Positions 1 to 64,000 of a DNA stretch of 64,000 nucleotides are shown piece by piece. Position numbers and translations under genes: made by a program. The notes below the pieces were generated by a model that ran no database searches, was not told the origin of the DNA, and saw only the letters and a program-made list of their open reading frames with translations. Numbering within the stretch: position 1 is the first letter of the stretch; every line of letters starts with the position of its first letter. This DNA comes from an uncultured Sandaracinaceae bacterium (lineage in GTDB: Bacteria; Myxococcota_A; Polyangia; Polyangiales; Houyiibacteriaceae): positions 52,166 through 116,165 of the forward strand of contig CAZBWQ010000001.1 in assembly GCA_964495565.1 (NCBI GenBank), given 5' to 3'.

Positions 1-163
1 CCCTGCAGTGACAGATCTTGGCGTCGACCGGGTCGGCGCGGACTTCGTATCGCACGCGCCCGCAATGACACCGTGCGCGATACTTGGCGACGAACCTCAC
101 ATCGTCAGGCGAGGCGTAGCTCGGGCCGAAATCGAGTGATTCGTGGTTCCTGTCGACTGTCAA
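1..163 (-). CDS. GFA/CENP-V family protein, N-terminal fragment (gene runs off the left edge)
   Basis: Hand translation of the minus strand from TTG at 163, with GGAGG 7 nt upstream, gives LTVDRNHESLDFGPSYASPDDVRFVAKYRARCHCGRVRYEVRADPVDAKICHCR. The CHCG...CHC cysteine pattern is typical of the GFA zinc fold. It is absent from the ORF track because it has no stop codon in the window. Confidence 0.5.
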   Translation of the reverse strand, partial: MTVDRNHESLDFGPSYASPDDVRFVAKYRARCHCGRVRYEVRADPVDAKICHCR

Positions 164-279
164 AATCAAACCTCCGCGAAGGCATGAGCGCCAAGAAAGC
201 CAGAGCCTACCGAAGGTCCGGCCGAGGCCCCAAGCTCCTCGTATCGTTTCGACGTCGGCCGTGGTATCCCTGCCGGACG

Positions 280-1974
280 ATGATCCTCCTGAATCCCAAG
301 AAGCACGACCGTTCCTATTCCGACCCTCGGTCCCGCGAGGTGATGCTCAAGACCATCGAGTTCTTCGAGCGGAAAGGCAAGGCTCGCATCAAGGACGACT
401 ATCACGCGAAGGTTTGGTACGCCGATTTCCTCGATTTCGTCAAAGAGGAAAGCATCTTCGCCACGATGTGCACGCCACAGGGCTACGGCGCCGAAGATTC
501 GCGTTGGGACACCTGGCGGATTTGCGAGTTCGCCGAGATCCTCGGCTTTTATGGTCTGCAGTACTGGTACACCTGGCAGGTCTCGGTGCTCGGGCTCGGG
601 CCGATCTGGATGAGCCACAACGAGGCGATCAAGAAGCGCGCTGCCGACGCGCTCGCGCGTGGGGGCATCTTCGCGTTTGGCCTCTCGGAAAAAGAGCACG
701 GAGCCGACGTGTATTCGTCCGAAATGACGCTCACGCCCCGAGGCGAGGGGCACTACACGGCGCGCGGGGGCAAGTACTACATCGGCAATGGCAACGAGGC
801 GGCCATCGTCTCCACCTTCGGCAAGCTCGCAGACTCCGGAGAGTATGTGTTTTTCGCCGTGGATTCGCAGCACGACAAGTATCACTTGATCAAGAACGTG
901 TGCGCCAGCCAGAACTACGTCTCGCAATACGAGCTCGAAGACTACCCGATCACCGAAGCCGACATCATCGCTCGAGGCGAGCACGCTTGGAACAGCGCGC
1001 TCAATACGGTCAACATCGGCAAGTACAACCTGGGTTGGGCTTCGATCGGGATGTGTACCCACTCGCTCTACGAAGCGATCCGTCACGCGGCCAACCGACG
1101 CTTGTACGGCATGTACGTGACCGATTTCCCTCATGTGAAACAGATGTTCGTCGACGCCTACGCGCGACTCTTGGCCATGAAGCTGTTCGCGCTTCGCGCG
1201 GCGGACTACATGCGCGTCGCTTCACCCGAAGATCGCCGCTACCTGCTTTACAATCCGATGGTGAAGATGAAGGTGACCACGCAGGGCGAGGACGTCATGA
1301 ATCTGCTCTGGGACGTCATCGCGGCGAAGGGATTCGAAAAGGACATGTACTTCGAGCAGGCGGCCGTGGACATTCGCGCCCTGCCCAAGCTCGAGGGCAC
1401 GGTGCACGTGAACATCGCGCTCATCGTGAAGTTCATGGCGAGCTACTTCTTTGCCCCGGCCGACTACGCCGACGTCCCGCGGCAAGACCAAGCCGTCAAT
1501 GACGACTTTCTGTTCGACCAGGGCCCGACGAAGGGCCTCAGCAAGATTCGATTTCACGACTATCGCATCGCATACGAGAGTCGGGACACGCCGAATCTGC
1601 GGGTCTTCCGCGAGCAGATCGAGGCGTTCAAGAAGATGCTCATGGCGTCGCCTCCCGACGAGGCGCAGCGAAAGGACATCGACTTCCTTCTGGCCGGGGG
1701 GGAGATCTTCGCATTGGTCGTGTACGGGCAGCTCATCTTGGAGAACGCCAAGATCTACGACGTGTCCGACGACCTCGTGGATCAAATCTTCGACTTCATG
1801 GTCCGCGACTTCTCCCGCCACGCGCTCAACCTCTACTCGAAGCCCTCGAGCAACGACACGCAGATGGCCTGTTGTCTGGAGATGATCCGGAAGCCCGTTT
1901 CGGACGAAGCCCGCTACGATCGGGTCTGGCAGCAGGTGCACGACCTCAGGGACGAGTACGAAATGAGCCCCTGA
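280..1974 (+). CDS. acyl-CoA dehydrogenase family protein (long form)
   Basis: Frame of ORF 73..1974. The first ATG with a plausible N-terminus is at 280 (MILLNPKK). It carries ACAD-like motifs (GLSEKEHGADV, YYIGNGNEAAI) and consistent GC3 bias. Confidence 0.85.
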   Translation: MILLNPKKHDRSYSDPRSREVMLKTIEFFERKGKARIKDDYHAKVWYADFLDFVKEESIFATMCTPQGYGAEDSRWDTWRICEFAEILGFYGLQYWYTWQVSVLGLGPIWMSHNEAIKKRAADALARGGIFAFGLSEKEHGADVYSSEMTLTPRGEGHYTARGGKYYIGNGNEAAIVSTFGKLADSGEYVFFAVDSQHDKYHLIKNVCASQNYVSQYELEDYPITEADIIARGEHAWNSALNTVNIGKYNLGWASIGMCTHSLYEAIRHAANRRLYGMYVTDFPHVKQMFVDAYARLLAMKLFALRAADYMRVASPEDRRYLLYNPMVKMKVTTQGEDVMNLLWDVIAAKGFEKDMYFEQAAVDIRALPKLEGTVHVNIALIVKFMASYFFAPADYADVPRQDQAVNDDFLFDQGPTKGLSKIRFHDYRIAYESRDTPNLRVFREQIEAFKKMLMASPPDEAQRKDIDFLLAGGEIFALVVYGQLILENAKIYDVSDDLVDQIFDFMVRDFSRHALNLYSKPSSNDTQMACCLEMIRKPVSDEARYDRVWQQVHDLRDEYEMSP

Positions 1975-2090
1975 GGCGTCGGGACGCTGCGGGCATTGGA
2001 TGGAGGCCGTGCAGCCTCATCGGCCCTGATCCACGCACCTTCTGCCTCCGACGTTGCAAGTTCGCCCACCCAGACTAGAGGGAAGCTGGC

Positions 2091-3893
2091 ATGTGCGGGA
2101 TTGCGGGCCTGGTTCACCTGGATGGTCGGAGCGCCGAGGCGGCGGTCGCCGGCCGCATGAGCGAAACCATTGCGCATCGCGGCCCGGACGGCCACGGCGC
2201 ATTCGAGGAGGGCGCGGTCGCATTTGCGCACCGGCGGCTCAGCATCATCGACATCGAGGGTGGGGCGCAGCCGATGGAATCGTCCACGGGGCGCACGGTG
2301 ATTTGCTACAACGGCGAGGTCTACAACTCACCCGCCCTTCGCGAGCGGCTTCAGGGGCTCGGTTACGAGTTTCGCACCCGAAGCGACACCGAGGTGATTC
2401 TCGCCGCCTACGAGCGTTGGGGCGCCCAGGGCTTCGCGGAGCTTCACGGGATGTATGCCTTTGCGCTTTACGACCGGGCGGAGCGCGCCGTGTTCCTCGT
2501 GCGTGATCCGATGGGCATCAAGCCGCTCTACGTGTGCGAGCGCGACGGCACGGTCTTCTTCGCCTCGGAGATCAAGGCGATTCGCGCCGTCGTGCACGGG
2601 CTTTCGCTCGATCCGCGATCGGTGAACGCCTTTTTTCTGAGGCAGTACATCGGCGGGCCGGCGACGATCTTCGAAGGCGTGCAGAGCATCGAGCCCGGCA
2701 CCTACCGCCGGCTCCGTTGGAGCGGCGAGGGCGAGCGGACGACCGAGCAGCCTTTTTATCGGATGCCCGTGGAGCGGCCCCGGCCGATCTCGCTTTCTCA
2801 CGCGAGCGAAACGCTCGACCGAGAGCTTCATCGCGCGGTCGAAGACCACATGCTGAGCGACGTGCCCGTCGGTTTGTTCTTGTCCGGGGGCCTCGATTCG
2901 AGCCTCCTGCTTGCGCTTGCATCCGACGTCACGACGGAGCCTTTGAGCACGTTTTCGGTGGGCTTTGGAGACGCGCGCGTCGACGAGACCGAATACGCAC
3001 GCTTCGTGGCGGAGTCGGTCGGGGCGAAGCATCACGAGCTTCGCGTGGCGGCCGAAGAGGGCCTCTCGGTGCTTCCTCACATCGTCGAGCAGATGGATCA
3101 GCCGCTCGCCGACTACGCGGTCGTGCCGACCTACGTGATGAGCCGCTTCGCAGCGGAGCACGTGAAGGTGGTCTTGAGCGGGGAGGGCGCCGACGAGCTC
3201 TTCGGAGGCTATCGGAATCGCTACCTGCCACAACTTCTGACGGCCCCATTCGGCCGCCACCTGGCGCCCCGAAACGTCTACGGCCCCCTGCTCTTCATGG
3301 AGCGGTCGCGCCGCCGCCTTCTCGGACCGCGTTACCTGTCCTCGAAGTCACTTCCGAGCGAGCAACGGCTCCGCGCCGATCTGCGGCGTTTTCTTCCGGG
3401 TGGCACGTTGAACGCCGCCCTCCACACGGACCTTCACAACTGGTTGGTCGATGACCTGCTCATGAAGGTCGACAAGATGGGGATGCTCGCCTCGCTCGAG
3501 GCCCGGGTGCCGTACCTCGACCGTGGCGTGGTCGAGCTGGTCTCGGCCTGGCCCGCGAACGTGAAGCTCAATCTCCGGTCGACCAAGCGCGTGGTCCGAA
3601 CGCTCGTCGGCCGACGATTCCCAGAGTCGATCGCAAAACGCGGCAAGCAGGGGTTCACGGTGCCGGTGGGGCAGTGGTTTCGTGATGGGCTTCGAGCGGA
3701 GCTCGAGGCCCGCGTGTTCGCGGGCGGCCCGATCGACGAATGGGTCGAGCGCGGGGCCGTCGAGGCGCTTTGGAACGATCACCAGCGCGGCCGGGATCGA
3801 TCCCTTTTGCTCTGGTCGATCTTCGTTTTTGCCTGGTGGCTCGATACGCACGGCGTGGGCACCTCGACGCCTCGATCAGCCGCCCGCGTTTGA
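2091..3893 (+). CDS. asnB: asparagine synthase (glutamine-hydrolysing) family amidotransferase
   Basis: The N-terminal MCGI catalytic Cys2 matches a class II glutamine amidotransferase. The SGGLDSS PP-loop is present (FLSGGLDSSLL). Length is 600 aa. Confidence 0.9.
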   Translation: MCGIAGLVHLDGRSAEAAVAGRMSETIAHRGPDGHGAFEEGAVAFAHRRLSIIDIEGGAQPMESSTGRTVICYNGEVYNSPALRERLQGLGYEFRTRSDTEVILAAYERWGAQGFAELHGMYAFALYDRAERAVFLVRDPMGIKPLYVCERDGTVFFASEIKAIRAVVHGLSLDPRSVNAFFLRQYIGGPATIFEGVQSIEPGTYRRLRWSGEGERTTEQPFYRMPVERPRPISLSHASETLDRELHRAVEDHMLSDVPVGLFLSGGLDSSLLLALASDVTTEPLSTFSVGFGDARVDETEYARFVAESVGAKHHELRVAAEEGLSVLPHIVEQMDQPLADYAVVPTYVMSRFAAEHVKVVLSGEGADELFGGYRNRYLPQLLTAPFGRHLAPRNVYGPLLFMERSRRRLLGPRYLSSKSLPSEQRLRADLRRFLPGGTLNAALHTDLHNWLVDDLLMKVDKMGMLASLEARVPYLDRGVVELVSAWPANVKLNLRSTKRVVRTLVGRRFPESIAKRGKQGFTVPVGQWFRDGLRAELEARVFAGGPIDEWVERGAVEALWNDHQRGRDRSLLLWSIFVFAWWLDTHGVGTSTPRSAARV

Positions 3894-3940
3894 CAGCGCA
3901 CGGCGCCAAAGTATAGGGCCCACTCGGTGTGGCCCCCTCG

Positions 3941-5215
3941 ATGACCGATGAGCTCCGAACTCGCGATGACGCTTTCCCGTCCGATCGTGACAAAGATTGG
4001 TTTCGCCACACGTGGTTCGTGTTGGGTCCCTTCCCCGTGCTTTCGCAGACCTTCATCTACAGGGAGCTCGAAGCGATGCACGAGCTCGGTCTGGACGTGC
4101 ACGTGCTCTCGACCGGACCTCGGCAGCCCGAGGACACCAAGCTCAGCGAGACGTTGCGCGCCGTGCAGAGGGCCGCGCTGCATCTCGAATATCGCTCTCC
4201 CCGCGAGATCGCATCGATTGCGGCCGGGCTCGCTTCCGGTCGTGCCCGTCGAACGATGCGGTGGATGATGGCGTTTCCCCATCGGACGCCGGCCAAACGC
4301 GCCAGGGCGGCGGCGGCCGTTCTGATCGCAGCCCATTTCGCGCCCGAGCTCGAACGACGGGGCATTCGCTACGTCCACAGCCAGTTTGCGGGTTTCCAAA
4401 CCGAGATCGCGATGAGCCTCTCGCACCTGCTCGGCATTCCATACGGGTGCACTTGGCATGCTTACGGCATTTATCGCGATCGCAACATTCTGGAGCACAA
4501 GATCGCGGGCGCCCGCACTGTGATCACTTGCACCCAGCACAACGCCGAGCATCTTCGGTCGCTCTGCCCCGATGCGCAGCATCGCATCCACCTTGCCTAC
4601 CACGGGCTCGATCTCGGTCGCATTCCGTCGCCTACACCGATTTCCGAAGATGAGCCGGTCGTCGTGTTGGCGGTCGGGCGCCTGGTCGCGAAGAAGGGGT
4701 TCGAATACCTGATCGACGCAGCGGGCCTGTTGCACCGCGAAGGTTGCCAGCTCGAGGTGCGGCTCATTGGGGACGGACCCGATCGATCACGCCTCGAGTC
4801 GCGAGCGCATCAGCTCGGGATCGGCGACGAGGTGAAATTCCTCGGCGCGCAGCCCAATGCTGAGGTCTTCGCGCAGATGGCCGCGGCCCGCGTGATCGCC
4901 GTTCCCTCGGTCGTGACCGCCGAAGGCGACATGGACGGCTTGCCCAACGTCGTTCTCGAGGCGCTGAGCATGGGCCGGCCGATCGTCGGAAGTCGCGTTT
5001 CCGGAATCCCCGAGGTCGTCGTCGATGGCGAGACTGGGTTTCTGGTCGAGCCACGAAATGCCGACGAGCTCGGCGCCAAGCTTCGTCTGTTGCTCGAGGA
5101 TCCATCCCTCGCATCCGAGCTCGGAGCCCACGGTCGCGAGCGCATTCAACGAGATTTCGACATTCACACGAACGTCCGCCGGGTGATCGAGGCCATCACG
5201 AGGGCTTCGTCGTGA
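3941..5215 (+). CDS. glycosyltransferase family 4 (WcaL-like)
   Basis: ORF 3929..5215 (GTG at 3929, ATG at 3941). The C-terminal GT4 E-x7-E region is present (EGDMDGLPNVVLEALSMGRPIVGSRVSGIPEVV). Confidence 0.85.
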   Translation: MTDELRTRDDAFPSDRDKDWFRHTWFVLGPFPVLSQTFIYRELEAMHELGLDVHVLSTGPRQPEDTKLSETLRAVQRAALHLEYRSPREIASIAAGLASGRARRTMRWMMAFPHRTPAKRARAAAAVLIAAHFAPELERRGIRYVHSQFAGFQTEIAMSLSHLLGIPYGCTWHAYGIYRDRNILEHKIAGARTVITCTQHNAEHLRSLCPDAQHRIHLAYHGLDLGRIPSPTPISEDEPVVVLAVGRLVAKKGFEYLIDAAGLLHREGCQLEVRLIGDGPDRSRLESRAHQLGIGDEVKFLGAQPNAEVFAQMAAARVIAVPSVVTAEGDMDGLPNVVLEALSMGRPIVGSRVSGIPEVVVDGETGFLVEPRNADELGAKLRLLLEDPSLASELGAHGRERIQRDFDIHTNVRRVIEAITRASS

Positions 5216-5248
5216 TGGAGTCGGCGTCCGAGCCCGTGTGCCGAGAGC

Positions 5249-6700
5249 TCAGCGCGTGTCGACGCTGGGACTGACGGGGCTTCGACCGAGGCGCCGAAAA
5301 ACGGTGATGGATGCGGCGTATGCCAGCAGAGTCACGACGGCGACGATCGCAATGCGGGCCCACCAGTACGGGACCGCGGTCGAGATGGCCGATTCGACGG
5401 CGAGGCCGACGAGCGCTGCGGAGGCGGTGGCGGTCAGGGGAGCGACCAGGGATCGCCCGTACCGACTTGGGTCCAAAGAGAGCCTCTGTGCCGAAGCCCA
5501 GGCAGCGAGCGGGATGAGGATGGGGTACACCCCCAGCCAACCGACGGCGAGCGCGAAGGCTCCTTCATCGACTCCGATTGCCCACAGAGCCAGTGCGAGG
5601 CAAACGGCGAGGACTGCGACGGAAGTGACCCCGAAGCGGAAAGTCAGCGACGACATGCCCGAAGCATTGAACATGTCTGGAAAGAGCTGGAACAGCACGC
5701 GGAGCGCTGCGGCTGCTGCCAAGGCCTGCGTCGGCGCCGCCGCCGCCGCGTACTCTCCGGACTGGAACACCGCGGTGATGTCGACGGCCGACGCGATGAT
5801 CACTGCGCCCACCGCCCCCATCAGAACCGCCAGCTTGGCCGAGGTCGTGATGAAGAGCTCGGTCAGCTCGGAGCCGCGAAGTCGCGACATCACCGGCAGG
5901 GCGGTCCGGTTCAACACGTTTGCGATCGCCATCGCAGGCATCATCGCGATGTCGTAGGCGACCCGGTAGATGCCCACGACACCAGGGCCCGTGAGCGCAC
6001 CGAGGACCAGGTAGTCCATGTTCTGAAACGCTTCGAGAGTGAGCCTCTCGCCCGTGATCCACTTTCCGAAGTTCAGAAATCCACGGATCTCACGGAGCTG
6101 CAAACGAAGACGCGGCCAGAAAGGCTCGGCGAGCATGGCGCCGATCCAGAGAAAGAACGCATACATGGTCTGCGCCACCAGAAGAGCCCACGCGCCGAAG
6201 CCGGTTGCGGCAAGGACGACGCGCGCGATCGCTCCCAAGGCCGTGGCGCCGGTGCTGACGCCCGCGATGGCCGCGAACTGAAGCTTTCGATTGAGGAGCT
6301 GAATCGGTACTTCCGCCCAGACCAAGAACAGCATCTTGAGGGCGCTCGGAATCAACAAGAGCCCGAGCTCGGGCTGTTGTAGAAACGGTCCGATCAACGG
6401 ACCGGCCGCGACCGCCGCGGCGCCGAGCGCGATGGTGGTCAGCGTCATCGTCCAGAACACCGTGTCGAGTTGATCGCGCGACACCTCGTCCGCTTGAAGA
6501 ATCGCGACGCCGAGGCCGAGGCGGCATACGGCTTCGAGCCCCATCCCGATCGCCCACGCGACCGTGGCGGTACCCACCTCTTCTTTGGTCAGAAAGAAGA
6601 GGACCGTGATCGTCGCGGCCACGTCGACGATGCGACCGATCGCGGCGCCGGTCCCGAGCCAGACGAGTCCGCGCTTGAGTTGCTTTTGGGCTTCGGTCAT
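5249..6700 (-). CDS. polysaccharide/oligosaccharide flippase (MOP/Wzx superfamily)
   Basis: 483-aa polytopic hydrophobic protein. The N-terminus (KRGLVWLGTGAAIGRIVDVAATI) is typical of the Polysacc_synt family. Confidence 0.8.
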   Translation of the reverse strand: MTEAQKQLKRGLVWLGTGAAIGRIVDVAATITVLFFLTKEEVGTATVAWAIGMGLEAVCRLGLGVAILQADEVSRDQLDTVFWTMTLTTIALGAAAVAAGPLIGPFLQQPELGLLLIPSALKMLFLVWAEVPIQLLNRKLQFAAIAGVSTGATALGAIARVVLAATGFGAWALLVAQTMYAFFLWIGAMLAEPFWPRLRLQLREIRGFLNFGKWITGERLTLEAFQNMDYLVLGALTGPGVVGIYRVAYDIAMMPAMAIANVLNRTALPVMSRLRGSELTELFITTSAKLAVLMGAVGAVIIASAVDITAVFQSGEYAAAAAPTQALAAAAALRVLFQLFPDMFNASGMSSLTFRFGVTSVAVLAVCLALALWAIGVDEGAFALAVGWLGVYPILIPLAAWASAQRLSLDPSRYGRSLVAPLTATASAALVGLAVESAISTAVPYWWARIAIVAVVTLLAYAASITVFRRLGRSPVSPSVDTR

Positions 6701-6710
6701 CCGCGCTGGC

Positions 6711-7958
6711 TCATCCGTGGATCCACTTTCCGGAAGAGATGCCGGTGGCGAGCCATTTCAGGCTGTCCCGCGCGCATTCGAGCGCGGACCACGGCTCTTC
6801 CCGAAGGGTGCTCGGGTACCGGGCCAGGCATTCCTCGAAGAACGCCTCGATTTTCGCCGCACGGCCGTCCCAGGTGAGCGTCGATGCCAGCTCTCGGCAC
6901 GCGAGGCCCAGCCGGACGAGTCGCTCATCGTCGGCGAGCAGGGCTCGAAGCTGGTGCTCCGCTTTCGTGGCGTCGCCGGGCGGAACCAGCCAGGCGTTTT
7001 CGTCGTGGACCAGTAGCTCCGCGGTGTCCGGAGTGGACGCCGCGAAGATCGGCCGTCCTGCGGCGAGATAGAGAAAGAGCTTCAGCGGCAACACCGTGTT
7101 GCCGACACGCTCGAGCGGAACGGAGCTCGGGGGGATCGTGAGGACGTCCGACGCGTAGAGGTAAGGCGCGATCGAAGAAGCGGTCTGCCACGGCTCGATA
7201 CGAACGTTCTCGCGTGCTTCGGCTTCCATCTCGATCGGCCCGCGACCCGTCGAGCCCACTAGCAAGAACAGCACCTCGGGCATTCGGTTCGCGAGGTCGA
7301 GAATGATGTCGAGGCCCTTCTTCTCGTTGATCCGGCCCGCGTAGGCGACGATGCGTCGATCGAGTGGAAGGTCGAGCTTCAGCCTTGCTTCCGATTTCGA
7401 CAAGATGGGCTCCATGCGGTTTGGGTCGAATCCGTTGTGCACGACTCGAAGCTTGGCGGCGGGGACTCCGAGACGCCGATACGAAAGGTAAGAATAGTGA
7501 GAGTGCACGACCAAACCCAAGAATCGAGGATGAGTCATGAAGCGGCGAAAGATCGGCTGAAGAGGAGGAAACTGATCTCCCCAGGGGCGGTAATGATCCA
7601 TCATCACGCGCTGGCCGGCCTGAAGCGAGCGCATCACGACCACCGGATTGCGGGCGTAGATGAAATCGGCCTCCGCGAACGATGGATGCTCCGGCAAGCG
7701 CATCGCATGATACAGATGCTGCACCGCGAGGTTCCGAGTGGCGCTGGGTGTCGCGTCGATGTGCAAGGGCGCGTCGATGCCGTAGTAGTCGAGTACGTCC
7801 CGTTCGAAGCTCGGCGAAAGATCGGGGGGAGCAGGGACCGCGAGGGTCACCTCGTGCTTACGCCTTGCGAGAGCTCCTGCCGTGTTGAGCACGACCTCCG
7901 CATCCGCCTGACTCGTCGGAAGGAGGTTCTCGTAGCTCATGAGGATCCGTCGCGGCAC
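6711..7958 (-). CDS. glycosyltransferase family 4
   Basis: GTG start at 7958 gives RRILMSYENLLP, a GT-B beta1 strand. The C-terminal half is GT4-like (GRINEKKGLD...LLVGS). Confidence 0.8.
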   Translation of the reverse strand: MPRRILMSYENLLPTSQADAEVVLNTAGALARRKHEVTLAVPAPPDLSPSFERDVLDYYGIDAPLHIDATPSATRNLAVQHLYHAMRLPEHPSFAEADFIYARNPVVVMRSLQAGQRVMMDHYRPWGDQFPPLQPIFRRFMTHPRFLGLVVHSHYSYLSYRRLGVPAAKLRVVHNGFDPNRMEPILSKSEARLKLDLPLDRRIVAYAGRINEKKGLDIILDLANRMPEVLFLLVGSTGRGPIEMEAEARENVRIEPWQTASSIAPYLYASDVLTIPPSSVPLERVGNTVLPLKLFLYLAAGRPIFAASTPDTAELLVHDENAWLVPPGDATKAEHQLRALLADDERLVRLGLACRELASTLTWDGRAAKIEAFFEECLARYPSTLREEPWSALECARDSLKWLATGISSGKWIHG

Positions 7959-7992
7959 CGGAGGGGATCTATCACGTCGAAGGCCGAGTGGC

Positions 7993-10464
7993 CTAGCTAC
8001 GCGCCGTGGTCCGCCTACCGAGCAAAATCATCACCGCAGGCATCGTCAACACGGCTGCGAGCAGACAGGTGACCTCGCTGATGGCCATGGCCAGTCCGAA
8101 GGAGTTCATCGCCTGGTTGGCGCTCACGTAGAGCGAGGTGTAACCGACGATGGTGGTCAGGGAGCAAAGCACCACTGCGCCCCCGGAGAGGCGCACCGCC
8201 GACAGGATGGGGTTGGGATTGCCTGCGGCCTGCTCCAAGCGGTACCGCCGCATCACGTTGATCGAGTAGTCCACGCCATTGCCGAACGTGATGGGAAACG
8301 CCACGAAGTTGAGGAAATTGAGCTTCATGCCGATGGCCGCCATCGTTCCCGCCATCCACACGATCCCCATCAAGAGCGCCATGATGCACAAGAAGCTGTC
8401 TCTCCAACGACGAAAAGAGACGAGCACCAAGATCAACGTCGCGAGAAACGCGGCGCTGATCGCCTTCGGCATGTCTTCGTACACGGCGCTGATCATGTCG
8501 GCGAAAACCGGCGCGCGTCCTGCCAGCGGGGGCCGCGTGCCTTCCGACGTCTGCAAGTCGCGAAGGGCGTTCGCCCACCTCACGAGGTAACGGCCGTCCC
8601 AGGTCGAAAACTCGTCGGACTCCTGGACCACCAGAATGCGACCCCGCGTGCCGTCCTTTTCGGAGAAGCGCATGGCGACTTCGTCGGGCAGGTCTTCCAT
8701 GGTGGGGACCTCGACGACTTCCGGCGGGATATTCTCGTCGATCTTCCGCACGGTTTCCTCGTCTTCGACCTTGTCGCGGATGTCGAGCGCGAGCTCCCGG
8801 ATCTCCTCGAGCAACGGGAGCTTCTCTTCGGTGTCCTTTGGAAGAAAGTCGGCGAGGGAGTGGTAACCGCCGTGAATCGACGGAGGCATCTCGTCGAGCT
8901 GAGCTTCCACCATCTTCAAGTCGTCGACCGAGTCGAGCAGCACGGCGATGCCGCGCCCCTGCTCGTGCGACGGCAGGATCTCGTTGACGCGCCACTGGAC
9001 CTGGCGCGCCTCGGAATGACCTTCCTCACGCACCGATCGAAGATTCCGGAAATCGTACTCGAACGGGTCCTCGATCACGGCATGGACGACGAACGCCACG
9101 GCGATCGCCGAAACGACGACCGACGACAGAGCCACGCCTCGCGGAATGCGGTTGGCGATGGCGGCAAACCCATCCGCGTAGCCGCCCAATCGTCGCTTGC
9201 TCTTCTTTTGGACGGGAAAGGGGCGGAAGCGCTCGTAGGCTGCGACGGCCGCGGGCAAGATCGTGATCGAGGCGATCCAGCAAAACACCATCCCGACACC
9301 CCCGATGATCCCGAAATCGCGAAAGCCGCGAAAATCCGTGATCATGAGCGAGCCATAGGCGAGGGCGGCGGCGCCCGATGCAATCATCGTCGCAAGCCAG
9401 GTGTTGGCATGGGATCGGAAGATGCTCTCCTGCACGTCACCGCCCCCACGCCGCTCCTCGAAGTAGCGCGAAAGCCAGATGATGTTGGGATTGACGCCGT
9501 TCCCGATGATGATGCTGCCCAAAAAGGCCGTCGAGGTATTGAGGGAGTCGACCGTCAGGTCGGCCACGGCAAAGCTGGCGAGGACGGGCGGGATCAGGCC
9601 TGCGCCGAGCAAAACCACCGCACGTGGCCGCCCGAAGAACACGACGATCAGCAACAGCACGGTGGCGACGGTGAGCGAGGTGGCCACGACCAACTCTTGG
9701 GCGATCGCTTGCTGTTCCTCCTCGGCGATGATCACCTCTCCAGAGAGCGTCACGCTGAGGTCCGACGCATAGGAGCTCGGGTCGAGCGCATCGATGGCGG
9801 TCTGGGTCCGCTCGATGACGCGTCCCGCCGCGTTCGCCTCGCTTCCGATTTCAGAGCGCACAAAGAGCGCGATGAGGTCGCCTCGTTCGTGTTGGTAGAA
9901 ACCATCGGGATACCGCTCGGACTTCTCTTCACCCCGCTCGGTCTCCGCTTCGAGCTCGTCCAACACGTCTTCGAGCGTTTCCCTTTCGCCTTCTTCTTCG
10001 AAGTCGATCCAAAAGGGATTGTTCTTGAGGATCTCCCGATCCCGTCGCTCTTCGAGCGCGTCCCTCAGTCGTTCGAGTAGGTCGAGCGGGGCATACAGAT
10101 GCTTGTGCTCGCGAACGAAATCGTCGTACGTGCCCACGTTCCAATCCACCACGCCGATTTCGTCGACCGGCAGTGCTTCGAGGCGCGCGGCGAGATCCCG
10201 AACGAAGCGCCGCATCGCCTCGACGTCGCCTGACGGAGACTGCACCGCGATGGTGAGCGCCGAGAGCCCGCGCACGCGGTCCTGGACCTTCTCGAGGTCC
10301 TGCACGCTCGGCCGCGTCTCGGGCAGCAGCGCGATGAGTCTGCTGTCGAGCCCGAGGTTCCTCGCGAAAAATATGGAGACGATGGAAATGACCAACGCCG
10401 CGAACAGGATCAGGAACGGCCGGCGAACCTGAAATCGCGCAAGACTCTCGAAAAATTCAGTCAT
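7993..10464 (-). CDS. MMPL/RND-superfamily exporter (HpnN-like lipid transporter)
   Basis: ORF 7993..10515, with the likely ATG at 10464 (MTEFFESLARFQVRRPFLILF). It shows two 6-TM bundles separated by large soluble domains, the typical MMPL/HpnN architecture. Confidence 0.8.
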   Translation of the reverse strand: MTEFFESLARFQVRRPFLILFAALVISIVSIFFARNLGLDSRLIALLPETRPSVQDLEKVQDRVRGLSALTIAVQSPSGDVEAMRRFVRDLAARLEALPVDEIGVVDWNVGTYDDFVREHKHLYAPLDLLERLRDALEERRDREILKNNPFWIDFEEEGERETLEDVLDELEAETERGEEKSERYPDGFYQHERGDLIALFVRSEIGSEANAAGRVIERTQTAIDALDPSSYASDLSVTLSGEVIIAEEEQQAIAQELVVATSLTVATVLLLIVVFFGRPRAVVLLGAGLIPPVLASFAVADLTVDSLNTSTAFLGSIIIGNGVNPNIIWLSRYFEERRGGGDVQESIFRSHANTWLATMIASGAAALAYGSLMITDFRGFRDFGIIGGVGMVFCWIASITILPAAVAAYERFRPFPVQKKSKRRLGGYADGFAAIANRIPRGVALSSVVVSAIAVAFVVHAVIEDPFEYDFRNLRSVREEGHSEARQVQWRVNEILPSHEQGRGIAVLLDSVDDLKMVEAQLDEMPPSIHGGYHSLADFLPKDTEEKLPLLEEIRELALDIRDKVEDEETVRKIDENIPPEVVEVPTMEDLPDEVAMRFSEKDGTRGRILVVQESDEFSTWDGRYLVRWANALRDLQTSEGTRPPLAGRAPVFADMISAVYEDMPKAISAAFLATLILVLVSFRRWRDSFLCIMALLMGIVWMAGTMAAIGMKLNFLNFVAFPITFGNGVDYSINVMRRYRLEQAAGNPNPILSAVRLSGGAVVLCSLTTIVGYTSLYVSANQAMNSFGLAMAISEVTCLLAAVLTMPAVMILLGRRTTARS

Positions 10465-10567
10465 CTTCGCCGAGCGGGGTGGCGCAGCATATTGGGCCTG
10501 GACCCAAGCTGCCAACCGCCTGCTCGCCGCTTTGTGGGCCAGTTGAAAACGAAATCCACTTGTGACG

Positions 10568-10577
10568 ATTGATCAAT
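10568..10577. promoter_or_regulatory. perfect 10-bp palindrome ATTGATCAAT in a divergent promoter region
   Basis: Read directly. It sits in an AT-rich patch within otherwise GC-rich DNA, 13 nt upstream of the sigma-54-like element. Confidence 0.35.
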
Positions 10578-10589
10578 AATTTTGGCAAG

Positions 10590-10606
10590 TGGCGTAACTT
10601 TTGCAT
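10590..10606 (+). promoter_or_regulatory. candidate sigma-54 (-24/-12) promoter TGGCGT-AACTT-TTGCAT
   Basis: It matches TGGCAC-N5-TTGCW with the invariant GG and GC at the correct spacing. It lies just upstream of the CDP-alcohol phosphatidyltransferase gene. Confidence 0.4.
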
Positions 10607-10618
10607 ATCTGCTGCCCC

Positions 10619-11608
10619 ATGCGGCAGCCGATGCCAGTTCTTCCTCCGCTCGAGAGCGTGCTGAAGTCCAACGACGTCGAGGATCCCGTCAATCGATGGG
10701 TCCATCGCACGCTCGCCTATCTATTCGTGCGGTCGACGTTCAAGACACCCATCACCCCGAACATGATTACCTTTTCCGCGATCATCCTCGGGCTCATCTC
10801 CGGCGTGGCGATGATTTGGGGAACGCCGCACGCGATGGTGGTGGGCGGCCTCTGCCTGTGGGCCGCTGCGATTCTCGATGGCGCCGACGGAATTTTGGCG
10901 CGGGCTAAGAATCTTCACTCGGAGTTCGGTCGTGCCCTCGACGGATCGGCCGATGCGCTTGTCGCAATTTTCACTGTTTTTCCGGCCTTTTACCACATCT
11001 GGGACAAGCACCAGAACCCTTACCATCTGCTGCTGATGGTGCCGGCCCTCCTGCTGACGGTCATGCACTTGGCCATTTACGACTTCTACAAGGAGTCCTA
11101 TCTCCGCGCGACCCGGGGCAAGGAGGGAAGCGAGGGCCATGACGCGGACCACATTGAACAAACCGTGGAGTCGGCCCGGACCAAGGGCCCGGTCATTCGA
11201 GCCGCGATCCGCTGGGTCCTGGTTCCGCACTTGAAGCGGCAAAAAGCAGCGATCACGCGGCTGAACCCGGATGCCTGGCGCCTCAGCCAGCAGCTCCAGG
11301 GCGACGAACGAACCGCAGCGATCTACCGCGAGGAGAACCTCGGGCCCATGCAGCTTTGGGCGATGATTTCCTTGGCGCCGCACAGCTACTTGATGGCGAT
11401 CTGCGCCATGATGGATCGCCTCGATCTTTACCTTTACATTCGAGTATTTGGCATGAACGCGATCTTCTTGATCGTCGCGATCTGGCAGCGCCATGCGACC
11501 AAGCGGACGCTCGAACGGCTGGCCGGAGGCGGCGGCCTGGAGCTGAGCGACCGGATCTATGGCGTGGCAGGTTTGCAACACCCCCGTGAACAGGGTTCAC
11601 GGGTGTGA
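10619..11608 (+). CDS. CDP-alcohol phosphatidyltransferase family protein (DIPPS/PI-synthase-like)
   Basis: The full signature D-x2-D-G-x2-A-R-x8-G-x3-D-x3-D is present in LDGADGILARAKNLHSEFGRALDGSADAL. The protein is multi-TM. The ORF opens with TTG at 10601, and the first ATG is at 10619. Confidence 0.85.
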   Translation: MRQPMPVLPPLESVLKSNDVEDPVNRWVHRTLAYLFVRSTFKTPITPNMITFSAIILGLISGVAMIWGTPHAMVVGGLCLWAAAILDGADGILARAKNLHSEFGRALDGSADALVAIFTVFPAFYHIWDKHQNPYHLLLMVPALLLTVMHLAIYDFYKESYLRATRGKEGSEGHDADHIEQTVESARTKGPVIRAAIRWVLVPHLKRQKAAITRLNPDAWRLSQQLQGDERTAAIYREENLGPMQLWAMISLAPHSYLMAICAMMDRLDLYLYIRVFGMNAIFLIVAIWQRHATKRTLERLAGGGGLELSDRIYGVAGLQHPREQGSRV

Positions 11609-11652
11609 GGTAGGCAACACAACGAACGCCTCCACCAAAAGGGTGATATCTG

Positions 11653-12465
11653 ATGCTCACGAGAAGAAAGCCGTCGCGCGCGCTCATTCTGGCAGCTGGT
11701 TTCGGCAGCCGCCTCGGCAACGGCGACGAGGCACCGAAGCCGCTGCGCGAGGTCGCCGGGGTCCCGCTCATCGTTCGGGTGATTCACGCTCTCGCAGAGC
11801 AGGACATCCATGAAATCGGCATCGTCGTCGGTCACCGCGCCGACGAGCTCGTGAGAGCCCTCGCCGAGTACGATTTCGAGCCCGAGCTCAGCTTCTTCCT
11901 CAACGAGGAATACGAGAAACCGAACGGCACCTCGGTGCTCGCTGCGCGCGATTTCATCACCGAGCCGACGCTCCTCTTGATGAGCGATCACTTGTGGTCG
12001 CCCCGGCTTTTGGAGGCCGTGGCCTCGTATCCGGTGACCGAGGGTGAGTCCGTGCTCGGTGTCGACTCTCACATCGACGCCTGTTTCGACCTCGACGACG
12101 CGACCAAAGTCAAAGTGCGCAGCGGCCGGATCGAGCAGATCGGCAAGCAAATCAGCGATTACAATGCGCTCGACACCGGGGTTTTCCTGATCACGCCGGC
12201 GCTCGTCGAAGCCCTCGACGCAGCGAACGGCCCGCAGGGCTGCTCCCTTTCGCAGGGCGTGGCCGCCCTGGCCGCCGAGGGGCGCATGAAAGCCGCCGAC
12301 GTCGACGACGCGATCTGGATTGACGTCGATACCCCGGAAGCGCACGCGGAAGCCGAGCGCCTCATCGCCGCGCTCGGGGAGGATTTGGATGGCGCCCGAC
12401 GGGAGCTCGGTATAGTAGCGGCCCAAGGAGTTCGACATGGCGCCACCGCAAATCAAGCCTGCTAG
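11653..12465 (+). CDS. NTP-transferase (MobA-like/IPCT-like cytidylyltransferase)
   Basis: The N-terminal LILAAGFGSRLG...PKPL nucleotide-binding loop is present. Its position between the CDP-alcohol transferase and MIPS supports the call. Confidence 0.75.
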   Translation: MLTRRKPSRALILAAGFGSRLGNGDEAPKPLREVAGVPLIVRVIHALAEQDIHEIGIVVGHRADELVRALAEYDFEPELSFFLNEEYEKPNGTSVLAARDFITEPTLLLMSDHLWSPRLLEAVASYPVTEGESVLGVDSHIDACFDLDDATKVKVRSGRIEQIGKQISDYNALDTGVFLITPALVEALDAANGPQGCSLSQGVAALAAEGRMKAADVDDAIWIDVDTPEAHAEAERLIAALGEDLDGARRELGIVAAQGVRHGATANQAC

Positions 12466-13750
12466 CGGCAAGCTCGGGGTCCTGCTGCCCGGAATGGGCG
12501 CAGTGGGCACCACCTTCATCGCCGGCACCCTGCTCGCGCGCAGGGGGCTGGGTCATCCCATCGGGTCGCTGACGCAGATGGGGAGACTGAGACTCGGGAA
12601 GCGAACCGAGGGTCGCTCGCCCTTGATCCGGGACTTCGTGCCGCTGGCGGGCATGGACGACATCGTGTTCGGAGGATGGGATCTGTTTCCGCAGAATGCC
12701 TACGAGGCGGCGGTCGAGGCGGACGTCCTTTCGAAAGAGCATCTCGACGCGGTCAAAGACGAGCTCTCCGCCATCAAGCCGATGGAATCCGTCTTCTTTC
12801 CGGAGTTCGTGAAGAGGCTACGGGGCGAGCACACCAAGAAGGGTGCAGACAAGATGGAGCTCGCCGAGGCCGTGCGCGAAGACATTCGCCGTTTCAAGGC
12901 AGACAACGGGCTCGAGCGTTGCGTCGCCGTCTGGTGTGGCTCGACCGAGGTCTTTCGCGAGCGGACCGACGTCCATGAGTCGATCGCGAAGTTCGAGGAA
13001 GGCTTGCGCCGGTCTGATCCCGCGATCAGCCCTTCGCAAGTCTATGCCTACGCGTGTCTGCGCGAAGAAGTCGGCTTCGCCAACGGTGCTCCGCACTTGA
13101 CGGTCGGCGGCGTTCCCGCGCTTCTCGAGCTTTCGCACGAGACCCAGACTCCGGTCTCCGGAAAAGACTTCAAGACGGGTCAGACCTTGATGAAGACGAT
13201 CCTCGCACCAGGCCTTCGAGCACGCGTGCTGGGCATCCGAGGTTGGTTCTCCACCAACATCTTGGGGAACCGGGACGGCGAGGTGCTCGACGATCCGGAG
13301 AGCTTCAAGTCGAAAGAGGTGAGCAAGCTCGGCGTTCTCGAGACGATCTTGCAGCCGCAGCTCGAGCCCGAGCTCTACGGAAACCTGTATCACCAGGTGC
13401 GAATCAACTACTACCCGCCGCGCGGCGACCAGAAAGAGGGCTGGGACAACATCGACATCTTCGGTTGGCTCGGCTACCCGATGCAGATCAAGATCGACTT
13501 TCTGTGCCGTGATTCGATTCTGGCCGCACCACTGGTGCTCGATCTGGCCCTGTTCACCGACCTTTCCCACCGCGCCGGCCTGAGCGGCATTCAGGAGTGG
13601 CTCTCGTTCTATTACAAGAGCCCGATCACGCCAGAAGGGCTCTACCCGGAAAACAACCTCTTCGTCCAACTCGGGAAGCTCAAAAACACCCTTCGCTGGA
13701 TGCAAGGTGAGGAGCTCATCACCCACCTCGGGCGGGAATACTACGACTGA
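12437..13750 (+). CDS. ino1: myo-inositol-1-phosphate (inositol-3-phosphate) synthase
   Basis: AAGGAG lies 6 nt upstream of the ATG at 12437. The 437-aa protein has an N-terminal Rossmann-like GVLLPGMGAVGTT and overall resembles the archaeal/bacterial-type MIPS. Confidence 0.85.
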   Translation: MAPPQIKPASGKLGVLLPGMGAVGTTFIAGTLLARRGLGHPIGSLTQMGRLRLGKRTEGRSPLIRDFVPLAGMDDIVFGGWDLFPQNAYEAAVEADVLSKEHLDAVKDELSAIKPMESVFFPEFVKRLRGEHTKKGADKMELAEAVREDIRRFKADNGLERCVAVWCGSTEVFRERTDVHESIAKFEEGLRRSDPAISPSQVYAYACLREEVGFANGAPHLTVGGVPALLELSHETQTPVSGKDFKTGQTLMKTILAPGLRARVLGIRGWFSTNILGNRDGEVLDDPESFKSKEVSKLGVLETILQPQLEPELYGNLYHQVRINYYPPRGDQKEGWDNIDIFGWLGYPMQIKIDFLCRDSILAAPLVLDLALFTDLSHRAGLSGIQEWLSFYYKSPITPEGLYPENNLFVQLGKLKNTLRWMQGEELITHLGREYYD

Positions 13751-13767
13751 CGAGGATCGGGCCGCGC

Positions 13768-14268
13768 CTATTCCGACATCGGGCTCTTCCGCATTCGGTA
13801 GTCGTCCATGACGAAGCCGCTGCCGATGTCGGTGACGATCGATTCCTCGATGCAAAAGCCGGCGCGACGATAGAAGTCGATCGCGCTGCGATTGTGCTTG
13901 TTGACCGTCAGCCAGAGCTCGCCTAGCTCGAGCGCATGGCAGCGTTCCTCGGTGAACGCGAGCATTGCCTTCCCGTGCCCTCGGCCTCGGTCCGCGCGCC
14001 GCAGGTAGAGCTTGCTCAGTTGCATGGTGCCTTCTCGCCGATGGGGAACGAGCGCGAAGTATCCGATCGGCTCGCCCTCTTCGACGAGCAGGTAGTACTC
14101 GTAGCCGAGCTCGCCGATCTGGTGTGCGATGGCCGGGGCACTCTGCAGCTTCGCCAGCATGTAATCGACCTGTGCCGCTCCGATGATCGGCGTGAAGTGC
14201 TCGCGCCAGATTTCGGTCGCGAGGGATGCGACGGCGCGAATCTCCTCCGAGGTGTCGACTGGCTCCAT
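13768..14268 (-). CDS. GNAT family N-acetyltransferase
   Basis: The acetyl-CoA binding segment RRADRGRGHGKAML (Q/R-x-x-G-x-G/A) is present. The internal ATG at 14268 (MEPVDTSEE) is preferred over the Arg-rich extension. Confidence 0.75.
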   Translation of the reverse strand: MEPVDTSEEIRAVASLATEIWREHFTPIIGAAQVDYMLAKLQSAPAIAHQIGELGYEYYLLVEEGEPIGYFALVPHRREGTMQLSKLYLRRADRGRGHGKAMLAFTEERCHALELGELWLTVNKHNRSAIDFYRRAGFCIEESIVTDIGSGFVMDDYRMRKSPMSE

Positions 14269-14291
14269 CACGGCAAAAGAGCTTCGATGGG

Positions 14292-15368
14292 TCAGCCCGA
14301 TCGCTTGACGGGCCTCGGTGGCGTTTTCTCGTCTACGCCGTGATCGGCGAGCCAAGCGCTGAGTGGAGCAGGAAGCTCGGCCGGCCGGTCGCCCCAGTCG
14401 TAGACGACGGCGGTTTTCGCAGCCAGATCATGGAGCGTGCGCTGATCGCGGTCGAACACGATTCCCAGCAGACCGGCGACCGTGACGATGCTGACCGGCA
14501 TCATCAGCACGCGAATGGCCGCATGGCCGGGGCTGATGGGCCGTCCGTCGTTCGAGACGACTTTGATGCCCACGATGCCCATGCCCAACGTCTTGCCTGC
14601 GATCGCCACGCCGAGCCAGAAGTAGAGAAACAACCAGAGGGAAAACGTCGACAAGCCGACGATTCCGGCTTGCCAGTCCCACTCGAGCTGTACACCGAAA
14701 ACGTCGTTGATGGCGCTCACGATTGCGCCGGCGAGGAGGCCAAAGCCCGTCGACGCGACGAACGTGTCGATCAAATACGCGACGAGCCGCGAGATCGGCC
14801 CCGCATAGAAGCCGCTGATCACCGCTCGCAGAGGACGAGATGGCGCTTCCGGCTCGGCTGCGGCGGGTTCCGGCACGAGCCCAGGCGGTCCCTTGGGCTG
14901 CGTGTCCGGATCACGTCCCAAGAGACGATCGACGAACCGGATGATGAGGGTGTCGAGCCCCACGGCTTGGCGGCGCAGCACGTCGAGAGTCGACCCCGCG
15001 AACTCGGTGGTACCCCGAGCCACCATCTCGCCGACCTTGGCCCTCGCGGTGATCGCCTCGATGTCGACTCGCTGTACCACGGCGTTGACGTCGACACGGG
15101 CCACCAGTGCGTCGACGTCGACTCGTGTCAACAAGCGGTCTACGTCGACGCCGTCCAGAAGCCGGTTTACGTCGACGCGATCGAGCAAGCGGTCGACGTC
15201 GACTCGGTCGAGGAGTCGATCGATGATGACGCGGTCGAGGAGCTCGTTGAGCTCGACCCGGTCGAGGAGATCGTTGATGTCGACCTGATCGAGCAACCCG
15301 TTCACGTCGACGCGATCCAACATCGCGTTGATCAATCTGGCGCGTGGCTCTCTGCTCGAGTCGCTCAT
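14292..15368 (-). CDS. RDD-family membrane protein with N-terminal nonapeptide-repeat domain
   Basis: The C-terminal part has 3 TM segments and an RDD-like region (RLVAYLIDTFV...RDQRTLHDLAAKT). Start taken at ATG 15368 (MSDSSREPRA). Confidence 0.75.
   Translation of the reverse strand: MSDSSREPRARLINAMLDRVDVNGLLDQVDINDLLDRVELNELLDRVIIDRLLDRVDVDRLLDRVDVNRLLDGVDVDRLLTRVDVDALVARVDVNAVVQRVDIEAITARAKVGEMVARGTTEFAGSTLDVLRRQAVGLDTLIIRFVDRLLGRDPDTQPKGPPGLVPEPAAAEPEAPSRPLRAVISGFYAGPISRLVAYLIDTFVASTGFGLLAGAIVSAINDVFGVQLEWDWQAGIVGLSTFSLWLFLYFWLGVAIAGKTLGMGIVGIKVVSNDGRPISPGHAAIRVLMMPVSIVTVAGLLGIVFDRDQRTLHDLAAKTAVVYDWGDRPAELPAPLSAWLADHGVDEKTPPRPVKRSG
15054..15323 (-). repeat. ten tandem 27-bp coding repeats (consensus LLDRVDVNx)
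   Basis: The units are MLDRVDVNG, LLDQVDIND, LLDRVELNE, LLDRVIIDR, LLDRVDVDR, LLDRVDVNR, LLDGVDVDR, LLTRVDVDA, LVARVDVNA and VVQRVDIEA. An 11th degenerate unit follows. Confidence 0.9.
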
Positions 15369-15511
15369 CGCTCTCAAGGTAGTCTGAAAGACAGGTGCCT
15401 GTACACCGTGGATTGGGAGCGTTTCGGCATTTGGTTGGCTCTCGCACCTCTGGCGATTTCCGTGCAGTCTCGCTAGAGTTTCCGCCCAGTCTTCTGGCAA
15501 AGGATGGGCTC

Positions 15512-16369
15512 GTGAAGCGACCGACAGCATTCGTCACCGGCGCGGCGACCGGGATCGGAAAAGGATTGGTCGAAAAGCTCGATCGAGAAGGATGGCGTGT
15601 TTTCGCCGGTTACAATCGAACCTCGCCGGACGCCCTGATTGGAGCGTGCGGCCCCGAGATGACGCCGTTGCGCTGCACGATCAGCGATCCGCAAAGCGTC
15701 GAAGAGGCGACAGGCCTCATCGGAGAGAAGCTCGGCGGCGAGCCTCTCGACCTGCTCGTCAACAACGCGGCCACCACGCGCGGAGCCGGGGGCGCCATGG
15801 AAAACGTCGACCTCGACGACTTTCATCATCTATTCGAAGTGAACTTTTGGGGAGCGCTTCGGGTGACGCAGGCGCTGCTTCCGCTCGTTCGAAAGAGCGA
15901 GGACCCGCGCATCATCATCGTCGGATCGCCTTCGCAATACCTCACGATTCCGCTCGGGGCCCAGTATCCGATCAGCAAGGTCGCGCTGGCGAAGATGACC
16001 GAAGCGCTTCGGATCGAGCTCAAGCCGTTCGGCATCCAGGTCACGTCCCTCGAGCCAAACGGGGTCAAGACCCCGATGACCGAGTTCACCGAAGAGGAAA
16101 GGGCGACGCTCTGGGCTACCTTCCCTGCAGGCCTGCTTGGCGACTACCAAAAGCACTTCAAATACCCCGGTGACGTGCTCAGCGCCTCCTTTTCGTTTTG
16201 GTCCCCAGAGAGGTTCGCCGACGAGGTCTTCCACAAGGTGATTGGCGCCAAGAAGATGAAGCCGCGCTATGTCATCGGCCCCAATGCCTGGATCTTGCCA
16301 ACTTTGAATCGGTGGGCGTCGAAACGCGCGCAGGAAGCTCTCTTCGAAAAGATGTTCCGACGATCATGA
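15512..16369 (+). CDS. SDR-family oxidoreductase
   Basis: GTG at 15512 gives VKRPTAFVTGAATGIGKGL, the TGxxxGxG motif. The NNAA motif and the catalytic Y-x3-K (YPISKVAL) are present. Confidence 0.85.
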   Translation: MKRPTAFVTGAATGIGKGLVEKLDREGWRVFAGYNRTSPDALIGACGPEMTPLRCTISDPQSVEEATGLIGEKLGGEPLDLLVNNAATTRGAGGAMENVDLDDFHHLFEVNFWGALRVTQALLPLVRKSEDPRIIIVGSPSQYLTIPLGAQYPISKVALAKMTEALRIELKPFGIQVTSLEPNGVKTPMTEFTEEERATLWATFPAGLLGDYQKHFKYPGDVLSASFSFWSPERFADEVFHKVIGAKKMKPRYVIGPNAWILPTLNRWASKRAQEALFEKMFRRS

Positions 16370-17631
16370 ATGCATTGGACCTCCAACCGACCCGGATTGC
16401 CGACTGGGACGATCCACGGGTCCCGCTGCCCCTTTCGGTCTTCAATGCGCTGGCGGAATGGCCGACCCGCAGATGGGTCGGTCTCGAGGTGGACGCATTG
16501 TTGGACGAGGCGAGCAAGCGCACGGGACTGCACGACTTCGGGGATGACTCCTTCTTGGAGCCGCTCGGCGTGCTGGTCGACGCGCTGCGCACCGAAGCCC
16601 CGCTGTCTGCTTTCGGGCGGCTCGTTTCTCGGCATTTCCTCGTCCAGATGCTCGTCGGTCGGCTTCGGCTCGAAGCACTCTACCGGCAGCATCCCGAGAT
16701 CGAGGACGAGCAAATCGAGCGTCCCATCATCGTGGCGGGGCTTCCGAGGACCGGGACCACCCACCTGTTCAATCTTCTGTCGCGCGATGCCAACCTTCGG
16801 TGGATTCCCTACTGGGAAAGCCTCGAGCCCTTCCCGGACCCCGCGGAGCGGACCGGAAAAAGCGGGCAGGACCCGCGCATTGCCCGCGGTGCCAAGACGC
16901 TGAGGTTTTTGGAGTGGATCATGCCGCTCTTCAACGCCATGCACGAGTTCACCGTCGAGGGGCCGCACGAAGAGATTCAGCTCCTCGCGATGGACTTCAC
17001 GAGCGTGCTCTTCGAGAGCAGTTGGCACATTCCGAGCTATGGAGCTTGGTATCGCGGGGCCGACAGGGCTCCCGCGTATCGTTTCCTCAAACGGTCCCTC
17101 AAGGCTCTTCAGTTCTCGAGTCCGAAAGAACGCTGGCTCCTCAAGACGCCGGAGCATTTGATGAATCTACCCGTGCTCGCGCGAGAGTTTCCAGATGCCA
17201 CGTTCGTGCAGACCCACCGCGACCCAGTCCGGATCACCGCTTCGCTGACCGTCATGATCGCGTATGGCTCGCGCATGCAGCAGCGTGGTGCCGACGTGCG
17301 AGAGATCGCTCGCTACTGGTCTGCCCGAACCGAGGACTTCCTGCGCGCCAGCGTCGAAGACCGTGATGCGCTGCCGCCTTCTCAAGTGGTCGACGTTGGT
17401 TTCGACGACTTCATGACCGACATGAAAGGCACCGTGAAACGGGTCTTCGAGCACGCCAATCAGCCCTACACGCGCGAAACCGACGAGGCGATCGATCGGT
17501 TTCTCGCCGACAATCCGAAGGGAAAGCACGGCCTGGTCGATTACAGGCTCGAAGACTTGGGGATCGATCCCGACGAACGGCGGAAGGCGCTTTCGTTTTA
17601 CGCCGAGCGATTCCTCGCCGCTCCGGTCTGA
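16366..17631 (+). CDS. sulfotransferase family protein
   Basis: An ATGA overlap joins it to the SDR stop. A 5'-PSB-like loop is present (GLPRTGTTHLFNLLS). Length is 421 aa. Confidence 0.75.
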   Translation: MNALDLQPTRIADWDDPRVPLPLSVFNALAEWPTRRWVGLEVDALLDEASKRTGLHDFGDDSFLEPLGVLVDALRTEAPLSAFGRLVSRHFLVQMLVGRLRLEALYRQHPEIEDEQIERPIIVAGLPRTGTTHLFNLLSRDANLRWIPYWESLEPFPDPAERTGKSGQDPRIARGAKTLRFLEWIMPLFNAMHEFTVEGPHEEIQLLAMDFTSVLFESSWHIPSYGAWYRGADRAPAYRFLKRSLKALQFSSPKERWLLKTPEHLMNLPVLAREFPDATFVQTHRDPVRITASLTVMIAYGSRMQQRGADVREIARYWSARTEDFLRASVEDRDALPPSQVVDVGFDDFMTDMKGTVKRVFEHANQPYTRETDEAIDRFLADNPKGKHGLVDYRLEDLGIDPDERRKALSFYAERFLAAPV

Positions 17632-17661
17632 ACGCTCCTGCAAGCTCGAACGAGGCCCGTC

Positions 17662-19014
17662 CTAGGCGCGTGTGAGCCACCAGAGCCGCGCGCCGAGCAG
17701 CACGGCGGCGGAGGCTAGGCCCGCCAAGAGGCCCCACCAAACACCCACCGCTCCGAGCGTGCTTTCGAGCCCGAGCCACGCCGAGACTGGGAACCCGATC
17801 GCCCAATAGCTCACGGCCGTGATCAGCATGGGCACACGGACGTCCTTCAAGCCGCGAAGCGCCTGGTTGGCGGCAACCTGGGTGGCGTCGAAAAGCGCGA
17901 ACGCGGCGGCGATGGGCAGAAACGACGCGACGAGCCCGAGCACCCGGCTGGCGGACGGGTCCCGGACCTCGAGGTAGAGGTCGGCGATGCCTCGTGGCGC
18001 GATCATCACGGGCACGGCCACGAGCATGATCGCTCCGATGCAGGCGAGAATCGAGACCACCGAGGCCCTTCGAACGCCTTCGCGGTCTCCCTTGCCCGCC
18101 ATCAGGCCCACGCGCACCGCACCGGCCATCGACAAGCCGAAAGGCATCATGAATGCGATGGCCGCGACGTTCAGCGCCACCTGGTAGGCTGCCATCTCAT
18201 CGACACCGATGCGGCCCATCAGAAAGACGGCGGCATTGAACAGCATGGCTTCGAAGGCCGAGGTCAAGCTCATCGGCCAGCTCAGGTGGACGATCTCGCG
18301 CAATCGGGAAGGGGATGCTTCGAAGAAGCCCTCGAATAGATGAAAACGCCGGCTCTCGGGCTCGAGCTGGATGTAGAGCACGAGAACGAAGAAGCCGATT
18401 ACGTTCGAGAGCGAGGAGGCGACTCCCGCGCCCACGAGCTCCAATCGCGGAAAGCCCCAGTTCCCGTAGATCAAGAGCCAGTTGAGAAAGGCATTGAGTG
18501 CCGTCGTCAGGACGATGAACAACAGAGGCGCGCGCGTGCGTCCGATGGCCGCCAGAAAATTCCGAAGCGCCATGATCGCCACCATGAAGGGAAGCCCCGG
18601 CGCGAGGGCGAGCACGTAAGGCTCCGCCAGTGCCGCGGCGATGGCGGGTTGGCCGAGGGCCAGAGCGATTTCCTGGCTGAAGAAAAACACCATCGAAAGC
18701 GCGGCAACACCCAGCCCGATGGTCCAGAGCGCCATGCGCACCGATACCCGCACGTCTTCGACGTCGTCGGGGTTGGCCCCGAGGGCCTGGCTCACCATGG
18801 GCGACACGGCCATCGCCGGGCCGAACCCGAACAGAAAGACCGCGTACAGAATCACCAGGCCGAGCGAGGCGCCGGCGAGTGGGTCGGCGCCGAGCTGTCC
18901 GATCATCAGCACGTCGACCGTGCTGATCGAGAACTGGACGAGCTGCGTCAGCCCCATCGGCACCCCGATGGACAACAGCTCTCGAACCTCGCGCCGCCAA
19001 AGATGCTTCGTCAC
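17662..19014 (-). CDS. MATE family efflux transporter
   Basis: 450 aa with 12 predicted TM segments. The N-terminus (REVRELLSIGVPMGLTQLVQFSISTVDVLMIGQLG) is typical of NorM/DinF. Confidence 0.85.
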   Translation of the reverse strand: MTKHLWRREVRELLSIGVPMGLTQLVQFSISTVDVLMIGQLGADPLAGASLGLVILYAVFLFGFGPAMAVSPMVSQALGANPDDVEDVRVSVRMALWTIGLGVAALSMVFFFSQEIALALGQPAIAAALAEPYVLALAPGLPFMVAIMALRNFLAAIGRTRAPLLFIVLTTALNAFLNWLLIYGNWGFPRLELVGAGVASSLSNVIGFFVLVLYIQLEPESRRFHLFEGFFEASPSRLREIVHLSWPMSLTSAFEAMLFNAAVFLMGRIGVDEMAAYQVALNVAAIAFMMPFGLSMAGAVRVGLMAGKGDREGVRRASVVSILACIGAIMLVAVPVMIAPRGIADLYLEVRDPSASRVLGLVASFLPIAAAFALFDATQVAANQALRGLKDVRVPMLITAVSYWAIGFPVSAWLGLESTLGAVGVWWGLLAGLASAAVLLGARLWWLTRA

Positions 19015-19076
19015 GGTTCATCGTCCTCGCCGGGTCGTAGAGTGTTCGAGCCGCGATGCGGCGCAAATCACGGGGT

Positions 19077-19089
19077 CACCCTCAGGGTG
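19077..19089. promoter_or_regulatory. palindrome CACCCT-C-AGGGTG in the divergent MATE/hypothetical intergenic region
   Basis: 6-bp perfect arms around one central nucleotide, read directly. Confidence 0.3.
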
Positions 19090-19125
19090 GCGAGGTGTGT
19101 CCCCGCGGGGTCGGAGCCCAGCGGC

Positions 19126-19154
19126 TTGACAGGGTCGAGGAGTTGGGCCTTAAT
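19126..19154 (+). promoter_or_regulatory. candidate sigma-70-type promoter (TTGACA-N17-CTTAAT)
   Basis: A perfect -35 hexamer, a 17-nt spacer and a 4/6 match at -10. AGGAAGG and the ATG at 19186 follow downstream. Confidence 0.4.
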
Positions 19155-19185
19155 GAAAGTGACTTTCACTATCAGGAAGGTTCCC

Positions 19186-19650
19186 ATGCACTCTCTGAAG
19201 CAAGCAAAACCAAATGATCCTGGACACTTCGATTGGAACTCCGAAGCCGGCCGGGAGGAGGCGCTTTGCACGATCTTGGCAATCGCCCTCGACCCGGAGA
19301 CCGCCGCATGGTGTGCGGGGCGCTCGAGCGCGGGGTCGGTCCATCGTTGGCCCTCGACGCTCTATCGGCTCTTGGCCCGGGCCGCTCTCGAATCGAGCGC
19401 GGTGTGGCGTCGATGCGCGACCGCCCTCGATCTGGCGCTTGCCGACGCGCTCCCCTCGTTCGTCGATCGCCCGGCGGTCGAGCTCGCCGAGCTGTTCGTC
19501 GACGGGCGCGAATCGCTGACCGGCCACGAGCTCGCGGCGGTTCTGTGGTGCCTGATACGGCGTCGTTCGGTCTCCCATGACCTGGTGGCAGCGCGTCTGG
19601 GTCTCGAGCTGCAGGTCGTCGCGGCACGCCGGCTGCATCAAGCGCTCTGA
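19186..19650 (+). CDS. hypothetical protein (154 aa, predicted helical)
   Basis: This is the 3' part of chimeric ORF 18340..19650. AGGAAGG lies 6 nt upstream of the ATG at 19186. GC3 bias is good, and I recognise no family. Confidence 0.5.
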   Translation: MHSLKQAKPNDPGHFDWNSEAGREEALCTILAIALDPETAAWCAGRSSAGSVHRWPSTLYRLLARAALESSAVWRRCATALDLALADALPSFVDRPAVELAELFVDGRESLTGHELAAVLWCLIRRRSVSHDLVAARLGLELQVVAARRLHQAL

Positions 19651-19736
19651 GCGCTCGCAAGGCCGTTCTCGCCGGACGTGCTACCTAGACGCACTGGCGC
19701 CGTCTCGTCCCCGAGGCCCCGAGCGCCTCGACGCGC

Positions 19737-20462
19737 ATGCACCCAGACCCCTCCGCACCTCGTCCCGCGCCCGTACCCACCTCGATCCACGTGATCTACC
19801 GCGATGACGCCATCGTGGTCGTCGACAAACCTTCGGGCCTGTCTGTCCATCGCGGAGACGATCAAGGCTGCACCTTCGCCCTCAACCTCACTCGAAATGC
19901 CATCGGGCAGTGGGTCTATCCGGTTCATCGGCTCGATCGCGCGACCAGCGGGGTGCTGGTGTTCGCGCTTTCCCCCGAGCACGCAAGGACGCTTCACGAG
20001 TCGTTCGACAGCCGAGCGGTGCGAAAAACGTATCTCGCGCTCGTTCGAGGCACGCCGCCGCAGCGCGGTGTGATCGAAAGCCCCATGGAAAAGCGCGAAG
20101 GCGGTCCCGATGTCGATGCAAAGACGGAATACGAAACGCTGTTCGTGTCCGACCATCGTCTTTCGTGGGTGCGGGTCTGGCCGCACACCGGTCGGCGCCA
20201 TCAGATTCGACGCCATCTGCGTCGGATCGATCATCCGCTGGCCGGGGACGTTCGGTATGGGAACGGTCGCGACAACCGGCGCTATCGCGCGGAGCTCGGC
20301 CTTTATCGTCTCGCGCTGCACGCTCGAGCGCTTTCGTTTCTGCACCCGGTGACCCGCCAACGCGTGACTTTCGACAGCGCCGTCCCAGACGATCTCTGCG
20401 AGCCGCTTCGGCGCGTGGGGATTCCCGAGAGCTTGTTCGCTGCGCCCGAAGCGGTTGACTAA
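19737..20462 (+). CDS. truC: RluA-family pseudouridine synthase (TruC-like)
   Basis: The catalytic motif HRLDRATSGVLVFA is present. At 241 aa with no S4 domain, the size fits TruC. Confidence 0.8.
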   Translation: MHPDPSAPRPAPVPTSIHVIYRDDAIVVVDKPSGLSVHRGDDQGCTFALNLTRNAIGQWVYPVHRLDRATSGVLVFALSPEHARTLHESFDSRAVRKTYLALVRGTPPQRGVIESPMEKREGGPDVDAKTEYETLFVSDHRLSWVRVWPHTGRRHQIRRHLRRIDHPLAGDVRYGNGRDNRRYRAELGLYRLALHARALSFLHPVTRQRVTFDSAVPDDLCEPLRRVGIPESLFAAPEAVD

Positions 20463-21505
20463 GCGCTCGGGGCACCGCGCCGCTCGAGATCGTGGACGAG
20501 CCGGTCGGCGCTCATCCGTGGAGAGCCCTCGGCGGCGCGCTCGGCTTCGTGAATCAGCTCCACGACGCGCTGATTGTAGGGTGCTTCGAGACCCTGGCCT
20601 TCGGCCAGCCGAACGATCTCCCCGTTGAGAAACTCGACCTCCGTCCGGCGGCGGCGCTGCAGATCTTGCCACATCGAAGCACGGGACTCCGGATCGACGC
20701 GAAGCTGGGCCCGCACGACGAGTCGCACCAAAAAAGTGGGCAGCTTGAACACCAACGACATCATGCGCAGCGGGACTCCACGGAAGCTCGCCGTCGGGAT
20801 GCCAGCCGCGCCCAAAACGTGCAGGGCCTCGTCGAGGAGCATGGTCATGACCCGTCGGTATCCGCGCGACAGGATCATCTCGCGCGTGGACGCATCCGAC
20901 AACGCGCTGACTGCATTGTTCAAATTGACCACGAGCTTGGTCCATTGCTCGGGGGCGATGTCGTCGACCTCCTCCACTTCGATCCCGGAGGCCCGCAGTG
21001 CGTGCACCCAACGGTGATCATCTGGCGTGCTCTTCGTCTCCAAGACCAGCGGTCCGGTGGTCGTTTGACGCATGATGCCGCCGTCCTGCATCACGACGTT
21101 GAATCCGACCACGCTGGCGACGACGCGGTTTTCCGGAAGATGCTCGCGCAGGATCTCGGGGTTCCGCACCCCGTTTTGAAGGCTGACGACGACGGTGTGA
21201 GGCGCGAGCACCTCGCGAAGGGCTGCAGCCACGTCGGCGGTCGCTCCGCTCTTCACGCAGCACAAGACCACGTCACACGAACCAAGCGCTTTGGCATCCG
21301 TTTCGAACCGTATCTTCGATGCATCCACGTGGTCCTCGTCGTCGAATCCCCGCACCGTCAGGCCGTGCTGGTGCAGCGTCTTCTTCAAACCAGCGCGGCC
21401 GACGAACGTGACCTTCGCTCCGCTGCATGCGAGCCGTCCCCCGACGTAGCAGCCGATCGATCCCGCTCCCATGATGCCGAGGTTCAACGTCCGGGAAGAG
21501 CTCAT
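20459..21505 (-). CDS. panE: 2-dehydropantoate 2-reductase (ketopantoate reductase)
   Basis: The internal ATG at 21505 gives MSSSRTLNLGIMGAGSIGCYVGGRL, a GxGxxG Rossmann motif. The C-terminus is ApbA-like. Confidence 0.8.
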   Translation of the reverse strand: MSSSRTLNLGIMGAGSIGCYVGGRLACSGAKVTFVGRAGLKKTLHQHGLTVRGFDDEDHVDASKIRFETDAKALGSCDVVLCCVKSGATADVAAALREVLAPHTVVVSLQNGVRNPEILREHLPENRVVASVVGFNVVMQDGGIMRQTTTGPLVLETKSTPDDHRWVHALRASGIEVEEVDDIAPEQWTKLVVNLNNAVSALSDASTREMILSRGYRRVMTMLLDEALHVLGAAGIPTASFRGVPLRMMSLVFKLPTFLVRLVVRAQLRVDPESRASMWQDLQRRRRTEVEFLNGEIVRLAEGQGLEAPYNQRVVELIHEAERAAEGSPRMSADRLVHDLERRGAPSA

Positions 21506-21617
21506 GTGCTTCGGCGCGAGCATAGCGGCGCGAGCCAAGCGCGACAGCTTCGGGCCGGCCACGACCGGACGGTTTTTCCTTGCGCGCTGCGTCGAGGGAT
21601 GGTAGTTCTCGCGCAAT

Positions 21618-21632
21618 TGATTTTCATTTTCA
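21618..21632. promoter_or_regulatory. Fur-box-like operator TGATTTTCATTTTCA inside an AT-rich island (21615..21650)
   Basis: It matches the 7-1-7 Fur consensus TGATAATnATTATCA at 11 of 14 defined positions. It lies 24 nt upstream of the lipoprotein ATG at 21656. This is the only strongly AT-rich patch in the region. Confidence 0.5.
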
Positions 21633-21655
21633 ATATCAATAATGCGAGACCAACA

Positions 21656-23113
21656 ATGAAAATAGCGACTCGGTTCCTAGTTCTTGCGACCTTGGCCTCG
21701 TCTTTGGTGGCCTGTGGCGACGACGAAGACACAGCCAACGATCTGGTCGTCCCGGCGACCTATCGATTCGAGCGCGACGGCGCTTCGACCGTCGCGTACA
21801 CCGGCCAAATCACCCGACAAGTATTGATCGAGGATCTCGTAGGCCTGATGAAGACGATCAGCGAAGAGGTCCTCGCAGGCGAGAACCTCGACCGGTACGA
21901 CACGGCGGAGGAGGTCTATGCCTTGCTGACGCCGCTCTACGAGGAGGGGGGGATCGCCGATCCCAGCCGGCCGATTCCCGATCTGGTCGCCGAGGGCGAA
22001 GCCACCCTTCAGCAGACCTACGCCGATTTCAACGATGCGAACCTGAAGGGCAAGATCGCCGGCAACGACGCGGTGACCGATCACGCGGATTGGACCGGCG
22101 GTGACTTCGTCGGGTGGGAAACCTCGAATCTCGTCATCGACGGCGAAGGAATGCTCGGGGCGCCTGCGAGCCCCGAGGCGCTGTTGCTCGCGCTGTTTTG
22201 GACGTTTGCCGATCAGGCCGCGAGCGGAGCAGCCGGAAGCTTCCCCATCGATGCCGCGACATCGCTCTACCTGACGCCAGATGGGCACGATCTCACACAG
22301 CTCGTCGAGAAGTTCCTTCTGTCAGCCGTCAACTTCAGCCAGGTCGCCGACGATTATCTGGATGACGACGTGGCCGACAAAGGGCTGCTCGCCGCCAACG
22401 AGATCGACGGAGACGATCCGTACACCGTCCTCGAGCACTTTTGGGACGAGGGCTACGGGTATTGGGGGGCAGCCAGAGATTATGGCGCTTACACCGACGA
22501 AGAAATTGCCGCTTCCGGCGGTCGACCGGAATATGCGAACGGCTATCACGACACCGACGGCGACGGCGCCATCGACCTGAGGAGCGAATTCAACTTCGGC
22601 GCTTCGACCAATGCCGCCAAACGCGATCTTGGAAGCGCGGACTCCGCCAAGACCGACTTCACCGCCGAAGCGGACCTGGCTTGGCGCACGGGCCGCGCCA
22701 TCATCACGGATGCATACGAGACGGGCACCGAGGTCGACCTCGTCGCGCTCGGGGCGCAGCGGGACATCGCGGTCTTGGCTTGGGAAAAGGCGTACGCGGC
22801 AACCGCCATCCACTACATCAATCGAGTCTTGACCGACATGGATGCGATCGGAACGCCCGAATACAGCTTTGCCGACCATGCGAAGCACTGGTCCGAGCTC
22901 AAAGGCTTCGCCTTGAGCTTTCAGTTCAACCCTCGCTCGCCCATGAGCCAGGAGGATTTCGTCTCGTTGCACGAGGCGATCGGCGATGCTCCGATCGGCG
23001 CGTCGCAGACCTCGCCGACCGACGATGATGACTATCGGATGCGCTTGCTCAATGCACGAAACCTGATTGGAGATGCTTATGATTTCGACGAAGCGAATGT
23101 CACGGGTTGGTAG
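21656..23113 (+). CDS. DUF4856-like lipoprotein (imelysin-cluster partner)
   Basis: This is the 3' part of chimeric ORF 20492..23113. It has a signal peptide and lipobox (LASSLVACGDD). The segment PATYRFERDGASTVAYTGQITRQVL is DUF4856-like, from memory. A DxDxDG calcium-type loop is present (DTDGDGAID). Confidence 0.6.
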   Translation: MKIATRFLVLATLASSLVACGDDEDTANDLVVPATYRFERDGASTVAYTGQITRQVLIEDLVGLMKTISEEVLAGENLDRYDTAEEVYALLTPLYEEGGIADPSRPIPDLVAEGEATLQQTYADFNDANLKGKIAGNDAVTDHADWTGGDFVGWETSNLVIDGEGMLGAPASPEALLLALFWTFADQAASGAAGSFPIDAATSLYLTPDGHDLTQLVEKFLLSAVNFSQVADDYLDDDVADKGLLAANEIDGDDPYTVLEHFWDEGYGYWGAARDYGAYTDEEIAASGGRPEYANGYHDTDGDGAIDLRSEFNFGASTNAAKRDLGSADSAKTDFTAEADLAWRTGRAIITDAYETGTEVDLVALGAQRDIAVLAWEKAYAATAIHYINRVLTDMDAIGTPEYSFADHAKHWSELKGFALSFQFNPRSPMSQEDFVSLHEAIGDAPIGASQTSPTDDDDYRMRLLNARNLIGDAYDFDEANVTGW

Positions 23114-24293
23114 GCTCGGGGCGACGCTGGCTCTTTGCGCCGCGACTCTCAGTTGCAGCAGCGACAGCGGAGGCGCAGGCGGGAGCGGAGGAGACGGCGG
23201 TCTTCGGGCCGAGGTCTTGGCCGCGCTCGGCCAGAACGTGGTGGTGCCTCTGCAGGAGCGGTTTGCGGCGGATGCCTCGGCGTTGGAAGAGGCGCTCTCG
23301 CAGGCCACGCCCGAGTCTGGAGGACGAGTCGAGGCCCAAGAGGCCTGGGTGCAAGCCATGGCCACCTGGCAGCAGCTCGAGATCATGCAGCTCGGCCCGG
23401 CCGGGTCGAGCCTGACGGTGATGGGCGGGCAGGATCTCCGCGCCCGAATTTACAGCTGGCCCAATTTGAACTTGTGCCTCGTCGACCAGCAGACCGTCGA
23501 GGAGGGTTACGACGATCCCGACGTGATCGAGAGCACGGTAGGTGCTCCGCTCGGCCTTTGGGCCATCGAGTATCTCTTGTTCAACGAGGACCTCGCCAAC
23601 AACTGCTCACCGCTCAACACCATCAATCAAGACGGCACCTGGGAGGCCATGCTCGACATGATCCCCGAGCGTCGGCTCACCTACGCACACGCGCTTTCGA
23701 CCTTGGTGCGCCTCCGTGCGGACGAGCTCGTGGCGGCCTGGGCGCCGACTGGCGGGAACTTCATCGAGGAGCTCACGGATCCAGGACGCAGCGGCTCCGT
23801 GTATGGGACCGCGCAGGAAGGGCTCAACGCCGTTTCCGACGCGATGTTCTATCTCTACAAAGAGACGACGGACATGAAGGTCGGCGAGCCTCTCGGCCTC
23901 ATCAATTGCCTCGCCGAAACGTGCCCTGAGGCTCTGGAATCGCAATGGGCGGCTTGGTCGAAACAGCACGTGATCTCGAATCTGGAGGGCTTTCAGGCCC
24001 TCTTCCTCGGCACGACCACCCCCAGCCCTGGAGATACGGCGCTGGGGTTCGACGATTTGCTCGTCGACATGGGCGCTTCATCCGTTGCGACGGACATGGA
24101 GCAAGCCATCGCCGATGCCATCGCGGCGACCGAGGCGGTTCCAGGCACATTTCGTGACGCGCTGACCGCGGACCGCACCAGCATGGAGGACGCACATGCC
24201 GCCCTTTTGCGGGTGACGGACATTCTGAAGACCGACTTCGTGACGGTATTGGACCTCGAGGAGCCCGATCGGGCCGCCGGCGACAACGATTGA
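23079..24293 (+). CDS. imelysin-like (Peptidase_M75 family) lipoprotein
   Basis: GGAG lies 6 nt upstream of the ATG at 23079. A lipobox is present (LSCSS). The imelysin-type motif region LGLWAIEYLLFNED has Trp where peptidase members carry His. Confidence 0.7.
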   Translation: MISTKRMSRVGRLGATLALCAATLSCSSDSGGAGGSGGDGGLRAEVLAALGQNVVVPLQERFAADASALEEALSQATPESGGRVEAQEAWVQAMATWQQLEIMQLGPAGSSLTVMGGQDLRARIYSWPNLNLCLVDQQTVEEGYDDPDVIESTVGAPLGLWAIEYLLFNEDLANNCSPLNTINQDGTWEAMLDMIPERRLTYAHALSTLVRLRADELVAAWAPTGGNFIEELTDPGRSGSVYGTAQEGLNAVSDAMFYLYKETTDMKVGEPLGLINCLAETCPEALESQWAAWSKQHVISNLEGFQALFLGTTTPSPGDTALGFDDLLVDMGASSVATDMEQAIADAIAATEAVPGTFRDALTADRTSMEDAHAALLRVTDILKTDFVTVLDLEEPDRAAGDND

Positions 24294-24297
24294 CGCC

Positions 24298-25740
24298 ATG
24301 CTGACCGAGCTTCGCGAGAGGTTGCTCGAACCGAGGGATGCCGCCTCCTTGGCGGCATTCCGGTTCCTCTTTGGCGCGATCCTGTGCCTCAGCAGCATCC
24401 GGTTTCTTTGGAATGGCTGGGTCGAGCGCTTCTACGTCCGGCCCACGTTCTTTTTCAAGTACTGGGGTTTCGAGTGGGTCGAGGTGCTGCCCGAGCCTTG
24501 GATGACCGCGGCGTACGTGGCTTTGGCCGTGCTCGGCGCGTTCGTCGCCGTCGGCTTCCTCTATCGCGTCTCCATCATCGCGCTCTTCGTTCTGTTCACC
24601 TACGTCGAGCTCATCGACGTCACCAACTACCTGAACCACTACTACCTGGTCAGCCTGCTCGCCTTCTTGATGTGCTTCATGCCGCTCGGTCGGACCTATT
24701 CGGTCGATGCGCGGCTTTGGCCCGATGCCAGGCGGGGCACCGTTCCGGCGTGGATGCTGTACTTGATGCGCTTCCAGATCGGCGTCGTGTACTTCTACGC
24801 AGGGATCGCGAAGCTCCAACCCGACTGGCTCGTTCATGCACAGCCCTTGGGGATCTGGCTCGCGGCGCGCACCGAAACGCCCATCATCGGCGCGCTGCTC
24901 ACGTGGCCCGCCATGCCGCACATCATGAGCTGGGCCGGCTTTTTGAACGATACGCTGGTCGTGCCGTTTCTCCTGTGGCGAAAGACGCGGCCATACGCGT
25001 TCGCGACGGTCTTCGTGTTTCACCTGTGCACGCACCTCTTGTTCGTGATCGGGGTCTTCCCCTTCTTGATGGTGAGCGGCGCGACGCTGTTCTTCGACGC
25101 GGATTGGCCGCGCAAGCTCGTGCAGCGTCTTCGCGGTTCGGCGATCGGGCAGCGCGGTGTGGCTGATTCTTTGGAAGCGAGCGCGCGGCAGCAGACGGCT
25201 CCGGCGGGCCGATGGTCGCCTATGGCTGCGACGCTAGTCGCTGGGTACTGCATCTTCCAGGTTCTGATGCCTCTTCGTACCTTCGCGTATCCGGGCGACG
25301 TGCTTTGGCACGAGCAGGGCATGCGGTACTCGTGGCGGGTGATGGTGCGCGAAAAGAACGGCAGCATTCGCTATCGAGTCCGTTGGCGCGATGCCGATCG
25401 CGAGGTGCTCGTCTCCCCGAGCCAATACCTCACGATGCACCAGGAGCGAGAGATGTCGGGTCAGCCCGATCTGATCTTGCAGTTGGCCCACCGGATTGCC
25501 GAGGACTTCGAGAGCCGCGGCCATCAGGACATCGAAGTCCGGGTCGATGCGCTGGTTTCGCTCAACGGCCGGCGGGCGGTTCCGATGATCGATCCCCATG
25601 CGAATCTGGTAGACCAGCCCGACACGATCGCCGTGATGCCTTGGATCTCCCAGTCGCCGCCAGATGATCCTCTGCGTGCTTATCCTCGCGGCGGCTCCTC
25701 GCTCGACCTGGTTGCCACGTTTGCCCGAGGATCGAAGTGA
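24298..25740 (+). CDS. vitamin K-dependent gamma-carboxylase homolog (HTTM domain plus lumenal-type C-terminal domain)
   Basis: The N-terminus (ASLAAFRFLFGAILCLSSIRF ... YVELIDVTNYLNHYYLVSLLAFLMCF) resembles the human GGCX N-terminal/HTTM region. The C-terminus (WHEQGMRYSWRVMVREKNGSIRYRV ... VSLNGRRAVPMIDP) resembles its lumenal domain. Both comparisons are from memory. Confidence 0.85.
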   Translation: MLTELRERLLEPRDAASLAAFRFLFGAILCLSSIRFLWNGWVERFYVRPTFFFKYWGFEWVEVLPEPWMTAAYVALAVLGAFVAVGFLYRVSIIALFVLFTYVELIDVTNYLNHYYLVSLLAFLMCFMPLGRTYSVDARLWPDARRGTVPAWMLYLMRFQIGVVYFYAGIAKLQPDWLVHAQPLGIWLAARTETPIIGALLTWPAMPHIMSWAGFLNDTLVVPFLLWRKTRPYAFATVFVFHLCTHLLFVIGVFPFLMVSGATLFFDADWPRKLVQRLRGSAIGQRGVADSLEASARQQTAPAGRWSPMAATLVAGYCIFQVLMPLRTFAYPGDVLWHEQGMRYSWRVMVREKNGSIRYRVRWRDADREVLVSPSQYLTMHQEREMSGQPDLILQLAHRIAEDFESRGHQDIEVRVDALVSLNGRRAVPMIDPHANLVDQPDTIAVMPWISQSPPDDPLRAYPRGGSSLDLVATFARGSK

Positions 25741-28229
25741 GCCGAGTCGGTTCGAGAGGTCGCTCGCCGTCGCAAGGATGGCTTCGATGCTGTCTGGCGA
25801 TTGCGTTGCTCGTTGGATGGAGTCGCGCTCGCGCGCAAGAGGCGGAAGTGCCTCCCGACCCTCCCGTGGGGTCGCAGCCACCAGCTCCGGCCGAACCGCC
25901 GGACCAGGAAGCGGCGCCCGAGGACAGCGTCGACGATGCGATGCTGGAAGAGGAGCTCGATCTTCTCGAGGAGCAGGTCTTCGAGGAAGACGAAGGGGCC
26001 GAAACGGTGGCCCCTTCCGAAGCCGACGCTCGCGAAGCTGCGGAGCCTCGAGCGCGAATCCCCGGCGATGAGCCGATGCCGGAGCTTCGCGAGGTGACGG
26101 TCCGCTACACGCCCGAGGACATCTTTCGGATGGGCGGGTCGGTCCAGACTCTCGATCAGAGGCAGTTGGAGACGCTGCAATACGACGACCCCAATGCCGT
26201 GTTGCTGCAAGTGCCGGGTGTGTACATCCGCCAGGAAGATGGTTTCGGCTTGCGCCCCAACATCGGTCTTCGCGGCACGAACCCGAACCGAAGCTCGAAG
26301 GTCACTTTGATGGAGGACGGCGTGCTTTTCGGGCCTGCGCCGTATTCGGCTCCGGCTGCTTACTACTTTCCGATGATGGGGCGCATCACCGGCGTCGAGG
26401 TGTTCAAGGGGCCGGCGGCAATTCTGTATGGACCGCAGACCGTGGCGGGCGCGATCAACTACCTGAGCCGACCCGTTCCCGAGGAGCCACGCGGCCAAAT
26501 CGACCTTTCGTACGGACGCTTTCAAACGTTCCGTGGTCATTTGCACTACGGACGACAGAACGATTGGGGCGGATTCGTCATCGAGGGAATCCACCTCGGG
26601 ACGCAAGGGTTCAAGGAAATCGACGGCGGATTCGGGCGCGGCAATACCGGGTTTCAACGAAGCGAGCTTCTCTTCAAAGGGCACGTCAACAACGACCTCT
26701 CATCCCATGCCTTCAACCGGCTCACCGTGAAGTTCGTGGGCTCGCGCGAGAGCTCGAACGAGACCTACCTCGGTCTCACCGACGAAGATTTCGGGAACGA
26801 CCCGTATCGTCGCTATGCGGCAAGCCAGCTCGACAACATGCAGTGGTGGCGCACGGCCGTGTCGTTGACTCACAACCTCGCCGTCGGCGAGCGCATTCGC
26901 CTCGAGACGACCGCGTATCGACACGACTTCGACCGAACTTGGGAGCGGCTGAATCAGTTCCGCGATGGAACCCAGTTTCTCGACGTGCTCACTCGGCCGA
27001 ACACTCCGCCGCTCGACAGCTACTATTTGGTGCTCTCGGGCCAACAAAACTCTCCATCGGTCGATGGGGGGACCGGCAATCAGGACCTGATGATCATCAG
27101 CAACAAGCGCCGGTTCGTGGCGATGGGGGTTCAAACTCGGCTCCGGGCCGACTTCGACACTGGCAAGGTGCACCACGAGATCGAGTCAGGGCTTCGTTTT
27201 CACTACGACTCCGTCGATCGCTTTCAGCCCGAGGAAGGGTACCGCATGGAGAACATGCAGCTCGTCTGGGACGGTCTGACCTACCAACAAAACCCGGATC
27301 TGCTGCGCGACGACAACAAAGGGGAGGCTCAGGCGCTCGCCGGCTATCTGATGTACGGCATCGAAGTAGCCGACTTCGTGATCAAGCCCGGCGTTCGCGT
27401 CGAGTACATCCGCACCTTCTTCGAGGACGAGAAAGATGCGCCCGAGCTCGGCCGCGTCCAAGAAGATCCCCAGCTCGTGTTTTTGCCCGGCATCGGGCTT
27501 CAGTACACCATCTTCGAAGGCTTCGCTGCGCTTGCTGGTGTGCATCGGGGCTTCAGTGCAGTGACGCCAGGCAACCGCGACACCGCGGATCCCGAGCTTT
27601 CCATCAACTACGAAGGGGGTTTTCGCTACGTGACCAAGGATTCCCTCGGGTTTGCCGAGGCCATCGGCTTCTTCAACGACTACAGCAACATCACGAGCGA
27701 ATGCACGCTGTCTAGCGGATGCAACCCCGACTTGGTCAACGAACAGTTCAACAACGGGCGGGCCTTCATCGGGGGCATCGAGGTGCTGGGTGGGTACAGC
27801 GTCCCCCTTCCGCGCGAGCTCAACATGCCTCTGCGCGTCTCGTACACGTACACCAAGGCCACGTACAGGACGACGTTCGATTCTCCAGACCCCACGATTG
27901 GGGACGTCACCAAAGGGGATCCGATTCCTTACGTGCCCGCACACGTTCTGAACGCGCAGCTCGGATTGGAGCAGACCCACTGGGGCACCTATCTCGTCGG
28001 CAATTACTTCGGCAGGATGCCCGAAGGCGTCGTGGGTGTGCAGCCGCTTCCGGACACCGATGGTTATTTCGTCCTCGACATCGTGGGACGCGTCCGCTTC
28101 GAGCCGGTCGAGGCGTACGTACGTCTGCAGAACGTCACCAACACACAGGCGATCGTCGCGCGGCGCCCGTTTGGCGCCCGGCCGAACGCCCCATTTTCGT
28201 TCCAGATCGGGGCTCAAGTCACCTTCTAA
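25737..28229 (+). CDS. TonB-dependent receptor with acidic Pro/Glu-rich N-terminal extension
   Basis: A GTGA overlap joins it to the HTTM gene stop. It has a signal peptide (...GWSRARA/QEAE) and plug motifs (VTVRYTPEDIF..., VYIRQEDGFGLRPNIGLRG). The terminal beta-strand ends in ...FSFQIGAQVTF. Confidence 0.9.
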   Translation: MSRVGSRGRSPSQGWLRCCLAIALLVGWSRARAQEAEVPPDPPVGSQPPAPAEPPDQEAAPEDSVDDAMLEEELDLLEEQVFEEDEGAETVAPSEADAREAAEPRARIPGDEPMPELREVTVRYTPEDIFRMGGSVQTLDQRQLETLQYDDPNAVLLQVPGVYIRQEDGFGLRPNIGLRGTNPNRSSKVTLMEDGVLFGPAPYSAPAAYYFPMMGRITGVEVFKGPAAILYGPQTVAGAINYLSRPVPEEPRGQIDLSYGRFQTFRGHLHYGRQNDWGGFVIEGIHLGTQGFKEIDGGFGRGNTGFQRSELLFKGHVNNDLSSHAFNRLTVKFVGSRESSNETYLGLTDEDFGNDPYRRYAASQLDNMQWWRTAVSLTHNLAVGERIRLETTAYRHDFDRTWERLNQFRDGTQFLDVLTRPNTPPLDSYYLVLSGQQNSPSVDGGTGNQDLMIISNKRRFVAMGVQTRLRADFDTGKVHHEIESGLRFHYDSVDRFQPEEGYRMENMQLVWDGLTYQQNPDLLRDDNKGEAQALAGYLMYGIEVADFVIKPGVRVEYIRTFFEDEKDAPELGRVQEDPQLVFLPGIGLQYTIFEGFAALAGVHRGFSAVTPGNRDTADPELSINYEGGFRYVTKDSLGFAEAIGFFNDYSNITSECTLSSGCNPDLVNEQFNNGRAFIGGIEVLGGYSVPLPRELNMPLRVSYTYTKATYRTTFDSPDPTIGDVTKGDPIPYVPAHVLNAQLGLEQTHWGTYLVGNYFGRMPEGVVGVQPLPDTDGYFVLDIVGRVRFEPVEAYVRLQNVTNTQAIVARRPFGARPNAPFSFQIGAQVTF

Positions 28230-28291
28230 GCACTTGGAATCCTTCAGCTCTGCTCCCTTGGCAAAAGCTTGGCGGAAAGACTTGTTGAAGA

Positions 28292-28306
28292 TGATTTTCA
28301 ATGTCA
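28292..28306. promoter_or_regulatory. second Fur-box-like site TGATTTTCAATGTCA upstream of tonB
   Basis: It shares the TGATTTTCA half-site with the box at 21618 and matches the 7-1-7 consensus at 10 of 14 positions. It lies 14 nt upstream of the ATG at 28320. Confidence 0.4.
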
Positions 28307-28319
28307 AGGTTATCCCCTC

Positions 28320-29066
28320 ATGCTGGCCCGGACTGGCAGCTACCTGATTCCGTCTTTGCTCGTGCACGGTGCATTCTTCGCTGCGTTGGCGAGCTCACCG
28401 CCGCCGCTCGAGCGCGTGGCGATGACCCGGCCGGTCGAATTCACCGTGATCACGGATCTCGGTGGCGGACGCATCGGCGACGACGAGCAAATCGGCGATG
28501 CGGCGGAGCCGACGGAGCCACCCGAGCGCATTTTCCGAAAGGTCGAGCCCAAGCCGAAGCCCAAGCGCCACGCGCCGGTCGCCAAAGCATCCGAGGAAGC
28601 CAAACCCACCCCGAGCCCGGCTCGAGACGATGGGGACTCGTCATCGGAGGTCACCAGTGGCGCCGGCAGCGGTGAGGCAAGCGCTCACTCGATGATCCAT
28701 GGCTCGGCTGGCCGCGATCCAAATGCGACCTCTTCTGGGACGGGGAGTGGTCAAGAGGGAATCGATCGGCGGTCGGCGCTTCGTGCGTGGCTCCGCGAGA
28801 TTCAGCGCGAGGTGAACAAGATTGCCACGCGCAACTACCCGAGCGCAGCGATTCGCATGCGGCTCGAGGGTCGCCTTCGTCTGGGCATCACGATCGGGAA
28901 CGACGGGGAGATCATCTCGGTCCGGGTCCTGTCTTCGTCGGGACATGCCGTGCTCGACGATTCCGCAACTGCCTCGGTGATGAGCTTGCACATTCCCGCT
29001 CCGCCCGAAGCGCTCGGGTGGCGCGAACGGGAGATCTCGCTGCCAATCCGCTACGCACTTCAGTGA
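28320..29066 (+). CDS. tonB: energy transducer TonB
   Basis: It has an N-terminal TM segment, a Pro/Lys-rich spacer (EPKPKPKRHAP) and a C-terminal TonB_C-like domain (YPSAAIRMRLEGRLRLGITIGNDGEIISVRVLSSSGHAVLD). Confidence 0.8.
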   Translation: MLARTGSYLIPSLLVHGAFFAALASSPPPLERVAMTRPVEFTVITDLGGGRIGDDEQIGDAAEPTEPPERIFRKVEPKPKPKRHAPVAKASEEAKPTPSPARDDGDSSSEVTSGAGSGEASAHSMIHGSAGRDPNATSSGTGSGQEGIDRRSALRAWLREIQREVNKIATRNYPSAAIRMRLEGRLRLGITIGNDGEIISVRVLSSSGHAVLDDSATASVMSLHIPAPPEALGWREREISLPIRYALQ

Positions 29067-29098
29067 GGTTCGCGTTTCGGCGCAGGGAGCGACGTTTC

Positions 29099-30058
29099 TC
29101 AGTCAGCGCTCTTGCCGACGTGAAAGAACGTGTCGGCGATCTGCGACCCGAATCGGAGCAGAGCTTGCTGTACCTCGTCGAGGTACTCGTGCAGGCCCGA
29201 GGCGACGATCGAGTCTGCCGGACGTGAGCTCAGCTCCTTGAGGGCTTCGAGCGAATCACGAGGGAAAGACACGCTCTGCAAATCCTCATCGGCGAGCAGG
29301 CCATTCAAGGTCGACTCGATGTTGCTCATGCAGTGCGGCAACGATCGAGGGAATCGCGGGCTCAACAGAATGAAGCCCGCGACCGTGGTCGGGGTCATCT
29401 CGGCTGGGTACACGCGGCGATAACCGTGGTAGGCCGAAGCAGACCGCAAGAGCGCGTTCCACTGGGCGATGTCGACGGGCGAGCCGACGTCTTTCCAAGA
29501 TGGCAGCAGGGCGTGGTACTTGATGTCCACCAGGCGCGTGATTTGATCGGCGAGCTCGGTGAACGTCCCGAGCCGATAGAACGACCAGACTTGGTCTCGA
29601 TAGAGCGTGCCCGTCACGATTCCCGAATGGAGCTGGCAGCCTTCTTTGATGCGCCCGCAAAGACGCGAGAGCTCGGACAGCCGCAGGCTTCGTGTCGTCA
29701 AAGACGCAACCCAGTTGTAGAAGACGTTGAGCTGCACCCACGTTTCCAGACTGATCAAGTGGCGGATGCTTCGGGCGTTCTCCCGGGCCGCGCGAATGGC
29801 ACAGACGATCGAATTCGGATTCTCTCCATCGACGATGTAGAAACGGACGACGTTCTCGGACGTCGCGACGTCGTAATGTTCGAAGAAACGCTCCTCGTCG
29901 CAGTGGAGCCGAAGGATCGGGAGCCAGTCGTTGGCGCCGTGCACGTCGCGCGCGAAGGTCTCGTTGACTTCGAGGATGCGTGCGAGATTCTCGGCGCGTT
30001 CGACGTATCGCGCCATCCAATAGCTGTTCTCGGCGAATCTTGCGAGGAGACTACTCAA
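29099..30058 (-). CDS. alpha-E domain protein (DUF403)
   Basis: The N-terminus LLARFAENSYWMARYVERAENLARIL is the hallmark of the alpha-E family. An 8-nt overlap joins it to the upstream ATP-grasp gene. Confidence 0.85.
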   Translation of the reverse strand: MSSLLARFAENSYWMARYVERAENLARILEVNETFARDVHGANDWLPILRLHCDEERFFEHYDVATSENVVRFYIVDGENPNSIVCAIRAARENARSIRHLISLETWVQLNVFYNWVASLTTRSLRLSELSRLCGRIKEGCQLHSGIVTGTLYRDQVWSFYRLGTFTELADQITRLVDIKYHALLPSWKDVGSPVDIAQWNALLRSASAYHGYRRVYPAEMTPTTVAGFILLSPRFPRSLPHCMSNIESTLNGLLADEDLQSVSFPRDSLEALKELSSRPADSIVASGLHEYLDEVQQALLRFGSQIADTFFHVGKSAD

Positions 30059-31499
30059 GGACCCACGTATCCTTCGTGCCGCCGCCCTGCGACGAGTTGA
30101 CGACCAAAGAGCCCTTCCGTAGGGCGACTCGCGTCAACCCTCCGGGCAGGACCCAGCTCTCTTTGCCGGTGACGATGTAGGGGCGAAGATCGACGTGCCG
30201 CGGCTCGATGCCACCATCGACGAGCGTCGGGCAAACCGAAAGATCGACGACCGGCTGACTGATGTAGTTGGCTGGGTTCGCTTCGATCCGGGCGCGGCAC
30301 TCTTCGATCTGCGCTCGCGTGGCCTTGGGCCCGACCACCACCCCGTAGCCGCCGGACTCGCCCACGGGCTTGACCACGAGCTCTTCTAGGTGTTCGAGCG
30401 TGTACGCAAGACCCTCGGGCTCGCGACATAGATTCGTCTGGACGTTCTGCAGGATCGGGTCTTGGTCCAGGTAGTAGCGGATGATTCGGGGCATGTAGGC
30501 ATACATCGCTTTGTCGTCCGCCACGCCGGTCCCGACCGCGTTGGCAAGCGAAACGCGCCCTTCGCGGTAGACCCGGAAAAGACCTCGCACTCCGAGAAGG
30601 CTTTCGGGGTTGAACTGCTCCGGGTCGAGGAATGCGTCGTCGACGCGCCGATAAATCACGTCGACCGGCCGAAGGCCTCCGGTCGTCTTCATGTGTACGC
30701 GTCCCCCCTCGACGACGAGGTCGCGTCCTTCGACCAGCGGCACGCCCATCTCGCGGGCTAGAAACACGTGCTCGAAATAGGCCGAGTTGTAGACGCCAGG
30801 GGACATGAGCACGACGTTTGGATCGGTGACCCCGGGCGGTGCGATCTCCGCGAGCGCTGCGCGCAGATGCATGCCGTAATCCGAAACCTGGCGAAGACCG
30901 ACCTTGTCGGTGAGGTCTGGAAAGGCACGCATCATCAGGTGCCGGTTCTCCACGACGTAAGAGACACCCGACGGCGTTCGCGCGTTGTCTTCCAAGACGC
31001 GAAAGACGCCGTCACCACCCCGCACCAAGTCGATGCCGCAAATGCTCACGTACGTGTCGTGGGGAAGGTCGATCCCCTTCATTTCGGGGCGAAAGTTGCC
31101 ATTCTGGACGACGAGCTCCGCCGGCACCGTGCCGTCGTTCAAGATGTGTTGCTCGTGATAGATGTCGTAGAGGAACCGATTCAGCGCCGCGACCCGCTGC
31201 ACACATCCACGCTCGATGTGATCCCAATCGGAGCGAGAAAGAACCCGCGGAATCACGTCGAATGGAAGCACTCGATCGATCGCATTTCGATCGTCGTAGA
31301 CGGTGAAGGTGATGCCGAGATTGTAGAGCTCTCGATCGCTCGACTGGGCACGCCGCCGAAGACTGGAAATCTTCATCTGGCCCATCCGGTCTCGAATCAG
31401 CTCGGTGTGGGTTGCGGGTTGGCTGTCGCTGCCAAACATCTCGCAGAAGAATTTTCCGCGATCGTAGCTCGAAAACAGCCCTTTGTTGGAATCCGCCAA
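30051..31499 (-). CDS. circularly permuted type-2 ATP-grasp protein (DUF404/DUF407)
   Basis: 482 aa. The segments SSQGGGTKDTWVL at the C-terminus and VVKPVGESGGYGVVVGP are typical of CP_ATPgrasp_2. Confidence 0.85.
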   Translation of the reverse strand: MADSNKGLFSSYDRGKFFCEMFGSDSQPATHTELIRDRMGQMKISSLRRRAQSSDRELYNLGITFTVYDDRNAIDRVLPFDVIPRVLSRSDWDHIERGCVQRVAALNRFLYDIYHEQHILNDGTVPAELVVQNGNFRPEMKGIDLPHDTYVSICGIDLVRGGDGVFRVLEDNARTPSGVSYVVENRHLMMRAFPDLTDKVGLRQVSDYGMHLRAALAEIAPPGVTDPNVVLMSPGVYNSAYFEHVFLAREMGVPLVEGRDLVVEGGRVHMKTTGGLRPVDVIYRRVDDAFLDPEQFNPESLLGVRGLFRVYREGRVSLANAVGTGVADDKAMYAYMPRIIRYYLDQDPILQNVQTNLCREPEGLAYTLEHLEELVVKPVGESGGYGVVVGPKATRAQIEECRARIEANPANYISQPVVDLSVCPTLVDGGIEPRHVDLRPYIVTGKESWVLPGGLTRVALRKGSLVVNSSQGGGTKDTWVLE

Positions 31500-31607
31500 C
31501 GACCCTCTGCAACTCCCCGGTGAGAGCCGAATCTATGGCAGAAACCGCATCTTTTCGCAAGCGATTCGGGATGGTCGAGGGCGGGAGAACGGGTTAGCGT
31601 GTTCGCA

Positions 31608-32579
31608 ATGAAGGCAATTCGAGTCACGAAGTTCGGGGATCCCTCGTCGGTTTCCGTGGCAGAGGTGGAGGAGCGCGCGCCAAACGCTCACGAGGTCAAG
31701 GTCCGTGTGCACGGGGTGGGCGTGGGTTACTTCGACGGCCTTCTCATCAAGGGAGAGTACCAGATCAAGCCACCCCTGCCGTTCGTGCCCGGTAGCTCGC
31801 TTTCCGGGATCGTGGAAGAGGTGGGCACCCAAGTCGAAGGGCTCCGGCGCGGCGACCACGTCGCAGGGTTTTCGTTGCTCGGAGGTCTTGCCGAGCACAC
31901 GTGTCTCCCAGCCAATTTCGTTTTCAAAGTTTCGGAGACCATCCCACTCGATGACGCGGCGAACTTTTTCATCGCGTACTCCACGGCGGTCTTCGGCTTG
32001 AGCCAGCTCGCCGACACGAAGCCCGGCGAGACCGTTCTGATCCTCGGAGCTTCGGGTACGACCGGATCGACTGCCATCGACGTCGCCAAGGCAATCGGTG
32101 CCAAGGTCATCGCATGCGCTTCCTCGGAAGCGAAGCGAGACCACTGCCTCGAGCTAGGCGCCGACGCGGTCGTCGACTACACCCAATCGGACTGGCGCAA
32201 GGAGGTCAAAGTTGCGACCGGCGGGCGCGGCGTCGACGTGGTTTTCGATCCGATCGGCGGCGATTTCGCCGAGCCGGCGCTCCGATCGATGGGGCCGCAC
32301 GGCCGCTACTTGGTCGTCGGTTTCGTGGCGGGGATTCCCAAGCTTCCGCTCAACTTGCCTCTGATCAAACGGTGCTCCGTGATCGGAGTGAACTGGGGCG
32401 GCGAAGTGTTCGCGAACCCCGAGATCGTTCCTCCGGTCATCGGTCAGATCTTGGATTGGGCCGAGCAAGGGAAGCTCCATTCGGCGCCGGCCGCGGTCTA
32501 CCCGATGGATCGGGCGGGCGAGGCATTTTCGTCTCTATTCAATCGAAGCTCCCGCGGCACGATCGTCATTCGCTGCTGA
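31608..32579 (+). CDS. NADPH:quinone oxidoreductase / MDR zinc-type dehydrogenase family
   Basis: MKAIRVTKFGDPS...; the Rossmann motif VLILGASGTTGSTAI is present. The ORF opens with GTG at 31599, and the ATG is at 31608. Confidence 0.85.
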   Translation: MKAIRVTKFGDPSSVSVAEVEERAPNAHEVKVRVHGVGVGYFDGLLIKGEYQIKPPLPFVPGSSLSGIVEEVGTQVEGLRRGDHVAGFSLLGGLAEHTCLPANFVFKVSETIPLDDAANFFIAYSTAVFGLSQLADTKPGETVLILGASGTTGSTAIDVAKAIGAKVIACASSEAKRDHCLELGADAVVDYTQSDWRKEVKVATGGRGVDVVFDPIGGDFAEPALRSMGPHGRYLVVGFVAGIPKLPLNLPLIKRCSVIGVNWGGEVFANPEIVPPVIGQILDWAEQGKLHSAPAAVYPMDRAGEAFSSLFNRSSRGTIVIRC

Positions 32580-32644
32580 AGAACCGTCACCGGCACGGTC
32601 GTCTCCGTGCGCTATAGTCACCCGACCATCCTCGGAGAAAACGA

Positions 32645-34399
32645 ATGTACGACCTCAAGATCGCAGGAGGAACCTTGGTCGATGGAACCGGTGCAGAGCG
32701 GCGGACCGGCGACGTCGGCATCAAGGCTGGCAGGATCGTCGCGGTAGGAAAGTGTGATGAAGGCGCCGTCCGAACGATCGATGCGAGTGGAGCCATCGTC
32801 ACTCCCGGCTTCGTGGACATCCACACGCACTACGATGGGCAGATCAGCTGGGATGAAGAGCTTGCACCCTCGTCGATTCACGGTGTGACGACCTGCGTGA
32901 TGGGTAGCTGCGGTGTCGGCTTTGCACCGGTACGCCCCTCCGATCACGACAAGCTCATCGAGTTGATGGAGGGTGTCGAAGACATCCCCGGCACGGCGCT
33001 TTCCGAAGGCATCACCTGGGCCTGGGAAAGCTTCCCCGAGTACATGGACGCCCTCGATCGGATGCCTCATTCGATCGACTTCCTCGCCCAAGTGCCTCAC
33101 GACGCGCTACGCGTCTACGTGATGGGCGACCGTGCGGTTCATGACGAGGTCGCGACTACTGAAGACGTCGCGCGGATGCGGGCGTTGCTTCGCGAAGCCC
33201 TCGAAGCGGGAGCTGCAGGGTTCAGCACGGGCCGAAGCGACAATCACCGGAGCGCGGTTGGCGACTGGACGCCGGCGTCCGAAGCATCTGCAGACGAGTT
33301 GGCCGGCATTTCGGCCGCCTTCCAGGGCTTGAGGCACGGCGTGCTCCAGGCAGTCAGCGACTTCAACATCTTGCATGGGGATGAGCACTTCGATGCGGAG
33401 TGGAACGTCCTCGAGCAGATGCTCCGAGCCGCAGGAGGCCGCCCGATGAGCGTTTCCACGATGCAGCGCGATCACAGCCCCGAGCAATGGAGATGGATTT
33501 TCGAACGTGCGCAGAAGGCCACCGACGAAGGCTTCGACGTCCGCTGTCAGGTCGGCGCACGCGGCATCGGCGTGATGCTCGGCCTTCAAGCCACGTTTCA
33601 CCCGTTCATGGGGTTCCCGAGCTACAAGTCGATCAGCCACCTTCCCCTCGCCGAACGCGTCAGGGCCATGCGCGATCCCGCGCTCAAGGCGAAGATGATC
33701 TCGGAAAAGAGTGAGCCCGTCGCCGGAGACGGCAGCATGCTTCCTCCGTTGGCGGACTTTTTTCTTTCCAATCTCGACATGGTCGCGATGCGGCTTTTCC
33801 GTTTGGGCGAAAGGCCAAACTACGAGCCATCACCGACCGAGAGCTTCGGGGCTGCTGCGATGGCGACCGGGGAGCCGGTGCTTGGCTTGATATACGACGC
33901 GATGCTCGAGCAGGAGGGACGGGCGCTCCTTTATTTCCCGGTTTACAACTACTCGGGGATGAGTCTCGACGCCGTGCACGAAATGCTCACACATCCCCTG
34001 GCACTTCCGGGTTTGAGCGACGGCGGCGCGCACGTGGGGACGATCTGCGACGCCAGCTTCACCACCTTCTTGTTGACCCACTGGGCGCGGTCGCGCCAAA
34101 GCGGCCGGATCCCGCTCGAGCGAATTGTTCAGATGCAAACCCACGACACCGCGCGATTCATCGGCTTGACGGACCGCGGGCTGCTCGCACCTGGGCAGAA
34201 AGCCGACATCAACGTCATCGACTTCGAAAACCTCGAGCTCCATGCTCCGACCATGATCAACGACCTGCCCGCGGGAGGCCGAAGGCTGATGCAGCGAGCG
34301 GAAGGCTACCTCGCCACGTTGGTGAGCGGAGAAGTGATCGCGGAAAAGGGCATGCTCACCGGCGCACGGCCGGGGCGGCTGGTTCGCATGGGAGCGTGA
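32645..34399 (+). CDS. N-acyl-D-amino-acid deacylase (D-aminoacylase) family amidohydrolase
   Basis: The N-terminus [34 protein letters not shown] and the metal motif [12 protein letters not shown] are present. Length is 584 aa. Confidence 0.85.
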
Positions 34400-35418
34400 A
34401 CGCCATGCAAGGAAGAGTGAACGCATTCATCCTACTCGTTGCCATCGCGGCCTTCGCCCTGCCGGGGCGTAGCTTCGTTTCATCCGCCGATGCCGAAGGC
34501 CCCATCGTCATTCGATTTGCCTCGCTTGCGCCGGCAGGCTCTGGATTCGACAAGATCACGAAGGCTTGGAATCGGAGCATCAAGAAAGAAACGGAAGGGC
34601 GGGTCGCGCTTCGTATCTACTCGGGAGGTAGCCAGGGGGACGAGCGCGACTTCGTTCGCAAGATTCGCGCGGGACAGATGGACGCAGCGGGTATTTCCAC
34701 GACGGGTCTCGGCATGGTCGCCAGACCCGTGCTCGTGTTGACCGCCCCGGGCTTGATCACCGAATACGACGAGCTCGTCAAAGCGCGGACCACGTTGCAC
34801 GATCGGTTCAGCAAGCTCTTCGAGGAGGCTGGTTTCGTCTTGTTGAATTGGGGGGAGGCCGGCAAGAATCGACTGTTTTCGGCCGAGTCGTTTGCCCGAC
34901 CCGAAGACTTGAAGTCGGGCCGGCCCTGGGTGTGGAAAGACGATCCCGTGTTCGCGGAGCTGATCGACGTCATCGGCGCGAACCCGGTGCGGATGGGACT
35001 CCCAGAGGTCTACGGGGGCTTGCAAACCCGGATGGTGGATACGGTGCCTATTTCCGCCCTCGCTGCAGTTGCCCTTCAGTGGTACACACGGCTCGAGTAC
35101 ATGGCGAAGCAAAACCTCAGCATCATGATCGGGGGCGCCATCCTCAAGAAAGAGAAGTTCGACGAGCTGACCGAGCACGATCAGAAGGTCTTACTCGAAA
35201 CCAGCGCAAGAGCGGCGAAAGCCAACGATCAACTCGTCAGGCGTGACGACGCACGAGCGTATGCGGCGCTCCTCGAGCGCGGGATCGTCGAAGTGGACTT
35301 GTCCGAGTTCGAGGACGAATGGAATCGTGCTTACAAGCGCGCCAGAGAAGACCTGGTGGGACGCGTCTACAGCAAGAGCTTGCTTCAGGCGGTCGAAAAA
35401 GTCGTCGCTGGCGACTGA
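34396..35418 (+). CDS. TRAP-transporter DctP-type periplasmic solute-binding protein (orphan)
   Basis: A GTGA overlap joins it to the deacylase stop. It has a signal peptide and DctP-like segments ([29 protein letters not shown]). No DctQ/DctM genes lie nearby. Confidence 0.75.
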
Positions 35419-35435
35419 GATTGCGACCGTAGCAA

Positions 35436-35810
35436 ATGGCATCGCGCAGAAAGCACCGTTTGCTTCGACAGGCGGCGCTGGCCGACCGCACCTTCGTGCC
35501 CAAGGAGTGGAGAGGACAGGAGGTTCTCGAGGGCAAATGCATCCACTGCAATGCGAAGCTGGTCATTCGGGCCGACGGTGCGCCGCTCGGCGGGGCCACC
35601 CTCGAGCACATCGTTCCAAAGACCCATGGCGGGACGGATGCGATCGAAAACCTCGCTCTTGCATGTGCGCGCTGCAATGCGGAAAAAGGAATTCGGCACG
35701 ATCACAAGCGCGCCGACGACCCTAGGCTGCGCTCCATGATCGAGCGCCTTCAGCGGCGCAAGAGGGAACGGCTCCGGAAGCCAGACGAGCGCGGGGGGTC
35801 TTCTTGGTGA
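35436..35810 (+). CDS. HNH endonuclease domain protein
   Basis: C-x2-C ... LEHIVPKTHGGTDAIENLALACARCNAEKG is a complete HNH/zinc-finger signature. Length is 124 aa, with a basic C-terminal tail. Confidence 0.8.
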   Translation: MASRRKHRLLRQAALADRTFVPKEWRGQEVLEGKCIHCNAKLVIRADGAPLGGATLEHIVPKTHGGTDAIENLALACARCNAEKGIRHDHKRADDPRLRSMIERLQRRKRERLRKPDERGGSSW

Positions 35811-38128
35811 GCCATGTCCGGCTGTTTTTCGCGCTTTCGGTGCTCGCCGTCACGGGGTGCTCCAGCGACGGAAACGAAGACGCCCTGCCGCTCACCATCG
35901 TCGAGTCATCGGGCGTTCGAAGCCCGGAGCTGCTCAATGATGGGGAGCGCGCCTTCGAAGGGGCTCGCTGGGATTCGGATGGCGCCGCTCATTTCGTCAC
36001 CAAACGAGCCTTCGTCACGTTCGATCTCGGCGCGCTCCGACCCATCGATGCGGCCTACATTCAGGGTGACAACAACGATCGATTCGTCTTGGAGTCCTCC
36101 GAGGACGGAGCGCGCTTCGTTCCGCTCTGGACGGCACCCGCGGTGGCCGGTCAAGGGCACCGCGCGCGCTGGGAAAGCGGGCTCCGGGGCCGCGGGCGGT
36201 TCATTCGGTTGCGGGGCTTGGGGGGAGACGCGTTGGTCACCGCGACCGAGATCCAGGTGTTCGAAGCCAAGCCTTCTGTTTGGCCGCCGGAGATTCCGCC
36301 CCGCTTCGAGCTCAGTCGCTCGTTTTGGGCGCAGCTTTCGTTGGGATTGTTCGGTTTGTTTGCCGTGCTCGCTGCGGCGCTCCACCAACGTGGCTCACGA
36401 CGCGCGCTTTCGCGGGCCTTGTGGACGTCGACGGCAATCGGCGCCCTTGCCTCGATTTACGCGATCGCCGCCATGTGGCCGCCCGACGAGAAGATCATCG
36501 ACCTGTCACGGGCGGTGGCAGCAACGGTGGCATGCGCAGCGGTTTTGCGGGCGGGGCTCCGCCCCAGAGCTGCAAGCCAGCCGATGTTGACGGGGTTGCT
36601 CGCCGCGATGGCCGTGTTGTCGATCGTCACGTTCTACGATTTCGGCTACCCGCAATTCCACGACACCGCAGATCGAGAGCCATCCTACGTGCACACGTGG
36701 GACCTCCGTGTGTACTTCCCTGCGGCGAAATACTTCGAGGAGCTCGGGTACGACGGGGTGTACCTCGCGAGCGTCAAAGCCTACGCCGATGAAGAGCTCG
36801 GTGGCTCGCTCGAACCGATCGGGCACATCAGGATGCGGGACCTTCGAACCTACGAGATGCGGCCGATCGCCGACGTCGCCTCGGAGATCCATGAGGTCAA
36901 AGAGCGCTTTTCGACCGAGCGTTGGCGCGAGCTCACGAAGGACATGTCCTACTTCTGGACGACCATGGGTCCGCAGGCGTACCTCGGCAGCCTTCGCGAC
37001 CACGGGGCCAACGCGACCCCGGCATGGCTCTTGGTCGCACACTGGATCTACGGCTCGGCCGATGCGAGCGATCGGACGTTCCTCCTCGGCGCTCTTCTCG
37101 ACCCGGCCTTGCTGTTGCTCTTCTTCCTGGTCGCGTGGCGGACGTTTGGTCTTCGCCCGGCGCTGGTCTGCATCGTGGCCTATGGCGCGACCACGATCTA
37201 CCAGTTCGGGAGCAATTGGGGCGGGTCGACCTTGCGGAACGATTGGATGGTCTTGCTGGGGCTCGGCGTGTGTGCGCTCGCCGCGAGGCGGCCGTTCCTC
37301 GCTGGTCTCTTGCTCGGATGGAGCGCCATGATTCGGGCATTTCCTTTGTTGGCGCTTCTGTTTTTGGCAGCACCGTTGGCCTGGAAGGTGCTCACCATAT
37401 GGATGGCGCGCCGTGACGGCTCGCGTGCCAGCCTCTTCGCACCCGTGCTGCCGCTCTTCAAAGCCGCAGCCGGTGCGTTGTCGATCGCGCTCGTGCTCGG
37501 AGCGCTTTCCACCAGCACCTTCGGATTCGAAAAATCGTGGGGCTCTTGGTCCGAAAAGATTGCGCTCCACGCGAACAAGCCCAACGTCAATCATCTCGGA
37601 GTCACCGCGCTCGTCGGTTACAAGACCGAGAATCTCTGGCACGAGCTGCGAGCCCGCGGCGAAGACCCTCAGCAGTGGGGACCGCGGACGGCGCAAACGG
37701 TGCGAGACAGGCGCTGGATCATCGCGCTTTCGATGCTCTTCTTCACCGTCCTGGGTGTCTGGGCCTGTCGCGAAGCGCGACTCTCCGACGCGGCCGTCAT
37801 CGGAACCATGATGATTCCCGTCTATTTCTATCCAGCAAACTACTATCTGCACATCCTGTTCGTTTGGCCTCTCCTCCATGCGGCCACGAGGGATGGACCG
37901 AGGCACGACTCGCACTGGGCCCTCATCGCCGCATCGGTCCTCGCATGCTGCGCCATCCAGTGGTTCGGTTGGCTGATCCCAGGTCGCTACGGTCAGTACC
38001 TGTTCTGGAGCGGCACATTGCTCGTCTTGATTGCCGCGCTGCTGTCGATCACAATCGCCGCGCAGCGCCGTGGGCCGTCGCGCGTTTCGCTTCGCGATTC
38101 GACCCTGCGGACCGCCCTCGAGACATGA
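35804..38128 (+). CDS. lipoprotein-anchored discoidin (F5/8 type C)-like domain fused to a polytopic GT-C/DUF2029-like membrane domain
   Basis: The TTG/GTG start overlaps the HNH stop. A lipobox is present (LAVTGCSS). The segment FVTFDLGALRPIDAAYIQGDNNDRFVLESSEDGARFVPLW is discoidin-like. About 12 TM segments follow. Confidence 0.6.
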   Translation: MVSHVRLFFALSVLAVTGCSSDGNEDALPLTIVESSGVRSPELLNDGERAFEGARWDSDGAAHFVTKRAFVTFDLGALRPIDAAYIQGDNNDRFVLESSEDGARFVPLWTAPAVAGQGHRARWESGLRGRGRFIRLRGLGGDALVTATEIQVFEAKPSVWPPEIPPRFELSRSFWAQLSLGLFGLFAVLAAALHQRGSRRALSRALWTSTAIGALASIYAIAAMWPPDEKIIDLSRAVAATVACAAVLRAGLRPRAASQPMLTGLLAAMAVLSIVTFYDFGYPQFHDTADREPSYVHTWDLRVYFPAAKYFEELGYDGVYLASVKAYADEELGGSLEPIGHIRMRDLRTYEMRPIADVASEIHEVKERFSTERWRELTKDMSYFWTTMGPQAYLGSLRDHGANATPAWLLVAHWIYGSADASDRTFLLGALLDPALLLLFFLVAWRTFGLRPALVCIVAYGATTIYQFGSNWGGSTLRNDWMVLLGLGVCALAARRPFLAGLLLGWSAMIRAFPLLALLFLAAPLAWKVLTIWMARRDGSRASLFAPVLPLFKAAAGALSIALVLGALSTSTFGFEKSWGSWSEKIALHANKPNVNHLGVTALVGYKTENLWHELRARGEDPQQWGPRTAQTVRDRRWIIALSMLFFTVLGVWACREARLSDAAVIGTMMIPVYFYPANYYLHILFVWPLLHAATRDGPRHDSHWALIAASVLACCAIQWFGWLIPGRYGQYLFWSGTLLVLIAALLSITIAAQRRGPSRVSLRDSTLRTALET

Positions 38129-39549
38129 AGCTCCCGTCTCCGATTTCGGCCATCGCTTCACGCGCCGCCTTCTCGACGCGGCTCGCCAGACGTTTCATCG
38201 AGGCGCAGCGGAGAAATGGGCCCCTCCTCGTGGCTGCCGCAGTCGTCGGAATTCTCTCGGGAGGGGTCGCGAGCCTTTTCCACCTGCTCTTGGATTGGGC
38301 TCAGCACGTTCGAGTCGAGAACTGGCCCGCGAGCAGTCTGTGGGGGACTTGGGTGCTGTTCCCGGGCGGTGTCGCACTGATTCTGGTCTGCTCCGTGTTC
38401 CTCGTCAGAAGGATCGCACCGGAGGCAGGAGGCAGCGGCGTGCAGATCGTTGAAGGCGCCCTCGACGGCGTGCTGCCGATGCGCTGGGCCCGAGTCATTC
38501 CGTTGAAGTTCATCGGTGGAGGCCTGGCGCTGGGCTCGGGGCTTCTCATGGGGCGCGAGGGGCCGTCCATTCAAATGGGTGCAGCCGTGGGCCAAGCCTT
38601 CGTCGACATATTCCGGCTTCCCAAGTCGATGGTGCATGCCTTGCTCGCTGCCGGAGCAGGAGCAGGTCTGACTGCGGCGTTCAATGCTCCTTTCGCTGGA
38701 ATCCTATTCGTCGTGGAGGAGATGCGGCCTCAGTTCCAATACAGTGTTTTGTCCGTTCAAGCCGTCGTCGTCGCTTGTGCGCTTTCCGACGTAGTGACCC
38801 GGTTTCTGATCGGCGATGTGGCGGCGATCACGATGCCATTGCTCGACATGCCCGATCTCGACATGCTTTGGCTTTTCGTCCTCTTCGGAGTTCTGTTTGG
38901 TTTCCTCGCTTACGTCTTCGAGGATCTGCTGCTGCAATCGAGTGACTGGATGTCACGACTTTCGAGACCGCGCTTCATCTTGGCGCTCGTCGCGATCGGG
39001 GTATCCATTGGCTGGGCTGGCGGATTCGATTTGCGCTTTCTCGGGGGTGGCGAGAACGTCCTCGAGGGGTTTTTGACGATGTCGACGCCGATGTCCGTGC
39101 TGCTCACGGTGTTCGCCGTGCGTTTCGTGGCTACCGTGGCCAGCTACATCACCGGCGCTCCTGGAGGCCTCTTTGCTCCCATGCTTGCGTTGGGAACGAT
39201 TGCGGGAGTCGCCTACGGAGAGATCGTAGTTTCACTCGGACTTGGAGGTTCGCTGAGTCCTGCACATTTTGCGGTCGCTGGTATGGGGGCATTTTTTTCT
39301 GCGGTGGTTCAGGCTCCCCTCACCGGGATCATTCTGACCGCCGAGATGACCGGAAACTTCACGATGATCCTGCCCCTCATGCTGACCTGCATGGCCGCGA
39401 CCATCACGGCGCACGGATTGGGAACCACCCCGATTTACACGGCATTGTTGAAGCGTGACCTCAACCGTCTCGAAGCCAGTGCGGTGAAGCATCAGGAACG
39501 CGCCAACGACGGCGCTTCCTCCACTCCGAGGGCGCCGAACGAGGGATAG
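38125..39549 (+). CDS. ClC-family H+/Cl- exchange transporter / chloride channel
   Basis: An ATGA overlap joins it to the upstream stop. The selectivity motifs GSGV, GREGPSIQMG and GAPGGLFAP are present. Confidence 0.9.
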   Translation: MKLPSPISAIASRAAFSTRLARRFIEAQRRNGPLLVAAAVVGILSGGVASLFHLLLDWAQHVRVENWPASSLWGTWVLFPGGVALILVCSVFLVRRIAPEAGGSGVQIVEGALDGVLPMRWARVIPLKFIGGGLALGSGLLMGREGPSIQMGAAVGQAFVDIFRLPKSMVHALLAAGAGAGLTAAFNAPFAGILFVVEEMRPQFQYSVLSVQAVVVACALSDVVTRFLIGDVAAITMPLLDMPDLDMLWLFVLFGVLFGFLAYVFEDLLLQSSDWMSRLSRPRFILALVAIGVSIGWAGGFDLRFLGGGENVLEGFLTMSTPMSVLLTVFAVRFVATVASYITGAPGGLFAPMLALGTIAGVAYGEIVVSLGLGGSLSPAHFAVAGMGAFFSAVVQAPLTGIILTAEMTGNFTMILPLMLTCMAATITAHGLGTTPIYTALLKRDLNRLEASAVKHQERANDGASSTPRAPNEG

Positions 39550-39583
39550 GCGCCCCGTGCGGGCGCTCCTATACTGGGTCTCG

Positions 39584-41407
39584 ATGCACAGGATTCATGC
39601 GCCCATGCAAGGTGTCGTCGTCGAGGTCTCGGTGAAGGAAGGCGACCGTGTCGAGCCTGGTCAGCCCCTCGTCATCCTCGAAGCGATGAAGATGGAGCAC
39701 GTCGTCACGGCCGATCGAAGTGGGGTCGTGCGAAAGGTGATGGTGTCTACGGGCCAGACCATGACGAAAGCGCAAATCCTCCTTCGGTTGGAAGAGACAG
39801 GAGCGTCCGAGCAAATCGTCGCAGGCGACGCCGCTCGGGACCTCGCGGAAATCCGGTCTGACCTCAGGGAGCTTCAGGAGCGGCTCGCCAAAGGGCTCGA
39901 TGCGAATCGTCCGGAAGCCGTGAAGCGGCGCCGGCTGAGTGGCCAGAGGACGGCGAGGGAGAACGTCGAAGACCTGGTCGATTCCGGCACGTTCGTCGAG
40001 TACGGCGCACTCGTCATTGCGGCGCAACGCCAGAGGCGCTCCGTCCAGGAGCTCATCGAAAGGACGCCGGCCGACGGGCTCGTTGCAGGCATCGGCAACG
40101 TCAACGGGGCATCGTTCGGTACCGACGAGACTCGCTGTGTCGTCATGTCCTACGACTACACCGTTCTGGCTGGCACCCAGGGAGTCATGAATCACTACAA
40201 GAAGGACCGCATGTTCGAGCTGGCCGAGGAGCTCGCGCTGCCGGTGGTGCTCTTTTCGGAGGGGGGAGGTGGGCGGCCAGGCGACACCGACAGCACACAA
40301 GTGGCCGGGCTCGATTGCCGCGCATTTCAGTATTTCGCAGAGCTGTCGGGGTTGGTTCCGCTGGTCGGCATCAACTCCGGGAAGTGCTTTGCAGGAAACG
40401 CTGCCCTGCTTGGCTGCTGCGACGTCGTGATTGCGACCAAGAGCTCCAACATCGGAATGGGAGGCCCTGCCATGATCGAAGGCGGTGGTCTGGGCGTTTT
40501 CGAACCCGAACAGATCGGCCCTTCCGACGTGCAGTGGGAGAACGGGGTCATCGACGTTTTGGTCGAAGACGATGCCGAAGCGGTACGCGCTGCGCAGAAG
40601 TACCTCTCGTACTTTCAGGGTCGGCTCGAGGAGTGGACCTGCGCCGATCAACGTGCCTTGCGTCACGCGGTTCCCGAAAACCGACTCCGTATCTACGACG
40701 TGCGTTCCGTCCTGCACACGATGGCCGACACCGACTCGGTGCTCGAGCTTCGCGGGGGCTTCGGCCGTGGGATGATCACGGCGTTGGCCCGGGTCGAAGG
40801 TCGGCCCATCGGGATCCTCGCAAACGACCCCAGCCACTTGGGGGGCGCCATCGACGGCGACGCCGCGGACAAGGCAAGCCGTTTCATGCAGCTTTGCGAC
40901 GCGTTCGACCTCCCGATTCTATTTCTTTGTGACACCCCGGGATTCATGGTGGGCCCGGATGTCGAGGCCACCGCCTTGGTTCGTCGAGCGGCCCGCATGT
41001 TCGTCGTCGCTGCGAGCCTTCAGACGCCCTTCTTCACCATCGTGCTGCGCAAAGGCTACGGGTTGGGCGCTCAGTCGATGGCCGGAGGCAGCTTCAAGGC
41101 GACGAGCTTCACCGTGGCCTGGCCGACTGGAGAGTTTGGCGGGATGGGCCTCGAGGGCGCCGTCAAGCTCGGCTATCGCAAGGAGCTCGCCGCCATCGAG
41201 GACCCTGCGCAACGCGAAATCGCTTTCCGGAACATGGTGGCGATGGCTTACGAGATGGGCAAAGCGACGAACATGGCCGCCCAGTTCGAGATCGATGCCG
41301 TGATCGACCCAGCGGACTCGAGGGCTTGGATCATGAATGCGCTTCGGGCGGCGCCGAAGCCCGGTCGCCGTCGCCACAAGAAGCGTCCCTGCATCGACCC
41401 GTGGTGA
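39584..41407 (+). CDS. biotinyl (BCCP) domain fused to an acyl-CoA carboxyltransferase (beta-subunit type) domain
   Basis: The N-terminal biotin attachment motif is LEAMKMEH. The remaining ~510 aa resemble the propionyl-CoA carboxylase beta / methylmalonyl-CoA decarboxylase alpha family (VLAGTQGVMNHYK, GGAIDGDAADKASRF). Confidence 0.85.
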   Translation: MHRIHAPMQGVVVEVSVKEGDRVEPGQPLVILEAMKMEHVVTADRSGVVRKVMVSTGQTMTKAQILLRLEETGASEQIVAGDAARDLAEIRSDLRELQERLAKGLDANRPEAVKRRRLSGQRTARENVEDLVDSGTFVEYGALVIAAQRQRRSVQELIERTPADGLVAGIGNVNGASFGTDETRCVVMSYDYTVLAGTQGVMNHYKKDRMFELAEELALPVVLFSEGGGGRPGDTDSTQVAGLDCRAFQYFAELSGLVPLVGINSGKCFAGNAALLGCCDVVIATKSSNIGMGGPAMIEGGGLGVFEPEQIGPSDVQWENGVIDVLVEDDAEAVRAAQKYLSYFQGRLEEWTCADQRALRHAVPENRLRIYDVRSVLHTMADTDSVLELRGGFGRGMITALARVEGRPIGILANDPSHLGGAIDGDAADKASRFMQLCDAFDLPILFLCDTPGFMVGPDVEATALVRRAARMFVVAASLQTPFFTIVLRKGYGLGAQSMAGGSFKATSFTVAWPTGEFGGMGLEGAVKLGYRKELAAIEDPAQREIAFRNMVAMAYEMGKATNMAAQFEIDAVIDPADSRAWIMNALRAAPKPGRRRHKKRPCIDPW

Positions 41408-41441
41408 GACCGGCTGCGGCTTGGCGCCGTGCTCGATCCCT

Positions 41442-43154
41442 TCACGCCGGATAGTTCGGATTTTTTTGCCAAAGCCGAAGAAAGTCGCGCCGTGACCTCG
41501 GTCCCTTGTAAACCTGCGTTGGCCGAAGAGGAGCTGGGCTCGTCGCGAGCCCGTCTTTGTACTCTCTTCGGGTCTTCGCGAATGCGTCGTCGGCGATCTC
41601 GCAGCGCTTTGCGTCGGGGTCGACTCCGTAAATCCGCGCTGCGTTGAGCCCGAGAATCTTGGCTTTGATCTCGGAGGTCAGCGTCGGGTAGCCATGCGCC
41701 TCGGCGATGGCTTCGTCCATCTGGAAGGCCATGAAGCCCTCCATGAGCGCCTGGGGGCTCCCACCCCAGATCGCATCGGTTCCCCACACGATGTTGTTCT
41801 CGCCGACGTATTTGAGGAGCTTGCCGAAGATGTGCGTTCCTTCGTCCGGCCTGCTGATCGCGCGGGCGCCCGGACCGCCGAGCTCCGCCACGACGTTGCT
41901 CACGTAGTCGGGGCCCTCACCCTCTGCGGACAGCCCGTTGACCACGACCGAATGAATCAAGCTGTTGATTCCGACCGGGTCGTCGTCGGGTCCCCATCGT
42001 TCGGGCTCGTAGGGCCCCTCTGCGACCTGAGCGGTCGAGGTCCTGTTGAAGTTCAGGGCCGAATGATAGACCAAGAACGTCACGTCCGGATAACGCGTCG
42101 CGACCACCCCCACGTCGCGCGCGCTCCCGTACTCGGGATTGAACGACAGAAGCGGCACACCCTTGTGCACGTTGATTAGCGGTGCACCGAGCGATCGGGC
42201 TTGCTCGATCATGGCCTGACCGTACTCTCCGTCGAGCCACCAGCCTTCTGCGACGAGCGAGCCGGAGAGCAGGCCAGCGAGGATCTGTGAGCGTTCCAGG
42301 TCGGCGATGATCGAGCTCGGTAGAGGACCAAACGGGGTGTAACACTTCCACGCGCGAATCCCGAAGTCGTTCACGGCGGTCTCCATCCCGCGCAACGTCT
42401 CTTGAATCCAGCGATCTTTGTCTGCAGCGCTCAGGTGTGAAGAAGGGTTCGGCATGACCGCAGCATGACCGAGCATCCGCTGGGAGCCCGCGGCTTCGTT
42501 GATCAAGTCTCGGGTGTCGGCGATCGCCTGCTTGGGCAAGAAGTCGCCGCATATTCCGGAATCCATCGGGTAGCCGATCCGTTCGGCCTGCTCGCACGTC
42601 AATGCAGGAAAAGTGGAGAGCACTGCGACGTGAAGGTCGCTTTGCCGAAAGATGAGATCGACGAAGTCGTCTCGACCGAGACAAGGAATGTGAGGACCCG
42701 GATCGCCCGGGCATGATCCGGAAAAGAAGTTGTTGAAAGCGGTGGCATAGGCGACGTTCGTCTGTTGCCACATCGCATCGTACTCGCTGTCGGCGTCTAC
42801 GTGGTGCGTCTGCACGTCCATGAGAAACATGCCGCTCGGGTCGAGCAGCTCGCGAGCGCCCTCCAAGTCACACGCGACCTCACTCACGTTTCCGTTCTCG
42901 CAGCCCGTCACCAAATTGACGGCCGACAGCGTGGTGGCGAGCCCGGCCGAGGTCGCCAAGAACGACCGCCGATCCATGCCCAGGCGCTTGGCGTTGCGAC
43001 CGGCCATGTCCAGTGCCGTCTTCTCGATGAGCCGGTCTTTCTCGTCGGGCTCGTGAAAGAACTCACCGTTGGAGCGGACTCCGAAATTCAGGGGCAATTG
43101 CGGCCTCACCTTGTCCCAGTCGAAGGGGTTGCTCTTTCGTCCGCTCTTGCTCAT
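41442..43154 (-). CDS. Tat-signal amidohydrolase-family (TIM-barrel metal hydrolase) lipoprotein
   Basis: The twin-arginine motif MDRRSFLATSAG and the lipobox LVTGC are present. The start is ambiguous among ATGs at 43154, 43007 and 42977. GC3 bias supports translation from 43154. Confidence 0.7.
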   Translation of the reverse strand: MSKSGRKSNPFDWDKVRPQLPLNFGVRSNGEFFHEPDEKDRLIEKTALDMAGRNAKRLGMDRRSFLATSAGLATTLSAVNLVTGCENGNVSEVACDLEGARELLDPSGMFLMDVQTHHVDADSEYDAMWQQTNVAYATAFNNFFSGSCPGDPGPHIPCLGRDDFVDLIFRQSDLHVAVLSTFPALTCEQAERIGYPMDSGICGDFLPKQAIADTRDLINEAAGSQRMLGHAAVMPNPSSHLSAADKDRWIQETLRGMETAVNDFGIRAWKCYTPFGPLPSSIIADLERSQILAGLLSGSLVAEGWWLDGEYGQAMIEQARSLGAPLINVHKGVPLLSFNPEYGSARDVGVVATRYPDVTFLVYHSALNFNRTSTAQVAEGPYEPERWGPDDDPVGINSLIHSVVVNGLSAEGEGPDYVSNVVAELGGPGARAISRPDEGTHIFGKLLKYVGENNIVWGTDAIWGGSPQALMEGFMAFQMDEAIAEAHGYPTLTSEIKAKILGLNAARIYGVDPDAKRCEIADDAFAKTRREYKDGLATSPAPLRPTQVYKGPRSRRDFLRLWQKNPNYPA

Positions 43155-43261
43155 ATGACCGCTCGCCTCTCGTCGCACGAGCACCCTACTATCCTTTGCG
43201 GCTTTTGCGCACCCCCCTCGCCCAACGGGCCGCGAGGGCGCACATCGAAAGGGATCACGCC

Positions 43262-43951
43262 ATGACGCACCCCGAAACGCATTTCGTTCATCGAATCGGC
43301 TGGCTTCGTGCCGCGGTCTTGGGTGCCAACGACGGCATCGTATCCACCGCGAGCCTGATCCTCGGTGTCGCGTCCGCAGGGTCGGGGATCGACGACGTTC
43401 TCTTGGCAGGCCTTGCCGGCCTGGTGGCCGGCGCGATGTCGATGGCGGCCGGAGAGTACGTCTCGGTGAGCTCGCAAGCGGATACCGAACGAGCGGATCT
43501 CGAGAAAGAGCGAAGAGAGCTCGCAACCTATCCGGAGCGCGAGCACGAAGAGATGAAGCGCATCTACGTCGAGCGCGGGCTCGATCCCGATCTCGCCTCG
43601 GAGGTCGCGACGCAGCTCATGCAGCACGACGCTCTCGAGGCGCACGCCCGTGACGAGCTCGGCATCGTCGACGCGCAGAAGGCACGCCCGGTCCAGGCGG
43701 CGCTGGCTTCGGCGGCCTCCTTTGCGGCCGGCGCAGCCCTGCCATGGCTGGTTGCAGCCATCACGCCGTTTGCGACGATCCTCTGGAGTGTCTCCGGGAG
43801 CACGCTTTTGTTCTTGGCGGCTCTGGGTGCGCTCGGCGCACGCGCGGGCGGCGCCTCCATGGGAAGCGCCGCGTTGCGAGTGACGTTTTGGGGAGCCTTG
43901 GCCATGGCCGCGACCGCGGGCGTTGGAGCCCTATTCGGGGTCAGCGCGTGA
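43262..43951 (+). CDS. VIT1/CCC1-family iron/manganese transporter
   Basis: The segments LRAAVLGANDGIVSTASLILGV and MAAGEYVSVSSQ are hallmarks of the VIT family. Start taken at the ATG at 43262. Confidence 0.85.
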   Translation: MTHPETHFVHRIGWLRAAVLGANDGIVSTASLILGVASAGSGIDDVLLAGLAGLVAGAMSMAAGEYVSVSSQADTERADLEKERRELATYPEREHEEMKRIYVERGLDPDLASEVATQLMQHDALEAHARDELGIVDAQKARPVQAALASAASFAAGAALPWLVAAITPFATILWSVSGSTLLFLAALGALGARAGGASMGSAALRVTFWGALAMAATAGVGALFGVSA

Positions 43952-43965
43952 GGGGATGATGAGGC

Positions 43966-43995
43966 GCGCGACACGCTCCGAAGAGCGTGCCGCGC
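43966..43995. terminator. GC-rich hairpin between convergent VIT1 and porin genes
   Basis: GCGCGACACGCTC-CGAA-GAGCGTGCCGCGC forms a 13-bp stem with one mismatch and a 4-nt loop. There is no clear U-tract. Confidence 0.4.
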
Positions 43996-44015
43996 TGGGA
44001 TCGGCGGGCTCCCGA

Positions 44016-45596
44016 TCAGATGAACAAGTGCATCTGAAGAACGAACGAGTTGCCTTTGCGGTTGTCGACCTCGCCGTTCGCGAAGATCGGACGGTTGCGG
44101 TACTCGATCGACACCTTCGCGTTGTGCTTGTGCACGAACATGTTGAGGCCAATCCCGACGTGGTGCATCCACTCGTCGAGTGCCTCGAGATCCGAGCCTT
44201 GCCAGTTCACGTAGGGCTGGAACTGCATTTCCTTGCCAACGGTGAATGGAAGCAAGATGCCGAGCTCGCTGTACAAGGTATGGCCGGTTCCGATCATCGG
44301 ATAGGCGTTGCCGCCACCTTGAACGCCGGTGCCCGCATCGGCCGGATTCATGATGCCGATGTTCCGGAGGAAGTTGGGACCGAAGTTCATGTAGTAGTAC
44401 ACGGCGTACCAAGTGGCCGCTCCGCCTTTGTCGCCCCCGAACGGATGGTCGAGAAACAGGTCGCCCGAGGCGATCACGTTGGTGGAGGACTTGAGCTCAC
44501 CGGAGACCGAGTCGACGTAGGCCATGGCCCAAGGCTGGGCATAGCCGCCGAAGCCGAGGTTGAAGACCTTCTTTCCGCCGATGTAGGTTCCCACCGTGTA
44601 CGGCAGGACGTTCGACTCTTCATCCAGGAACTGAAGCATGAAGTAGCCCGCGTAGGCCCAGGTGTTGGTATCGCGGAAGTTCGCGACGCCCGGGTTGGCC
44701 GTGAGGTCGGGTGGCGTGCCCGGGTTGAGAGACACTTCGTAGGGGGTGAACGGCCGCGTCACTGAGACGCGATAATCGAACAAGCCGAACTTTCCCTTCA
44801 AGTAGAAGCCCATTTGGCGTGCGAATTGGTCGGTGCGCTCGATCAATGGCCAGTTGACGATGGGCAAATCGAGGCTCATCGCCGTGATCGTGCTCGCGTT
44901 GGTCATGCGCGAGATGCCGTTCCAGTAGAGGAGACCGCCGCCGAAGTAGACGGTATCGTTCCTGCTGAGCTGGAACTCCGCCCACGCGTCGTGAAAAAAC
45001 ACTTGTGGCTTCCGCGCGTTCCGGAACGTCTGGTTGTTGATGCCGATGTGCATCAAGACGAAGGTGCGCGGGAAGATCTGCCCGAACATCAGGAATCGAG
45101 CGCGGCGGATGCCGACATCGCCATACCAGTCGCTGTCGTCGCCCACGACCTCCGTTCCCGGGTTGAGCTGCATCGCGCGCGCCCAGACCTGCAACCAGGT
45201 CGCGAACCGAAAGTAGAGGCTTCCGTCTTCGTTCAGGCTGACCTGCAGCTTCTTCGCGACGCCGTCGGCTCCCGTCACGAGACCCGTGCCGCCAGGCATC
45301 TTCGACGGAACCTTCACGGGAATCTCGCCGATGCGCCGTTTCATGGCATCGAGCTGCCGCTGGGCTTCGTCGATTGCCGCCTGTGCGTCGTCTATCTCTT
45401 GTTTCGTGACGTCGTTGCCTTCCGATTCCATCGCCGCGGCCGGTTGTTCGCCAGCGGTTTCCCCAGCCGGTTCGGGCTCTTCGGCCCAGGCCACGGAAGG
45501 AGCCCACCCGATGATTGCGATGCACGCCAGGGCCCCGATCCAGGCGCACCTCACCTGTTGCGGCTCAAGGCCGCTTTCCCATTTTCGCCTCATCAC
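44016..45596 (-). CDS. putative outer-membrane beta-barrel porin with N-terminal coiled-coil segment
   Basis: It has a signal peptide (...WAPSVAWA/EEP) and a heptad-like segment (QEIDDAQAAIDEAQRQLDAMKRRI). Alternating aromatic/Gly-rich beta-strand patterns follow. It is the last gene of the acs-permease transcription unit. Confidence 0.55.
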   Translation of the reverse strand: MMRRKWESGLEPQQVRCAWIGALACIAIIGWAPSVAWAEEPEPAGETAGEQPAAAMESEGNDVTKQEIDDAQAAIDEAQRQLDAMKRRIGEIPVKVPSKMPGGTGLVTGADGVAKKLQVSLNEDGSLYFRFATWLQVWARAMQLNPGTEVVGDDSDWYGDVGIRRARFLMFGQIFPRTFVLMHIGINNQTFRNARKPQVFFHDAWAEFQLSRNDTVYFGGGLLYWNGISRMTNASTITAMSLDLPIVNWPLIERTDQFARQMGFYLKGKFGLFDYRVSVTRPFTPYEVSLNPGTPPDLTANPGVANFRDTNTWAYAGYFMLQFLDEESNVLPYTVGTYIGGKKVFNLGFGGYAQPWAMAYVDSVSGELKSSTNVIASGDLFLDHPFGGDKGGAATWYAVYYYMNFGPNFLRNIGIMNPADAGTGVQGGGNAYPMIGTGHTLYSELGILLPFTVGKEMQFQPYVNWQGSDLEALDEWMHHVGIGLNMFVHKHNAKVSIEYRNRPIFANGEVDNRKGNSFVLQMHLFI

Positions 45597-45624
45597 AACT
45601 CTCCTATCCTGTGTGACCGACCGA

Positions 45625-47454
45625 TCAGTGATGTCCGGTCGGTGCCGTCGAGCCCGCCGGTACGCGGATGTGCTCGACCAACTCTTGTACCTCCTCGGGA
45701 GGAGGTGGCGTGAATCGGCCGACCACGAAGACCACGATGAAGTTGATCAACATCCCGACCGCGCCGATGCCTTCCGGTGAAATCCCGAACCAGTACTGAT
45801 CCGGCGTACCGCCCATGAACTTGAAGTAGATGATGTAAGCAGCGGTGAAGACGATGCCCACGAGCATCCCTGTCACCACGCCTTCGCGGTTGGCCTTCTT
45901 GGCGAAGACTCCGAGGATGATCGCCGGGAAGAACGACGAGCAGGCGAGGCCGAACGCAAACGCGACGACTTGTGCCACGAACCCTGGCGGATTGATGCCG
46001 AAGTACCCCGCGATGACCACCGCGAAGCCCGCGGCGACGCGCGCTGCGAAGAGCTCCTGCTTCTCCGTGATTTGCGGGGCGAACACACGCTTCAGCAGAT
46101 CGTGGCTGATCGAGGTGCTGACCACCAAGAGCAAGCCGGCTGCGGTCGAGAGCGCGGCCGCCAACCCACCGGCGGCAACCAGGGCGATCACCCATGCTGG
46201 GAGCTTTGCGATCTCCGGATTTGCGAGCACGATGATGTCGCGGTCGACGTAGAGCTCGTTGGCGCTGTCCGGGTTGGGGTTTTTCACCACCCGCTGGCCG
46301 TACTCACCCCGCGCTGGCGAGCCGTCGGGCGCCGTGGCGAAGTCGGGTTTCCCACCGGCTACGGCATCGCCGGCCACGTACTGGACCTTGCCGTCACCGT
46401 TCTTGTCCGTCCAAGCCAAGAGACCGGTGTTCTCCCAGGTCTTGAACCACTGGGGAATCGACTTTTGGCCTTCGACTTGGGCGTAGCTCGCGCCTTCGAC
46501 GGTCTGAATGAGGTTCGTGCGTGCGAATGCCGCCACGGCAGGCGCGGTCGTGTAGAGCAGGGCGATGAAGAAGAGCGCCCAACCGACGCTGGTCCGCGCG
46601 TCACGCACTTTGGGCACCGTGTAGAAACGCACGATGACGTGGGGCAACCCGGCCGTGCCGGCCATGAGCGCGCCCGTGATGCACAACACGTCCAGCATCG
46701 ACTTCTTGCCGCTCGTGTATTCGGCGAAGCCGAGCTCGGTGTTCAGCTGGTTGAGCTTGTCGAGAAGCTTGACGTTCTCGCCATTGGCAATCTGTGAGCC
46801 AACTTCGCCACCGAGAGCCGCCCCGAACCCGATCTGCGGGATCAGGTGATTCGTGAGCAAGATGCTGATGAAGAACGCCGGAACCAGATACGCGAAGATC
46901 AAGACGCAGTACTGCGCCGCCTGGGTATAGGTGATGCCTTTCATGCCGCCCAAAACGGCGTAAAAGAAGACGATGGCCATCCCGATGAGCACGCCGGTAT
47001 TGATGGGGACCTCGAGGAACCGACTGAACACCACACCGACGCCGCGCATCTGGCCGGCGACGTACGTGAACGAAACGAACACCGCGCACAGAACTGCGAC
47101 GATGCGTGCCCCGTTCGAGTAATAGCGGTCGCCGATGAAGTCAGGCACGGTGAATTTGCCGAATTTGCGCAAGTACGGTGCCAACAGCAGTGCCAAGAGC
47201 ACGTAGCCGCCCGTCCATCCCATCAGATAAACGGCGCCGTCGTATCCCATGAACGAGATCAAGCCGGCCATGCTGATGAAAGAAGCCGCGCTCATCCAAT
47301 CCGCGCCCGTGGCCATTCCGTTGACTACGGGGTGAACGCCTCGACCGGCGATGTAGAAATCGCCCGTCGTGCTGGCCTTCGACCAAATCGCGATGCCGAT
47401 GTAGAGCGCGAAGGTGCCGCCCACGATGATGAATGTCCAAGTCTGTACGTCCAT
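45625..47454 (-). CDS. sodium:solute symporter family permease, large subunit (ActP-related, VC_2705-like subfamily)
   Basis: SSS motifs are present (GADWMSAASFISMAGL, YDGAVYLMGWTGGY). At 609 aa it carries a soluble insertion, and it is paired with an upstream DUF4212-type small subunit. Confidence 0.9.
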   Translation of the reverse strand: MDVQTWTFIIVGGTFALYIGIAIWSKASTTGDFYIAGRGVHPVVNGMATGADWMSAASFISMAGLISFMGYDGAVYLMGWTGGYVLLALLLAPYLRKFGKFTVPDFIGDRYYSNGARIVAVLCAVFVSFTYVAGQMRGVGVVFSRFLEVPINTGVLIGMAIVFFYAVLGGMKGITYTQAAQYCVLIFAYLVPAFFISILLTNHLIPQIGFGAALGGEVGSQIANGENVKLLDKLNQLNTELGFAEYTSGKKSMLDVLCITGALMAGTAGLPHVIVRFYTVPKVRDARTSVGWALFFIALLYTTAPAVAAFARTNLIQTVEGASYAQVEGQKSIPQWFKTWENTGLLAWTDKNGDGKVQYVAGDAVAGGKPDFATAPDGSPARGEYGQRVVKNPNPDSANELYVDRDIIVLANPEIAKLPAWVIALVAAGGLAAALSTAAGLLLVVSTSISHDLLKRVFAPQITEKQELFAARVAAGFAVVIAGYFGINPPGFVAQVVAFAFGLACSSFFPAIILGVFAKKANREGVVTGMLVGIVFTAAYIIYFKFMGGTPDQYWFGISPEGIGAVGMLINFIVVFVVGRFTPPPPEEVQELVEHIRVPAGSTAPTGHH

Positions 47455-47481
47455 GACCCTCTCCTTCTCTGACTCGAACGA

Positions 47482-47754
47482 TTAGTCCTCGTGCACGCCG
47501 TACTCTCGGTCCAGCTTGTTCATTCGCCACGCGTAGACGAAGATCAGGACCACGAATACGTAGATGGAACCCTGCTGCGAAAACCAGAATCCGAGCGGAA
47601 AGCCGGTGCCCGGAATGGTGATGCTGTTGAGCGCGTCCGCCCAGAAGATGCCCGCCCCGTAGGAAACGAGCCACCAAATCACGAGCAGGGTGGCCAAAAG
47701 ACGAATGTTCTTCTTCCAGTAGTCCTGTGCCTGCTGCTTCTTCGATTCGCTCAT
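47482..47754 (-). CDS. DUF4212-type putative solute:sodium symporter small subunit
   Basis: 90 aa with 2 TM segments. GFPLGFWFSQQGSIYVFVVLIFVYAWRMNKLDREYG matches my memory of DUF4212. It does not resemble YjcH/DUF485. Confidence 0.8.
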   Translation of the reverse strand: MSESKKQQAQDYWKKNIRLLATLLVIWWLVSYGAGIFWADALNSITIPGTGFPLGFWFSQQGSIYVFVVLIFVYAWRMNKLDREYGVHED

Positions 47755-47787
47755 CGTTGATTCCGTTTCTCCGCCTTTGGCGGCACC

Positions 47788-49704
47788 TCAGCCCTTCTTC
47801 AAAAGCGCCTCGACCACCGTTGGGTCGGCGAGCGTCGAAATGTCTCCGAGTTGATCGGCTTCTCCTGCGGCGATCTTCCGCAAGATGCGTCGCATGATCT
47901 TGCCCGAGCGTGTCTTGGGCAGCCCGTGGACGACGCGAACCTCATCCGGCGTGGCAATCGGGCCGATCACTTGTCGTACCTGCTCTTTGAGCGCGCCCTG
48001 TAGCTCCTGCGGGTTCCACTCCGCGTCTGCGATCGGGACTACGAAGGCGAAGATTCCCTGGCCTTTGATCTCGTGCGGACAAGGCACCACGGCGGCTTCT
48101 GCCACCGCCTGGTGTGCCACGAGCGCGCTCTCGACCTCGGCGGTGCCCAGCCGGTGCCCCGACACGTTGATCACGTCGTCCACGCGGCCCGTGATCCAGT
48201 AGTAGCCATCTTCGTCTCGCCGGCAGCCGTCACCCGTGAAGTAGAACGGCGGATACTGGGAGAAATACGTCTCGAGAAACCGCTTGTGGTTGCCGTGGAT
48301 CGTGCGGGCTTGGCCGGGCCAGGGATGTGTGATGCACAAGTAGCCGCTGACGTCGTTACCCTCGATGATTTTCCCCTCTTGATCGACGATGGCCGGCTCG
48401 ATGCCGAACAGCGGCAGGGTGGCCGAACCCGGTTTCGTGGGGGTCGCTTTCGGCAGCGGGCTAATCAGGATGCCTCCCGTCTCCGTCTGCCACCACGTGT
48501 CGACGATCGGAATCTTGCCGTCGCCGACCACGTCGCTGTACCAACGCCATACCTCCGGGTTGATCGGCTCGCCCACGGTTCCGAGAACCCGTAGGCTCTT
48601 GCGGCTCGAGCCCTTGACCGGCTCCGAGCCCTCTCGCATGAGGGCCCGGAGCGCGGTGGGCGAGGTATAGAGAGTCGTCGCGCCGATGTCGTCGACGACC
48701 TTCCAGTATCTACTTGGGTCGGGGTAGGTAGGCGTCGACTCGAACATGACCGTGGTGACGCCATTCGCGAGCGGACCGTAGATGATGTACGTGTGGCCCG
48801 TAATCCATCCAATGTCCGCTGCGCAGAAGTGCACGTCGTCCGGGCCGATGTCGAACACGTACTTGAACGTCGACGCCGCGTAGGTCAGGTACCCGCCCGT
48901 CGTGTGTACGAGCCCTTTGGGCTTTCCCGTCGAGCCCGACGTGTACAGGATGAAGAGCGGATCTTCGGATGCCATCCATTCCGATGGGCACGTCACGCGG
49001 TGCTCGGCCATCGCTTCGTGCATCCACACGTCCCGCCCTTGATGCATCTCGACCTCGGTGTCGGTTCGTTTCACGACCAGCACCTTTTCGACCACGGCGA
49101 GGCCCTCCACCGCATCGTCGGCAATTCTCTTCAGAGGAATGCGCTTGCCGCCGCGAAGACCCTCGTTTGCGGTGACCAAGATCTTCGCCTCGGCATCGAT
49201 GATTCGATCGCGTAGCGCATCTGCGCTGAAGCCGCCGAATACGATCGAATGCACCGCGCCGATCCGCGCACACGCGAGCATCGTGTAGGCGAGCTCGGGT
49301 ACCATCGGCAGATAGATGCAGACGCGATCGCCCTTGCCGACTCCATACGATCGCAACGTATTGGCCACGCGGCCGACGGCGGTCTTGAGCTGGCTGAAGG
49401 AGATGCGCTCGTACTCCCCAGGCTCGTCTTTGACGTAGATGATCGCCGTTTTATCGGGGTTCTTGGCTGCATGCCGATCGACGCAGTTCGTCGCGGCATT
49501 CAAACGGCCGCCGCCGAACCATACGAATTCGCCCGGGCCGTCTTGCTCGAAGGTGCTGTACGGCTCGTAGAACCAATGAAGCTCGTTTGCCTCCTCGCGC
49601 CAGAAGGCATCGCGTTCGGAGAGGCTTCGCTGGTAGAGCCGACGGTACTCGTCGAGGTTGCTGATGCGTCGTCGTGTCTCGAGGGAAGGTTGTTTGAGTG
49701 TCAT
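47788..49704 (-). CDS. acs: acetyl-CoA synthetase (acetate--CoA ligase)
   Basis: 638 aa. The motifs YTSGSTGKPKG, WWQTETGG and KTRSGKIMRR, with the acetylatable Lys, are present. Confidence 0.95.
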   Translation of the reverse strand: MTLKQPSLETRRRISNLDEYRRLYQRSLSERDAFWREEANELHWFYEPYSTFEQDGPGEFVWFGGGRLNAATNCVDRHAAKNPDKTAIIYVKDEPGEYERISFSQLKTAVGRVANTLRSYGVGKGDRVCIYLPMVPELAYTMLACARIGAVHSIVFGGFSADALRDRIIDAEAKILVTANEGLRGGKRIPLKRIADDAVEGLAVVEKVLVVKRTDTEVEMHQGRDVWMHEAMAEHRVTCPSEWMASEDPLFILYTSGSTGKPKGLVHTTGGYLTYAASTFKYVFDIGPDDVHFCAADIGWITGHTYIIYGPLANGVTTVMFESTPTYPDPSRYWKVVDDIGATTLYTSPTALRALMREGSEPVKGSSRKSLRVLGTVGEPINPEVWRWYSDVVGDGKIPIVDTWWQTETGGILISPLPKATPTKPGSATLPLFGIEPAIVDQEGKIIEGNDVSGYLCITHPWPGQARTIHGNHKRFLETYFSQYPPFYFTGDGCRRDEDGYYWITGRVDDVINVSGHRLGTAEVESALVAHQAVAEAAVVPCPHEIKGQGIFAFVVPIADAEWNPQELQGALKEQVRQVIGPIATPDEVRVVHGLPKTRSGKIMRRILRKIAAGEADQLGDISTLADPTVVEALLKKG

Positions 49705-49738
49705 CGGTACACCTTACACCTTGTTGGAAGTGGTTTGA

Positions 49739-49754
49739 CGCAAGAGTTGTACCA
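49739..49754 (-). promoter_or_regulatory. candidate sigma-54 promoter for acs (minus-strand 5'-TGGTAC-AACTC-TTGCG-3')
   Basis: GG and GC lie at the canonical -24/-12 spacing, about 35 nt upstream of the acs ATG. AAGGTG lies between the element and the ATG. A GAFTGA activator gene lies immediately upstream. Confidence 0.45.
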
Positions 49755-49835
49755 AACACCGTGCCCTCAGAACGACACAGAAAGTTCATCTAACGCGGCG
49801 CAGCAAACGTTACGATTCGTATCACCGCGCTACGG

Positions 49836-49854
49836 TTCGAAACGCCTTCGAAAC
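49836..49854. promoter_or_regulatory. direct repeat TTCGAAAC-GCC-TTCGAAAC (candidate enhancer/UAS)
   Basis: Read directly. Each unit contains the palindrome TTCGAA. It lies about 85-100 bp upstream of the sigma-54-like element. Confidence 0.35.
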
Positions 49855-49862
49855 CGATTGGG

Positions 49863-51203
49863 TCATTCGGGAGGCTGAGAGTCGCGACGCGGGATGCCCA
49901 TGCGCTGCCTACGTTCCCAGAGTGTCTTGCGACTGATCCCGAGGCGCTTGGCCAGCTCGGTCTCGCTCAGCTCGTGCTGGTGCGACAATACGAAGCGCCG
50001 AAGGTAGCCTTCGAGAGAGGGGTCTTCGCCAGCCTCGGCGTCGACGCCATTCGAGCCGTTGGAGCCGTTCGTGCGATCGAGGGCCAAGAGCTCTTCCGTG
50101 ATCGGACCCGATTCGTGTAAAATCACGGCTCGCTCGACGGCATGCTGCAGCTCGCGCACGTTGCCCGGCCACTTGTGTCGCATGAGCGCCTTCTTGGCTC
50201 GTTCGTCGAGCTCGAGCATGGGGCGGCCCAGCTTCGCGGTGGCCCGTCGCACGAAGACCTCGGCGAGCGCCAGGATGTCGTCCCCGCGCTCGCACAATGG
50301 CGGCAGCTCGATCTCGACGACGTTCAGCCGAAAGTACAGATCTGCCCGGAATTCGCCGCGTTCGACGAGTAACGGAAGGTCTCTGTGCGTGGCGGCGACG
50401 AGCCGGATGTCGACCGCCTCGGCTTGCCGTGCGCCGACCCGACGAACCTCTCGTTGCTGAAGCATGCGGAGTAGGCGAGCCTGCGCGGCTTGTGTGAGCT
50501 CGCCAATTTCGTCTAGGAACAACGTGCCTTCGTCGGCCGCGTGCACCAGGCCGTCTTTGCGGGTCGCCGCGCCAGTAAACGCACCCTTTTCGTGCCCGAA
50601 GAGCTCCGATTCCAACAAGGTCTCCGGAATCGAAGCGCAGTTGACCGGAACGAAGTCGCCCGGCCGTCGGCTCTGTTTGTGCACGGCCCGTGCAATCAGC
50701 TCCTTGCCCGTTCCCGACTCGCCCAAAACGAGCACGGTTGCCGCCGTGGGTGCGACCTTGCGCGCTCGGCGCAGTGCTTCCTGCATCGGGCTCGAGTCCG
50801 AGGCGACGATCTGGTAGAGCTCATCTTCGGAGGTGGGCGGGTAGGAGTCCCGCGACTCGCGGTTTCGAAGCACTCGCTCCACGGCCCGGCTGAGCTCTTC
50901 GGGCTCGAACGGCTTGGAGAGATAATCCACGGCGCCTCTCTTCATGGCATCGACCGCTTCGCTGACCGAGCCGTACGCCGTCATCACGATGACCGGAACT
51001 TGGCCTACGCGCTCGATGAGGACGTCGCCTCTCTCGCCCGTCAGCCGCACGTCCGTGATGATGAGATCGAACGACTCGGGACCCGCAGCCTCCGCTTCTT
51101 TGACGCTCGGTACGTCGGTGACCGCATGGTCCTGCCTGGACAGGATGCGTTTGATCTCCGCGCGGATGACGCGCTCATCCTCCACCAACAGGATCTTCGC
51201 CAC
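49863..51203 (-). CDS. sigma-54-dependent response regulator (NtrC/CbrB-like)
   Basis: GTG start. It has a receiver domain (LLVEDE...ITDVRL), an AAA+ domain (GESGTGKE and the GAFTGA loop) and a C-terminal Fis-type HTH ([21 protein letters not shown]). Confidence 0.9.
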
Positions 51204-54123
51204 CGCCGATTAGTACCAAAGGAGCGGCAGATCCTTCAATGCCTATGTTTTCGTGGGCTTGGAGGGTGACCGTGAAGCGGCTGCCGCCCGAAGGACGAGG
51301 ACGGTAGGTGAGCGAGCCACCGCAGCGTTCGACGATTTGCCGAGACACCGAGAGTCCGAGGCCCGTTCCCTGCATGTCGCCTTTGGTCGTGAAAAATGGC
51401 TCGAAAACTCGTTCGGAAAGAGCCTCGGGAATTCCGGGGCCTTCGTCGTCCACGTGGATCCGAACCATCCGCCCATCCGTCCAGGTGCTCACATATACAG
51501 TCGCTTCCGGGGACGACGCTTGGCGCGCATTGTTGAGCAAGTTGACCAGCACCTGCGTTAACCCTTCCGGAGTCGCCCTCACGGGCGCATCGCCGCGGAG
51601 ATTCAGATCGATGCAACAGCCTTCGGTCTCCAACTTGGCCAGCTCGACGGCCCTGTGGACCGCTCGCGCCACCGAGACGGGTTGCAGCTCCACCGGCGTC
51701 TCGTCGCGACGGCTGAAGGTGAGCAAGCTCTGAACGATGCCATGAATGCGTTGGGCCTCTTCGACGATGATCTCGAGACGCTCGGTGGCATCGTCGGCCG
51801 AGGGATCGGCCACCAGATTCTTGGCGACCATCAGGATTCCCGTCAGCGGATTGCCGACTTCGTGCGCGACGCCCGAAGCCAAGGTGCCGATGGACGACAA
51901 CCGATCCTTGTGTGCGACGTGCCTCTCCAGTTGCCGCAGCGCAGTGATGTCTTCGACGACGAAGACACGGCCTTCCTCGGCTTCGGAAGCGATCGTCGCC
52001 GTCTGTGCCCGAAGCTCCATCGACCGATCGCCCGAGCTGAATTCCCTCTCGATCGCCGTTCCGCTCGGTTGACTCGCCAGGTCTTCGAACAGCGCTCGCC
52101 AAGGCCCAGGCAAGTCGCTCAGCGTGTGGCCGCAGGTGTCGTCCTCGGGCAACCCCGAGATGCGCTCGAGCCGAGGGTTCCAGACGACCACCTCGCCATG
52201 GTCATCGACCGTGCATACTCCGACCGGCAGCTCCGACATGAGCTTGGACAAGTAACGCCGTGCGGCATGGGCAGGGGAGGTTGGTAGTGATGCTCCATCG
52301 TGGTCCAGCGAATCGAGCTCTCGAAATGCACGAAGGCGTTCTGCGAGGGCGTCGGCACGCACCGGACGACCTCCGTGAATGTAGGTTCGTGCCGCCAGAG
52401 GCCCAATTCTTTCGCTGAGACGGCCCTGCAGCTCGTTGACCAGCTTCAGCATCTCGGGCCGATCCCGAGGCGGCCAATGCACGTCCGCCGCGCCCGCCGC
52501 CTCGTAGATCTCCCGGACTGCCGTCTTCTTTCCCACGTACGAGGTCAAACGTTCCTTGAGCGCCTCGGCCGACTCGGGGACCTGCAAGAGCCGGGTGACA
52601 CGAGGCTCCCGGCAAGCTTCCGCCGCGATCCGCTCTTCCTCGGAGCGGGTGGTGAAGAGGGACACACCCATGAACACGAGCGCATGGGCGGTCAGGCTCA
52701 ACCAGATGACCGGCCCTCGCGCGCTCGGGTCATCGAAACCGAACAGCGAGTAGATTCGTGAAACACCGACTTCGTAGCCGAGTAGTGGCATTGCCGTGAG
52801 GAGCGCCCACGCGGTTGCTCCCACCACCAAGCCCGAAAGCACACCGGCTCGGGTGGCACGACGCCAAAACAGGGTGGCGAGCAGACCGGGAAGCAGGTGT
52901 GAGACGGCCACGAAAGAGGCGAGTCCGAGGTCCACCAACGAATGGCGTCGAGGGAGCGTGAAGTGCAGGAGCAATCCCGCCACGATGACGCCCACGATCA
53001 TCATGCGACGAAAGACCGCCCACCGTGTCAAGAGCGACTCGGGGGTCGGACCGAAGCGCGGCAGGAGGTAATTGCCTACCATGCCGCTGAGAGCGATGGA
53101 CGACACCAGGATCATCGCGCTCGCGGCAGAAACGGCACCCAGAAAGACCAGCGTTTGCAGCGCGGGTGAGCTCTGTACGGCGATCAGCACGTACACGTCC
53201 GGGCGCGTGCCGGGTGTGGCGAGCTCGCGTCCAGCCCAATAGAGAACCGGCACGGGAAGATTGATCGCGAAGAGGTAGAGAGGAAGGGCCCATCTCGCGG
53301 TCCGGAGGCTGTTCGGGCCGGGCCGCTGTCCGAACGCGACGAAGAACTGACGAGGCAGAAGAAACGCAGCGCAAAAAGTGATGAAGACCAGCGCCAACCA
53401 GGAATCTCCCACGTCCCTCATCACCGGTTGGGTCATGCTTTGCACCAGCTCCGGCCGTTCGCGAAGGTACTCGTTGAGCCCGCCGAACCCTCCGAAGGTC
53501 ATGAATAGGGCGGCGACTCCGACGACCAACAGCGCGACCAGCTTGAAGATGCTTTCCCACGCCAACGTCGCGATCAGACCAGGGCGGTGAGCGCGTCCAT
53601 CGGCGTAACGAACCCCCAGAGCAACCGCGAAAGCGCTCAAGAGAATGGCGTAGACCGAGCCGACTTCCTCGCTCGGCTCTTGACCGACGAGAATCGCAGA
53701 TCCGTCCACGACCGCGCGAAGCTGGAGAGCAATGTACGGAAGCAAGCCCGCGACCATGAAGATCGACACGACGGCACCCACCGTTCTGCTCTGAAACCGA
53801 AAAGCGAATACGTCGGCGATGCTACCCAAACGATATCTGTCGACGAGCTCGCCGACGGGCGCCCACAAGAACGGGATCGCGATGCAGGAAAGAGTCACCC
53901 CGAAGTAGATGGCGAGGAAGTCATATCCTTCGGTGGCGGCGAAGCCGACACTTCCGAACAAGGTCCAGGTGGTCGCGTAGACGCCGAGGGCCAGCGTGTA
54001 GCTGACCGTGTTCCGGCCCAATCGCCCCCAACGAGGGGATCGCTCCACGATCTCGGCACCGATGATGTAGAGCCCCAGGAGCGCGGCCGACAGAAGAAAG
54101 AGTACGACCTGATCAAGCGGCAT
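51175..54123 (-). CDS. sensor histidine kinase with N-terminal sodium:solute-symporter (SLC5) domain (CbrA/CrbS-like)
   Basis: About 500 aa of polytopic SSS-like region come first. A PAS-like segment follows (VGVCTVDDHGEVVVWNPRLERISGL). The kinase core has the H-box SGVAHEVGNPL, N-box LVNLLNNARQA and G-boxes DDEGPGIP and GTGLGLS. There is no receiver domain. Confidence 0.9.
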   Translation of the reverse strand: MPLDQVVLFLLSAALLGLYIIGAEIVERSPRWGRLGRNTVSYTLALGVYATTWTLFGSVGFAATEGYDFLAIYFGVTLSCIAIPFLWAPVGELVDRYRLGSIADVFAFRFQSRTVGAVVSIFMVAGLLPYIALQLRAVVDGSAILVGQEPSEEVGSVYAILLSAFAVALGVRYADGRAHRPGLIATLAWESIFKLVALLVVGVAALFMTFGGFGGLNEYLRERPELVQSMTQPVMRDVGDSWLALVFITFCAAFLLPRQFFVAFGQRPGPNSLRTARWALPLYLFAINLPVPVLYWAGRELATPGTRPDVYVLIAVQSSPALQTLVFLGAVSAASAMILVSSIALSGMVGNYLLPRFGPTPESLLTRWAVFRRMMIVGVIVAGLLLHFTLPRRHSLVDLGLASFVAVSHLLPGLLATLFWRRATRAGVLSGLVVGATAWALLTAMPLLGYEVGVSRIYSLFGFDDPSARGPVIWLSLTAHALVFMGVSLFTTRSEEERIAAEACREPRVTRLLQVPESAEALKERLTSYVGKKTAVREIYEAAGAADVHWPPRDRPEMLKLVNELQGRLSERIGPLAARTYIHGGRPVRADALAERLRAFRELDSLDHDGASLPTSPAHAARRYLSKLMSELPVGVCTVDDHGEVVVWNPRLERISGLPEDDTCGHTLSDLPGPWRALFEDLASQPSGTAIEREFSSGDRSMELRAQTATIASEAEEGRVFVVEDITALRQLERHVAHKDRLSSIGTLASGVAHEVGNPLTGILMVAKNLVADPSADDATERLEIIVEEAQRIHGIVQSLLTFSRRDETPVELQPVSVARAVHRAVELAKLETEGCCIDLNLRGDAPVRATPEGLTQVLVNLLNNARQASSPEATVYVSTWTDGRMVRIHVDDEGPGIPEALSERVFEPFFTTKGDMQGTGLGLSVSRQIVERCGGSLTYRPRPSGGSRFTVTLQAHENIGIEGSAAPLVLIGGGEDPVGGG

Positions 54124-54280
54124 GGTCGGAGCGGCGTAGCAGCGCCACGAGGGCGATCAGCGCAAGCCAAAAGACGAAGGGAGACCACCAGGTCTGGAGC
54201 CAAAGAGCGCGCACCGGCGTCGCGATCAGCACTACGGCGACCACGAAGAGCACGAGCGCGCGCTCCTTGTCCGGATTCAT
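54113..54280 (-). CDS. small two-TM protein (55 aa) translationally coupled between prpE and the SSS-kinase
   Basis: Hand translation gives MNPDKERALVLFVVAVVLIATPVRALWLQTWWSPFVFWLALIALVALLRRSDHAA. Its ATG overlaps the prpE stop (ATGA). Its stop lies 8 nt inside the kinase ORF. It falls below the ORF-track length cut-off. Confidence 0.45.
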   Translation of the reverse strand: MNPDKERALVLFVVAVVLIATPVRALWLQTWWSPFVFWLALIALVALLRRSDHAA

Positions 54281-56166
54281 CAGGCGTACCCGATTACCTG
54301 CAGTCGCTGCGTGATTTCATCCAGGATTGCGGGATCGTCGATCGTCGCTGGCATTCGCCACGCGGTCCGGTCTGCAATCTTCTTCATCGTCCCCCGCAAG
54401 ATCTTGCCGGAGCGAGTCTTGGGAAGGCGTTGTACGACGATGGCCGTCTTGAACGACGCGACCGCCCCGATCTCGTTTCGGACCAGTTGGATGACTTCGG
54501 AGACGATGTCGTGATGAGGACGATCGACACCGGAGTTGAGAACCAAGAACCCGAGTGGGACTTCGCCCTTGAGGTCGTCTGCGACACCGATGACGGCACA
54601 CTCCGCAACGTCGGGATGCGAAGCGACCACTTCCTCCATCCCGCCGGTCGACAACCGGTGTCCGGCCACGTTGATGATGTCGTCGGTGCGCGACATGACG
54701 TACACGTAGCCATCCTCGTCGATGTATCCGGCGTCGGCGGTCTTGTAATAGCCCGGAAACTCTCGCAGATAGGAGCTCACGAAGCGTTCGTCGTCGTTCC
54801 AGAGAGTCGGCAGGCTTCCGGGCGGCAGGGGGAGCTTGATCACGAGCGCCCCGATCTTGCCGCGCTCGAGCTCATGACAGGCCTCGTCGACGACTCGTAC
54901 GTCCCATCCTGGGGCGGCGACGGTTGGCGATCCATGCTTGACCGGAAGCTGCTCGATTCCGAGGCAGTTGGCGCAGATCGCCCAGCCGGTCTCCGTCTGC
55001 CACCAGTGATCGATCACGGGCACTTGGAGCTTTTCTTCCGCCCATTTCAACGTGTCGGGATCGGAACGCTCGCCGGCTAGAAAGAGCGCGCGTAGCGAGC
55101 TGATGTCGTACTTGCCGATCAGGGCCCCATGAGGGTCTTCTTTCTTGATGGCACGAAACGCCGTGGGAGCGGTGAACAGGCAGTTGACGCCGTGGTCTGC
55201 GATGACTCGCCAGAAAGCGCCTGCATCGGGAGTGCCGACCGGCTTTCCCTCGTAGAGAATCGTGGTGTTCCCGTTCAGTAGGGGGCCGTAGACGATGTAG
55301 GAATGCCCGACGACCCACCCTACGTCGGAGGCCGCCCAATAGACGTCACCCGGCTCGACGCCGTACACGTTCTTCATCGTCCATCGGAGTGCGACGGCAT
55401 GTCCGCCATTGTCGCGCACCACCCCCTTGGGAATGCCGGTCGTGCCCGAGGTGTAGAGAATGTACAGAGGATCGGTCGCCATGACCGGAACGCAGTCGTG
55501 GGGCTTTGCCGCTGCCACCGCGTCCTGCCACGAGACGTCGCGACCTTCGGTGAGCTCGCATTCGCAGCTCTCACGTTGGCGAATGATGCACCGACTTGGC
55601 TTGTTCTTCGAAAGCTTGATCGCCTGATCGAGCAGCGGTTTGTATTCGATGACGCGCGTACCCTCGATTCCACACGAAGCCGACACGATGATTTTCGGTT
55701 GCGCGTCGTCGATGCGGGTGGCCAGCTCTTGGGGCGCGAATCCGCCGAAGACGACCGAGTGCACGGCGCCCAACCGGGCGCACGCCAGCATGGCGATCAC
55801 CGCTTCCGGAATCATCGGCATGTAGATCAGCACGCGATCGCCCTTGGACACACCTTGCGCGGCCAGAGCGCCGGCAAACAACGCCACCTCCTGCCGGAGC
55901 TGCCGATAGGTGTAGGTCCGCCGCGTGCGGGTCACGGCGCTGTCGTAGATGAGGGCTGCCTGATTGCCTCTCGTCTCGACGTGACGATCCACCGCATTGT
56001 AACAAGTGTTCAACTGGGCTCCGGGGAACCACCGGTAAAAAGGTGCATTCGAGTCGTCGAGCACTCGATCCCACGGGGTTATCCAGTCGATTCCTTCGGC
56101 TGCCTCGCCCCAGAAGCCCTCGGGGTCTTCCAGGGAACGGCGCCTCATTTCGAGAATTCCCGACAT
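54280..56166 (-). CDS. prpE: propionate--CoA ligase (propionyl-CoA synthetase)
   Basis: The true ATG is at 56166, with GGAGG 7 nt upstream (MSGILEMRRRSLEDPEGFWGEAA...). It is PrpE-like throughout (YTSGTTGIPKG, WWQTETGW, KTRSGKILR). The upstream part of ORF 54280..57015 is a shadow extension. Confidence 0.9.
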   Translation of the reverse strand: MSGILEMRRRSLEDPEGFWGEAAEGIDWITPWDRVLDDSNAPFYRWFPGAQLNTCYNAVDRHVETRGNQAALIYDSAVTRTRRTYTYRQLRQEVALFAGALAAQGVSKGDRVLIYMPMIPEAVIAMLACARLGAVHSVVFGGFAPQELATRIDDAQPKIIVSASCGIEGTRVIEYKPLLDQAIKLSKNKPSRCIIRQRESCECELTEGRDVSWQDAVAAAKPHDCVPVMATDPLYILYTSGTTGIPKGVVRDNGGHAVALRWTMKNVYGVEPGDVYWAASDVGWVVGHSYIVYGPLLNGNTTILYEGKPVGTPDAGAFWRVIADHGVNCLFTAPTAFRAIKKEDPHGALIGKYDISSLRALFLAGERSDPDTLKWAEEKLQVPVIDHWWQTETGWAICANCLGIEQLPVKHGSPTVAAPGWDVRVVDEACHELERGKIGALVIKLPLPPGSLPTLWNDDERFVSSYLREFPGYYKTADAGYIDEDGYVYVMSRTDDIINVAGHRLSTGGMEEVVASHPDVAECAVIGVADDLKGEVPLGFLVLNSGVDRPHHDIVSEVIQLVRNEIGAVASFKTAIVVQRLPKTRSGKILRGTMKKIADRTAWRMPATIDDPAILDEITQRLQVIGYA

Positions 56167-56271
56167 GTGATTCGCCTCCGGCGCGCGAGAATACAGTCCC
56201 ATCTCGCCGATTGCGAGCACGATCGAGCCCGTTGCATCCTGGCCCCGGATCTCCAAGGATCGGCCCTGACC

Positions 56272-58200
56272 ATGTCGTCCGACTCCATGATTTTGACCGT
56301 GGCGAGCCGTCTGGGGCGTCACCCTCCTTTCGACCGGCTCGAGCCGGAGCTTCTGCAGCAGGTCGCGCGGCGGGTTCGGATTCGGTACTTGGAGCGAGAC
56401 GAGGTCGTGTTCGAGCAGGGACAGCCTGCCAAGCCCGAGTTCTATGTCGTGGTCAAGGGGGAGGTCGCCGTCAGCCAGCAGGTCGACGGCGAGACCGTGC
56501 TGGTCGACGTGTGTGATGACGGTGACATCTTCGGGGTCCGGGCTCTGCTCGCCGAACGGCGGTACGCCGCGCGGACCCAGGCCAAAGACGACACCCTCCT
56601 GTACGTCCTTCCGAAGGAAACTCTGGACGAGCTGATACGCGACGAGCCCCGGGTCACGATGTTCTTCGCCGCCGGCTTCGCAGCAGACCTGCCCATGCGC
56701 TTGGACAAGAACCGCCTCGAGGCGGTCCGGGCCGCGAGGCTCCACGACCGTGCCAGCGATGCGGGCGACGACGTTCGGCGCGTGGACCCCGTGCGCGACG
56801 TGCTGACCTGCAGTGCGGAAACCAGCATTCGAGAGGCTGCCTCGCTCATGAGCGAGCGAAACGTGGGGTCCATTCTGATCGTGGACGACCAACGCCGCCC
56901 GGTCGGAATCGTGACGGATTCCGACCTTCGATCGAAGGTCGTCGGACAGGCACGCGACGTATCGGACGTCATCTCCGAAATCATGAGCTCTCCCGTGCTG
57001 ACGATCGACGACCAAACCACCGTCTCTTCACTCATCGCCACCGTGATGAAGAAGCACGTGCACCACTTCGCCGTCACCGAAGATGGGACGCCCGCGACTC
57101 CGATCGTCGGCATCGTTTCGGAGCACGACATTCTGAAGACCCAAGGCAGCCATCCGACCGTGATCTTGTCCGAGATCAACCGCGCCAAGACGAAAGAGCG
57201 GCTGCGCGCGTTGCGAGATCAGGCAGAAGATCTCCTAGGGCGCTACCTCGAGGAAGAGGTAGGCATGGGCTTTTTGTCCAACATGATCACCGAGATCAAC
57301 GACACGCTGATTCGACGCGCGATTCAGTTGGCACTTCGGGATCTGAAAGAGGAGGGCCACTCTCCACCTGTTCCTTTCTGTTGGCTCGCATTGGGAAGCG
57401 AAGGCCGCGAGGAGCAACTGCTTCGCACCGATCAAGACAACGCCATCGTGTACGCAGACCCGGATGGAGACGAGGAGTCGACACGGGAGATCTTTCTCGA
57501 TTTCGGAAAGCGCATCGTCGACACGCTCGTGGATGCGGGTTTTTCGCGCTGCCCAGGGGAAGTGATGGCGAGCAATCCCAAATGGAACCAGCCCATGAGC
57601 GCGTGGAAGCGATACTTTTCCGACTGGATTCGCGAGCCCGAGAAGATCGCGGTCATGCATACCAACATCTTCTTCGATCTGCGTCCCGTCGACGGAGACG
57701 ACTCACTCGCGAACGAGCTGAAGTCACACATCTTCGAGCGCATCAAGACGGACCGGGCTTTCCTCACCTTCTTCGCACAAAATGCGACGCAGAATCCGCC
57801 TCCGCTCAGCTTCTTTCGAAACATGATCGTCGAAAGCAGCGGCGAGCATCGAGACGCGTTCGACATCAAGGCGCGCGCCATGACCCCGCTCGCCGATGCA
57901 GCACGCGTATTGATTTACGACCTGGGCATCAACATCTACGGCAGCACGGCCGAGCGTTGGCAGCGAATCGGAGAAGTCGACGAGACGTTGACGCGTTTGT
58001 CCGGAGAAGCTGCCATGGCGTATGAAATATTGATGCGAATTCGGGCCATGGAGGGTCTCGCCAGAGGGAGCTCGGGCCGGTATGTGCACATCAAAGAGCT
58101 GAACAAGCTCGAACGGCAGACGCTTCGGAACACCTTCTCGGTGGTCAAAGACGTTCAGCTCATGCTGACCTCCAGATACCGAATCGATTTCTTGCGTTGA
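56272..58200 (+). CDS. cyclic-nucleotide-binding + CBS-pair + DUF294 nucleotidyltransferase + DUF294_C protein
   Basis: The cNMP domain includes FYVVVKGEVAV...GDIFGVRALL. Two CBS motifs are present. The pol-beta-type NTase motif is LALGSEGREEQLLRTDQDNAIVY. The ATG is at 56272, with an alternative at 56287. The 5' part of ORF 55303..58200 is antisense shadow. Confidence 0.85.
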   Translation: MSSDSMILTVASRLGRHPPFDRLEPELLQQVARRVRIRYLERDEVVFEQGQPAKPEFYVVVKGEVAVSQQVDGETVLVDVCDDGDIFGVRALLAERRYAARTQAKDDTLLYVLPKETLDELIRDEPRVTMFFAAGFAADLPMRLDKNRLEAVRAARLHDRASDAGDDVRRVDPVRDVLTCSAETSIREAASLMSERNVGSILIVDDQRRPVGIVTDSDLRSKVVGQARDVSDVISEIMSSPVLTIDDQTTVSSLIATVMKKHVHHFAVTEDGTPATPIVGIVSEHDILKTQGSHPTVILSEINRAKTKERLRALRDQAEDLLGRYLEEEVGMGFLSNMITEINDTLIRRAIQLALRDLKEEGHSPPVPFCWLALGSEGREEQLLRTDQDNAIVYADPDGDEESTREIFLDFGKRIVDTLVDAGFSRCPGEVMASNPKWNQPMSAWKRYFSDWIREPEKIAVMHTNIFFDLRPVDGDDSLANELKSHIFERIKTDRAFLTFFAQNATQNPPPLSFFRNMIVESSGEHRDAFDIKARAMTPLADAARVLIYDLGINIYGSTAERWQRIGEVDETLTRLSGEAAMAYEILMRIRAMEGLARGSSGRYVHIKELNKLERQTLRNTFSVVKDVQLMLTSRYRIDFLR

Positions 58201-58201
58201 G

Positions 58202-58924
58202 GTGCCTTTGATCCGCGAGCTCGTCAGGCGCTGGTTGCTTCCCGGTCGGTTGCCCAAGCACGCGCAAACGTGGCCCGAGCCGCTGCGAGAGTACATGTTG
58301 CAGCAGAAGCGGTTGTCCAAGGAGACGAAGCTCGAGGACGCGCGGTTCGTGGTCTTCGACACGGAGACCACCGGACTCGACCTTTCGGCGAATAGGCTCT
58401 TGTCGATCGCGGGAGTTGCCATCGTGGGTCTCGAAATCGAGCTCGACGATGCTTTCGAGGCCATGGTCCTTCAGAGCGACGTGGGAGGCGCCGAGGCTGC
58501 CGTCATTCACGGCCTGGTATCGAGTGACCTCGGCTCCGGCGTGCCGCAAGACCAAGCTGCTGCGGAGTTCTTGGCCTTCGTCGGGGACTCGGTGCTGGTC
58601 GCTCATCACGCAGCCTTCGACATTCGCATGCTGAAGAAGGCCATCGAGCCACATCGTGGCGCCCACGTTTGGAGCCCGAGCATCGACACCTCGCAGCTGG
58701 CGCGACGGGTCGAAGATGCCGCCATGTCTTCGGGACGAGCGCAAGGATCCGAGTCTCGTGAGAGCTACCAGCTGGATGTCCTCGTCGAGCTCTACGGCAT
58801 CGAAGCCCCGGAAAGACACACCGCCGCAGGTGATGCCTTGGCGACCGCCTTGCTCTTCCAGAAATTGATCAAGAAGGCACAACGCCGTGGAATTCAAACG
58901 CTCGGAGACTTGCTGTCGCGCTGA
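58202..58924 (+). CDS. DEDDh 3'-5' exonuclease (DnaQ/PolIII-epsilon-like)
   Basis: The GTG start lies 1 nt after the upstream stop. Exo I is FVVFDTETTGLD, Exo II is LVAHHAAFDIRML and Exo III is HTAAGDALATA. Confidence 0.85.
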   Translation: MPLIRELVRRWLLPGRLPKHAQTWPEPLREYMLQQKRLSKETKLEDARFVVFDTETTGLDLSANRLLSIAGVAIVGLEIELDDAFEAMVLQSDVGGAEAAVIHGLVSSDLGSGVPQDQAAAEFLAFVGDSVLVAHHAAFDIRMLKKAIEPHRGAHVWSPSIDTSQLARRVEDAAMSSGRAQGSESRESYQLDVLVELYGIEAPERHTAAGDALATALLFQKLIKKAQRRGIQTLGDLLSR

Positions 58925-58959
58925 GAGTGGTGTGCTATGAGCGGTCGAATCGAAGCTCG

Positions 58960-59763
58960 ATGCGAAAGAAGACGTTCACCCATCCGCCATGCGCTTTCGT
59001 GCGGTTTCTGAGCCTTTCGTTTGCGTTTGCCTCGTTGGTCGGTTGCCGATGCGGAGCGATGGGATCTTCGTCGGAGCTCACGGTCTTTGCGGCCTCCTCA
59101 CTCGCCGATGCGTTCCAAGCGCTCGAACGCGACTTCGAGTCCCAGCACCCGGATGACGAGGTGTCGCTTGCATTCGGTGGCAGCCAAGTCCTTCGGTTGC
59201 AGATCGAGCAAGGTGCGCCGGCTGACGTCTTTGCATCGGCCGACCAACGTCACATCGCTGCCTTGGTCGGAGCCGGCCTCGTCCGCGAGAGCGAAGTTTT
59301 CGCCCACAGTGAGCTCGCGCTGATCGTACCGACTGGCAACCCTGCCCGCATCGAGTCTTTCGCGGACCTCCCACGTGCGAATCGAGTGGTGCTCGGAGCG
59401 CCGGAAGTGCCGGTGGGGCGCTACTCGGCGGAGCTGCTTCGGCGCGCTGCACAATCTTACGGACCCGAGTTCCGCAACGAGGTGCGTGAACACGTGGTTT
59501 CCGAGGAGAGCAACGTGCGGTTGGTCCGGGCCAAGGTCGAGCTCGGCGAAGCCGATGCGGCGATCGTATACCGCCCGGACGTGACCCCTCGAAGCCAGAT
59601 TCGGATCATTCCCATTCCCGCGGTGCTGAACGTGCGCGTGGAATACCACATCGGCATCATCGCGGAATCCGATCGGCGAGAGCTGGCGCTGCGCTGGATC
59701 TCGTACCTACGATCCGAGCGAGCCCGCGAAATCTTGACCGAGCACGGGTTCATGGTGGATTGA
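58960..59763 (+). CDS. modA: molybdate ABC transporter substrate-binding lipoprotein
   Basis: The lipobox LVGC is present. ModA-like segments include [38 protein letters not shown] and DAAIVY. Confidence 0.85.
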
Positions 59764-60608
59764 TGCTGCGCCGACCCGGCACGAACGCGCTCGTTTCCGT
59801 GCTTGCGTGGAGCTCCGCGCTGGCTCTTCTCATGCTCATCGTCCTGCCGATCGCGGCGTTGGCGTTGAGTAGCTCGGCTTCGTCGCTTGCCGCGGGCGCG
59901 CTCCATCCGTTGTTTCTGCCGGCGCTTTCGTTGAGTGCGAGGACCACGATCGCCAGTCTCGGCATCGTGGTGATCAGCGGAACTCCGTTGGCATGGTGGC
60001 TAGCGACGGGTCCCTCGCGCTACACGCGGATCGTCGAGCTCCTGGTGGTCTTGCCCATCGTCGTCCCGCCTGCCGTCTTGGGCGTGGCCATGCTCCAGAC
60101 CTTCGGGCGCAGTGGTCTCTTGGGTCCGTCGCTCGACGCGCTCGGCGTCCAGATTCCATTCACGACCTCCGCCGTCGTTCTGGCGCAGGTAGTGGTGGCC
60201 GCGCCGTTTTACGTCGAATCGGCGGCGATCGCGTTTCGCCGCGTCGACGTGGACTTGATGCTCGTGGCACGGACGCTCGGTGCGACCCCGGCAGCCGCGT
60301 TTTTCAAGGTCGCCATCCCGGTCGCCGCATCGGGCCTGTTGGCCGGTGCCGCTCTCTCCTACGCTCGCGCCATCGGAGAGTTCGGGGCGACGCTGCTCTT
60401 TGCCGGGAATCTTCCTTCGACGACACAAACCATGCCGCTCGCCATCTACACTTCGCTCGAGTCGGACGTCCGCGCGGCACTTGCTCTGTCGATCGTGCTC
60501 GTCGGCATTGCCGTCGTGCTCTTGTTCATCTTGCGGGTAGGACCCCAAGCGCTTTCCTCCTGGACCCATCAACGACGCGAGTCCGCTCCGAAAGGAGATC
60601 GACCATGA
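59763..60608 (+). CDS. modB: molybdate ABC transporter permease
   Basis: A TGATG overlap joins it to modA. The EAA-type loop ([25 protein letters not shown]) and the segment [10 protein letters not shown] are present. Confidence 0.85.
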
Positions 60609-61360
60609 GTTGGAACGTTCGGCTGCGTGGAGGCGTAGGCGGTTTTCGACTCGATGCGGGCATCGACGGGACCGCGCAGCCCATCGTAATCATCGGTCCC
60701 AACGGGGCGGGAAAGACGACGCTCCTGCGCATGATCGCAGGCTCTCATCACCCGTCCGACGGGCAAATTCGGATCGACTCCAAGATCGTCTACGATTCGG
60801 AGCGCGGAATCGATCTCCCGCCGGAGGCGCGGGAGATCGGCTACGTACCGCAGGGGTTTGGTCTCTTTCCTCACTTACGCGTGGTGGACAACGTGGCCTT
60901 CGGTCTTTCGGTAGGCCCGAGACGAGAGCCTCGCAGGACACGACACGCGGCCGCGGTGCGGCTTCTCGCGGAGCTCGATTGCGCCGACCTAGCGGACCGC
61001 CTCCCGTCCGATCTCTCGGGCGGCGAAAAACAGCGTGTCGCACTCGCACGAGCGCTCATCGTCGAGCCGCGGCTCCTGCTGCTGGACGAGCCTCTGGCCA
61101 CGTTGGATCCCGGTTCACGCCGAAAAGTCCGTGCGTTTCTCGGCCATCACCTGAAGCAGCGGTCGGTGCCGGCCATCCTCGTGACTCACGACGCCCGAGA
61201 CGCCGAGGCGCTCGGCGCCGAGCTGTTCGTGCTCGAAGAAGGTCGAATCGTTCAGCGCGGGTCTGCGGCCGAGCTGCGTGCGCGTCCGGCCACGGCCTTC
61301 GTCGCCGAGTTTTTCGATGCTGCCCAGCGGTCCCCGGCTATTTCGGGGTTCGACCGCTGA
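60605..61360 (+). CDS. modC: ABC transporter ATP-binding protein (ModC-like, no TOBE domain)
   Basis: An ATGA overlap joins it to modB. Walker A is GPNGAGKTT, the signature is [15 protein letters not shown] and Walker B is LLLLDEP. The protein is only 251 aa. Confidence 0.8.
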
Positions 61361-61511
61361 CCAGTCCCATCACCAGGCTGACGACGAAGACGACCAGGAA
61401 CGCCACGAACAAGATCTGCGCGATCGTCGCGGCGCCTGCGGCAATGCCTCCAAAGCCGAATACACCCGCAATGATGGCGAGGATGAAGAAGATTAAAGCC
61501 CAACGTAACAT
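61338..61511 (-). CDS. DUF1328 (YtjA-like) small membrane protein
   Basis: GGAGG lies 7 nt upstream of the ATG at 61511. [35 protein letters not shown]... closely resembles E. coli YtjA, from memory. Confidence 0.8.
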
Positions 61512-61533
61512 GAGAAGTCCTCCGGCTGTGTAC

Positions 61534-62229
61534 TCATGCACGAGCCGTGCCACCGGGATTCGAGCGTCTTCTCCCCAGGGGCGCGGTCCAGGCGACGATG
61601 GGTACGAAACCCCCGTAGTAGAGCACGTTTGGCACGATGCGGAGGAGGAAGCCTTCGTCGGCTCGAGTGAACAGGATGACGGCATCGGCCGACGCCCAAA
61701 GTGCGTAGTAGAAGACCCCGAACAGCGTCACCAATCGAACCCAGCGAGCGGCCTGAACGCGCCGAGGCAGATACACGAAGAGCAACGTGCACAGAAGCAC
61801 GACGAACGACAGTTCATAGACCAGAAAAAGCACGCGCGACTCGTCCGTTCCGAGCATGAGCATCAGTGCTTGCGAGCCGATGGGCACCACCAATGTCCAA
61901 GCCAGCGCTCGTCCCAAACCTCGTACCGTGATCGACAAGCTGCCGTTGGGACGGGCGCTTTCGACGAAGAAGAAGTAGCGGAAGTCTCCCAGCAGAACGA
62001 ATATGAGGGGCACCCAAGGCGGAGCGGATTTCGTCGATTCGAGCCCGAGGATTTGATTCGCAGTGAGCCACGCGTCGAAGAGGGAGACGACGGTGAGCGC
62101 GACGCAGAACCACCGCACGTGAGGCGACAACCCCCGACGCGCGAGGGCGAGCAGAAGGCCCAGGACGGCGCTGGCCCACAAAAGGCCTGGATGCTGAAGG
62201 GGAGATGCGTAGAGATCGGCGAAGCTCAC
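61534..62229 (-). CDS. hypothetical polytopic membrane protein (231 aa)
   Basis: The GTG start overlaps the upstream stop (GTGA). It has about 6 hydrophobic segments, and I recognise no family. Confidence 0.5.
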
Positions 62230-63095
62230 TGTGCTCCGGGGTCCACTTTGTGGGACGCGATCGTTTCCAGATAAGCCATGATCGCGTCGATCACGTCTTC
62301 GCGGTTGGGAAGCGTCGGGTTCAGCGGAGGCATCTGAGGCCTCAGCCGCATGCTCGTCGGATCGTCAATCCACTTTCGGAGCCAGCCCGGCTTCAGGTAT
62401 TCGGTTGGATTTGCCGGGTAGTTGAGCTCCGGTCCGACCCGGCCCCCATGGCCGTTGACGGCATGGCACTGCGAGCAATGAATCACGAACGCTTCGAAGC
62501 CATCCCAGGTCTCTTGCGAGGCATCCGGGCTCGGCACCATCTCACCGAAACGAGAGCGAAAGGTGACGAGATCGATGCGTGTGACTTGGTACGGCCATCC
62601 ATAATCGTCCTCCGCTCGAATCTGGGGATCGTTCAGGTTGTCCCAGATGACGTAAAAGGGACCGAGCTCGACGGTCCGTTTCGCTCCATTGAGAATCTCC
62701 GTGATCGTGAAGTCGCCATGGTCGGCTCTCTCGACCGCGAGAAACGCCGAATGCTCCAATACGCGACGCACGGGGATGGTCGGCTCGTAGCCGTCGAGAC
62801 AACTGAACATGATCGCTTCGCGATCTCGCCAAGAACGCCCGTATGTAGCGTCGAGGACGCGTGGAAGAGGGACGGCACGGAAGGTCATCATGGTGCGCTG
62901 ATGGGGCTCGAAGACTTCGACGTCCCGTACGCCGAGCTGCTGGACCTGTGCCAAGCCATGCGACGCCACGAGCTGCGACCCGTCTCGAAAGACGAGCTCG
63001 GGGTCATCGTCGCTACGCTTGGGGCTGCAGCCGATCGCTGCGGTCACGGTCAGCGAGATCGCCACTGCGGCGACGCCGAAGAATACAGGCTTCAT
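62226..63095 (-). CDS. lipoprotein with C-terminal mono-haem cytochrome c domain
   Basis: The ATG at 63095 overlaps the folE stop (ATGA). The lipobox AAIGCS and the haem motif CSQCH are present. The N-terminal ~170 aa loosely resemble the Oxidored_molyb fold (FSCLDGYEPTIP...LGPFYVIW). Confidence 0.7.
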   Translation of the reverse strand: MKPVFFGVAAVAISLTVTAAIGCSPKRSDDDPELVFRDGSQLVASHGLAQVQQLGVRDVEVFEPHQRTMMTFRAVPLPRVLDATYGRSWRDREAIMFSCLDGYEPTIPVRRVLEHSAFLAVERADHGDFTITEILNGAKRTVELGPFYVIWDNLNDPQIRAEDDYGWPYQVTRIDLVTFRSRFGEMVPSPDASQETWDGFEAFVIHCSQCHAVNGHGGRVGPELNYPANPTEYLKPGWLRKWIDDPTSMRLRPQMPPLNPTLPNREDVIDAIMAYLETIASHKVDPGAQ

Positions 63096-63625
63096 CGAGA
63101 GGGAAGGGCGCCGTCCTCCGCGAGGCATCCCAACGCGATTTCGGTGCGAGTGACCGAGCCTGGGCTACGCGGACCCCGGCTCACCATGCAGAGGTGTTGA
63201 GCCTCGCTTCGTACGAGGACTCCCTTGGCGTGTCCGGACTCCATCATCTCGCGGGCGATGTCACGCACCAGGTCTTCTTGGATTTGGAAGCGACGTGAGT
63301 AGGCCTCGACCAAACGGGGCAGCTTCCCTAGACCGAGAATTCGGTCGCCGGGGACGTAGCAGATGCTGACGTGGCCGAAAAAAGGGAGAAAGTGATGCGC
63401 GCAAATCGAATAGAACTCGATGTCGTCCACGACGACGCGTCCCGGACGCTCGTCGTCCCGGAGAAAGCGTGTCGTTTTGAGGATCGTCGACGGGTCGATC
63501 GAATAACCACTCAAGAGCTCTTTGTAGCAACGCGCGATTCGGTCCTCTGCGTCCGGCGCGTCGAACCATCTCATCGCACGAGGATCTCCCGTGACGTGCG
63601 TACGCAACCAATCTGTGAGTTTCAT
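63092..63625 (-). CDS. folE: GTP cyclohydrolase I (type 1, FolE-like)
   Basis: The ATG is at 63625. [47 protein letters not shown] and AQHLCMVSRG align with the FolE Zn/catalytic motifs (CEHH..., QERL, HMCM). The first motif reads CAHH instead of CEHH. Confidence 0.8.
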   Translation of the reverse strand: MKLTDWLRTHVTGDPRAMRWFDAPDAEDRIARCYKELLSGYSIDPSTILKTTRFLRDDERPGRVVVDDIEFYSICAHHFLPFFGHVSICYVPGDRILGLGKLPRLVEAYSRRFQIQEDLVRDIAREMMESGHAKGVLVRSEAQHLCMVSRGPRSPGSVTRTEIALGCLAEDGALPSR

Positions 63626-64000
63626 GTGCTTCCCTTCAAAGATCGCTCGAGCCACGACCAGACTCCCATTCGATCCAACAACGGGTTCATCCAACCCGTG
63701 CTGATGCAGTAGGCCTGGTCGTGTGAAGCGCGATGGTGTCGTGCATGTCGATCGGGACTCAAGATGAGTCCCGTCCGCTGAAGCAATCGAACCGAGCGCG
63801 GTGCCACGGCGGAATGCGCCCATTTGTGAGCTTGATTGGCCATTGCTCCAAACAGGGCCATCGTCCAGAGGCATGCGATTCCCATCGCGGAAAGCCACGA
63901 TCCCGCGCGGGGCTGAAACCAAACGAGCCCGAGCAGAGCAACGAGGGGAAGAATCGAAGACTCTCCATTGGTTTCGATCCAGTCGTGCTCGACGATCGCG
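63622..64000 (-). CDS. CarF/PEDS1 (TMEM189, Kua-domain) family membrane desaturase, C-terminal part (gene continues beyond the right edge)
   Basis: NQAHKWAH ... LILSPDRHARHH ... YCISTGWMNPLLDRMGVWSWLERSL matches the TMEM189/CarF His-box region (HKWSH, HHxxHH, FCITTGWLN), from memory. The frame stays open from 63885 to 64000 on hand translation. Its stop overlaps the folE ATG (ATGA). Confidence 0.7.
   Translation of the reverse strand, partial: AIVEHDWIETNGESSILPLVALLGLVWFQPRAGSWLSAMGIACLWTMALFGAMANQAHKWAHSAVAPRSVRLLQRTGLILSPDRHARHHRASHDQAYCISTGWMNPLLDRMGVWSWLERSLKGST

What the first reader, a model, noticed from the sequence alone, without database searches (positions are those of the whole stretch)
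24298..25740. Bacterial vitamin K-dependent gamma-carboxylase (HTTM) homolog embedded in an iron-type outer-membrane uptake operon
A 480-aa polytopic protein resembles animal gamma-glutamyl carboxylase over both its N-terminal HTTM region and its C-terminal lumenal-type region. It is wedged between an imelysin-like lipoprotein and a TonB-dependent receptor whose GTG start overlaps its stop.

HTTM proteins are scattered through bacteria. To my memory, the only one studied biochemically is the Leptospira ortholog, which showed vitamin K epoxidase activity but no protein carboxylation. No bacterial substrate or physiological role has been defined.

The fixed five-gene arrangement runs DUF4856-like lipoprotein, imelysin, HTTM, receptor, TonB, behind a Fur-like box. 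I infer that a quinone-dependent oxidation or carboxylation chemistry is coupled to periplasmic metal capture. One option is creation of Gla-like Ca/Fe-chelating residues on a partner protein. Another is oxidative processing of a ferri-ligand.
Basis: partly seen in the sequence, partly recalled or inferred. Interest (0 to 1): 0.85.

Follow-up and report, generated by a model that had tools for sequence, protein, structure and literature searches.

The report
Vitamin-K-carboxylase homolog in iron-uptake operon
A bacterial relative of the human blood-clotting enzyme gamma-glutamyl carboxylase sits, with its catalytic residues intact, inside an iron-starvation operon that is conserved gene-for-gene in at least several hundred bacterial species, which gives a testable role for an enzyme family whose bacterial function is largely unknown.

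Summary
ORF 24298-25740 encodes a 480-aa, nine-helix membrane protein. It matches Pfam HTTM (277 bits) and VKGC_lumenal_dom (151 bits), and human GGCX by sequence (E 1e-38) and by predicted fold (TM 0.73-0.76).

The GGCX catalytic Lys, its Trp clamp, the Asp, the CO2-stacking Phe and the Asn-His pair are invariant. Only Tyr395 differs.

The gene is third in the operon: Fur box, DUF4856 lipoprotein, IPPA-type imelysin lipoprotein, HTTM, TonB-dependent receptor, second Fur box, TonB. The four-gene core recurs in the same order in 76-80 of 80 Bacteroidota loci and in many Myxococcota loci. Imelysin-HTTM adjacency holds in about 154 of 157 loci.

Fur boxes of the type expected for each phylum lie upstream in both phyla. 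Published Riemerella RNA-seq shows all four genes induced by iron restriction.

- TonB, and in part DUF4856, are specific to certain clades.
- MloH is a second characterised bacterial orthologue.

The mechanism is inferred, not shown. Most likely the enzyme modifies (carboxylates) the co-encoded exported lipoprotein(s) at the inner membrane. A quinol-dependent redox role replacing the usual imelysin-associated peroxidase is the main rival. I found no paper that describes the association.

The parts
21613..21637 (.). Fur-like operator: two overlapping 19-mers (21613-21631 and 21619-21637), 19 nt upstream of the first gene
   Evidence: Each 19-mer matches the Fur consensus at 14 of 19 positions. 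It is the most AT-rich 30-mer of the window. Equivalent boxes, up to 17/19, lie 5' of the first cluster gene in 31 of 66 Myxococcota/Proteobacteria loci. 55 of 76 hits fall in 2.4% of the sequence.
21656..23113 (+). DUF4856 lipoprotein (485 aa; lipobox LVA-C20)
   Evidence: Pfam PF16148, E 8e-19. It is the first gene of the module in 76 of 80 Bacteroidota loci and 31 of 80 Myxococcota/Proteobacteria loci. The AF2 model has pLDDT 94, is mostly helical, and has no PDB fold match.
23097..24293 (+). IPPA-type imelysin-like lipoprotein. The ATG at 23097 gives signal MSRVGRLGATLALCAATLS-C; the longest ORF starts at TTG 23067.
   Evidence: Pfam Peptidase_M75, E 7e-33. It matches PDB 3n8u at E 7e-8. 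It has the GxxxxE variant motif and an invariant C-terminal GDND tail. It lies immediately upstream of HTTM in about 154 of 157 evaluable loci.
24298..25740 (+). HTTM / vitamin K-dependent gamma-carboxylase orthologue (480 aa, 9 predicted TM helices plus a periplasmic domain)
   Evidence: Equivalents of human N159, H160, K218, W223, D263 and F299 are N113, H114, K172, W177, D218 and F254, invariant in 68 homologues.
25737..28229 (+). TonB-dependent outer-membrane receptor. Its GTG start overlaps the HTTM stop. It has an acidic N-terminal extension before the TonB box.
   Evidence: Pfam Plug, E 6.5e-14. Matches to NCBIfam siderophore, FecA and haem receptor models are below their cut-offs. The overlap was read directly. 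The extension was compared across loci.
28287..28305 (.). Second Fur-like box, in the 90-nt gap before the probable TonB start
   Evidence: GAAGATGATTTTCAATGTC matches at 14 of 19. The conserved form GAAGATGATTATCAATGTC (15/19) lies at the same place in L001, L002, L004, L005, L007 and L010.
28320..29066 (+). TonB (probable ATG at 28320; the longest ORF starts at TTG 28269)
   Evidence: Pfam TonB_C, E 1e-15, and TIGR01352. The start was inferred from the sequence and the position of the Fur box.

Best explanation
Shown:
- The GGCX active-site residues are intact, apart from the Tyr395 position.
- It is the third gene of a module: DUF4856 lipoprotein, IPPA-type imelysin lipoprotein, HTTM enzyme, TonB-dependent receptor, plus TonB in this clade.
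- The module carries Fur boxes, and its Riemerella orthologues are induced by iron restriction.
- The module is conserved in order across Bacteroidota and Myxococcota, and in part in Gammaproteobacteria.

Inferred:
- From helix order, the distribution of positive charges and the known GGCX topology, the active-site residues lie on the periplasmic face of the inner membrane.
- Like GGCX acting on secretory proteins in the ER, the enzyme uses a reduced quinone (menaquinol), O2 and CO2/bicarbonate.
- It would modify, most likely carboxylate, acidic residue(s) of the co-encoded lipoprotein(s). Imelysin is the first candidate and DUF4856 the second.
- This would happen as the lipoproteins emerge at the inner membrane, before they are sorted to the outer membrane or cell surface.
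- There they would work with the receptor to capture iron.
- The product would be a malonate-type (Gla or beta-carboxy-Asp) chelating group in an imelysin site that has lost the two histidines of ICMP-type imelysins.
- Candidate sites are Glu291, which is invariant and specific to this subfamily, and less specifically the D-[GN]-D C-terminal tail.
For: - Identity and fold.
- Catalytic set: N113, H114, K172, W177, D218 and F254 are invariant in 68 homologues. They map onto residues whose roles are defined in the human structures.
- Topology: the AF2 helices give an N-in, C-out arrangement. The R/K-rich loops (126-150, 227-230, 266-284) face the cytoplasm and the catalytic residues lie at the periplasmic ends of helices.
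- Conserved synteny: imelysin lies directly upstream of HTTM in about 75 of 77 evaluable loci and 79 of 80 loci. The full four-gene order holds in 76-80 of 80 Bacteroidota loci, with unrelated housekeeping flanks.
- Iron control: Fur boxes are enriched about 30-fold and about 20-fold just upstream of the first gene in the two phyla. In Riemerella, RAYM_09779 to RAYM_09794 are all up under iron restriction.
- Maturation rather than a steady-state partnership: Bacteroidota DUF4856 and imelysin begin C-S-S-D-D-D. From my own knowledge this resembles the Bacteroidota lipoprotein surface-export signal. Imelysins such as ICMP, PIBO and LruB are predicted to be outer-membrane proteins. An inner-membrane enzyme would therefore meet them only during export.
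- Subfamily-specific residues: HTTM-linked imelysins of both phyla share invariant Q102, K271 and E291. ICMP-like paralogues have His at the E291 position, inside their EDEH motif.
- Precedent: MloH shows that a bacterial orthologue can be a real carboxylase.
Against: - No direct evidence exists for any modification.
- To my knowledge (Rishavy et al. 2005), the Leptospira orthologue showed epoxidase activity but no carboxylase activity.
- Human Tyr395, which binds the substrate carboxylate, is Met here and Phe or Tyr in Bacteroidota. The surrounding motif (W-H-E-Q-G-M-R-x-S-W) is specific to this family, so the substrate is not recognised as in GGCX.
- The region C-terminal to human residue 490, about 270 residues including the CTD, has no counterpart.
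- The two most obvious acidic candidate substrates failed specificity tests. The D-[GN]-D tail is a trait of the whole IPPA family, including peroxidase-linked paralogues and Psychrobacter IPPA. The Glu-rich receptor extension is specific to certain clades.
- No VKOR-type epoxide reductase lies in the module or was found among the window ORFs I scanned.
- The module also occurs in Gammaproteobacteria and Lautropia. To my knowledge these lineages often lack menaquinone.
- E291 rests on an alignment of very divergent sequences.
Confidence: 0.4

Rival explanations
1. Redox partner, not a protein-modifying enzyme. The HTTM protein takes the place of the peroxidase (EfeB, or di-haem DHOR/DUF1111) that normally accompanies imelysin-like proteins. 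It would use quinol (with or without O2) at the periplasmic face to change the redox state of iron or of an iron ligand handled by imelysin. That could mean reducing Fe(III) for release or oxidising a ligand, with epoxidase-type turnover but no carboxylation.
For: - Imelysin-like proteins are reported to be almost always linked to a peroxidase. Here HTTM is the only enzyme in the module.
- In L133 a classical imelysin-DHOR-imelysin operon lies back to back with the HTTM module. Its IPPA-like member carries the same C-terminal tail.
- To my knowledge, the Leptospira orthologue has epoxidase activity without carboxylase activity.
- The module contains no other redox or release function and no inner-membrane permease.
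Against: - The residues that hold CO2 (F254, H114) and a substrate carboxylate (N113, H114) are as invariant as the quinol-deprotonating Lys. These residues are, however, conserved widely across HTTM proteins.
- The lipoproteins probably end up at the outer membrane or cell surface, away from an inner-membrane enzyme.
- GGCX chemistry has no known electron-transfer outlet to a metal.
Confidence: 0.25
2. Small-molecule carboxylase or oxygenase, like MloH. The enzyme would act on a low-molecular-weight iron ligand imported by the receptor, or on one exported for scavenging, and not on a protein.
For: - MloH carboxylates an aspartyl unit of a small-molecule intermediate.
- The receptor has weak similarity to siderophore and ferric-citrate receptors.
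- The human-type propeptide-binding C-terminal region is absent.
Against: - No NRPS, PKS or siderophore-synthesis genes lie in or beside the module in any phylum. Flanks are housekeeping genes or vary between loci.
- The near-absolute adjacency is to a protein (imelysin), not to biosynthetic genes.
Confidence: 0.1
3. Non-enzymatic role. The polytopic protein would be the inner-membrane permease or a scaffold of the pathway, since it is the only polytopic inner-membrane protein encoded in the module; TonB is the only other inner-membrane component.
For: The module contains an outer-membrane receptor, TonB and two lipoproteins but no recognisable inner-membrane transporter.
Against: - Complete conservation of the catalytic constellation across two phyla is not expected for a mere permease.
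- The model superposes on GGCX. To my knowledge GGCX has no transmembrane pore.
- To my knowledge, TonB-dependent systems commonly rely on unlinked inner-membrane transporters.
Confidence: 0.07

Closest known systems
[quoted passage not shown]
   Same: - The HTTM transmembrane domain and the first part of the lumenal domain are shared. Sequence E 1e-38 over human 55-490, about 24% identity in the structural alignment, TM 0.73-0.76.
- K218, W223, D263, F299, N159 and H160 are all conserved.
- The active site faces the extracytoplasmic side.
   Different: - 480 aa against 758 aa. There is no counterpart of human residues after about 490, including the CTD.
- Y395 is Met.
- The Glu-binding stretch is replaced by a family-specific W-H-E-Q-G-M-R-x-S-W motif.
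- The protein is encoded in a bacterial iron-starvation operon.
- The substrate is unknown.
Leptospira vitamin K-dependent carboxylase orthologue (Rishavy et al. 2005, from my own knowledge; not retrieved here)
   Same: It is a bacterial orthologue with both HTTM and lumenal-type regions. It was reported to oxidise vitamin K hydroquinone to the epoxide.
   Different: - Its genomic context was not examined here.
- The Leptospira imelysin LruB lies in an imelysin/peroxidase/imelysin operon, with no carboxylase mentioned in that paper.
- Whether the two enzymes are functional equivalents is untested.
MloH, the carboxylase of malonomycin biosynthesis (Law et al. 2018, as cited)
   Same: It is a bacterial GGCX orthologue, with demonstrated carboxylation of a carboxylate-bearing (aspartyl) substrate.
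   Different: MloH lies in a hybrid PKS-NRPS antibiotic cluster and acts on a small-molecule intermediate. Here there are no biosynthetic genes, and the partners are lipoproteins and a TonB-dependent receptor.
Classical Fur-regulated imelysin operons (P. aeruginosa PA4370-PA4373/ICMP, V. cholerae VC1264-1266, EfeUOB)
   Same: - Both are Fur/iron-regulated.
- Both include an IPPA-type imelysin-like lipoprotein with a GxxxxE motif and a D-G-D C-terminal tail.
- In both, one enzyme gene is locked next to the imelysin gene.
   Different: - The enzyme there is a haem peroxidase (DHOR/DUF1111 or EfeB). Here it is a quinone-dependent GGCX homologue.
- The second lipoprotein is DUF4856, not an ICMP-type imelysin.
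- A TonB-dependent receptor is part of the unit.
HTTM-DCC protein with DUF5819 partner (bioRxiv 10.64898/2026.08.19.745780)
   Same: It is another bacterial HTTM protein proposed, from gene adjacency and structure prediction, to be a vitamin K-dependent carboxylase working with a co-encoded partner.
   Different: It has a different architecture: HTTM plus a DCC1-like domain, without the VKGC lumenal domain. The partner family, the organisms (Bacillota) and the context differ, and there is no iron link.

Membership tests
HTTM / vitamin K-dependent gamma-carboxylase (GGCX) family | HTTM transmembrane domain above the Pfam gathering score | tested here: met
   PF05090, 276.8 bits against a cut-off of 27.7, covering profile positions 2-259 of 259.
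HTTM / vitamin K-dependent gamma-carboxylase (GGCX) family | VKGC lumenal domain following the membrane domain | tested here: met
   PF22777, 151.3 bits against a cut-off of 27.7, residues 309-452.
HTTM / vitamin K-dependent gamma-carboxylase (GGCX) family | Overall fold of GGCX | tested here: met
   The AF2 model (pLDDT 89) matches 16 GGCX entries at E 4e-20 to 6e-12, with TM normalised to the query of 0.63-0.76. The next hit has E 0.3.
HTTM / vitamin K-dependent gamma-carboxylase (GGCX) family | Quinol-deprotonation site: Lys218 with Trp223 and Asp263 | tested here: met
   K172, W177 and D218 align with these residues. They are invariant in 68 homologues and in 13 Bacteroidota-type representatives.
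HTTM / vitamin K-dependent gamma-carboxylase (GGCX) family | CO2 pocket: Phe299 and His160 | tested here: met
   F254 and H114 are invariant. Their roles are taken from PMC12647623.
HTTM / vitamin K-dependent gamma-carboxylase (GGCX) family | Glu-carboxylate ligands Asn159, His160 and Tyr395 | tested here: inconclusive
   N113 and H114 are conserved. Tyr395 aligns with Met342, which is at least 90% conserved in this clade, and with Phe or Tyr in Bacteroidota-type proteins.
HTTM / vitamin K-dependent gamma-carboxylase (GGCX) family | C-terminal lumenal region of the animal enzyme (after about residue 490, including the CTD) | tested here: not met
   The protein ends at residue 480, and the alignment stops at human residue 490 of 758.
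HTTM / vitamin K-dependent gamma-carboxylase (GGCX) family | Vitamin K epoxidase and carboxylase activity | not testable with these tools
   This needs an enzyme assay with menaquinol, O2 and H14CO3-.
Fur-regulated TonB-dependent iron acquisition system | Fur operator at the promoter | tested here: met
   The window has two phased 14/19 boxes at 21613-21637 and a further box at 28287. Boxes are enriched about 30-fold upstream in Myxococcota/Proteobacteria loci. A Riemerella-type box is present in 62 of 62 Bacteroidota loci. Binding itself was not tested.
Fur-regulated TonB-dependent iron acquisition system | Induction by iron limitation or loss of Fur | not testable with these tools
   This is shown only for the orthologous Riemerella cluster, RAYM_09779 to RAYM_09794. 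It has not been shown for this organism.
Fur-regulated TonB-dependent iron acquisition system | TonB-dependent receptor with a plug, plus TonB | tested here: met
   Plug E 6.5e-14 and TonB_C E 1e-15. The siderophore-receptor models score below their curated cut-offs, so the ligand is unknown.
Imelysin-like superfamily, IPPA family | Peptidase_M75 fold, with the His of GxHxxE lost (GxxxxE) | tested here: met
   PF09375, 114.8 bits. The motif reads G163-L-W-A-I-E168 here and G-F-P-A-x-D in Bacteroidota, whereas ICMP-like paralogues keep G-x-H-A-I-E.
Imelysin-like superfamily, IPPA family | Adjacent EfeB or DHOR-type peroxidase gene | tested here: not met
   No peroxidase lies in the module. HTTM is the adjacent enzyme. 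A DHOR-type operon occurs separately in L133.
MloH-type natural-product carboxylase | Location in an NRPS/PKS biosynthetic gene cluster | tested here: not met
   The window flanks are MatE, RluA-type, PanE, Alpha-E and ATP-grasp genes. No NRPS or PKS genes were found among the window ORFs scanned or in the conserved flanks of related loci.

The most novel reading that the evidence does not exclude
This module would be the first bacterial vitamin K-dependent protein-carboxylation system. A menaquinol/O2-driven carboxylase at the inner membrane would install gamma-carboxy-Glu or beta-carboxy-Asp on an exported imelysin (and/or DUF4856) lipoprotein. That would create the metal-chelating site of a widespread, Fur-controlled, TonB-dependent iron-capture machine. 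Gla-type protein chemistry would then be ancient and would serve metal acquisition in two large bacterial phyla.
Probability: 0.25. Interest if true: 0.92.

Novelty: new variant of a known kind. Interest (0 to 1): 0.72.

Why it matters
**Open question.** Bacterial GGCX/HTTM orthologues have been known for two decades, but their physiological function is largely undefined. The only natural substrate known is a Streptomyces antibiotic intermediate.

**What this adds.** The enzyme is locked into a Fur-controlled module with an imelysin lipoprotein, a second lipoprotein and a TonB-dependent receptor. The module occurs in at least several hundred species, probably more than a thousand. This points to a specific process (iron acquisition), a short list of candidate substrates, and tractable organisms for testing: Flavobacterium, Riemerella and Myxococcus.

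**If the enzyme carboxylates its partner.** Gla-type post-translational chemistry would be extended to bacteria, and the way His-less imelysins bind metal would be explained.

**If it is a redox partner.** It would define a new quinone-linked alternative to the EfeB and DHOR peroxidases.

**Applied relevance.** The module is iron-induced in the poultry pathogen Riemerella and is present in genera that include fish pathogens.

Tried and rejected
1. **C-terminal tail as the HTTM-specific substrate.** Every HTTM-linked imelysin ends in D-[GN]-D-COOH: GDND in Myxococcota/Proteobacteria and [AS]DGD in Bacteroidota. The same tail occurs on the IPPA-like member of a DHOR-peroxidase operon (L133). It also occurs on Psychrobacter IPPA orthologues, which end ...FNSTDGD. 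It is therefore a trait of the IPPA family and not HTTM-specific.

2. **Glu-rich N-terminal extension of the receptor as the substrate** (DDAMLEEELDLLEEQVFEEDE, resembling the GGCX test peptide FLEEL). It is conserved only in the window's clade. It is replaced by other acidic or Pro/Ala-rich stretches elsewhere and is absent in Gammaproteobacteria.

3. **DUF4856 as a cryptic second imelysin.** hhalign gives 2% probability, limited to the signal peptide. Foldseek finds no PDB relative.

4. **Natural HTTM-imelysin fusions.** Ten long representatives carried only HTTM plus the lumenal domain, or TPR or unassigned extensions.

5. **HTTM as a quinone-dependent disulfide oxidase for imelysin.** The four conserved Cys are confined to the Myxococcota/Proteobacteria set.

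6. **Riemerella B739_1343 as the cluster's receptor with a known phenotype.** That gene is not iron-regulated and lacks a Fur box, so no link can be drawn.

7. **Leptospira LruB as evidence of an HTTM link.** Its operon is of the imelysin/peroxidase/imelysin type, with no carboxylase mentioned.

8. **Retrieving Leptospira-like long orthologues with P0195.** The search returned Planctomycetes/Kuenenia loci without imelysin, plus more Bacteroidota modules.

9. **A fused HTTM-imelysin AF2 model.** I did not attempt it. The tool reports no contacts or PAE and accepts only window sequences or search-hit sequences.

10. **Literature searches.** Searches for HTTM with imelysin, HTTM with iron and TonB, and DUF4856 alone found nothing.
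Full report
**1. What is in the window**

The region is about 62% G+C. On the + strand lie five tightly packed genes:

| Coordinates | Product | Notes |
|---|---|---|
| 21656-23113 | DUF4856 lipoprotein | PF16148, E 8e-19; lipobox LVA-C |
| 23097-24293 | Imelysin-like lipoprotein | PF09375, E 7e-33; overlaps the previous stop by 17 nt; signal MSRVGRLGATLALCAATLS-C |
| 24298-25740 | The HTTM ORF | Starts 4 nt after the imelysin stop |
| 25737-28229 | TonB-dependent receptor | Plug E 6.5e-14; its GTG overlaps the HTTM TGA |
| 28320-29066 | TonB | Follows a 90-nt gap |

Flanking genes are unrelated: MatE, a pseudouridine synthase and a PanE-type reductase upstream; Alpha-E, a circularly permuted ATP-grasp protein and an alcohol dehydrogenase downstream. 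I scanned about 20 further window ORFs. They encode polysaccharide, inositol-lipid and acetate-metabolism functions. None is a VKOR, a menaquinone gene or a siderophore-synthesis gene.

**2. Is it a GGCX homologue?**

Yes, by three independent measures:
- Pfam HTTM scores 276.8 bits and VKGC_lumenal_dom 151.3 bits, each against a cut-off of 27.7.
- phmmer against all PDB sequences returns only human GGCX, E 1.4e-38, with query 9-439 aligned to human 55-490.
- An AF2 model built on 68 homologues (pLDDT 89, pTM 0.88) matches only GGCX cryo-EM entries by Foldseek. E is about 5e-20 and the TM-score normalised to the query is 0.73-0.76. The next hit has E 0.3.

The 2025 human structures assign roles to specific residues. 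I read their equivalents from the alignment:

| Human residue | Role | Window residue |
|---|---|---|
| N159 / H160 | Substrate carboxylate; H160 also contributes to the CO2 pocket | N113 / H114 |
| K218 | General base for the quinol | K172 |
| W223 | Stacks on K218 | W177 |
| D263 | Next to K218 | D218 |
| F299 | Stacks on CO2 | F254 |
| Y395 | Third carboxylate ligand | M342 |

All but the last are invariant in the 68-sequence alignment and in Bacteroidota-type representatives. The Y395 equivalent is Met in this clade and Phe or Tyr in Bacteroidota. It sits in a family-specific motif W-[HT]-E-[QE]-G-[MFY]-R-x-S-W. The protein has no counterpart of human residues after about 490.

The helix order of the model and the R/K-rich loops (126-150, 227-230, 266-284) give a nine-TM, N-in/C-out topology. 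This places the catalytic residues and the 150-aa C-terminal domain on the periplasmic side, as in GGCX. This topology is an inference and the known GGCX topology.

**3. Is the gene arrangement conserved?**

The family is large. A phmmer search of 1.84 billion cluster representatives gave 4,900 clusters at E <= 1e-3 and 1,639 at E <= 1e-30.

I annotated the best 80 loci by phmmer with the window's five proteins. They come from Myxococcota plus some Gammaproteobacteria (Spectribacter, Cellvibrionaceae) and Lautropia.
- Imelysin lies directly upstream of HTTM in all but two loci where the upstream flank exists.
- The receptor lies directly downstream, or is divergently transcribed upstream in Myxococcaceae.
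- DUF4856 is detectable in 31 loci.
- A DUF5122 beta-propeller protein is the conserved alternative neighbour in 28 loci lacking DUF4856; in Myxococcaceae it lies between imelysin and the divergent receptor.
- A linked TonB is found in about 15 loci, mostly the window's own clade.

The best 80 are nearly all Bacteroidota (Flavobacteriaceae, Saprospiraceae, Cyclobacteriaceae, Chitinophagales), plus a few Balneolales (Gracilimonas, Rhodohalobacter).
- 76-80 of these 80 loci show exactly DUF4856, imelysin, HTTM, receptor on one strand.
- Their flanks are housekeeping genes: HMG-CoA-lyase-like, IMPDH, DHODH and LysE.

The conserved unit is therefore four genes. It contains no inner-membrane permease, reductase or VKOR. 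The two scans may overlap in part, so "at least about 590 species, probably more than 1,000" is the safe statement.

Not every bacterial VKGC-like gene is in this module. Five Planctomycetes/Kuenenia loci lack an adjacent imelysin.

**4. Iron regulation**

The window has two hexamer-phased 14/19 matches to the Fur consensus at 21613-21637. These lie 19 nt before the first ATG, in the most AT-rich 30-mer of the window. A further 14/19 box lies at 28287, before tonB.

In the Myxococcota/Proteobacteria loci, 55 of 76 hits at 14/19 or better fall in the 2.4% of sequence just upstream of the first module gene. 31 of 66 loci have one, and the best is 17/19 in Myxococcus sp. Y35.

In Bacteroidota the E. 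coli consensus gives nothing upstream. The Riemerella Fur box (ATTTAGAATTATTCTAAAT) is found within 250 nt upstream in 62 of 62 loci, often twice. 122 of 336 hits lie in 1.8% of the sequence.

There is also experimental support. In Riemerella anatipestifer the four adjacent genes are RAYM_09779 (receptor), RAYM_09784 (annotated vitamin K-dependent gamma-carboxylase), RAYM_09789 (imelysin) and RAYM_09794 (hypothetical). All are listed among 17 genes up-regulated by iron restriction and assigned to the Fur regulon (PMC5609570). The authors do not comment on the carboxylase.

**5. What kind of imelysin is it, and what is DUF4856?**

The HTTM-linked imelysins have lost the His of the GxHxxE motif. 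The motif reads G-L-x-A-I-E in Myxococcota and G-F-P-A-x-D in Bacteroidota. This is the hallmark of the IPPA/PA4372 family.

They all end in a D-[GN]-D-COOH tail that lies outside the Pfam domain. I first took the tail for a candidate substrate. It is instead a family trait:
- The IPPA-like member of a classical imelysin-DHOR (di-haem peroxidase)-imelysin operon in L133 has it.
- Psychrobacter orthologues of the crystallised IPPA end ...FNSTDGD.
- In the IPPA crystal the last six residues are disordered.

I compared HTTM-linked imelysins of both phyla with ICMP-like and DHOR-linked paralogues. Three positions are invariant and specific to the HTTM-linked group: Q102, K271 and E291. E291 aligns with the His of the ICMP-type E-D-E-H motif. 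The alignment is between very divergent sequences, so this is a lead and not a result.

DUF4856 gives a confident, mostly helical model (pLDDT 94). It has no structural relative in PDB and no profile similarity to imelysin. It has many invariant Asp, Glu and His residues and a DxDxDG-type loop at residues 299-311.

In Bacteroidota, both lipoproteins begin C-S-S-D-D-D. From my own knowledge this resembles the phylum's lipoprotein surface-export signal.

**6. How it most likely works**

*Shown.* A GGCX orthologue with an intact catalytic set is encoded within an iron-regulated unit, next to an IPPA-type imelysin, a second lipoprotein and a TonB-dependent receptor, across two phyla. That its active site faces the periplasm is inferred from the model (section 2).

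*Inferred.* I favour a maturation role, at about 0.4. As GGCX does for secretory proteins in the ER, the enzyme would use quinol, O2 and CO2/bicarbonate. It would carboxylate acidic residue(s) of the co-encoded lipoprotein(s) while they are still at the inner membrane. This would create a malonate-type chelator in a His-less imelysin site that later works with the receptor. The arguments are:
- The residues for CO2 and for the substrate carboxylate are as conserved as the quinol base.
- The partners probably end up in the outer membrane or on the surface, where an inner-membrane enzyme cannot reach them.
- MloH proves that bacterial orthologues can carboxylate.

*Main rival, about 0.25.* HTTM would functionally replace the peroxidase that normally accompanies imelysins. 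It would perform quinol-linked redox or oxygenase chemistry without carboxylation, as reported for the Leptospira enzyme (my own knowledge).

*Minor rivals.* A small-molecule substrate has about 0.1 and a permease or scaffold role about 0.07.

*Open problems for any vitamin K model.* No epoxide reductase is linked to the module. The module also occurs in proteobacterial lineages that, to my knowledge, often lack menaquinone.

**7. Novelty**

Automated annotation already names the protein "HTTM domain-containing protein" or "vitamin K-dependent gamma-carboxylase", so the homology itself is not new.

The association with imelysin, DUF4856 and a TonB-dependent receptor under Fur control is not described in any paper I could search. 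It appears only as uncommented rows in the Riemerella table. The imelysin survey of 2011 reports peroxidase contexts only. The library covers open-access papers and bioRxiv only, so a description elsewhere cannot be excluded.

I classify the finding as a new variant of a known kind of system, namely imelysin-based, Fur-regulated, TonB-dependent iron acquisition. It has a realistic chance of hiding new biochemistry.

Interest is 0.72. The finding is robust and widespread, and it turns a long-standing question (what bacterial GGCX orthologues do) into direct experiments. The mechanism remains inferred.

Noticed in passing
window 25839-26100 (receptor residues ~35-120): After its signal peptide the TonB-dependent receptor has a Pro- and acid-rich extension of about 90 aa before the TonB box (...DDAMLEEELDLLEEQVFEEDEGAE...PELREVTVRY). 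The motif is conserved in the closest clade (L001-L014). Other Polyangiales, Sandaracinaceae and Bradymonadales have different D/E-rich stretches, Myxococcaceae have Pro/Ala-rich ones, and Gammaproteobacteria have none. Its function is unknown. It could bind cations or be a clade-specific substrate.
   Followed up: partly
window 28287-28305: A second Fur-like box (GAAGATGATTTTCAATGTC) lies between the receptor stop and the probable TonB ATG at 28320. It falls inside the longest TonB ORF. It is conserved as GAAGATGATTATCAATGTC in six close relatives. This suggests separate iron control of tonB.
   Followed up: partly
window 21656-23113 (DUF4856): The AF2 model is very confident (pLDDT 94, pTM 0.91), yet Foldseek finds no PDB relative (best E 0.46, TM <= 0.18). 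The family has a DxDxDG-type loop (HDTDGDGAIDLRSE, residues 298-311), many invariant Asp, Glu and His residues, and a conserved C-terminal Trp in the Myxococcota/Proteobacteria proteins (Bacteroidota ones end differently). It may be an unsolved fold with a metal site.
   Followed up: partly
window 24279-24290 (codons G405-D408 before the stop at 24291-24293); L081-L160 imelysins; L133 11199-12275; P0392 and others: IPPA-type imelysin-like proteins from Myxococcota, Bacteroidota, Gammaproteobacteria and Psychrobacter all end in D-[GN]-D-COOH, after a conserved hydrophobic stretch. ICMP-type paralogues do not. The tail is disordered in the IPPA crystal. The one imelysin survey I read (PMC3143127) mentions this region only as disordered. 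Its role is unknown.
   Followed up: partly
L133 11199-15039 (- strand); L119 10779-14561: In Lacinutrix and Polaribacter the HTTM module lies back to back with a classical operon: ICMP-type imelysin, DHOR di-haem peroxidase (PF06537), IPPA-type imelysin. The gene content was confirmed by Pfam for L133 only; L119 shows only imelysin-like hits. The two kinds of imelysin system coexist and may cooperate.
   Followed up: partly
L028 (Myxococcus sp. Y35) 2348-10535: The Myxococcaceae variant of the module has the receptor and a DUF5122 beta-propeller protein transcribed divergently from imelysin-HTTM. A 17/19 Fur box lies between them, and an M48 peptidase gene follows HTTM.
   Followed up: partly
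L161, L162, L165, L169, L170: Planctomycetes and 'Candidatus Kuenenia' encode HTTM plus lumenal-domain proteins with no adjacent imelysin, DUF4856 or receptor. This is a different, unexplored context for bacterial GGCX orthologues.
   Followed up: no
window 10598-13750: Three adjacent genes encode a CDP-alcohol phosphatidyltransferase, an NTP-transferase and a myo-inositol-1-phosphate synthase. This looks like an inositol-phospholipid pathway. It lies next to an MMPL transporter and polysaccharide-synthesis genes.
   Followed up: no
window 19155-19173: A palindromic 14/19 Fur-like site (GAAAGTGACTTTCACTATC) lies in the gap between the MatE gene (17662-19014, - strand) and the pseudouridine synthase gene. 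It was not examined further.
   Followed up: no

Follow-up and report, generated by a model that had tools for sequence, protein, structure and literature searches.

In an uncultured Sandaracinaceae bacterium, two adjacent genes, here called A and B, encode a nucleotidyltransferase fused to candidate sensor domains and a 3′-5′ exonuclease. As the initial annotation of this DNA had noted, the pair lies divergent from a carboxylate cluster; this cluster, on the minus strand, comprises two acs genes, a histidine kinase, a response regulator, a DUF4212 gene and an SSS permease gene (Table 1). What might such a pair do? That annotation, made from the sequence of the window (the whole 64,000-nt stretch analysed here), had likened the pair to a writer and an eraser acting on RNA, on protein or on a nucleotide signal, and had taken it to have no experimentally assigned function. 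Published work had already picked up the pair in Pseudomonas, as PP_0354/PP_0353, so that it is not unstudied; its biochemical role is indeed still unassigned (PMC9927547; bioRxiv 10.64898/2026.09.07.749794).

Table 1. Positions of the features discussed, counted from the first nucleotide of the window
Feature	Position	Strand	Details
SSS-family permease, large subunit, DUF4212-associated	45625..47454	-	PF00474 8e-50; own HMM 956 bits
DUF4212 small subunit of SSS permease	47482..47754	-	own HMM, 122 bits
Acetyl-CoA synthetase 1	47788..49704	-	
Sigma-54-like -24/-12 motif upstream of acetyl-CoA synthetase 1	49739-49754	-	
NtrC-type sigma-54 response regulator	49863..51203	-	
Sensor histidine kinase, CbrA/CrbS-like	51175..54123	-	SSS (SLC5)-like membrane domain, PAS, HisKA, HATPase
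Acyl-CoA synthetase 2	54280..56166	-	best model PrpE, below cut-off; passes acs subfamily model
Divergent intergenic region	56167..56271		105 bp
Gene A	56272..58200	+	642-aa sensor-nucleotidyltransferase: CNB-like, CBS pair, DUF294 NTase, DUF294_C helical domain
CNB-like beta-barrel	56383..56643	+	aa 38-124; PF00027 cNMP_binding E 1.1e-19
CBS pair (Bateman module)	56776..57141	+	aa ~169-290; PF00571, two stretches, E 1.9e-23
DUF294 Pol-beta-fold nucleotidyltransferase core	57220..57642	+	aa 317-457; PF03445 E 6.9e-49
Active-site motif	57394..57438	+	aa 375-389; translation GSEGREEQLLRTDQD
Third carboxylate, D469 of gene A	57676-57678	+	invariant in alignments
DUF294_C helical 'substrate-binding' domain	57757..58179	+	aa 496-636; PF10335 E 3.8e-28
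Coupling junction	58198..58210	+	A stop TGA 58198-58200; GAGG Shine-Dalgarno 58199-58202; GTG 58202; TTG 58208
Gene B	58208..58924	+	DEDDh 3'-5' exonuclease, 238 aa; RNase_T E 1.3e-17

Gene A is a DUF294-family protein with an intact nucleotidyltransferase active site

The four-part architecture proposed for gene A is borne out by Pfam, all matches scoring above the gathering cut-off (for example, 165.7 bits against 21 for PF03445 and 98.5 against 22.5 for PF10335). Together with the Pol-beta nucleotidyltransferase signature (hG[GS], D-x-D and a third carboxylate), the CNB-like domain and the CBS pair, these matches make gene A a member of the DUF294/DUF294_C (COG2905-type) family. Among 8000 scored candidates, 1977 are homologues at E<=1e-10, the nearest of which, at 75-88% identity, are from Polyangiales or Myxococcales MAGs; the window thus most likely belongs to the Polyangiales (Myxococcota). 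The catalytic Asp residues are present on alignment: D387, D389 and D469, as well as G375 and S376, are invariant in 45 homologues with identity down to 47%. Proteobacterial members of 23-28% identity likewise keep the G, S and D-x-D without exception, and have either Asp or Glu as third carboxylate.

Of the two candidate sensors, the CBS pair retains G212/T215/D218 and G280/S283/D286 as invariant residues in the 45-homologue alignment, and these can be read as putative G-h-h-[TS]-x-x-D ribose-binding motifs. The CNB-like domain had been described as cNMP-gated, which is doubtful in this clade because both hallmark contact residues of the phosphate-binding cassette are replaced. In cassettes of the PKA/PKG/CRP type, a Glu contacts the ribose 2'-OH and an Arg contacts the cyclic phosphate; upon alignment to PKA and PKG, the corresponding residues of gene A are V89 and Y98. 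Across the clade of the window Y98 does not vary (alignments of 10 and 45 sequences), and V89 is invariant in the alignment of 10 (A1) and the consensus residue in that of 45 (A2). Certain alphaproteobacterial members retain the cassette Glu and an R-S-A.

The fold of gene A resembles that of protein AMP-transferases

The AlphaFold model of gene A has a pLDDT of 82, and we used a model of residues 296-642 (pLDDT 84, pTM 0.85) to search the PDB with Foldseek. Among the 50 matches listed, three had E<=1e-3, and all three were DrrA or GlnE, namely DrrA 6yx5_B (the top match; E 5e-6, TM 0.61/0.62 over 355 columns), the GlnE adenylylation domain 3k7d (E 9.5e-6) and the GlnE N-terminal domain 1v4a (E 5e-5). 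These fold matches have identities of only 13-15% (13% in the case of DrrA) and TM of ~0.5-0.6; a PDB sequence search with residues 288-642 gave no match, and gene A, which has no Pfam match to GlnE or GlnD_UR_UTase, falls outside those sequence families. Nevertheless, it combines the nucleotidyltransferase core with a helical C-domain of the GlnE-type fold, as does the GlnE/GlnD/DrrA class, and DUF294_C has been grouped with the C-domains of GlnD, GlnE and DrrA (PMC3710099). To judge from the model, gene A looks like a protein AMP-attaching enzyme. Because DrrA and GlnE are the only significant PDB matches, the fold evidence favours protein, of the three kinds of target originally entertained, and disfavours RNA and a nucleotide signal. 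Given these low identities and TM values, a small-molecule acceptor such as that of aminoglycoside nucleotidyltransferases may be conceivable. Those enzymes gave only non-significant matches to the transferase module in the same search (E~0.4-0.5).

Gene B encodes a complete DEDDh exonuclease coupled to gene A

The description of the second gene as a complete DEDDh exonuclease proved correct: Exo I (D-x-E), Exo II (D) and Exo III (H-x4-D) are all present, with D51, E53, H204 and D209 invariant, and D138 nearly so, in partners 26-69% identical (P0121 numbering), and PF00929 scores 65.2 bits against a cut-off of 24. By sequence gene B is nearest to DNA exonucleases (PolC, DnaQ and Cas2-DEDDh), its nearest solved relative being the PolC exonuclease domain of T. 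maritima (2p1j, 5e-18), and annotation pipelines name it 'DNA polymerase III subunit epsilon'. It falls below the NCBIfam cut-offs for PRK09145 (113 vs 189 bits), PRK07740 (116.8 vs 261) and dnaQ (61.7 vs 222.7). Gene B shares with domains of the DnaQ/PolC type (2p1j; Cas2-DEDDh) all Exo I/II/III residues in the His variant, but differs from them in being a stand-alone protein with a family-specific N-terminal extension of ~45 aa, and in being genomically dedicated to DUF294 rather than to a polymerase or to CRISPR adaptation.

The 1-nt gap reported between the genes applies to a start at GTG 58202, which would give a product of 240 aa. We favour TTG 58208, because the gene-caller product P0121 begins there and because of the GAGG Shine-Dalgarno sequence; the gap is then 7 nt. 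Genes A and B are tightly coupled with either start codon.

The two genes form a widely conserved module

To gauge how often the two genes occur together, we counted neighbours in two samples of loci, each drawn from the best-scoring 80 of a motif scan and hence not random. The first spans Myxococcota, Chlorobiota, Bacteroidota and Leptospiraceae; the second was seeded from Proteobacteria and adds Campylobacterota, Desulfovibrio, Aquificota, Chloroflexota and Acidobacteriota. An exonuclease gene lies directly downstream of the DUF294 gene, on the same strand, in 72/75 species loci of the first sample and in 54/69 of the second, the latter with a further 5 elsewhere in the flank. When the count starts from the exonuclease instead, 67/77 homologues have a DUF294 gene <=4 kb away. 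Co-occurrence in the sampled loci therefore amounts to 78-96% one way and 87% the other. A Hymenobacter plasmid has the gene order swapped with the pair retained, and there is a natural fusion family, RNase_T-CBS-CBS-DUF294-DUF294_C, whose architecture is common to all of the best 120 database matches (down to 49% identity) and which retains both active sites, including the G, S and D-x-D of the transferase. When the window was compared with a related locus (L003) by blastn, homology was confined to 56251-58922, and synteny with relatives of 75-81% identity covers exactly genes A and B. These counts, made in both directions and across at least 8 phyla, together with the fused family, indicate that the pair is co-conserved far beyond chance; co-occurrence, fusion and two-gene synteny support the earlier suggestion of a real functional module. 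The DUF294 gene and the exonuclease gene are thus confirmed as a real, very widely conserved two-gene module.

The module recurs beside carboxylate-uptake genes

The recurrence of the pair beside acs and SSS-permease genes, which the initial annotation had put forward, is real: SSS or acs is present in the flank at 41/67 loci and, in the Proteobacteria-seeded sample, at 45/55 (61-82%; both from the best-scoring 80). In the latter sample an SSS permease lies <=1.5 kb away at 39/55 loci, and the commonest operon is [DUF485 or DUF4212]-SSS-DUF294-exonuclease. Certain copies of the pair lie within polysaccharide-utilisation loci.

As regards a possible kinship with the CrbS/CrbR (MxtR/ErdR) regulon, the window has two acs genes, an adjacent DUF4212/SSS (the DUF4212 counterpart in syntenic relatives is annotated PF13937) and a kinase that carries PAS, HisKA and HATPase and has a weak SSF match below threshold (20.5 bits vs 22.8). 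The regulator is CbrB-like, of the sigma-54 NtrC type, and not of the CrbR/ErdR type; to our knowledge, CrbR and ErdR are not sigma-54 NtrC-type proteins. We found neither a sigma-70 nor a sigma-54 consensus in the divergent intergenic region, and so no sigma-54 promoter upstream of gene A there.

Adjacency to acs is confined to the closest sub-clade (86-88% identity). Polyangiales relatives of 75-81% identity have the order pepN-DUF294-exonuclease, with acs absent from the flanks and an SSS permease in 1/8. Positions 56223-56260 of the window are a relic of the 3' end of pepN, which precedes the pair in relatives (alignment A5); its local score is 36, as against about 15±2.3 for shuffles, of which 0/500 reach 36 (L001, L003, L004). 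The adjacency of acs in the window is a secondary juxtaposition, the full carboxylate cluster having moved beside the pair in this lineage. We count this relocation among the observations in favour of the proposal set out below.

For regulon membership and mutant phenotypes we rely on the literature. PP_0354/PP_0353 of P. putida KT2440 resembles the window pair, with a CNB-like domain, two CBS, DUF294 and DUF294_C in the first protein and an RNase_T-family exonuclease encoded next in the same operon, and shares its neighbourhood theme (actP/yjcH and acs); Pflu5625 of P. fluorescens, the actP-adjacent homologues of P. aeruginosa PAO1 and COG2905 proteins are of the same kind. However, gene A shares only about 25% identity with one P. 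aeruginosa homologue, the permease of the window is of the DUF4212 type rather than YjcH/ActP, and, unlike in the Pseudomonas comparison system, the CNB domain lacks the cNMP-contact residues. PP_0354/PP_0353 is a direct target of MxtR/ErdR, a two-component system with an SLC5/SSS-domain kinase (PMC9927547). In P. putida, cells lacking the exonuclease (ΔPP_0353) are impaired on pyruvate, as are ΔactP-I and ΔyjcH cells, whereas those lacking the transferase (ΔPP_0354) show little or no phenotype on it; the transferase mutant pflu5625 also has no phenotype. On propionate, both P. putida single mutants grow less well. Cofitness links the RNase-T-domain gene to the DUF4212/SSS transporter in both S. 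amazonensis and P. stutzeri (bioRxiv 10.1101/072470), and since by gene numbering it should lie downstream of the transporter genes, a polar effect would be unlikely.

A possible writer/eraser module and its alternatives

We tentatively propose, with rather less than even confidence, that genes A and B constitute one regulatory module in which a sensor-gated protein nucleotidyltransferase is opposed by an exonuclease and which controls SSS uptake. Gene A would belong structurally with GlnE and DrrA and would, as a nucleotidyltransferase of the AMP/UMP type, attach a nucleotide monophosphate to a hydroxyl of a putative target protein. The CBS pair probably senses adenosine nucleotides or the energy status, the CNB-like domain probably binds a ligand other than cAMP or cGMP, and the two would jointly decide whether gene A writes. 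Gene B, produced together with A, would counteract it as a catalytically active DEDDh phosphodiesterase, removing the mark much as in 3'-5' exonucleolysis: water would attack the phosphodiester and 5'-NMP would leave, the protein hydroxyl standing where the penultimate 3'-OH would. What the module would control is the uptake of monocarboxylates by SSS-family permeases (DUF4212/SSS or YjcH/ActP), and perhaps also the acyl-CoA synthetases that accompany them. Its mark would be inhibitory, and the exonuclease would therefore act positively. Here we infer the protein substrate, the identity of the target, the nucleotide, the sensed ligands and the erasure of the same mark by gene B; protein nucleotidylylation as such has been suggested before (PMC5715377; bioRxiv 10.64898/2026.09.07.749794).

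A writer/eraser reading of the pair is plausible in that it fits the fusions and the genetics, since an inhibitory writer and an activating eraser would predict the asymmetry between exonuclease and transferase mutants. GlnE and GlnD are bifunctional writer/eraser enzymes and carry a motif of the type G-[SG]-x-G-R-x-E…[ST]-D-x-D; gene A shows a motif of this type, has the same Pol-beta core and type of helical C-domain, and matches the GlnE fold significantly. The DUF294-exonuclease fusion mirrors these enzymes, writer and eraser being fused in GlnE and GlnD and adjacent or fused here. The systems differ in the opposing activity (a DEDDh fold in the window, a second NTase domain in GlnE, an HD domain in GlnD), in their sensors (CNB-like and CBS vs ACT domains) and in context (carboxylate uptake vs nitrogen assimilation). 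The best structural match to the NTase and C-domain is the AMPylation domain of DrrA/SidM from Legionella, a Rab1/Rab8 Tyr-AMPylase; this secreted effector also carries GEF and PI4P-binding domains and is countered by an eraser, SidD, of PP2C-like fold.

Several observations argue against the proposal. We know of no DEDDh enzyme that hydrolyses a protein-NMP bond, which counts against an eraser role; gene B is by sequence closest to DNA exonucleases, and no third gene was universally linked to the pair in the sampled loci. The propionate defect of both single mutants is not obviously predicted by a purely antagonistic pair. Against the transporter link stand the flanks of the 75-81% relatives and the copies in polysaccharide-utilisation loci. 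We regard it as unlikely that the DEDDh 'exonuclease' fold has come to serve as a protein de-nucleotidylylase which, with a GlnE/DrrA-like, metabolite-sensing writer, makes up a reversible AMPylation/UMPylation switch on SSS transporters or partner acyl-CoA synthetases.

Another reading, to which we likewise assign a low probability, is that A nucleotidylylates exonuclease B itself and switches it off on a sensor cue, as MntA does with the HepT RNase. B would then act on nucleic acids in the ordinary way, for instance by processing 3' ends or by stabilising either the transporter-operon mRNA or a small RNA on which its expression depends. Both proteins would act as their folds suggest (a protein AMP-transferase and a DnaQ/PolC-like nuclease), obligate pairing without a conserved third partner would be explained, as would fusions, and the genetics would fit, exonuclease loss resembling transporter loss and transferase loss being nearly silent. 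MntA-HepT (MNT-HEPN) likewise pairs a Pol-beta nucleotidyltransferase genetically with a nuclease, and the C-domain family of gene A shares a Pfam clan with HEPN (PMC3710099). In the window, however, a DEDDh enzyme takes the place of the HEPN RNase, and the transferase is a large protein with fused sensor domains; published mutants without the transferase show no toxicity, unlike loss of the antitoxin in MntA-HepT. Moreover, exonuclease homologues show no evident Tyr, Ser or Thr acceptor common to them all, the aromatic residue of the N-terminal extension being Phe in several Betaproteobacteria, and an enzyme covalently fused to its own inhibitor would be unusual, though possible.

It is quite improbable that A adds untemplated nucleotides to RNA (or DNA) ends that B trims, in the manner of CCA-adding enzyme and RNase T, so as to tune the stability of carboxylate-uptake transcripts. 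A Pol-beta-fold transferase and a DEDDh exonuclease are the fold pairing of the tRNA 3'-end repair cycle, gene B is by sequence of the nucleic-acid-exonuclease type, and the genetic asymmetry is compatible. Yet the significant fold matches are to protein AMP-transferases only, with none to CCA-adding enzymes, poly(A) polymerases (absent among the 50 PDB matches listed) or terminal uridylyltransferases; the sole tRNA-processing entry among those 50, 3wfr_F, is far from significant (E 1.2). The C-domain, too, is of the GlnD/GlnE/DrrA type, and Pfam finds no RNA-binding domain in gene A.

Still harder to credit is a linear or cyclic (oligo)nucleotide messenger made by A and degraded by B. A sensor-fused nucleotidyltransferase with a partner nuclease would resemble messenger make-and-break pairs, and DEDDh enzymes such as oligoribonuclease degrade dinucleotides, but the CD-NTase DncV matched the transferase module only at E 1.7 (Foldseek, PDB), no effector or receptor gene is conserved beside the pair in the sampled loci, and a GlnE-type helical domain is probably no feature of known messenger synthases. 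The co-occurrence counts and the fusion family effectively refute the view that B is a general DNA/RNA housekeeping nuclease merely sharing an operon with a signalling protein, as its pipeline name would suggest; the two-gene synteny and the transporter-like phenotypes of exonuclease mutants also run counter to it.

Implications

The window's copy is an ordinary member of its family, and its worth is that of one further, phylogenetically distant witness. Public data contain about 4,000 clusters of this family at 50% identity, and its members belong to regulons for the uptake of acetate, propionate, pyruvate and lactate in pseudomonads, vibrios, roseobacters, Bacteroidota, Chlorobiota and Myxococcota. 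With the fold resemblance, the obligate or fused partner and the mutant asymmetry, what was loosely called a 'signal-transduction protein' now comes with a hypothesis that can be tested. If gene B were an eraser, the DEDD superfamily would gain a catalytic role, and short-chain-fatty-acid uptake would have an extra layer of control, of relevance to host-microbe interactions and production strains. If the pair were a reversible switch, it would represent a widespread and previously unrecognised post-translational control of organic-acid uptake in at least 8 bacterial phyla.

Pairing of the transferase with the exonuclease

The initial annotation had described the DUF294 nucleotidyltransferase (gene A) and the DEDDh exonuclease encoded downstream of it (gene B, ending at 58924) as a recurring gene pair, and gene-neighbourhood statistics bear out a pairing beyond chance. 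We scored six-frame translations with our own HMMs in three samples of 80 species-level loci each from GTDB genomes, every sample being the best-scoring 80 from motif scans and not a random census. Within these best-scoring sets, the exonuclease gene lies directly downstream on the same strand at 72 of the 75 window-like loci with enough sequence (Myxococcota, Chlorobiota, Bacteroidota and Leptospiraceae), and directly downstream at 54 of 69 loci, with 5 more elsewhere in the flank, in a Proteobacteria-seeded sample that also takes in Campylobacterota, Desulfovibrio, Aquificota, Chloroflexota and Acidobacteriota. In the reverse test, a DUF294 gene was found within 4 kb of 67 of the 77 evaluable exonuclease homologues of an exonuclease-seeded sample.

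The pairing recurs in annotated plasmid and chromid records. The order in an annotated P. aeruginosa record is DUF485-actP-DUF294-exonuclease, that in Ruegeria, Paracoccus and Agrobacterium is DUF4212-SSS-DUF294-hypothetical-(response regulator)-long exonuclease, and on a Hymenobacter plasmid (locus L087) the pair occurs in swapped order, exonuclease first; a Skermanella plasmid begins like the Ruegeria-type order, with the exonuclease absent from the stretch shown. At the DNA level, the window and a 77%-identical relative are homologous over 56251-58922 only, a stretch that corresponds exactly to genes A and B. Moreover, we found a natural fusion of about 700 aa, RNase_T-CBS-CBS-DUF294-DUF294_C, first seen at locus L235 (4752-6896, +); all 120 of its best database matches (proteins P0241-P0360, identity down to 49%) have the same architecture, and the family keeps both catalytic sites. 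The co-occurrence counts, the swapped order, the two-gene DNA homology and the fusion therefore indicate that the two proteins operate as a single unit.

Several variations on this theme were observed. The exonuclease takes the place of the CNB domain in the fusion family, whose named sources are mostly Hyphomicrobiaceae and other Pseudomonadota. In Alphaproteobacteria, DUF294 and the exonuclease are separated by a conserved hypothetical protein of about 170 aa (L081:8781-9299, L085:7784-8281, L086:7871-8395, L084:7824-8405), which has no Pfam match and which in Halomonas-group and Neisseriaceae loci accompanies DUF4212-SSS instead; alphaproteobacterial exonucleases are also long (480-707 aa), one having a PAS domain (L235:2486-4606). 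Some copies of the pair lie in polysaccharide-utilisation contexts and not beside acs or actP, as on the Hymenobacter plasmid L087 (GH43/LacI), and the Vibrio cyclitrophicus plasmid L082 has the pair in a kdgR/alginate lyase context.

Domains and active sites of the two enzymes

The domain set, the nucleotidyltransferase motif and the complete DEDDh exonuclease described in the initial annotation were all confirmed by Pfam and by conservation. Gene A matches four Pfam families, each far over the gathering score (see table). The motif GSEGREEQLLRTDQD occupies residues 375-389; G375, S376, a third carboxylate (D469) and the two catalytic Asp residues sought on alignment, D387 and D389, are invariant among 45 homologues with identity down to 47%. 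The G, S and D-x-D are also kept in proteobacterial members of 23-28% identity, where the third carboxylate is Asp or Glu.

Features of the pair and its surroundings in the window
Feature	Position	Strand	Remark
SSS permease	45625-47454	-	
DUF4212 small subunit	47482-47754	-	
Second acetyl-CoA synthetase (acs1)	47788-49704	-	
NtrC-type sigma-54 response regulator	49863-51203	-	
Histidine kinase	51175-54123	-	SSS-like membrane domain + PAS
Acyl-CoA synthetase (acs2)	54280-56166	-	best model PrpE
Gene A ORF	56272-58200	+	642 aa, translation
cNMP_binding	gene A residues 38-124		Pfam
CBS x2	gene A		Pfam
DUF294	gene A residues 317-457		Pfam, 6.9e-49
DUF294_C	gene A residues 496-636		Pfam
modA then modB	58927-60608		modA begins 2 nt past exonuclease stop
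ABC ATPase ORF after modB	~60605-61360	+	

PDB sequence searches with the nucleotidyltransferase/DUF294_C part returned no relative, the best matches being de novo designs (E>0.02), and a Foldseek search with the full-length model of gene A returned matches to CNB and CBS domains only. We modelled residues 296-642 separately to expose the transferase part (pLDDT 84, pTM 0.85). This model had only three significant PDB matches, namely DrrA, the Legionella Rab AMPylase, and the adenylylation and N-terminal domains of GlnE. Matches to aminoglycoside nucleotidyltransferases (E~0.4-0.5) and to DncV (E 1.7) were poor; among the fold matches listed there was no poly(A) polymerase, and the sole tRNA-processing entry was not significant (E 1.2). 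Taken together with the published classification of DUF294_C alongside the C-domains of GlnD, GlnE and DrrA (Anantharaman et al., PMC3710099), these model-based matches suggest that the transferase of gene A looks like a protein NMP-transferase.

The initial annotation had called the enzyme cNMP-gated. The cNMP_binding domain is present, but gating by a cyclic nucleotide is doubtful for gene A because alignment to PKA and PKG places Val89 at the position of the cassette Glu and Tyr98 at that of the phosphate-binding Arg. Within the window's clade Tyr98 never varies, and Val89 is either invariant or the consensus; some alphaproteobacterial members retain the Glu and R-S-A. In the CBS pair, the stretches G-I-V-T-D-S-D and G-I-V-S-E-H-D are invariant in the 45-homologue alignment and resemble the typical ribose-binding motif, G-h-h-[ST]-x-x-D; from this we infer that the pair plausibly senses an adenosine ligand.

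The gene B ORF matches RNase_T (1.3e-17) and falls under the cut-offs of named NCBIfam equivalogs; its nearest relatives by sequence are PolC/DnaQ-type DNA exonuclease domains and Cas2-DEDDh. The D-x-E, D and H-x4-D residues are conserved across exonuclease partners of 26-69% identity. Gene A stops at 58198-58200 and a GTG follows 1 nt later, so the reported 1-nt gap exists, with the trivial caveat that a TTG at 58208 is favoured as the start of gene B by a GAGG Shine-Dalgarno overlapping the gene A stop and by the database gene call. Exonucleases of this subfamily carry an N-terminal extension (window 58208-58340; loci L001-L247) in which an aromatic motif recurs about 16-28 residues ahead of D-x-E: WPxxLRxYM or PDFWxxYL in Myxococcota and Bacteroidota, GxYxxLF in Proteobacteria, and Phe in some Betaproteobacteria. 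The transferase may dock on this motif. A conserved Tyr here was considered as a universal NMP acceptor and rejected: the position is aromatic, but it is Phe in several Betaproteobacteria.

Genomic context of the pair

The association of the pair with acs and SSS-permease genes, stated in the initial annotation, proved correct. An SSS permease lies ≤1.5 kb away at 39 of 55 loci of the proteobacterial set, usually with a DUF485 or DUF4212 small subunit, and SSS or acs occurs anywhere in the flank at 45 of these 55 loci and at 41 of 67 window-like loci. In the window, six minus-strand genes run divergently from the pair (see table).

Gene A has its closest homologues (75-88% identity) in named Polyangiales or Myxococcales MAGs, and the window therefore most likely derives from a Polyangiales (Myxococcota) genome. 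In this lineage the adjacency of the pair to the carboxylate cluster is secondary. Relatives with 75-81% identity have aminopeptidase N (pepN; Peptidase_M1/DUF3458_C) directly upstream of the pair, with acs in the flanks of none of eight and an SSS permease in only one of eight, and those with 86-88% identity have the window's gene arrangement. In the intergenic region of the window, 38 nt (56223-56260) align to the pepN 3' end of the 75-81% relatives with 30/38 identical; the local score of 36 compares with ~15±2.3 for shuffled sequence (0/500 reaching it) in 3 of the 7 relatives tested, the others being weaker. Given this relic, the pepN-pair order and the shared arrangement, a rearrangement put the carboxylate cluster beside the pair in the sub-clade of the window and its 86-88% relatives. 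This relocation is independent, if weak, evidence that selection favours proximity of the pair to the cluster.

Other features of the neighbourhood are as follows. The cluster holds two acyl-CoA synthetase paralogues; for the DUF294-adjacent one the top-scoring models are those of propionate-CoA ligase, at 775 bits against a cut-off of 955, a likeness of interest given the propionate phenotype of P. putida mutants. Scans of the intergenic region 56167-56271 for sigma-54 (TGGCAC-N5-TTGCW, ≤2 mismatches) and sigma-70 promoters found nothing. A sigma-54-like -24/-12 element, TGGTACAACTCTTGCG, lies at 49739-49754 (-), shortly after the end of the sigma-54 response-regulator gene and 35-50 nt ahead of acs1. 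The adjacent two-component system could plausibly act on it as a promoter. A better match at 47168-47183 (-) is probably due to chance, because it falls within the coding sequence of the SSS permease and because matches window-wide (27, against 22±4 in shuffles) are not above expectation. A fusion of a biotin carrier and a carboxyltransferase (Biotin_lipoyl and Carboxyl_trans), encoded a few kb from the cluster (39557-41407, +), may belong to an acyl-CoA carboxylase with a part in propionate or acetate assimilation. In Ruegeria (L081) the modABC genes likewise adjoin the pair, as they do in the closest relatives (L006, L248, L250); despite this adjacency in the window and Ruegeria, we rejected them as part of the module, since they occur at only 2 of 247 loci, and the adjacency looks lineage-specific. 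Two long mechanical ORFs, 60610-62274 (+) and 62205-63200 (+), are probably not genes, as they have no Pfam or NCBIfam match and share sequence with genes that have better support (the ABC ATPase, +; cytochrome c and GTP cyclohydrolase I, -).

Discussion

In P. putida the transferase and exonuclease are PP_0354 and PP_0353, and in PAO1 the pair adjoins actP/yjcH (PMC9927547; bioRxiv 10.64898/2026.09.07.749794). The published P. putida deletions both lower growth on propionate and both leave growth on acetate and succinate unaffected. With pyruvate, loss of the exonuclease impairs growth as ΔactP-I and ΔyjcH do, whereas loss of the transferase has little or no effect; in P. fluorescens, a mutant in the transferase had no phenotype. 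RB-TnSeq data from S. amazonensis and P. stutzeri show cofitness between the RNase-T-domain gene and the DUF4212/SSS transporter (bioRxiv 10.1101/072470). Transporter function is thus promoted by the exonuclease and does not require the transferase.

The best-supported reading, which we hold tentatively, is an antagonistic two-enzyme switch in which an inhibitory writer and a DEDDh eraser control SSS-type carboxylate uptake. A sensor-gated, GlnE/DrrA-like transferase would write an inhibitory nucleotide mark and the DEDDh enzyme, co-translated or fused with it, would take the mark off, the output being SSS-type carboxylate uptake and possibly also acyl-CoA synthetase activity. Our own observations show the anatomy, catalytic integrity, obligate pairing and fusion, context and fold class, and the literature supplies the regulon to which the pair belongs and the direction of the mutant phenotypes; we infer which acceptor, nucleotide and ligands are involved and that a DEDDh enzyme hydrolyses a protein-NMP bond. 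We know of no precedent for such hydrolysis, which would parallel exonucleolysis chemically.

Alternatively, the transferase may modify the exonuclease, which in turn would process an RNA required for transporter expression; the genetics fit this equally well and both folds would retain their usual job, yet we consider it rather unlikely. That the transferase tails RNA 3' ends and the exonuclease trims them is improbable, as the fold matches disfavour it, and the same matches make it very improbable that the one makes a nucleotide messenger and the other breaks it. That the two are merely coincidental neighbours is effectively excluded.

The pair is already in the literature as one of unknown function, and the window's locus is a further member. 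The module is genuine and strongly conserved, and what this locus contributes is phylogenetic breadth only.

Follow-up and report, generated by a model that had tools for sequence, protein, structure and literature searches.

The four-gene operon at the end of the window (the whole 64,000-nt stretch of DNA analysed here) is best explained as encoding a membrane-associated pterin/haem module, usually with a lipid desaturase attached. On the best-supported reading of its structural model, the third product is a periplasmic lipoprotein in which a predicted pterin-binding domain of the PruR type stands beside a c-type haem, a fusion that has not been recognised before. With confidence falling a little short of evenly balanced, we tentatively propose that the operon specifies a PruR-like pterin-sensing or redox device that has been rewired to govern membrane-lipid desaturation instead of c-di-GMP.

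Inspection of the window sequence confirmed all three ATGA/GTGA overlaps claimed by the original prediction (63622..63625, 63092..63095 and 62226..62229), which chain the four consecutive minus-strand genes. At the ATGA of 63625..63622, the FolE start codon ATG (63625-63623) overlaps the desaturase stop codon TGA (63624-63622); the ATGA of 63095..63092 combines the FolE stop with the lipoprotein start, and the GTGA of 62229..62226 the lipoprotein stop with the start of the membrane-protein gene, whose GTG start is supported by the N-termini of homologues. The gene identities first assigned (CarF/PEDS1-type desaturase, GTP cyclohydrolase I, cytochrome-c lipoprotein and polytopic membrane protein, here genes 1 to 4; Table 1) proved right, though incomplete.

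Table 1. Coordinates of the operon genes, the domains of gene 3 and the downstream small membrane protein gene
Feature	Coordinates	Strand	Basis
CarF/PEDS1/FAD4-family di-iron lipid desaturase gene (gene 1), 3′ part (125 codons + stop)	63622..64000	-	PF10520
FolE-like GTP cyclohydrolase I paralogue (gene 2), 177 aa, CAHH/GLGK subfamily	63092..63625	-	PF01227
Periplasmic lipoprotein (gene 3), 289 aa: lipobox signal peptide, PruR-like domain, cytochrome c	62226..63095	-	AF2, Foldseek, Pfam
PruR-like (degenerate SUOX-fold) domain of gene 3, residues about 30-192	62520..63008	-	Foldseek
Cytochrome c domain of gene 3; CSQCH codons 62477..62463	62229..62510	-	
Seven-transmembrane (7TM) protein (gene 4), 231 aa, uncharacterised family	61534..62229	-	AF2
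DUF1328 small membrane protein, 57 aa	61338..61511	-	PF07043, E 9.1e-14

Comparison of 52 species-level loci with full flanks revealed that the operon is real and widely conserved in myxobacteria, beyond what chance would give. The complete desaturase-FolE-cytochrome-membrane protein order recurs in 21/52 loci, in Myxococcota, and the FolE-cytochrome-membrane protein order in 28/52, with FolE identity across the conserved loci falling from 87% to about 58%. The desaturase stop and FolE start overlap by 4 nt in 21/32 loci and by any length in 22/32, and no more than 11 nt separate the cytochrome stop from the start of the membrane-protein gene in 42/45. This retention of gene order in relatives supports the functional link originally drawn, which ties a desaturase of the CarF family to a paralogue of FolE and to a c-type cytochrome.

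The conserved core of the system consists of genes 3 and 4, and the desaturase is its most dispensable part. Genes 3 and 4 are neighbours in 44/52 loci, and four natural fusions of the two into a single protein exist (P0463, P0472, P0524 and P0480); on the strength of this adjacency and fusion, the best-supported view is that their products form one unit, with the 7TM protein as the obligate partner of gene 3. Seven FolE-type loci carry FolE, cytochrome and 7TM genes without a desaturase, which is also missing from the majority of FolE-less loci. Desaturation therefore cannot be the sole output, and the desaturase loses the central position that it had been given at the outset.

FolE itself is confined to one clade of loci. 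In the other clade its place is taken by a gene labelled 'c5', whose product carries an SIS-like GxGxS...SQGLSxNA motif and a single weak SIS match (E 0.12); its lumazine synthase matches in the PDB were insignificant. Linkage of a desaturase gene to the 7TM gene arose in at least two distinct clades and takes several arrangements, some of which lack the cytochrome (L155, L163 and L173) and others FolE.

The immediate surroundings are less constant. The DUF1328 gene lies 22 nt downstream of gene 4 on the same strand and may be co-transcribed with the operon; it falls outside the conserved core, and only the window's own contigs and two close relatives (L012 and L014) have it in this place. Immediately downstream, in convergent orientation, a modABC molybdate transporter occupies 58927..61360, an adjacency shared by close relatives only; it is missing from L003, L005 and further loci. 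Between 32.6 and 57 kb, the part of the window that was scanned, there are genes for acetyl-CoA synthetases, a symporter and a sigma-54 two-component system, but none for ether lipids or pterins. Rfam families such as THF or Moco riboswitches were found neither in the window region nor in six related loci, and a promoter and terminator scan gave no signal above chance.

Gene 3 carries a signal peptide with lipobox Cys23, and its AF2 model reached a pLDDT of 82.6 overall and above 90 in the N-domain. A Foldseek search with this domain returned PruR structures as all of the top seven PDB matches, among them 7kou/7kos (Agrobacterium), 7kp2, 7rkb (with neopterin) and 7kom, at E 1e-5 to 1.5e-4 and target-normalised TM 0.69-0.81; sulfite oxidase came next at E 6e-3, and the T. 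thermophilus sulfite oxidase gave TM 0.24. A profile of the domain likewise gave PruR as its top, weak sequence match in the PDB (E 0.26), and weak matches of 9/14 domain members to PF00174 agree with the fold. In PruR, the Mo-ligand cysteine is replaced by Pro-Trp and the pterin lies between Tyr104 and Trp160 with a hydrogen bond from Asn102 (PMC11194511). The cysteine is also absent from gene 3, with Pro-Tyr or Pro-His where PruR has Pro-Trp, and the invariant D101-G-Y103 aligns with PruR N102-D-Y104, Asp replacing Asn. An aromatic residue of the invariant GWPYQ motif would be the likely second stacking residue; this second aromatic is not strictly kept in the FolE-less clade (HPRP[YWF]).

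The remainder of the protein matches the Pfam cytochrome c model at residues 199-279 and is of the class-I monohaem type, with an invariant haem motif (C207-S-Q-C210-H211) and an invariant Met255. The earlier label of cytochrome-c lipoprotein describes only the last third of the gene. Since the PruR-like domain accounts for the FolE gene without a pterin-dependent desaturase, the pterin link is best explained by the putative pterin-binding domain rather than by an electron supply for the desaturase. A literature search found no work combining PruR with cytochrome c, its matches being swamped by 'pruritus', and the word 'cytochrome' is absent from the main text of both the PruR paper (PMC11194511) and a 2026 review (PMC13259868).

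Gene 4 has no match in Pfam or NCBIfam, and its family (455 representatives among 1.84 billion) shows no consistent Pfam match even at E 10. Its AF2 model is a seven-helix bundle (pLDDT 90.9) with short loops and no output domain, GGDEF, EAL and kinase domains all being absent. The positive-inside rule predicts an N-out/C-in topology, which would put most of the conserved polar residues in the half that faces the periplasm. Weak fold similarity to microbial rhodopsins was detected (E 7e-3, TM 0.5-0.6), but a rhodopsin was rejected for want of a conserved lysine anywhere in the family, as was a haem b protein for want of conserved histidine pairs.

Gene 2 matches PF01227 (GTP_cyclohydroI) at E 8.4e-47 and 159.4 bits but falls under all NCBIfam FolE cut-offs (159.4 versus 162, 153.9 versus 174 and 134.4 versus 181.6); an exact-match search with its sequence returned nothing. 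The replacement of canonical CEHH by CAHH (residues 75-78), singled out in the original prediction, is genuine, yet it is no peculiarity of this copy: CAHH occurs in 120/120 homologues and GLGK, for canonical GLSK, in 119/120, marking a subfamily. Alignment with the verified E. coli FolE revealed that C75, H78, C146, H77, H144, K101, R104, Q116/E117 and R150 are kept. These include the counterparts of the E. coli zinc ligands (Cys110, His113 and Cys181, mature numbering) and catalytic residues (His112/His179). Gene 2 thereby shares with E. coli FolE and with PDB 9ujf the PF01227 T-fold, zinc ligands, catalytic histidines, Gln and Glu, and it differs from E. coli FolE, as does the whole subfamily, in Ala for Glu111 (A76) and Gly for Ser135 (G100). 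Judged by these residues, it is a distinct FolE paralogue with intact zinc and catalytic sites.

The best PDB match of gene 2 is 9ujf_A (E 4.8e-60), which also carries CAHH, shares about 95% identity with a protein of Streptomyces sp. CB02056 and was named GTP cyclohydrolase 1 by its depositors; we found no paper for it. Members of the subfamily do not occur in folate operons; they lie beside PruR-cytochrome c and 7TM genes, beside NUDIX (24) or MFS (17) genes in actinomycete loci, mostly of Streptomyces, or beside Metallophos genes (L003 and L214). The NUDIX, MFS and Metallophos neighbours fit the production of free, possibly exported pterin and not of folate, and the subfamily probably serves such non-folate pterin production.

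The gene 1 fragment (125 aa) matches PF10520 (Lipid_desat) at E 9.5e-30 and 104.3 bits, against a gathering cut-off of 26.4, and its full-length relatives reach 172.8 bits; the FA_hydroxylase model stays below threshold (21 bits versus a cut-off of 31). The fragment contains VEHDW, HKWAH, HARHH and YCISTGW motifs, and alignment with the human PEDS1 reference, verified as exact, places six of the nine essential histidines in the window (H130, H186, H190, H214, H217 and H218). The 5′ part of the gene is known from orthologues only, since none of the contigs with an identical 7TM protein (L007-L010) reaches beyond the window end. Full-length orthologues of 230-240 aa (for example, L001:9312-10004) add H95, D99, F117, H120 and H121, so that all nine essential histidines, the Asp and the Phe of PEDS1 are conserved in the gene 1 group. 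Eight family histidines are invariant in alignment A3, five in the window and three in the orthologues (VVHW and FREHH); the desaturase locus search used a smaller alignment, A4.

In plant FAD4 the ninth essential histidine (CarF H113, human H130) is replaced by Arg, and Alphaproteobacteria lack it (PMC9131029). It is present here, as in CarF/PEDS1 (TMEM189) and unlike in FAD4: the window's VEHDW aligns with human TRHDF, and nearly all clade members keep the residue, the exceptions being L033 (Gly) and L047 (Arg). The gene 1 group nevertheless forms a clade apart from CarF in a neighbour-joining tree, its identity to human PEDS1 is 35-40%, whereas M. xanthus CarF reaches 46%, and the L001 orthologue does not reach the NCBIfam CarF equivalog NF045946 (148.8 bits versus a cut-off of 500). 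CarF-clade genes, moreover, lack FolE, cytochrome and 7TM neighbours. The family placement in the original prediction holds: gene 1 is a PF10520 desaturase with the PEDS1-type histidines, but it lies in a clade of its own and is not a CarF orthologue.

In the mechanism that we tentatively favour, gene 2 would convert GTP to dihydroneopterin triphosphate, which unlinked phosphatases and reductases would turn into a reduced pterin; this would cross to the periplasm, perhaps by way of the 7TM protein. There the PruR-like cleft would hold the pterin, stacked on Tyr103 and an aromatic of the GWPYQ motif, and electrons could be exchanged with the neighbouring haem, the likely direction being from tetrahydropterin to ferric haem, as established chemistry has it. 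The complex would thereby read the periplasmic pterin redox state or oxidant level, and the 7TM partner, with its polar periplasm-facing pocket and short cytoplasmic tail, would pass that state into the membrane. The likeliest client would be the co-translated CarF-family desaturase, which has a cytoplasm-facing di-iron site and needs O2 and a reductant. Weighing against this mechanism are the missing output domain of the 7TM protein, the weak sequence signal of the PruR-like domain with its Asp for Asn102, the loci lacking a desaturase and the one species in which a P450 takes the coupled position.

[quoted passage not shown] It differs in that the domain carries a lipid anchor and forms one protein with a c-type cytochrome, and in that the partner is a stand-alone 7TM protein instead of a two-helix DGC/PDE or histidine kinase bearing a WX7E periplasmic domain. 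The operon further includes a FolE paralogue of its own and, in the usual case, a lipid desaturase, and the host phylum is Myxococcota instead of Proteobacteria. MsrPQ (YedYZ) and SorAB combine a periplasmic SUOX-fold module with a polytopic membrane or c-type cytochrome partner. The present architecture is similar, but it has no Moco site, and its 7TM protein lacks conserved histidine pairs for haem b.

An unlikely but still serious alternative is a dedicated electron supply, in which FolE-derived reduced pterin reduces the desaturase di-iron centre and the periplasmic unit recycles or disposes of the pterin. Reduced pterin as the desaturase reductant is possible on the precedent of AGMO, a di-iron enzyme of the membrane that works with tetrahydrobiopterin (PMC9471318). 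If gene 1 is tied to pterin, it would share with AGMO the link of a membrane di-iron lipid enzyme to GTP-cyclohydrolase-derived pterin, though AGMO belongs to the FA_hydroxylase family and gene 1 to PF10520. The translational coupling of desaturase and FolE in 22/32 loci argues in the same direction, as do SDR genes beside the operon in some loci (one weakly resembling the dihydropteridine reductase model) and a P450, also an electron-requiring oxygenase, in the coupled position in place of the desaturase in one species (L003). Our literature search turned up no electron donor or regulator for PF10520 desaturases in bacteria, and no paper on a CarF/FolE link. Against this alternative, the pterin is already explained by the PruR-like domain, FolE, cytochrome and 7TM genes occur without a desaturase in seven loci and desaturase with 7TM occurs without FolE elsewhere, and true CarF/PEDS1-clade genes (Myxococcaceae, Leptospira) lack these neighbours. 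The cytochrome-c variant that had originally been put forward is unlikely: the CarF histidines face the cytoplasm (PMC9131029) and the cytochrome is periplasmic, so that direct transfer would have to span opposite sides of the membrane.

Somewhat less probable is a module for pterin secretion and extracellular signalling that is independent of the desaturase, with the 7TM protein exporting pterin, the PruR-cytochrome c protein capturing or oxidising it and the desaturase merely co-expressed. The dispensability of the desaturase in many loci and the NUDIX and MFS transporter genes that follow FolE in actinomycetes are consistent with export, and no pterin efflux system is known (PMC13259868). 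The 7TM fold, however, is like that of receptors and rhodopsins and not of known transporters, and the desaturase-7TM linkage is repeated and independent, extending to the three cytochrome-less loci. We regard as a long shot a transmembrane pterin redox loop replacing the cytochrome b5 system for a PEDS1-family desaturase, in which reduced pterin would be the cytoplasmic electron donor and the 7TM protein the first known pterin transporter, and in which the PruR-cytochrome c protein would link the pool of pterin to oxidants or the respiratory chain.

Very little probability attaches to a plasmalogen oxidative-stress device, in which, by analogy, the desaturase would make a vinyl-ether lipid, the lipid-anchored haem c would cleave it peroxidatively, as cytochrome c of mitochondria is able to, the 7TM protein would sense the product and pterin would act as mediator or photosensitiser. 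The retained ninth histidine is typical of plasmalogen-forming PEDS1/CarF, cytochrome c has plasmalogenase activity (PMC9471318), and plasmalogen signals photooxidative stress in M. xanthus (PMC9131029). Such a device would nonetheless leave the PruR-like domain and the FolE-less and desaturase-less loci unexplained, and ether-lipid synthesis genes are not near in the 32.6-57 kb scanned. We give next to no credence to gene 3 as a small sulfite-dehydrogenase-type molybdenum enzyme (SUOX plus cytochrome c) served by modABC, and rejected it as a molybdoenzyme: its SUOX-like fold, weak PF00174 matches and the convergent modABC genes suggest one, but the ligand cysteine is absent, the domain of about 160 aa is shortened like PruR and far closer to it (TM 0.7-0.8 versus 0.24), modABC adjoins the operon in close relatives only, and FolE plays no part in making Moco.

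Pterin sensing of the PruR type has so far been known from Proteobacteria alone, where it regulates c-di-GMP enzymes or kinases; the present locus takes the PruR fold into Myxococcota and ties it to a dedicated FolE subfamily, for which one structure (9ujf) has been solved, and to a desaturase of the plasmalogen type. The haem beside the putative pterin site suggests real redox chemistry, and gene 4, whose family is unannotated, is a candidate for the membrane partner or for a transporter. If the redox-loop reading were true, lipid desaturation would follow oxygen and redox state. The system bears on pterin export, on pterin redox state in signalling and on the supply or control of bacterial PEDS1-family enzymes.

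Genes 1-4 form a tightly packed minus-strand run at the window end, and the three ATGA/GTGA overlaps that join them lie exactly where the original prediction had placed them. A DUF1328 gene (57 aa) follows 22 nt downstream of gene 4, and in the closest relatives the upstream neighbour of the operon encodes a DUF481 outer-membrane protein.

Features of the operon and neighbouring genes in the window
Feature	Position	Strand	Family or remark
Gene 1, desaturase	beyond 64000 to stop 63624-63622	minus	PF10520 (Pfam)
Gene 2, FolE paralogue	ATG 63625, stop 63094-63092	minus	PF01227 (Pfam)
Gene 3, lipoprotein	ATG 63095, stop 62228-62226	minus	C-terminal cytochrome c (Pfam)
Gene 4, 7TM	GTG 62229, stop 61536-61534	minus	Pfam: none
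modA-modB-modC molybdate ABC transporter	58927..61360	+	convergent to operon, beyond DUF1328 gene
DEDD (RNase T/epsilon-like) exonuclease	start 58202		pair with DUF294-type gene syntenic in the relative L001
cNMP-binding/CBS/DUF294 nucleotidyltransferase-like gene together with the DEDD exonuclease gene	about 55300..58924	+	exonuclease gene directly after the DUF294-type gene
911-codon ORF	54283..57015	opposite	acetyl-CoA-synthetase match; overlaps long + strand ORF; starts provisional

Conservation was assessed in 80 loci, one per GTDB species, retrieved with the gene 4 family as anchor and derived mostly from Myxococcota-type MAGs, a few being labelled Spirochaetales, Gammaproteobacteria or "bacterium". 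Genes were called by tblastn and HMM matches on raw DNA, and counts are based on the 52 loci flanked by 3 kb or more to either side. FolE, cytochrome and 7TM genes occurred together in 28/52 loci. The desaturase lay upstream in 21 of these, so that the predicted order desaturase-FolE-cytochrome-7TM is conserved in 21/52 loci; it was absent from the other 7. A further 16/52 loci, two of them with a desaturase, paired the cytochrome with a protein termed c5 and lacked FolE, and 8/52 carried the 7TM gene without a nearby cytochrome gene. FolE and c5 never shared a locus among the 52 (28 versus 16), as if they were mutually exclusive alternatives. Desaturase stop and FolE start overlapped in 22/32 loci (4 nt in all but one of them), and the gap from cytochrome stop to 7TM start was 11 nt or less in 42/45. 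The operon is real and conserved, and its invariant core consists of genes 3 and 4, without the desaturase.

Several variants were seen among the related loci. In the FolE-less clade the genes for the 7TM protein and PruR-cytochrome c occur together with that for c5, a protein of about 330-350 aa (L069:9568-10611, L091:5896-6885, L168:2958-3983) that shows a SIS-like GxGxS...FSQGLSxNA motif and belongs to no Pfam family. In a Myxococcales MAG (GCA_020633335.1), a P450 gene (L003:12120-13484) overlaps the 7TM stop, a coupled oxygenase in the desaturase's place. Within a Polyangiaceae subgroup (L051, L052, L057, L058, L064) the 7TM gene lacks a cytochrome neighbour and has upstream of it a gene with a LarN domain (lactate racemase N-terminal); the 7TM gene is followed by one for a Ser/Thr protein kinase in L052, L057, L058 and L064.

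Gene 3 was originally described as a cytochrome-c lipoprotein, a label that is borne out by its signal peptide, lipobox and haem motif and that omits a PruR-like N-terminal domain. The family alignment contains, in order, the signal peptide, a highly conserved domain of about 160 residues, CxxCH and an invariant Met; the lipobox Cys is found in the closest relatives. In the AlphaFold model the N-domain reached pLDDT >90, and its best seven PDB matches were all PruR (E 1e-5 to 1.5e-4; target-normalised TM 0.69-0.81), from Agrobacterium, Vibrio and Klebsiella ("putative pterin binding protein"), the Klebsiella structure with neopterin. Thermus sulfite oxidase came next (E 6e-3). A profile of the domain also ranked PruR first among PDB sequences, weakly (E 0.26), and the molybdopterin-oxidoreductase Pfam model gave weak matches in 9/14 members.

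PruR carries a Pro-Trp motif in place of the Mo-binding Cys and sandwiches its pterin between Tyr104 and Trp160, with a hydrogen bond from Asn102 (PMC11194511). In the HMMER alignment, PruR TTPW corresponds to FEP(Y/H) of gene 3, without a Cys, and N102-D-Y104 to D101-G-Y103 with its invariant Tyr. The second stacking aromatic probably comes from a GWPYQ motif, likewise invariant, in the last part of the N-domain. Cys99 (62799..62801), two residues before the putative pterin contact Asp101, is invariant in the FolE-linked clade (FxCxDGY) and Ala in FolE-less fused relatives. Public annotations call gene 3 proteins only "cytochrome c", and neither the PruR paper (PMC11194511) nor a 2026 review (PMC13259868) uses the word "cytochrome" in its main text. 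We rejected a molybdoenzyme reading of gene 3: the Cys is missing, the fold is truncated and modABC is confined to close relatives. The position of modABC beside the operon, which recurs only in close relatives (L001, L002, L007), is suggestive in view of gene 3's SUOX-like fold, yet probably unrelated.

The gene 4 model (pLDDT 90.9) has seven helices, with an N-out, C-in topology predicted by the positive-inside rule. No Pfam model matched the family even at a loose threshold, and an exhaustive profile search of 1.84 billion proteins recovered only 455 representatives. Foldseek detected weak similarity to microbial rhodopsins and weaker still to GPCRs; the family has no conserved Lys, which excludes a retinal protein, and a rhodopsin identity was rejected. 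The periplasmic half holds a cluster of invariant polar residues (D52, R132, E139, D182, R197, N201), to which H13, almost invariant, also belongs, and D82-x-R84 lies in helix 3. Helix 3 of the family carries D-x-R-Y (GDFRY) and helix 7 P-N-x-L-Y-Y (gene 4, 61537..62229), motifs that superficially resemble DRY and NPxxY of class A GPCRs; some GPCRs are among the weak Foldseek matches, and the likeness is probably coincidental. Four of the 455 proteins are fusions of about 515-590 aa that join the 7TM domain, one extra hydrophobic segment, a PruR-like domain and cytochrome c, in that order, which argues strongly for gene 3 and gene 4 proteins working as a single complex.

Gene 2 is clearly homologous to T-fold GTP cyclohydrolase I, although it scores slightly below all curated FolE cut-offs. 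Aligned with E. coli FolE, whose sequence was checked as exact by look-up, it retains the residues that bind Zn, catalyse the reaction and contact the substrate, and differs at Glu111 (Ala) and Ser135 (Gly), in E. coli numbering. The predicted CAHH in place of canonical CEHH is present, as a signature of the whole subfamily (120/120 best homologues; GLGK in 119/120) rather than of this copy. It recurs in the closest solved structure, PDB 9ujf ("GTP cyclohydrolase 1"; E 4.8e-60), which shares 95% sequence identity with genes of Streptomyces sp. CB02056 and Kitasatospora. Downstream of the paralogue in actinomycete loci (L174-L217; Streptomyces for the most part, with Kitasatospora, Actinosynnema and other related genera) come a NUDIX hydrolase of Zn-ribbon type in 24 and an MFS transporter in 17, a set that suggests pterin production and export rather than a role in folate synthesis. 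L195 also has an AurF-like di-iron oxygenase immediately upstream. A metallophosphoesterase adjoins the paralogue in L214 and, upstream, in L003. This recurrent phosphohydrolase pairing is consistent with a triphosphorylated pterin as the product, later freed and possibly exported.

Only the final 125 codons of gene 1 fall within the window, the 5' part lying outside, and contigs with identical downstream genes end at the same place; full-length orthologues were therefore used (for example L001:9312-10004, 230 aa). Aligned with human PEDS1 (A5PLL7, exact sequence look-up), they keep every residue reported essential (H95, D99, F117, H120, H121, H130, and the further histidines H186, H190, H214, H217, H218), so the predicted family's conserved histidines are all present in these orthologues. 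The ninth His, seen in the window as VEHDW, marks plasmalogen-forming enzymes of animals, myxobacteria and Leptospira versus plant FAD4 and alphaproteobacterial homologues (PMC9131029). The orthologue nevertheless scored only 148.8 bits with the NCBI CarF model, whose cut-off is 500 bits. In a distance-based neighbour-joining tree of 116 sequences, drawn without support values, the FolE-linked desaturases formed their own clade, apart from the Myxococcaceae, Archangiaceae, Leptospira interrogans and human group, and none of about 58 CarF/Leptospira-type loci had FolE, cytochrome or 7TM neighbours. Given this score, placement and neighbourhood, we rejected CarF orthology. Linkage to the 7TM gene recurs in a second, unrelated PF10520 group, arranged as desaturase-7TM-cytochrome-c5, as c5-desaturase-7TM or in divergent pairs, indicating that the desaturase-7TM association arose more than once.

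Best supported is a periplasmic PruR-fold and haem c module physically tied to the 7TM protein and co-translated with a FolE paralogue whose catalytic residues are intact. From sequence, predicted structure and gene context, we infer that this paralogue would provide a pterin, which would be held in the PruR-like cleft of gene 3 and exchange electrons with its haem. Tetrahydropterins readily reduce ferricytochrome c, so the pterin is probably the electron donor and the haem the acceptor. The 7TM partner would relay the pterin/haem state into the membrane, the desaturase being its usual client. It is possible instead, by analogy with AGMO (PMC9471318), that the pterin is the desaturase's reductant, as first proposed; this is unnecessary for explaining the FolE gene and leaves the periplasmic parts unexplained. 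Cytochrome c, also proposed, is an unlikely electron source for the desaturase because CarF histidines face the cytoplasm (PMC9131029).

The periplasmic relay outlined here resembles PruR systems in that a periplasmic pterin would be read by a membrane partner, and differs in its readout. Each soluble part comes from a known family, and the combination is absent from the literature searched. The operon would represent a PruR-type pterin-binding system with new features: a PruR-type domain fused to cytochrome c, a 7TM partner without annotation, a dedicated CAHH-type FolE, coupling to a PEDS1-family desaturase, and Myxococcota hosts.
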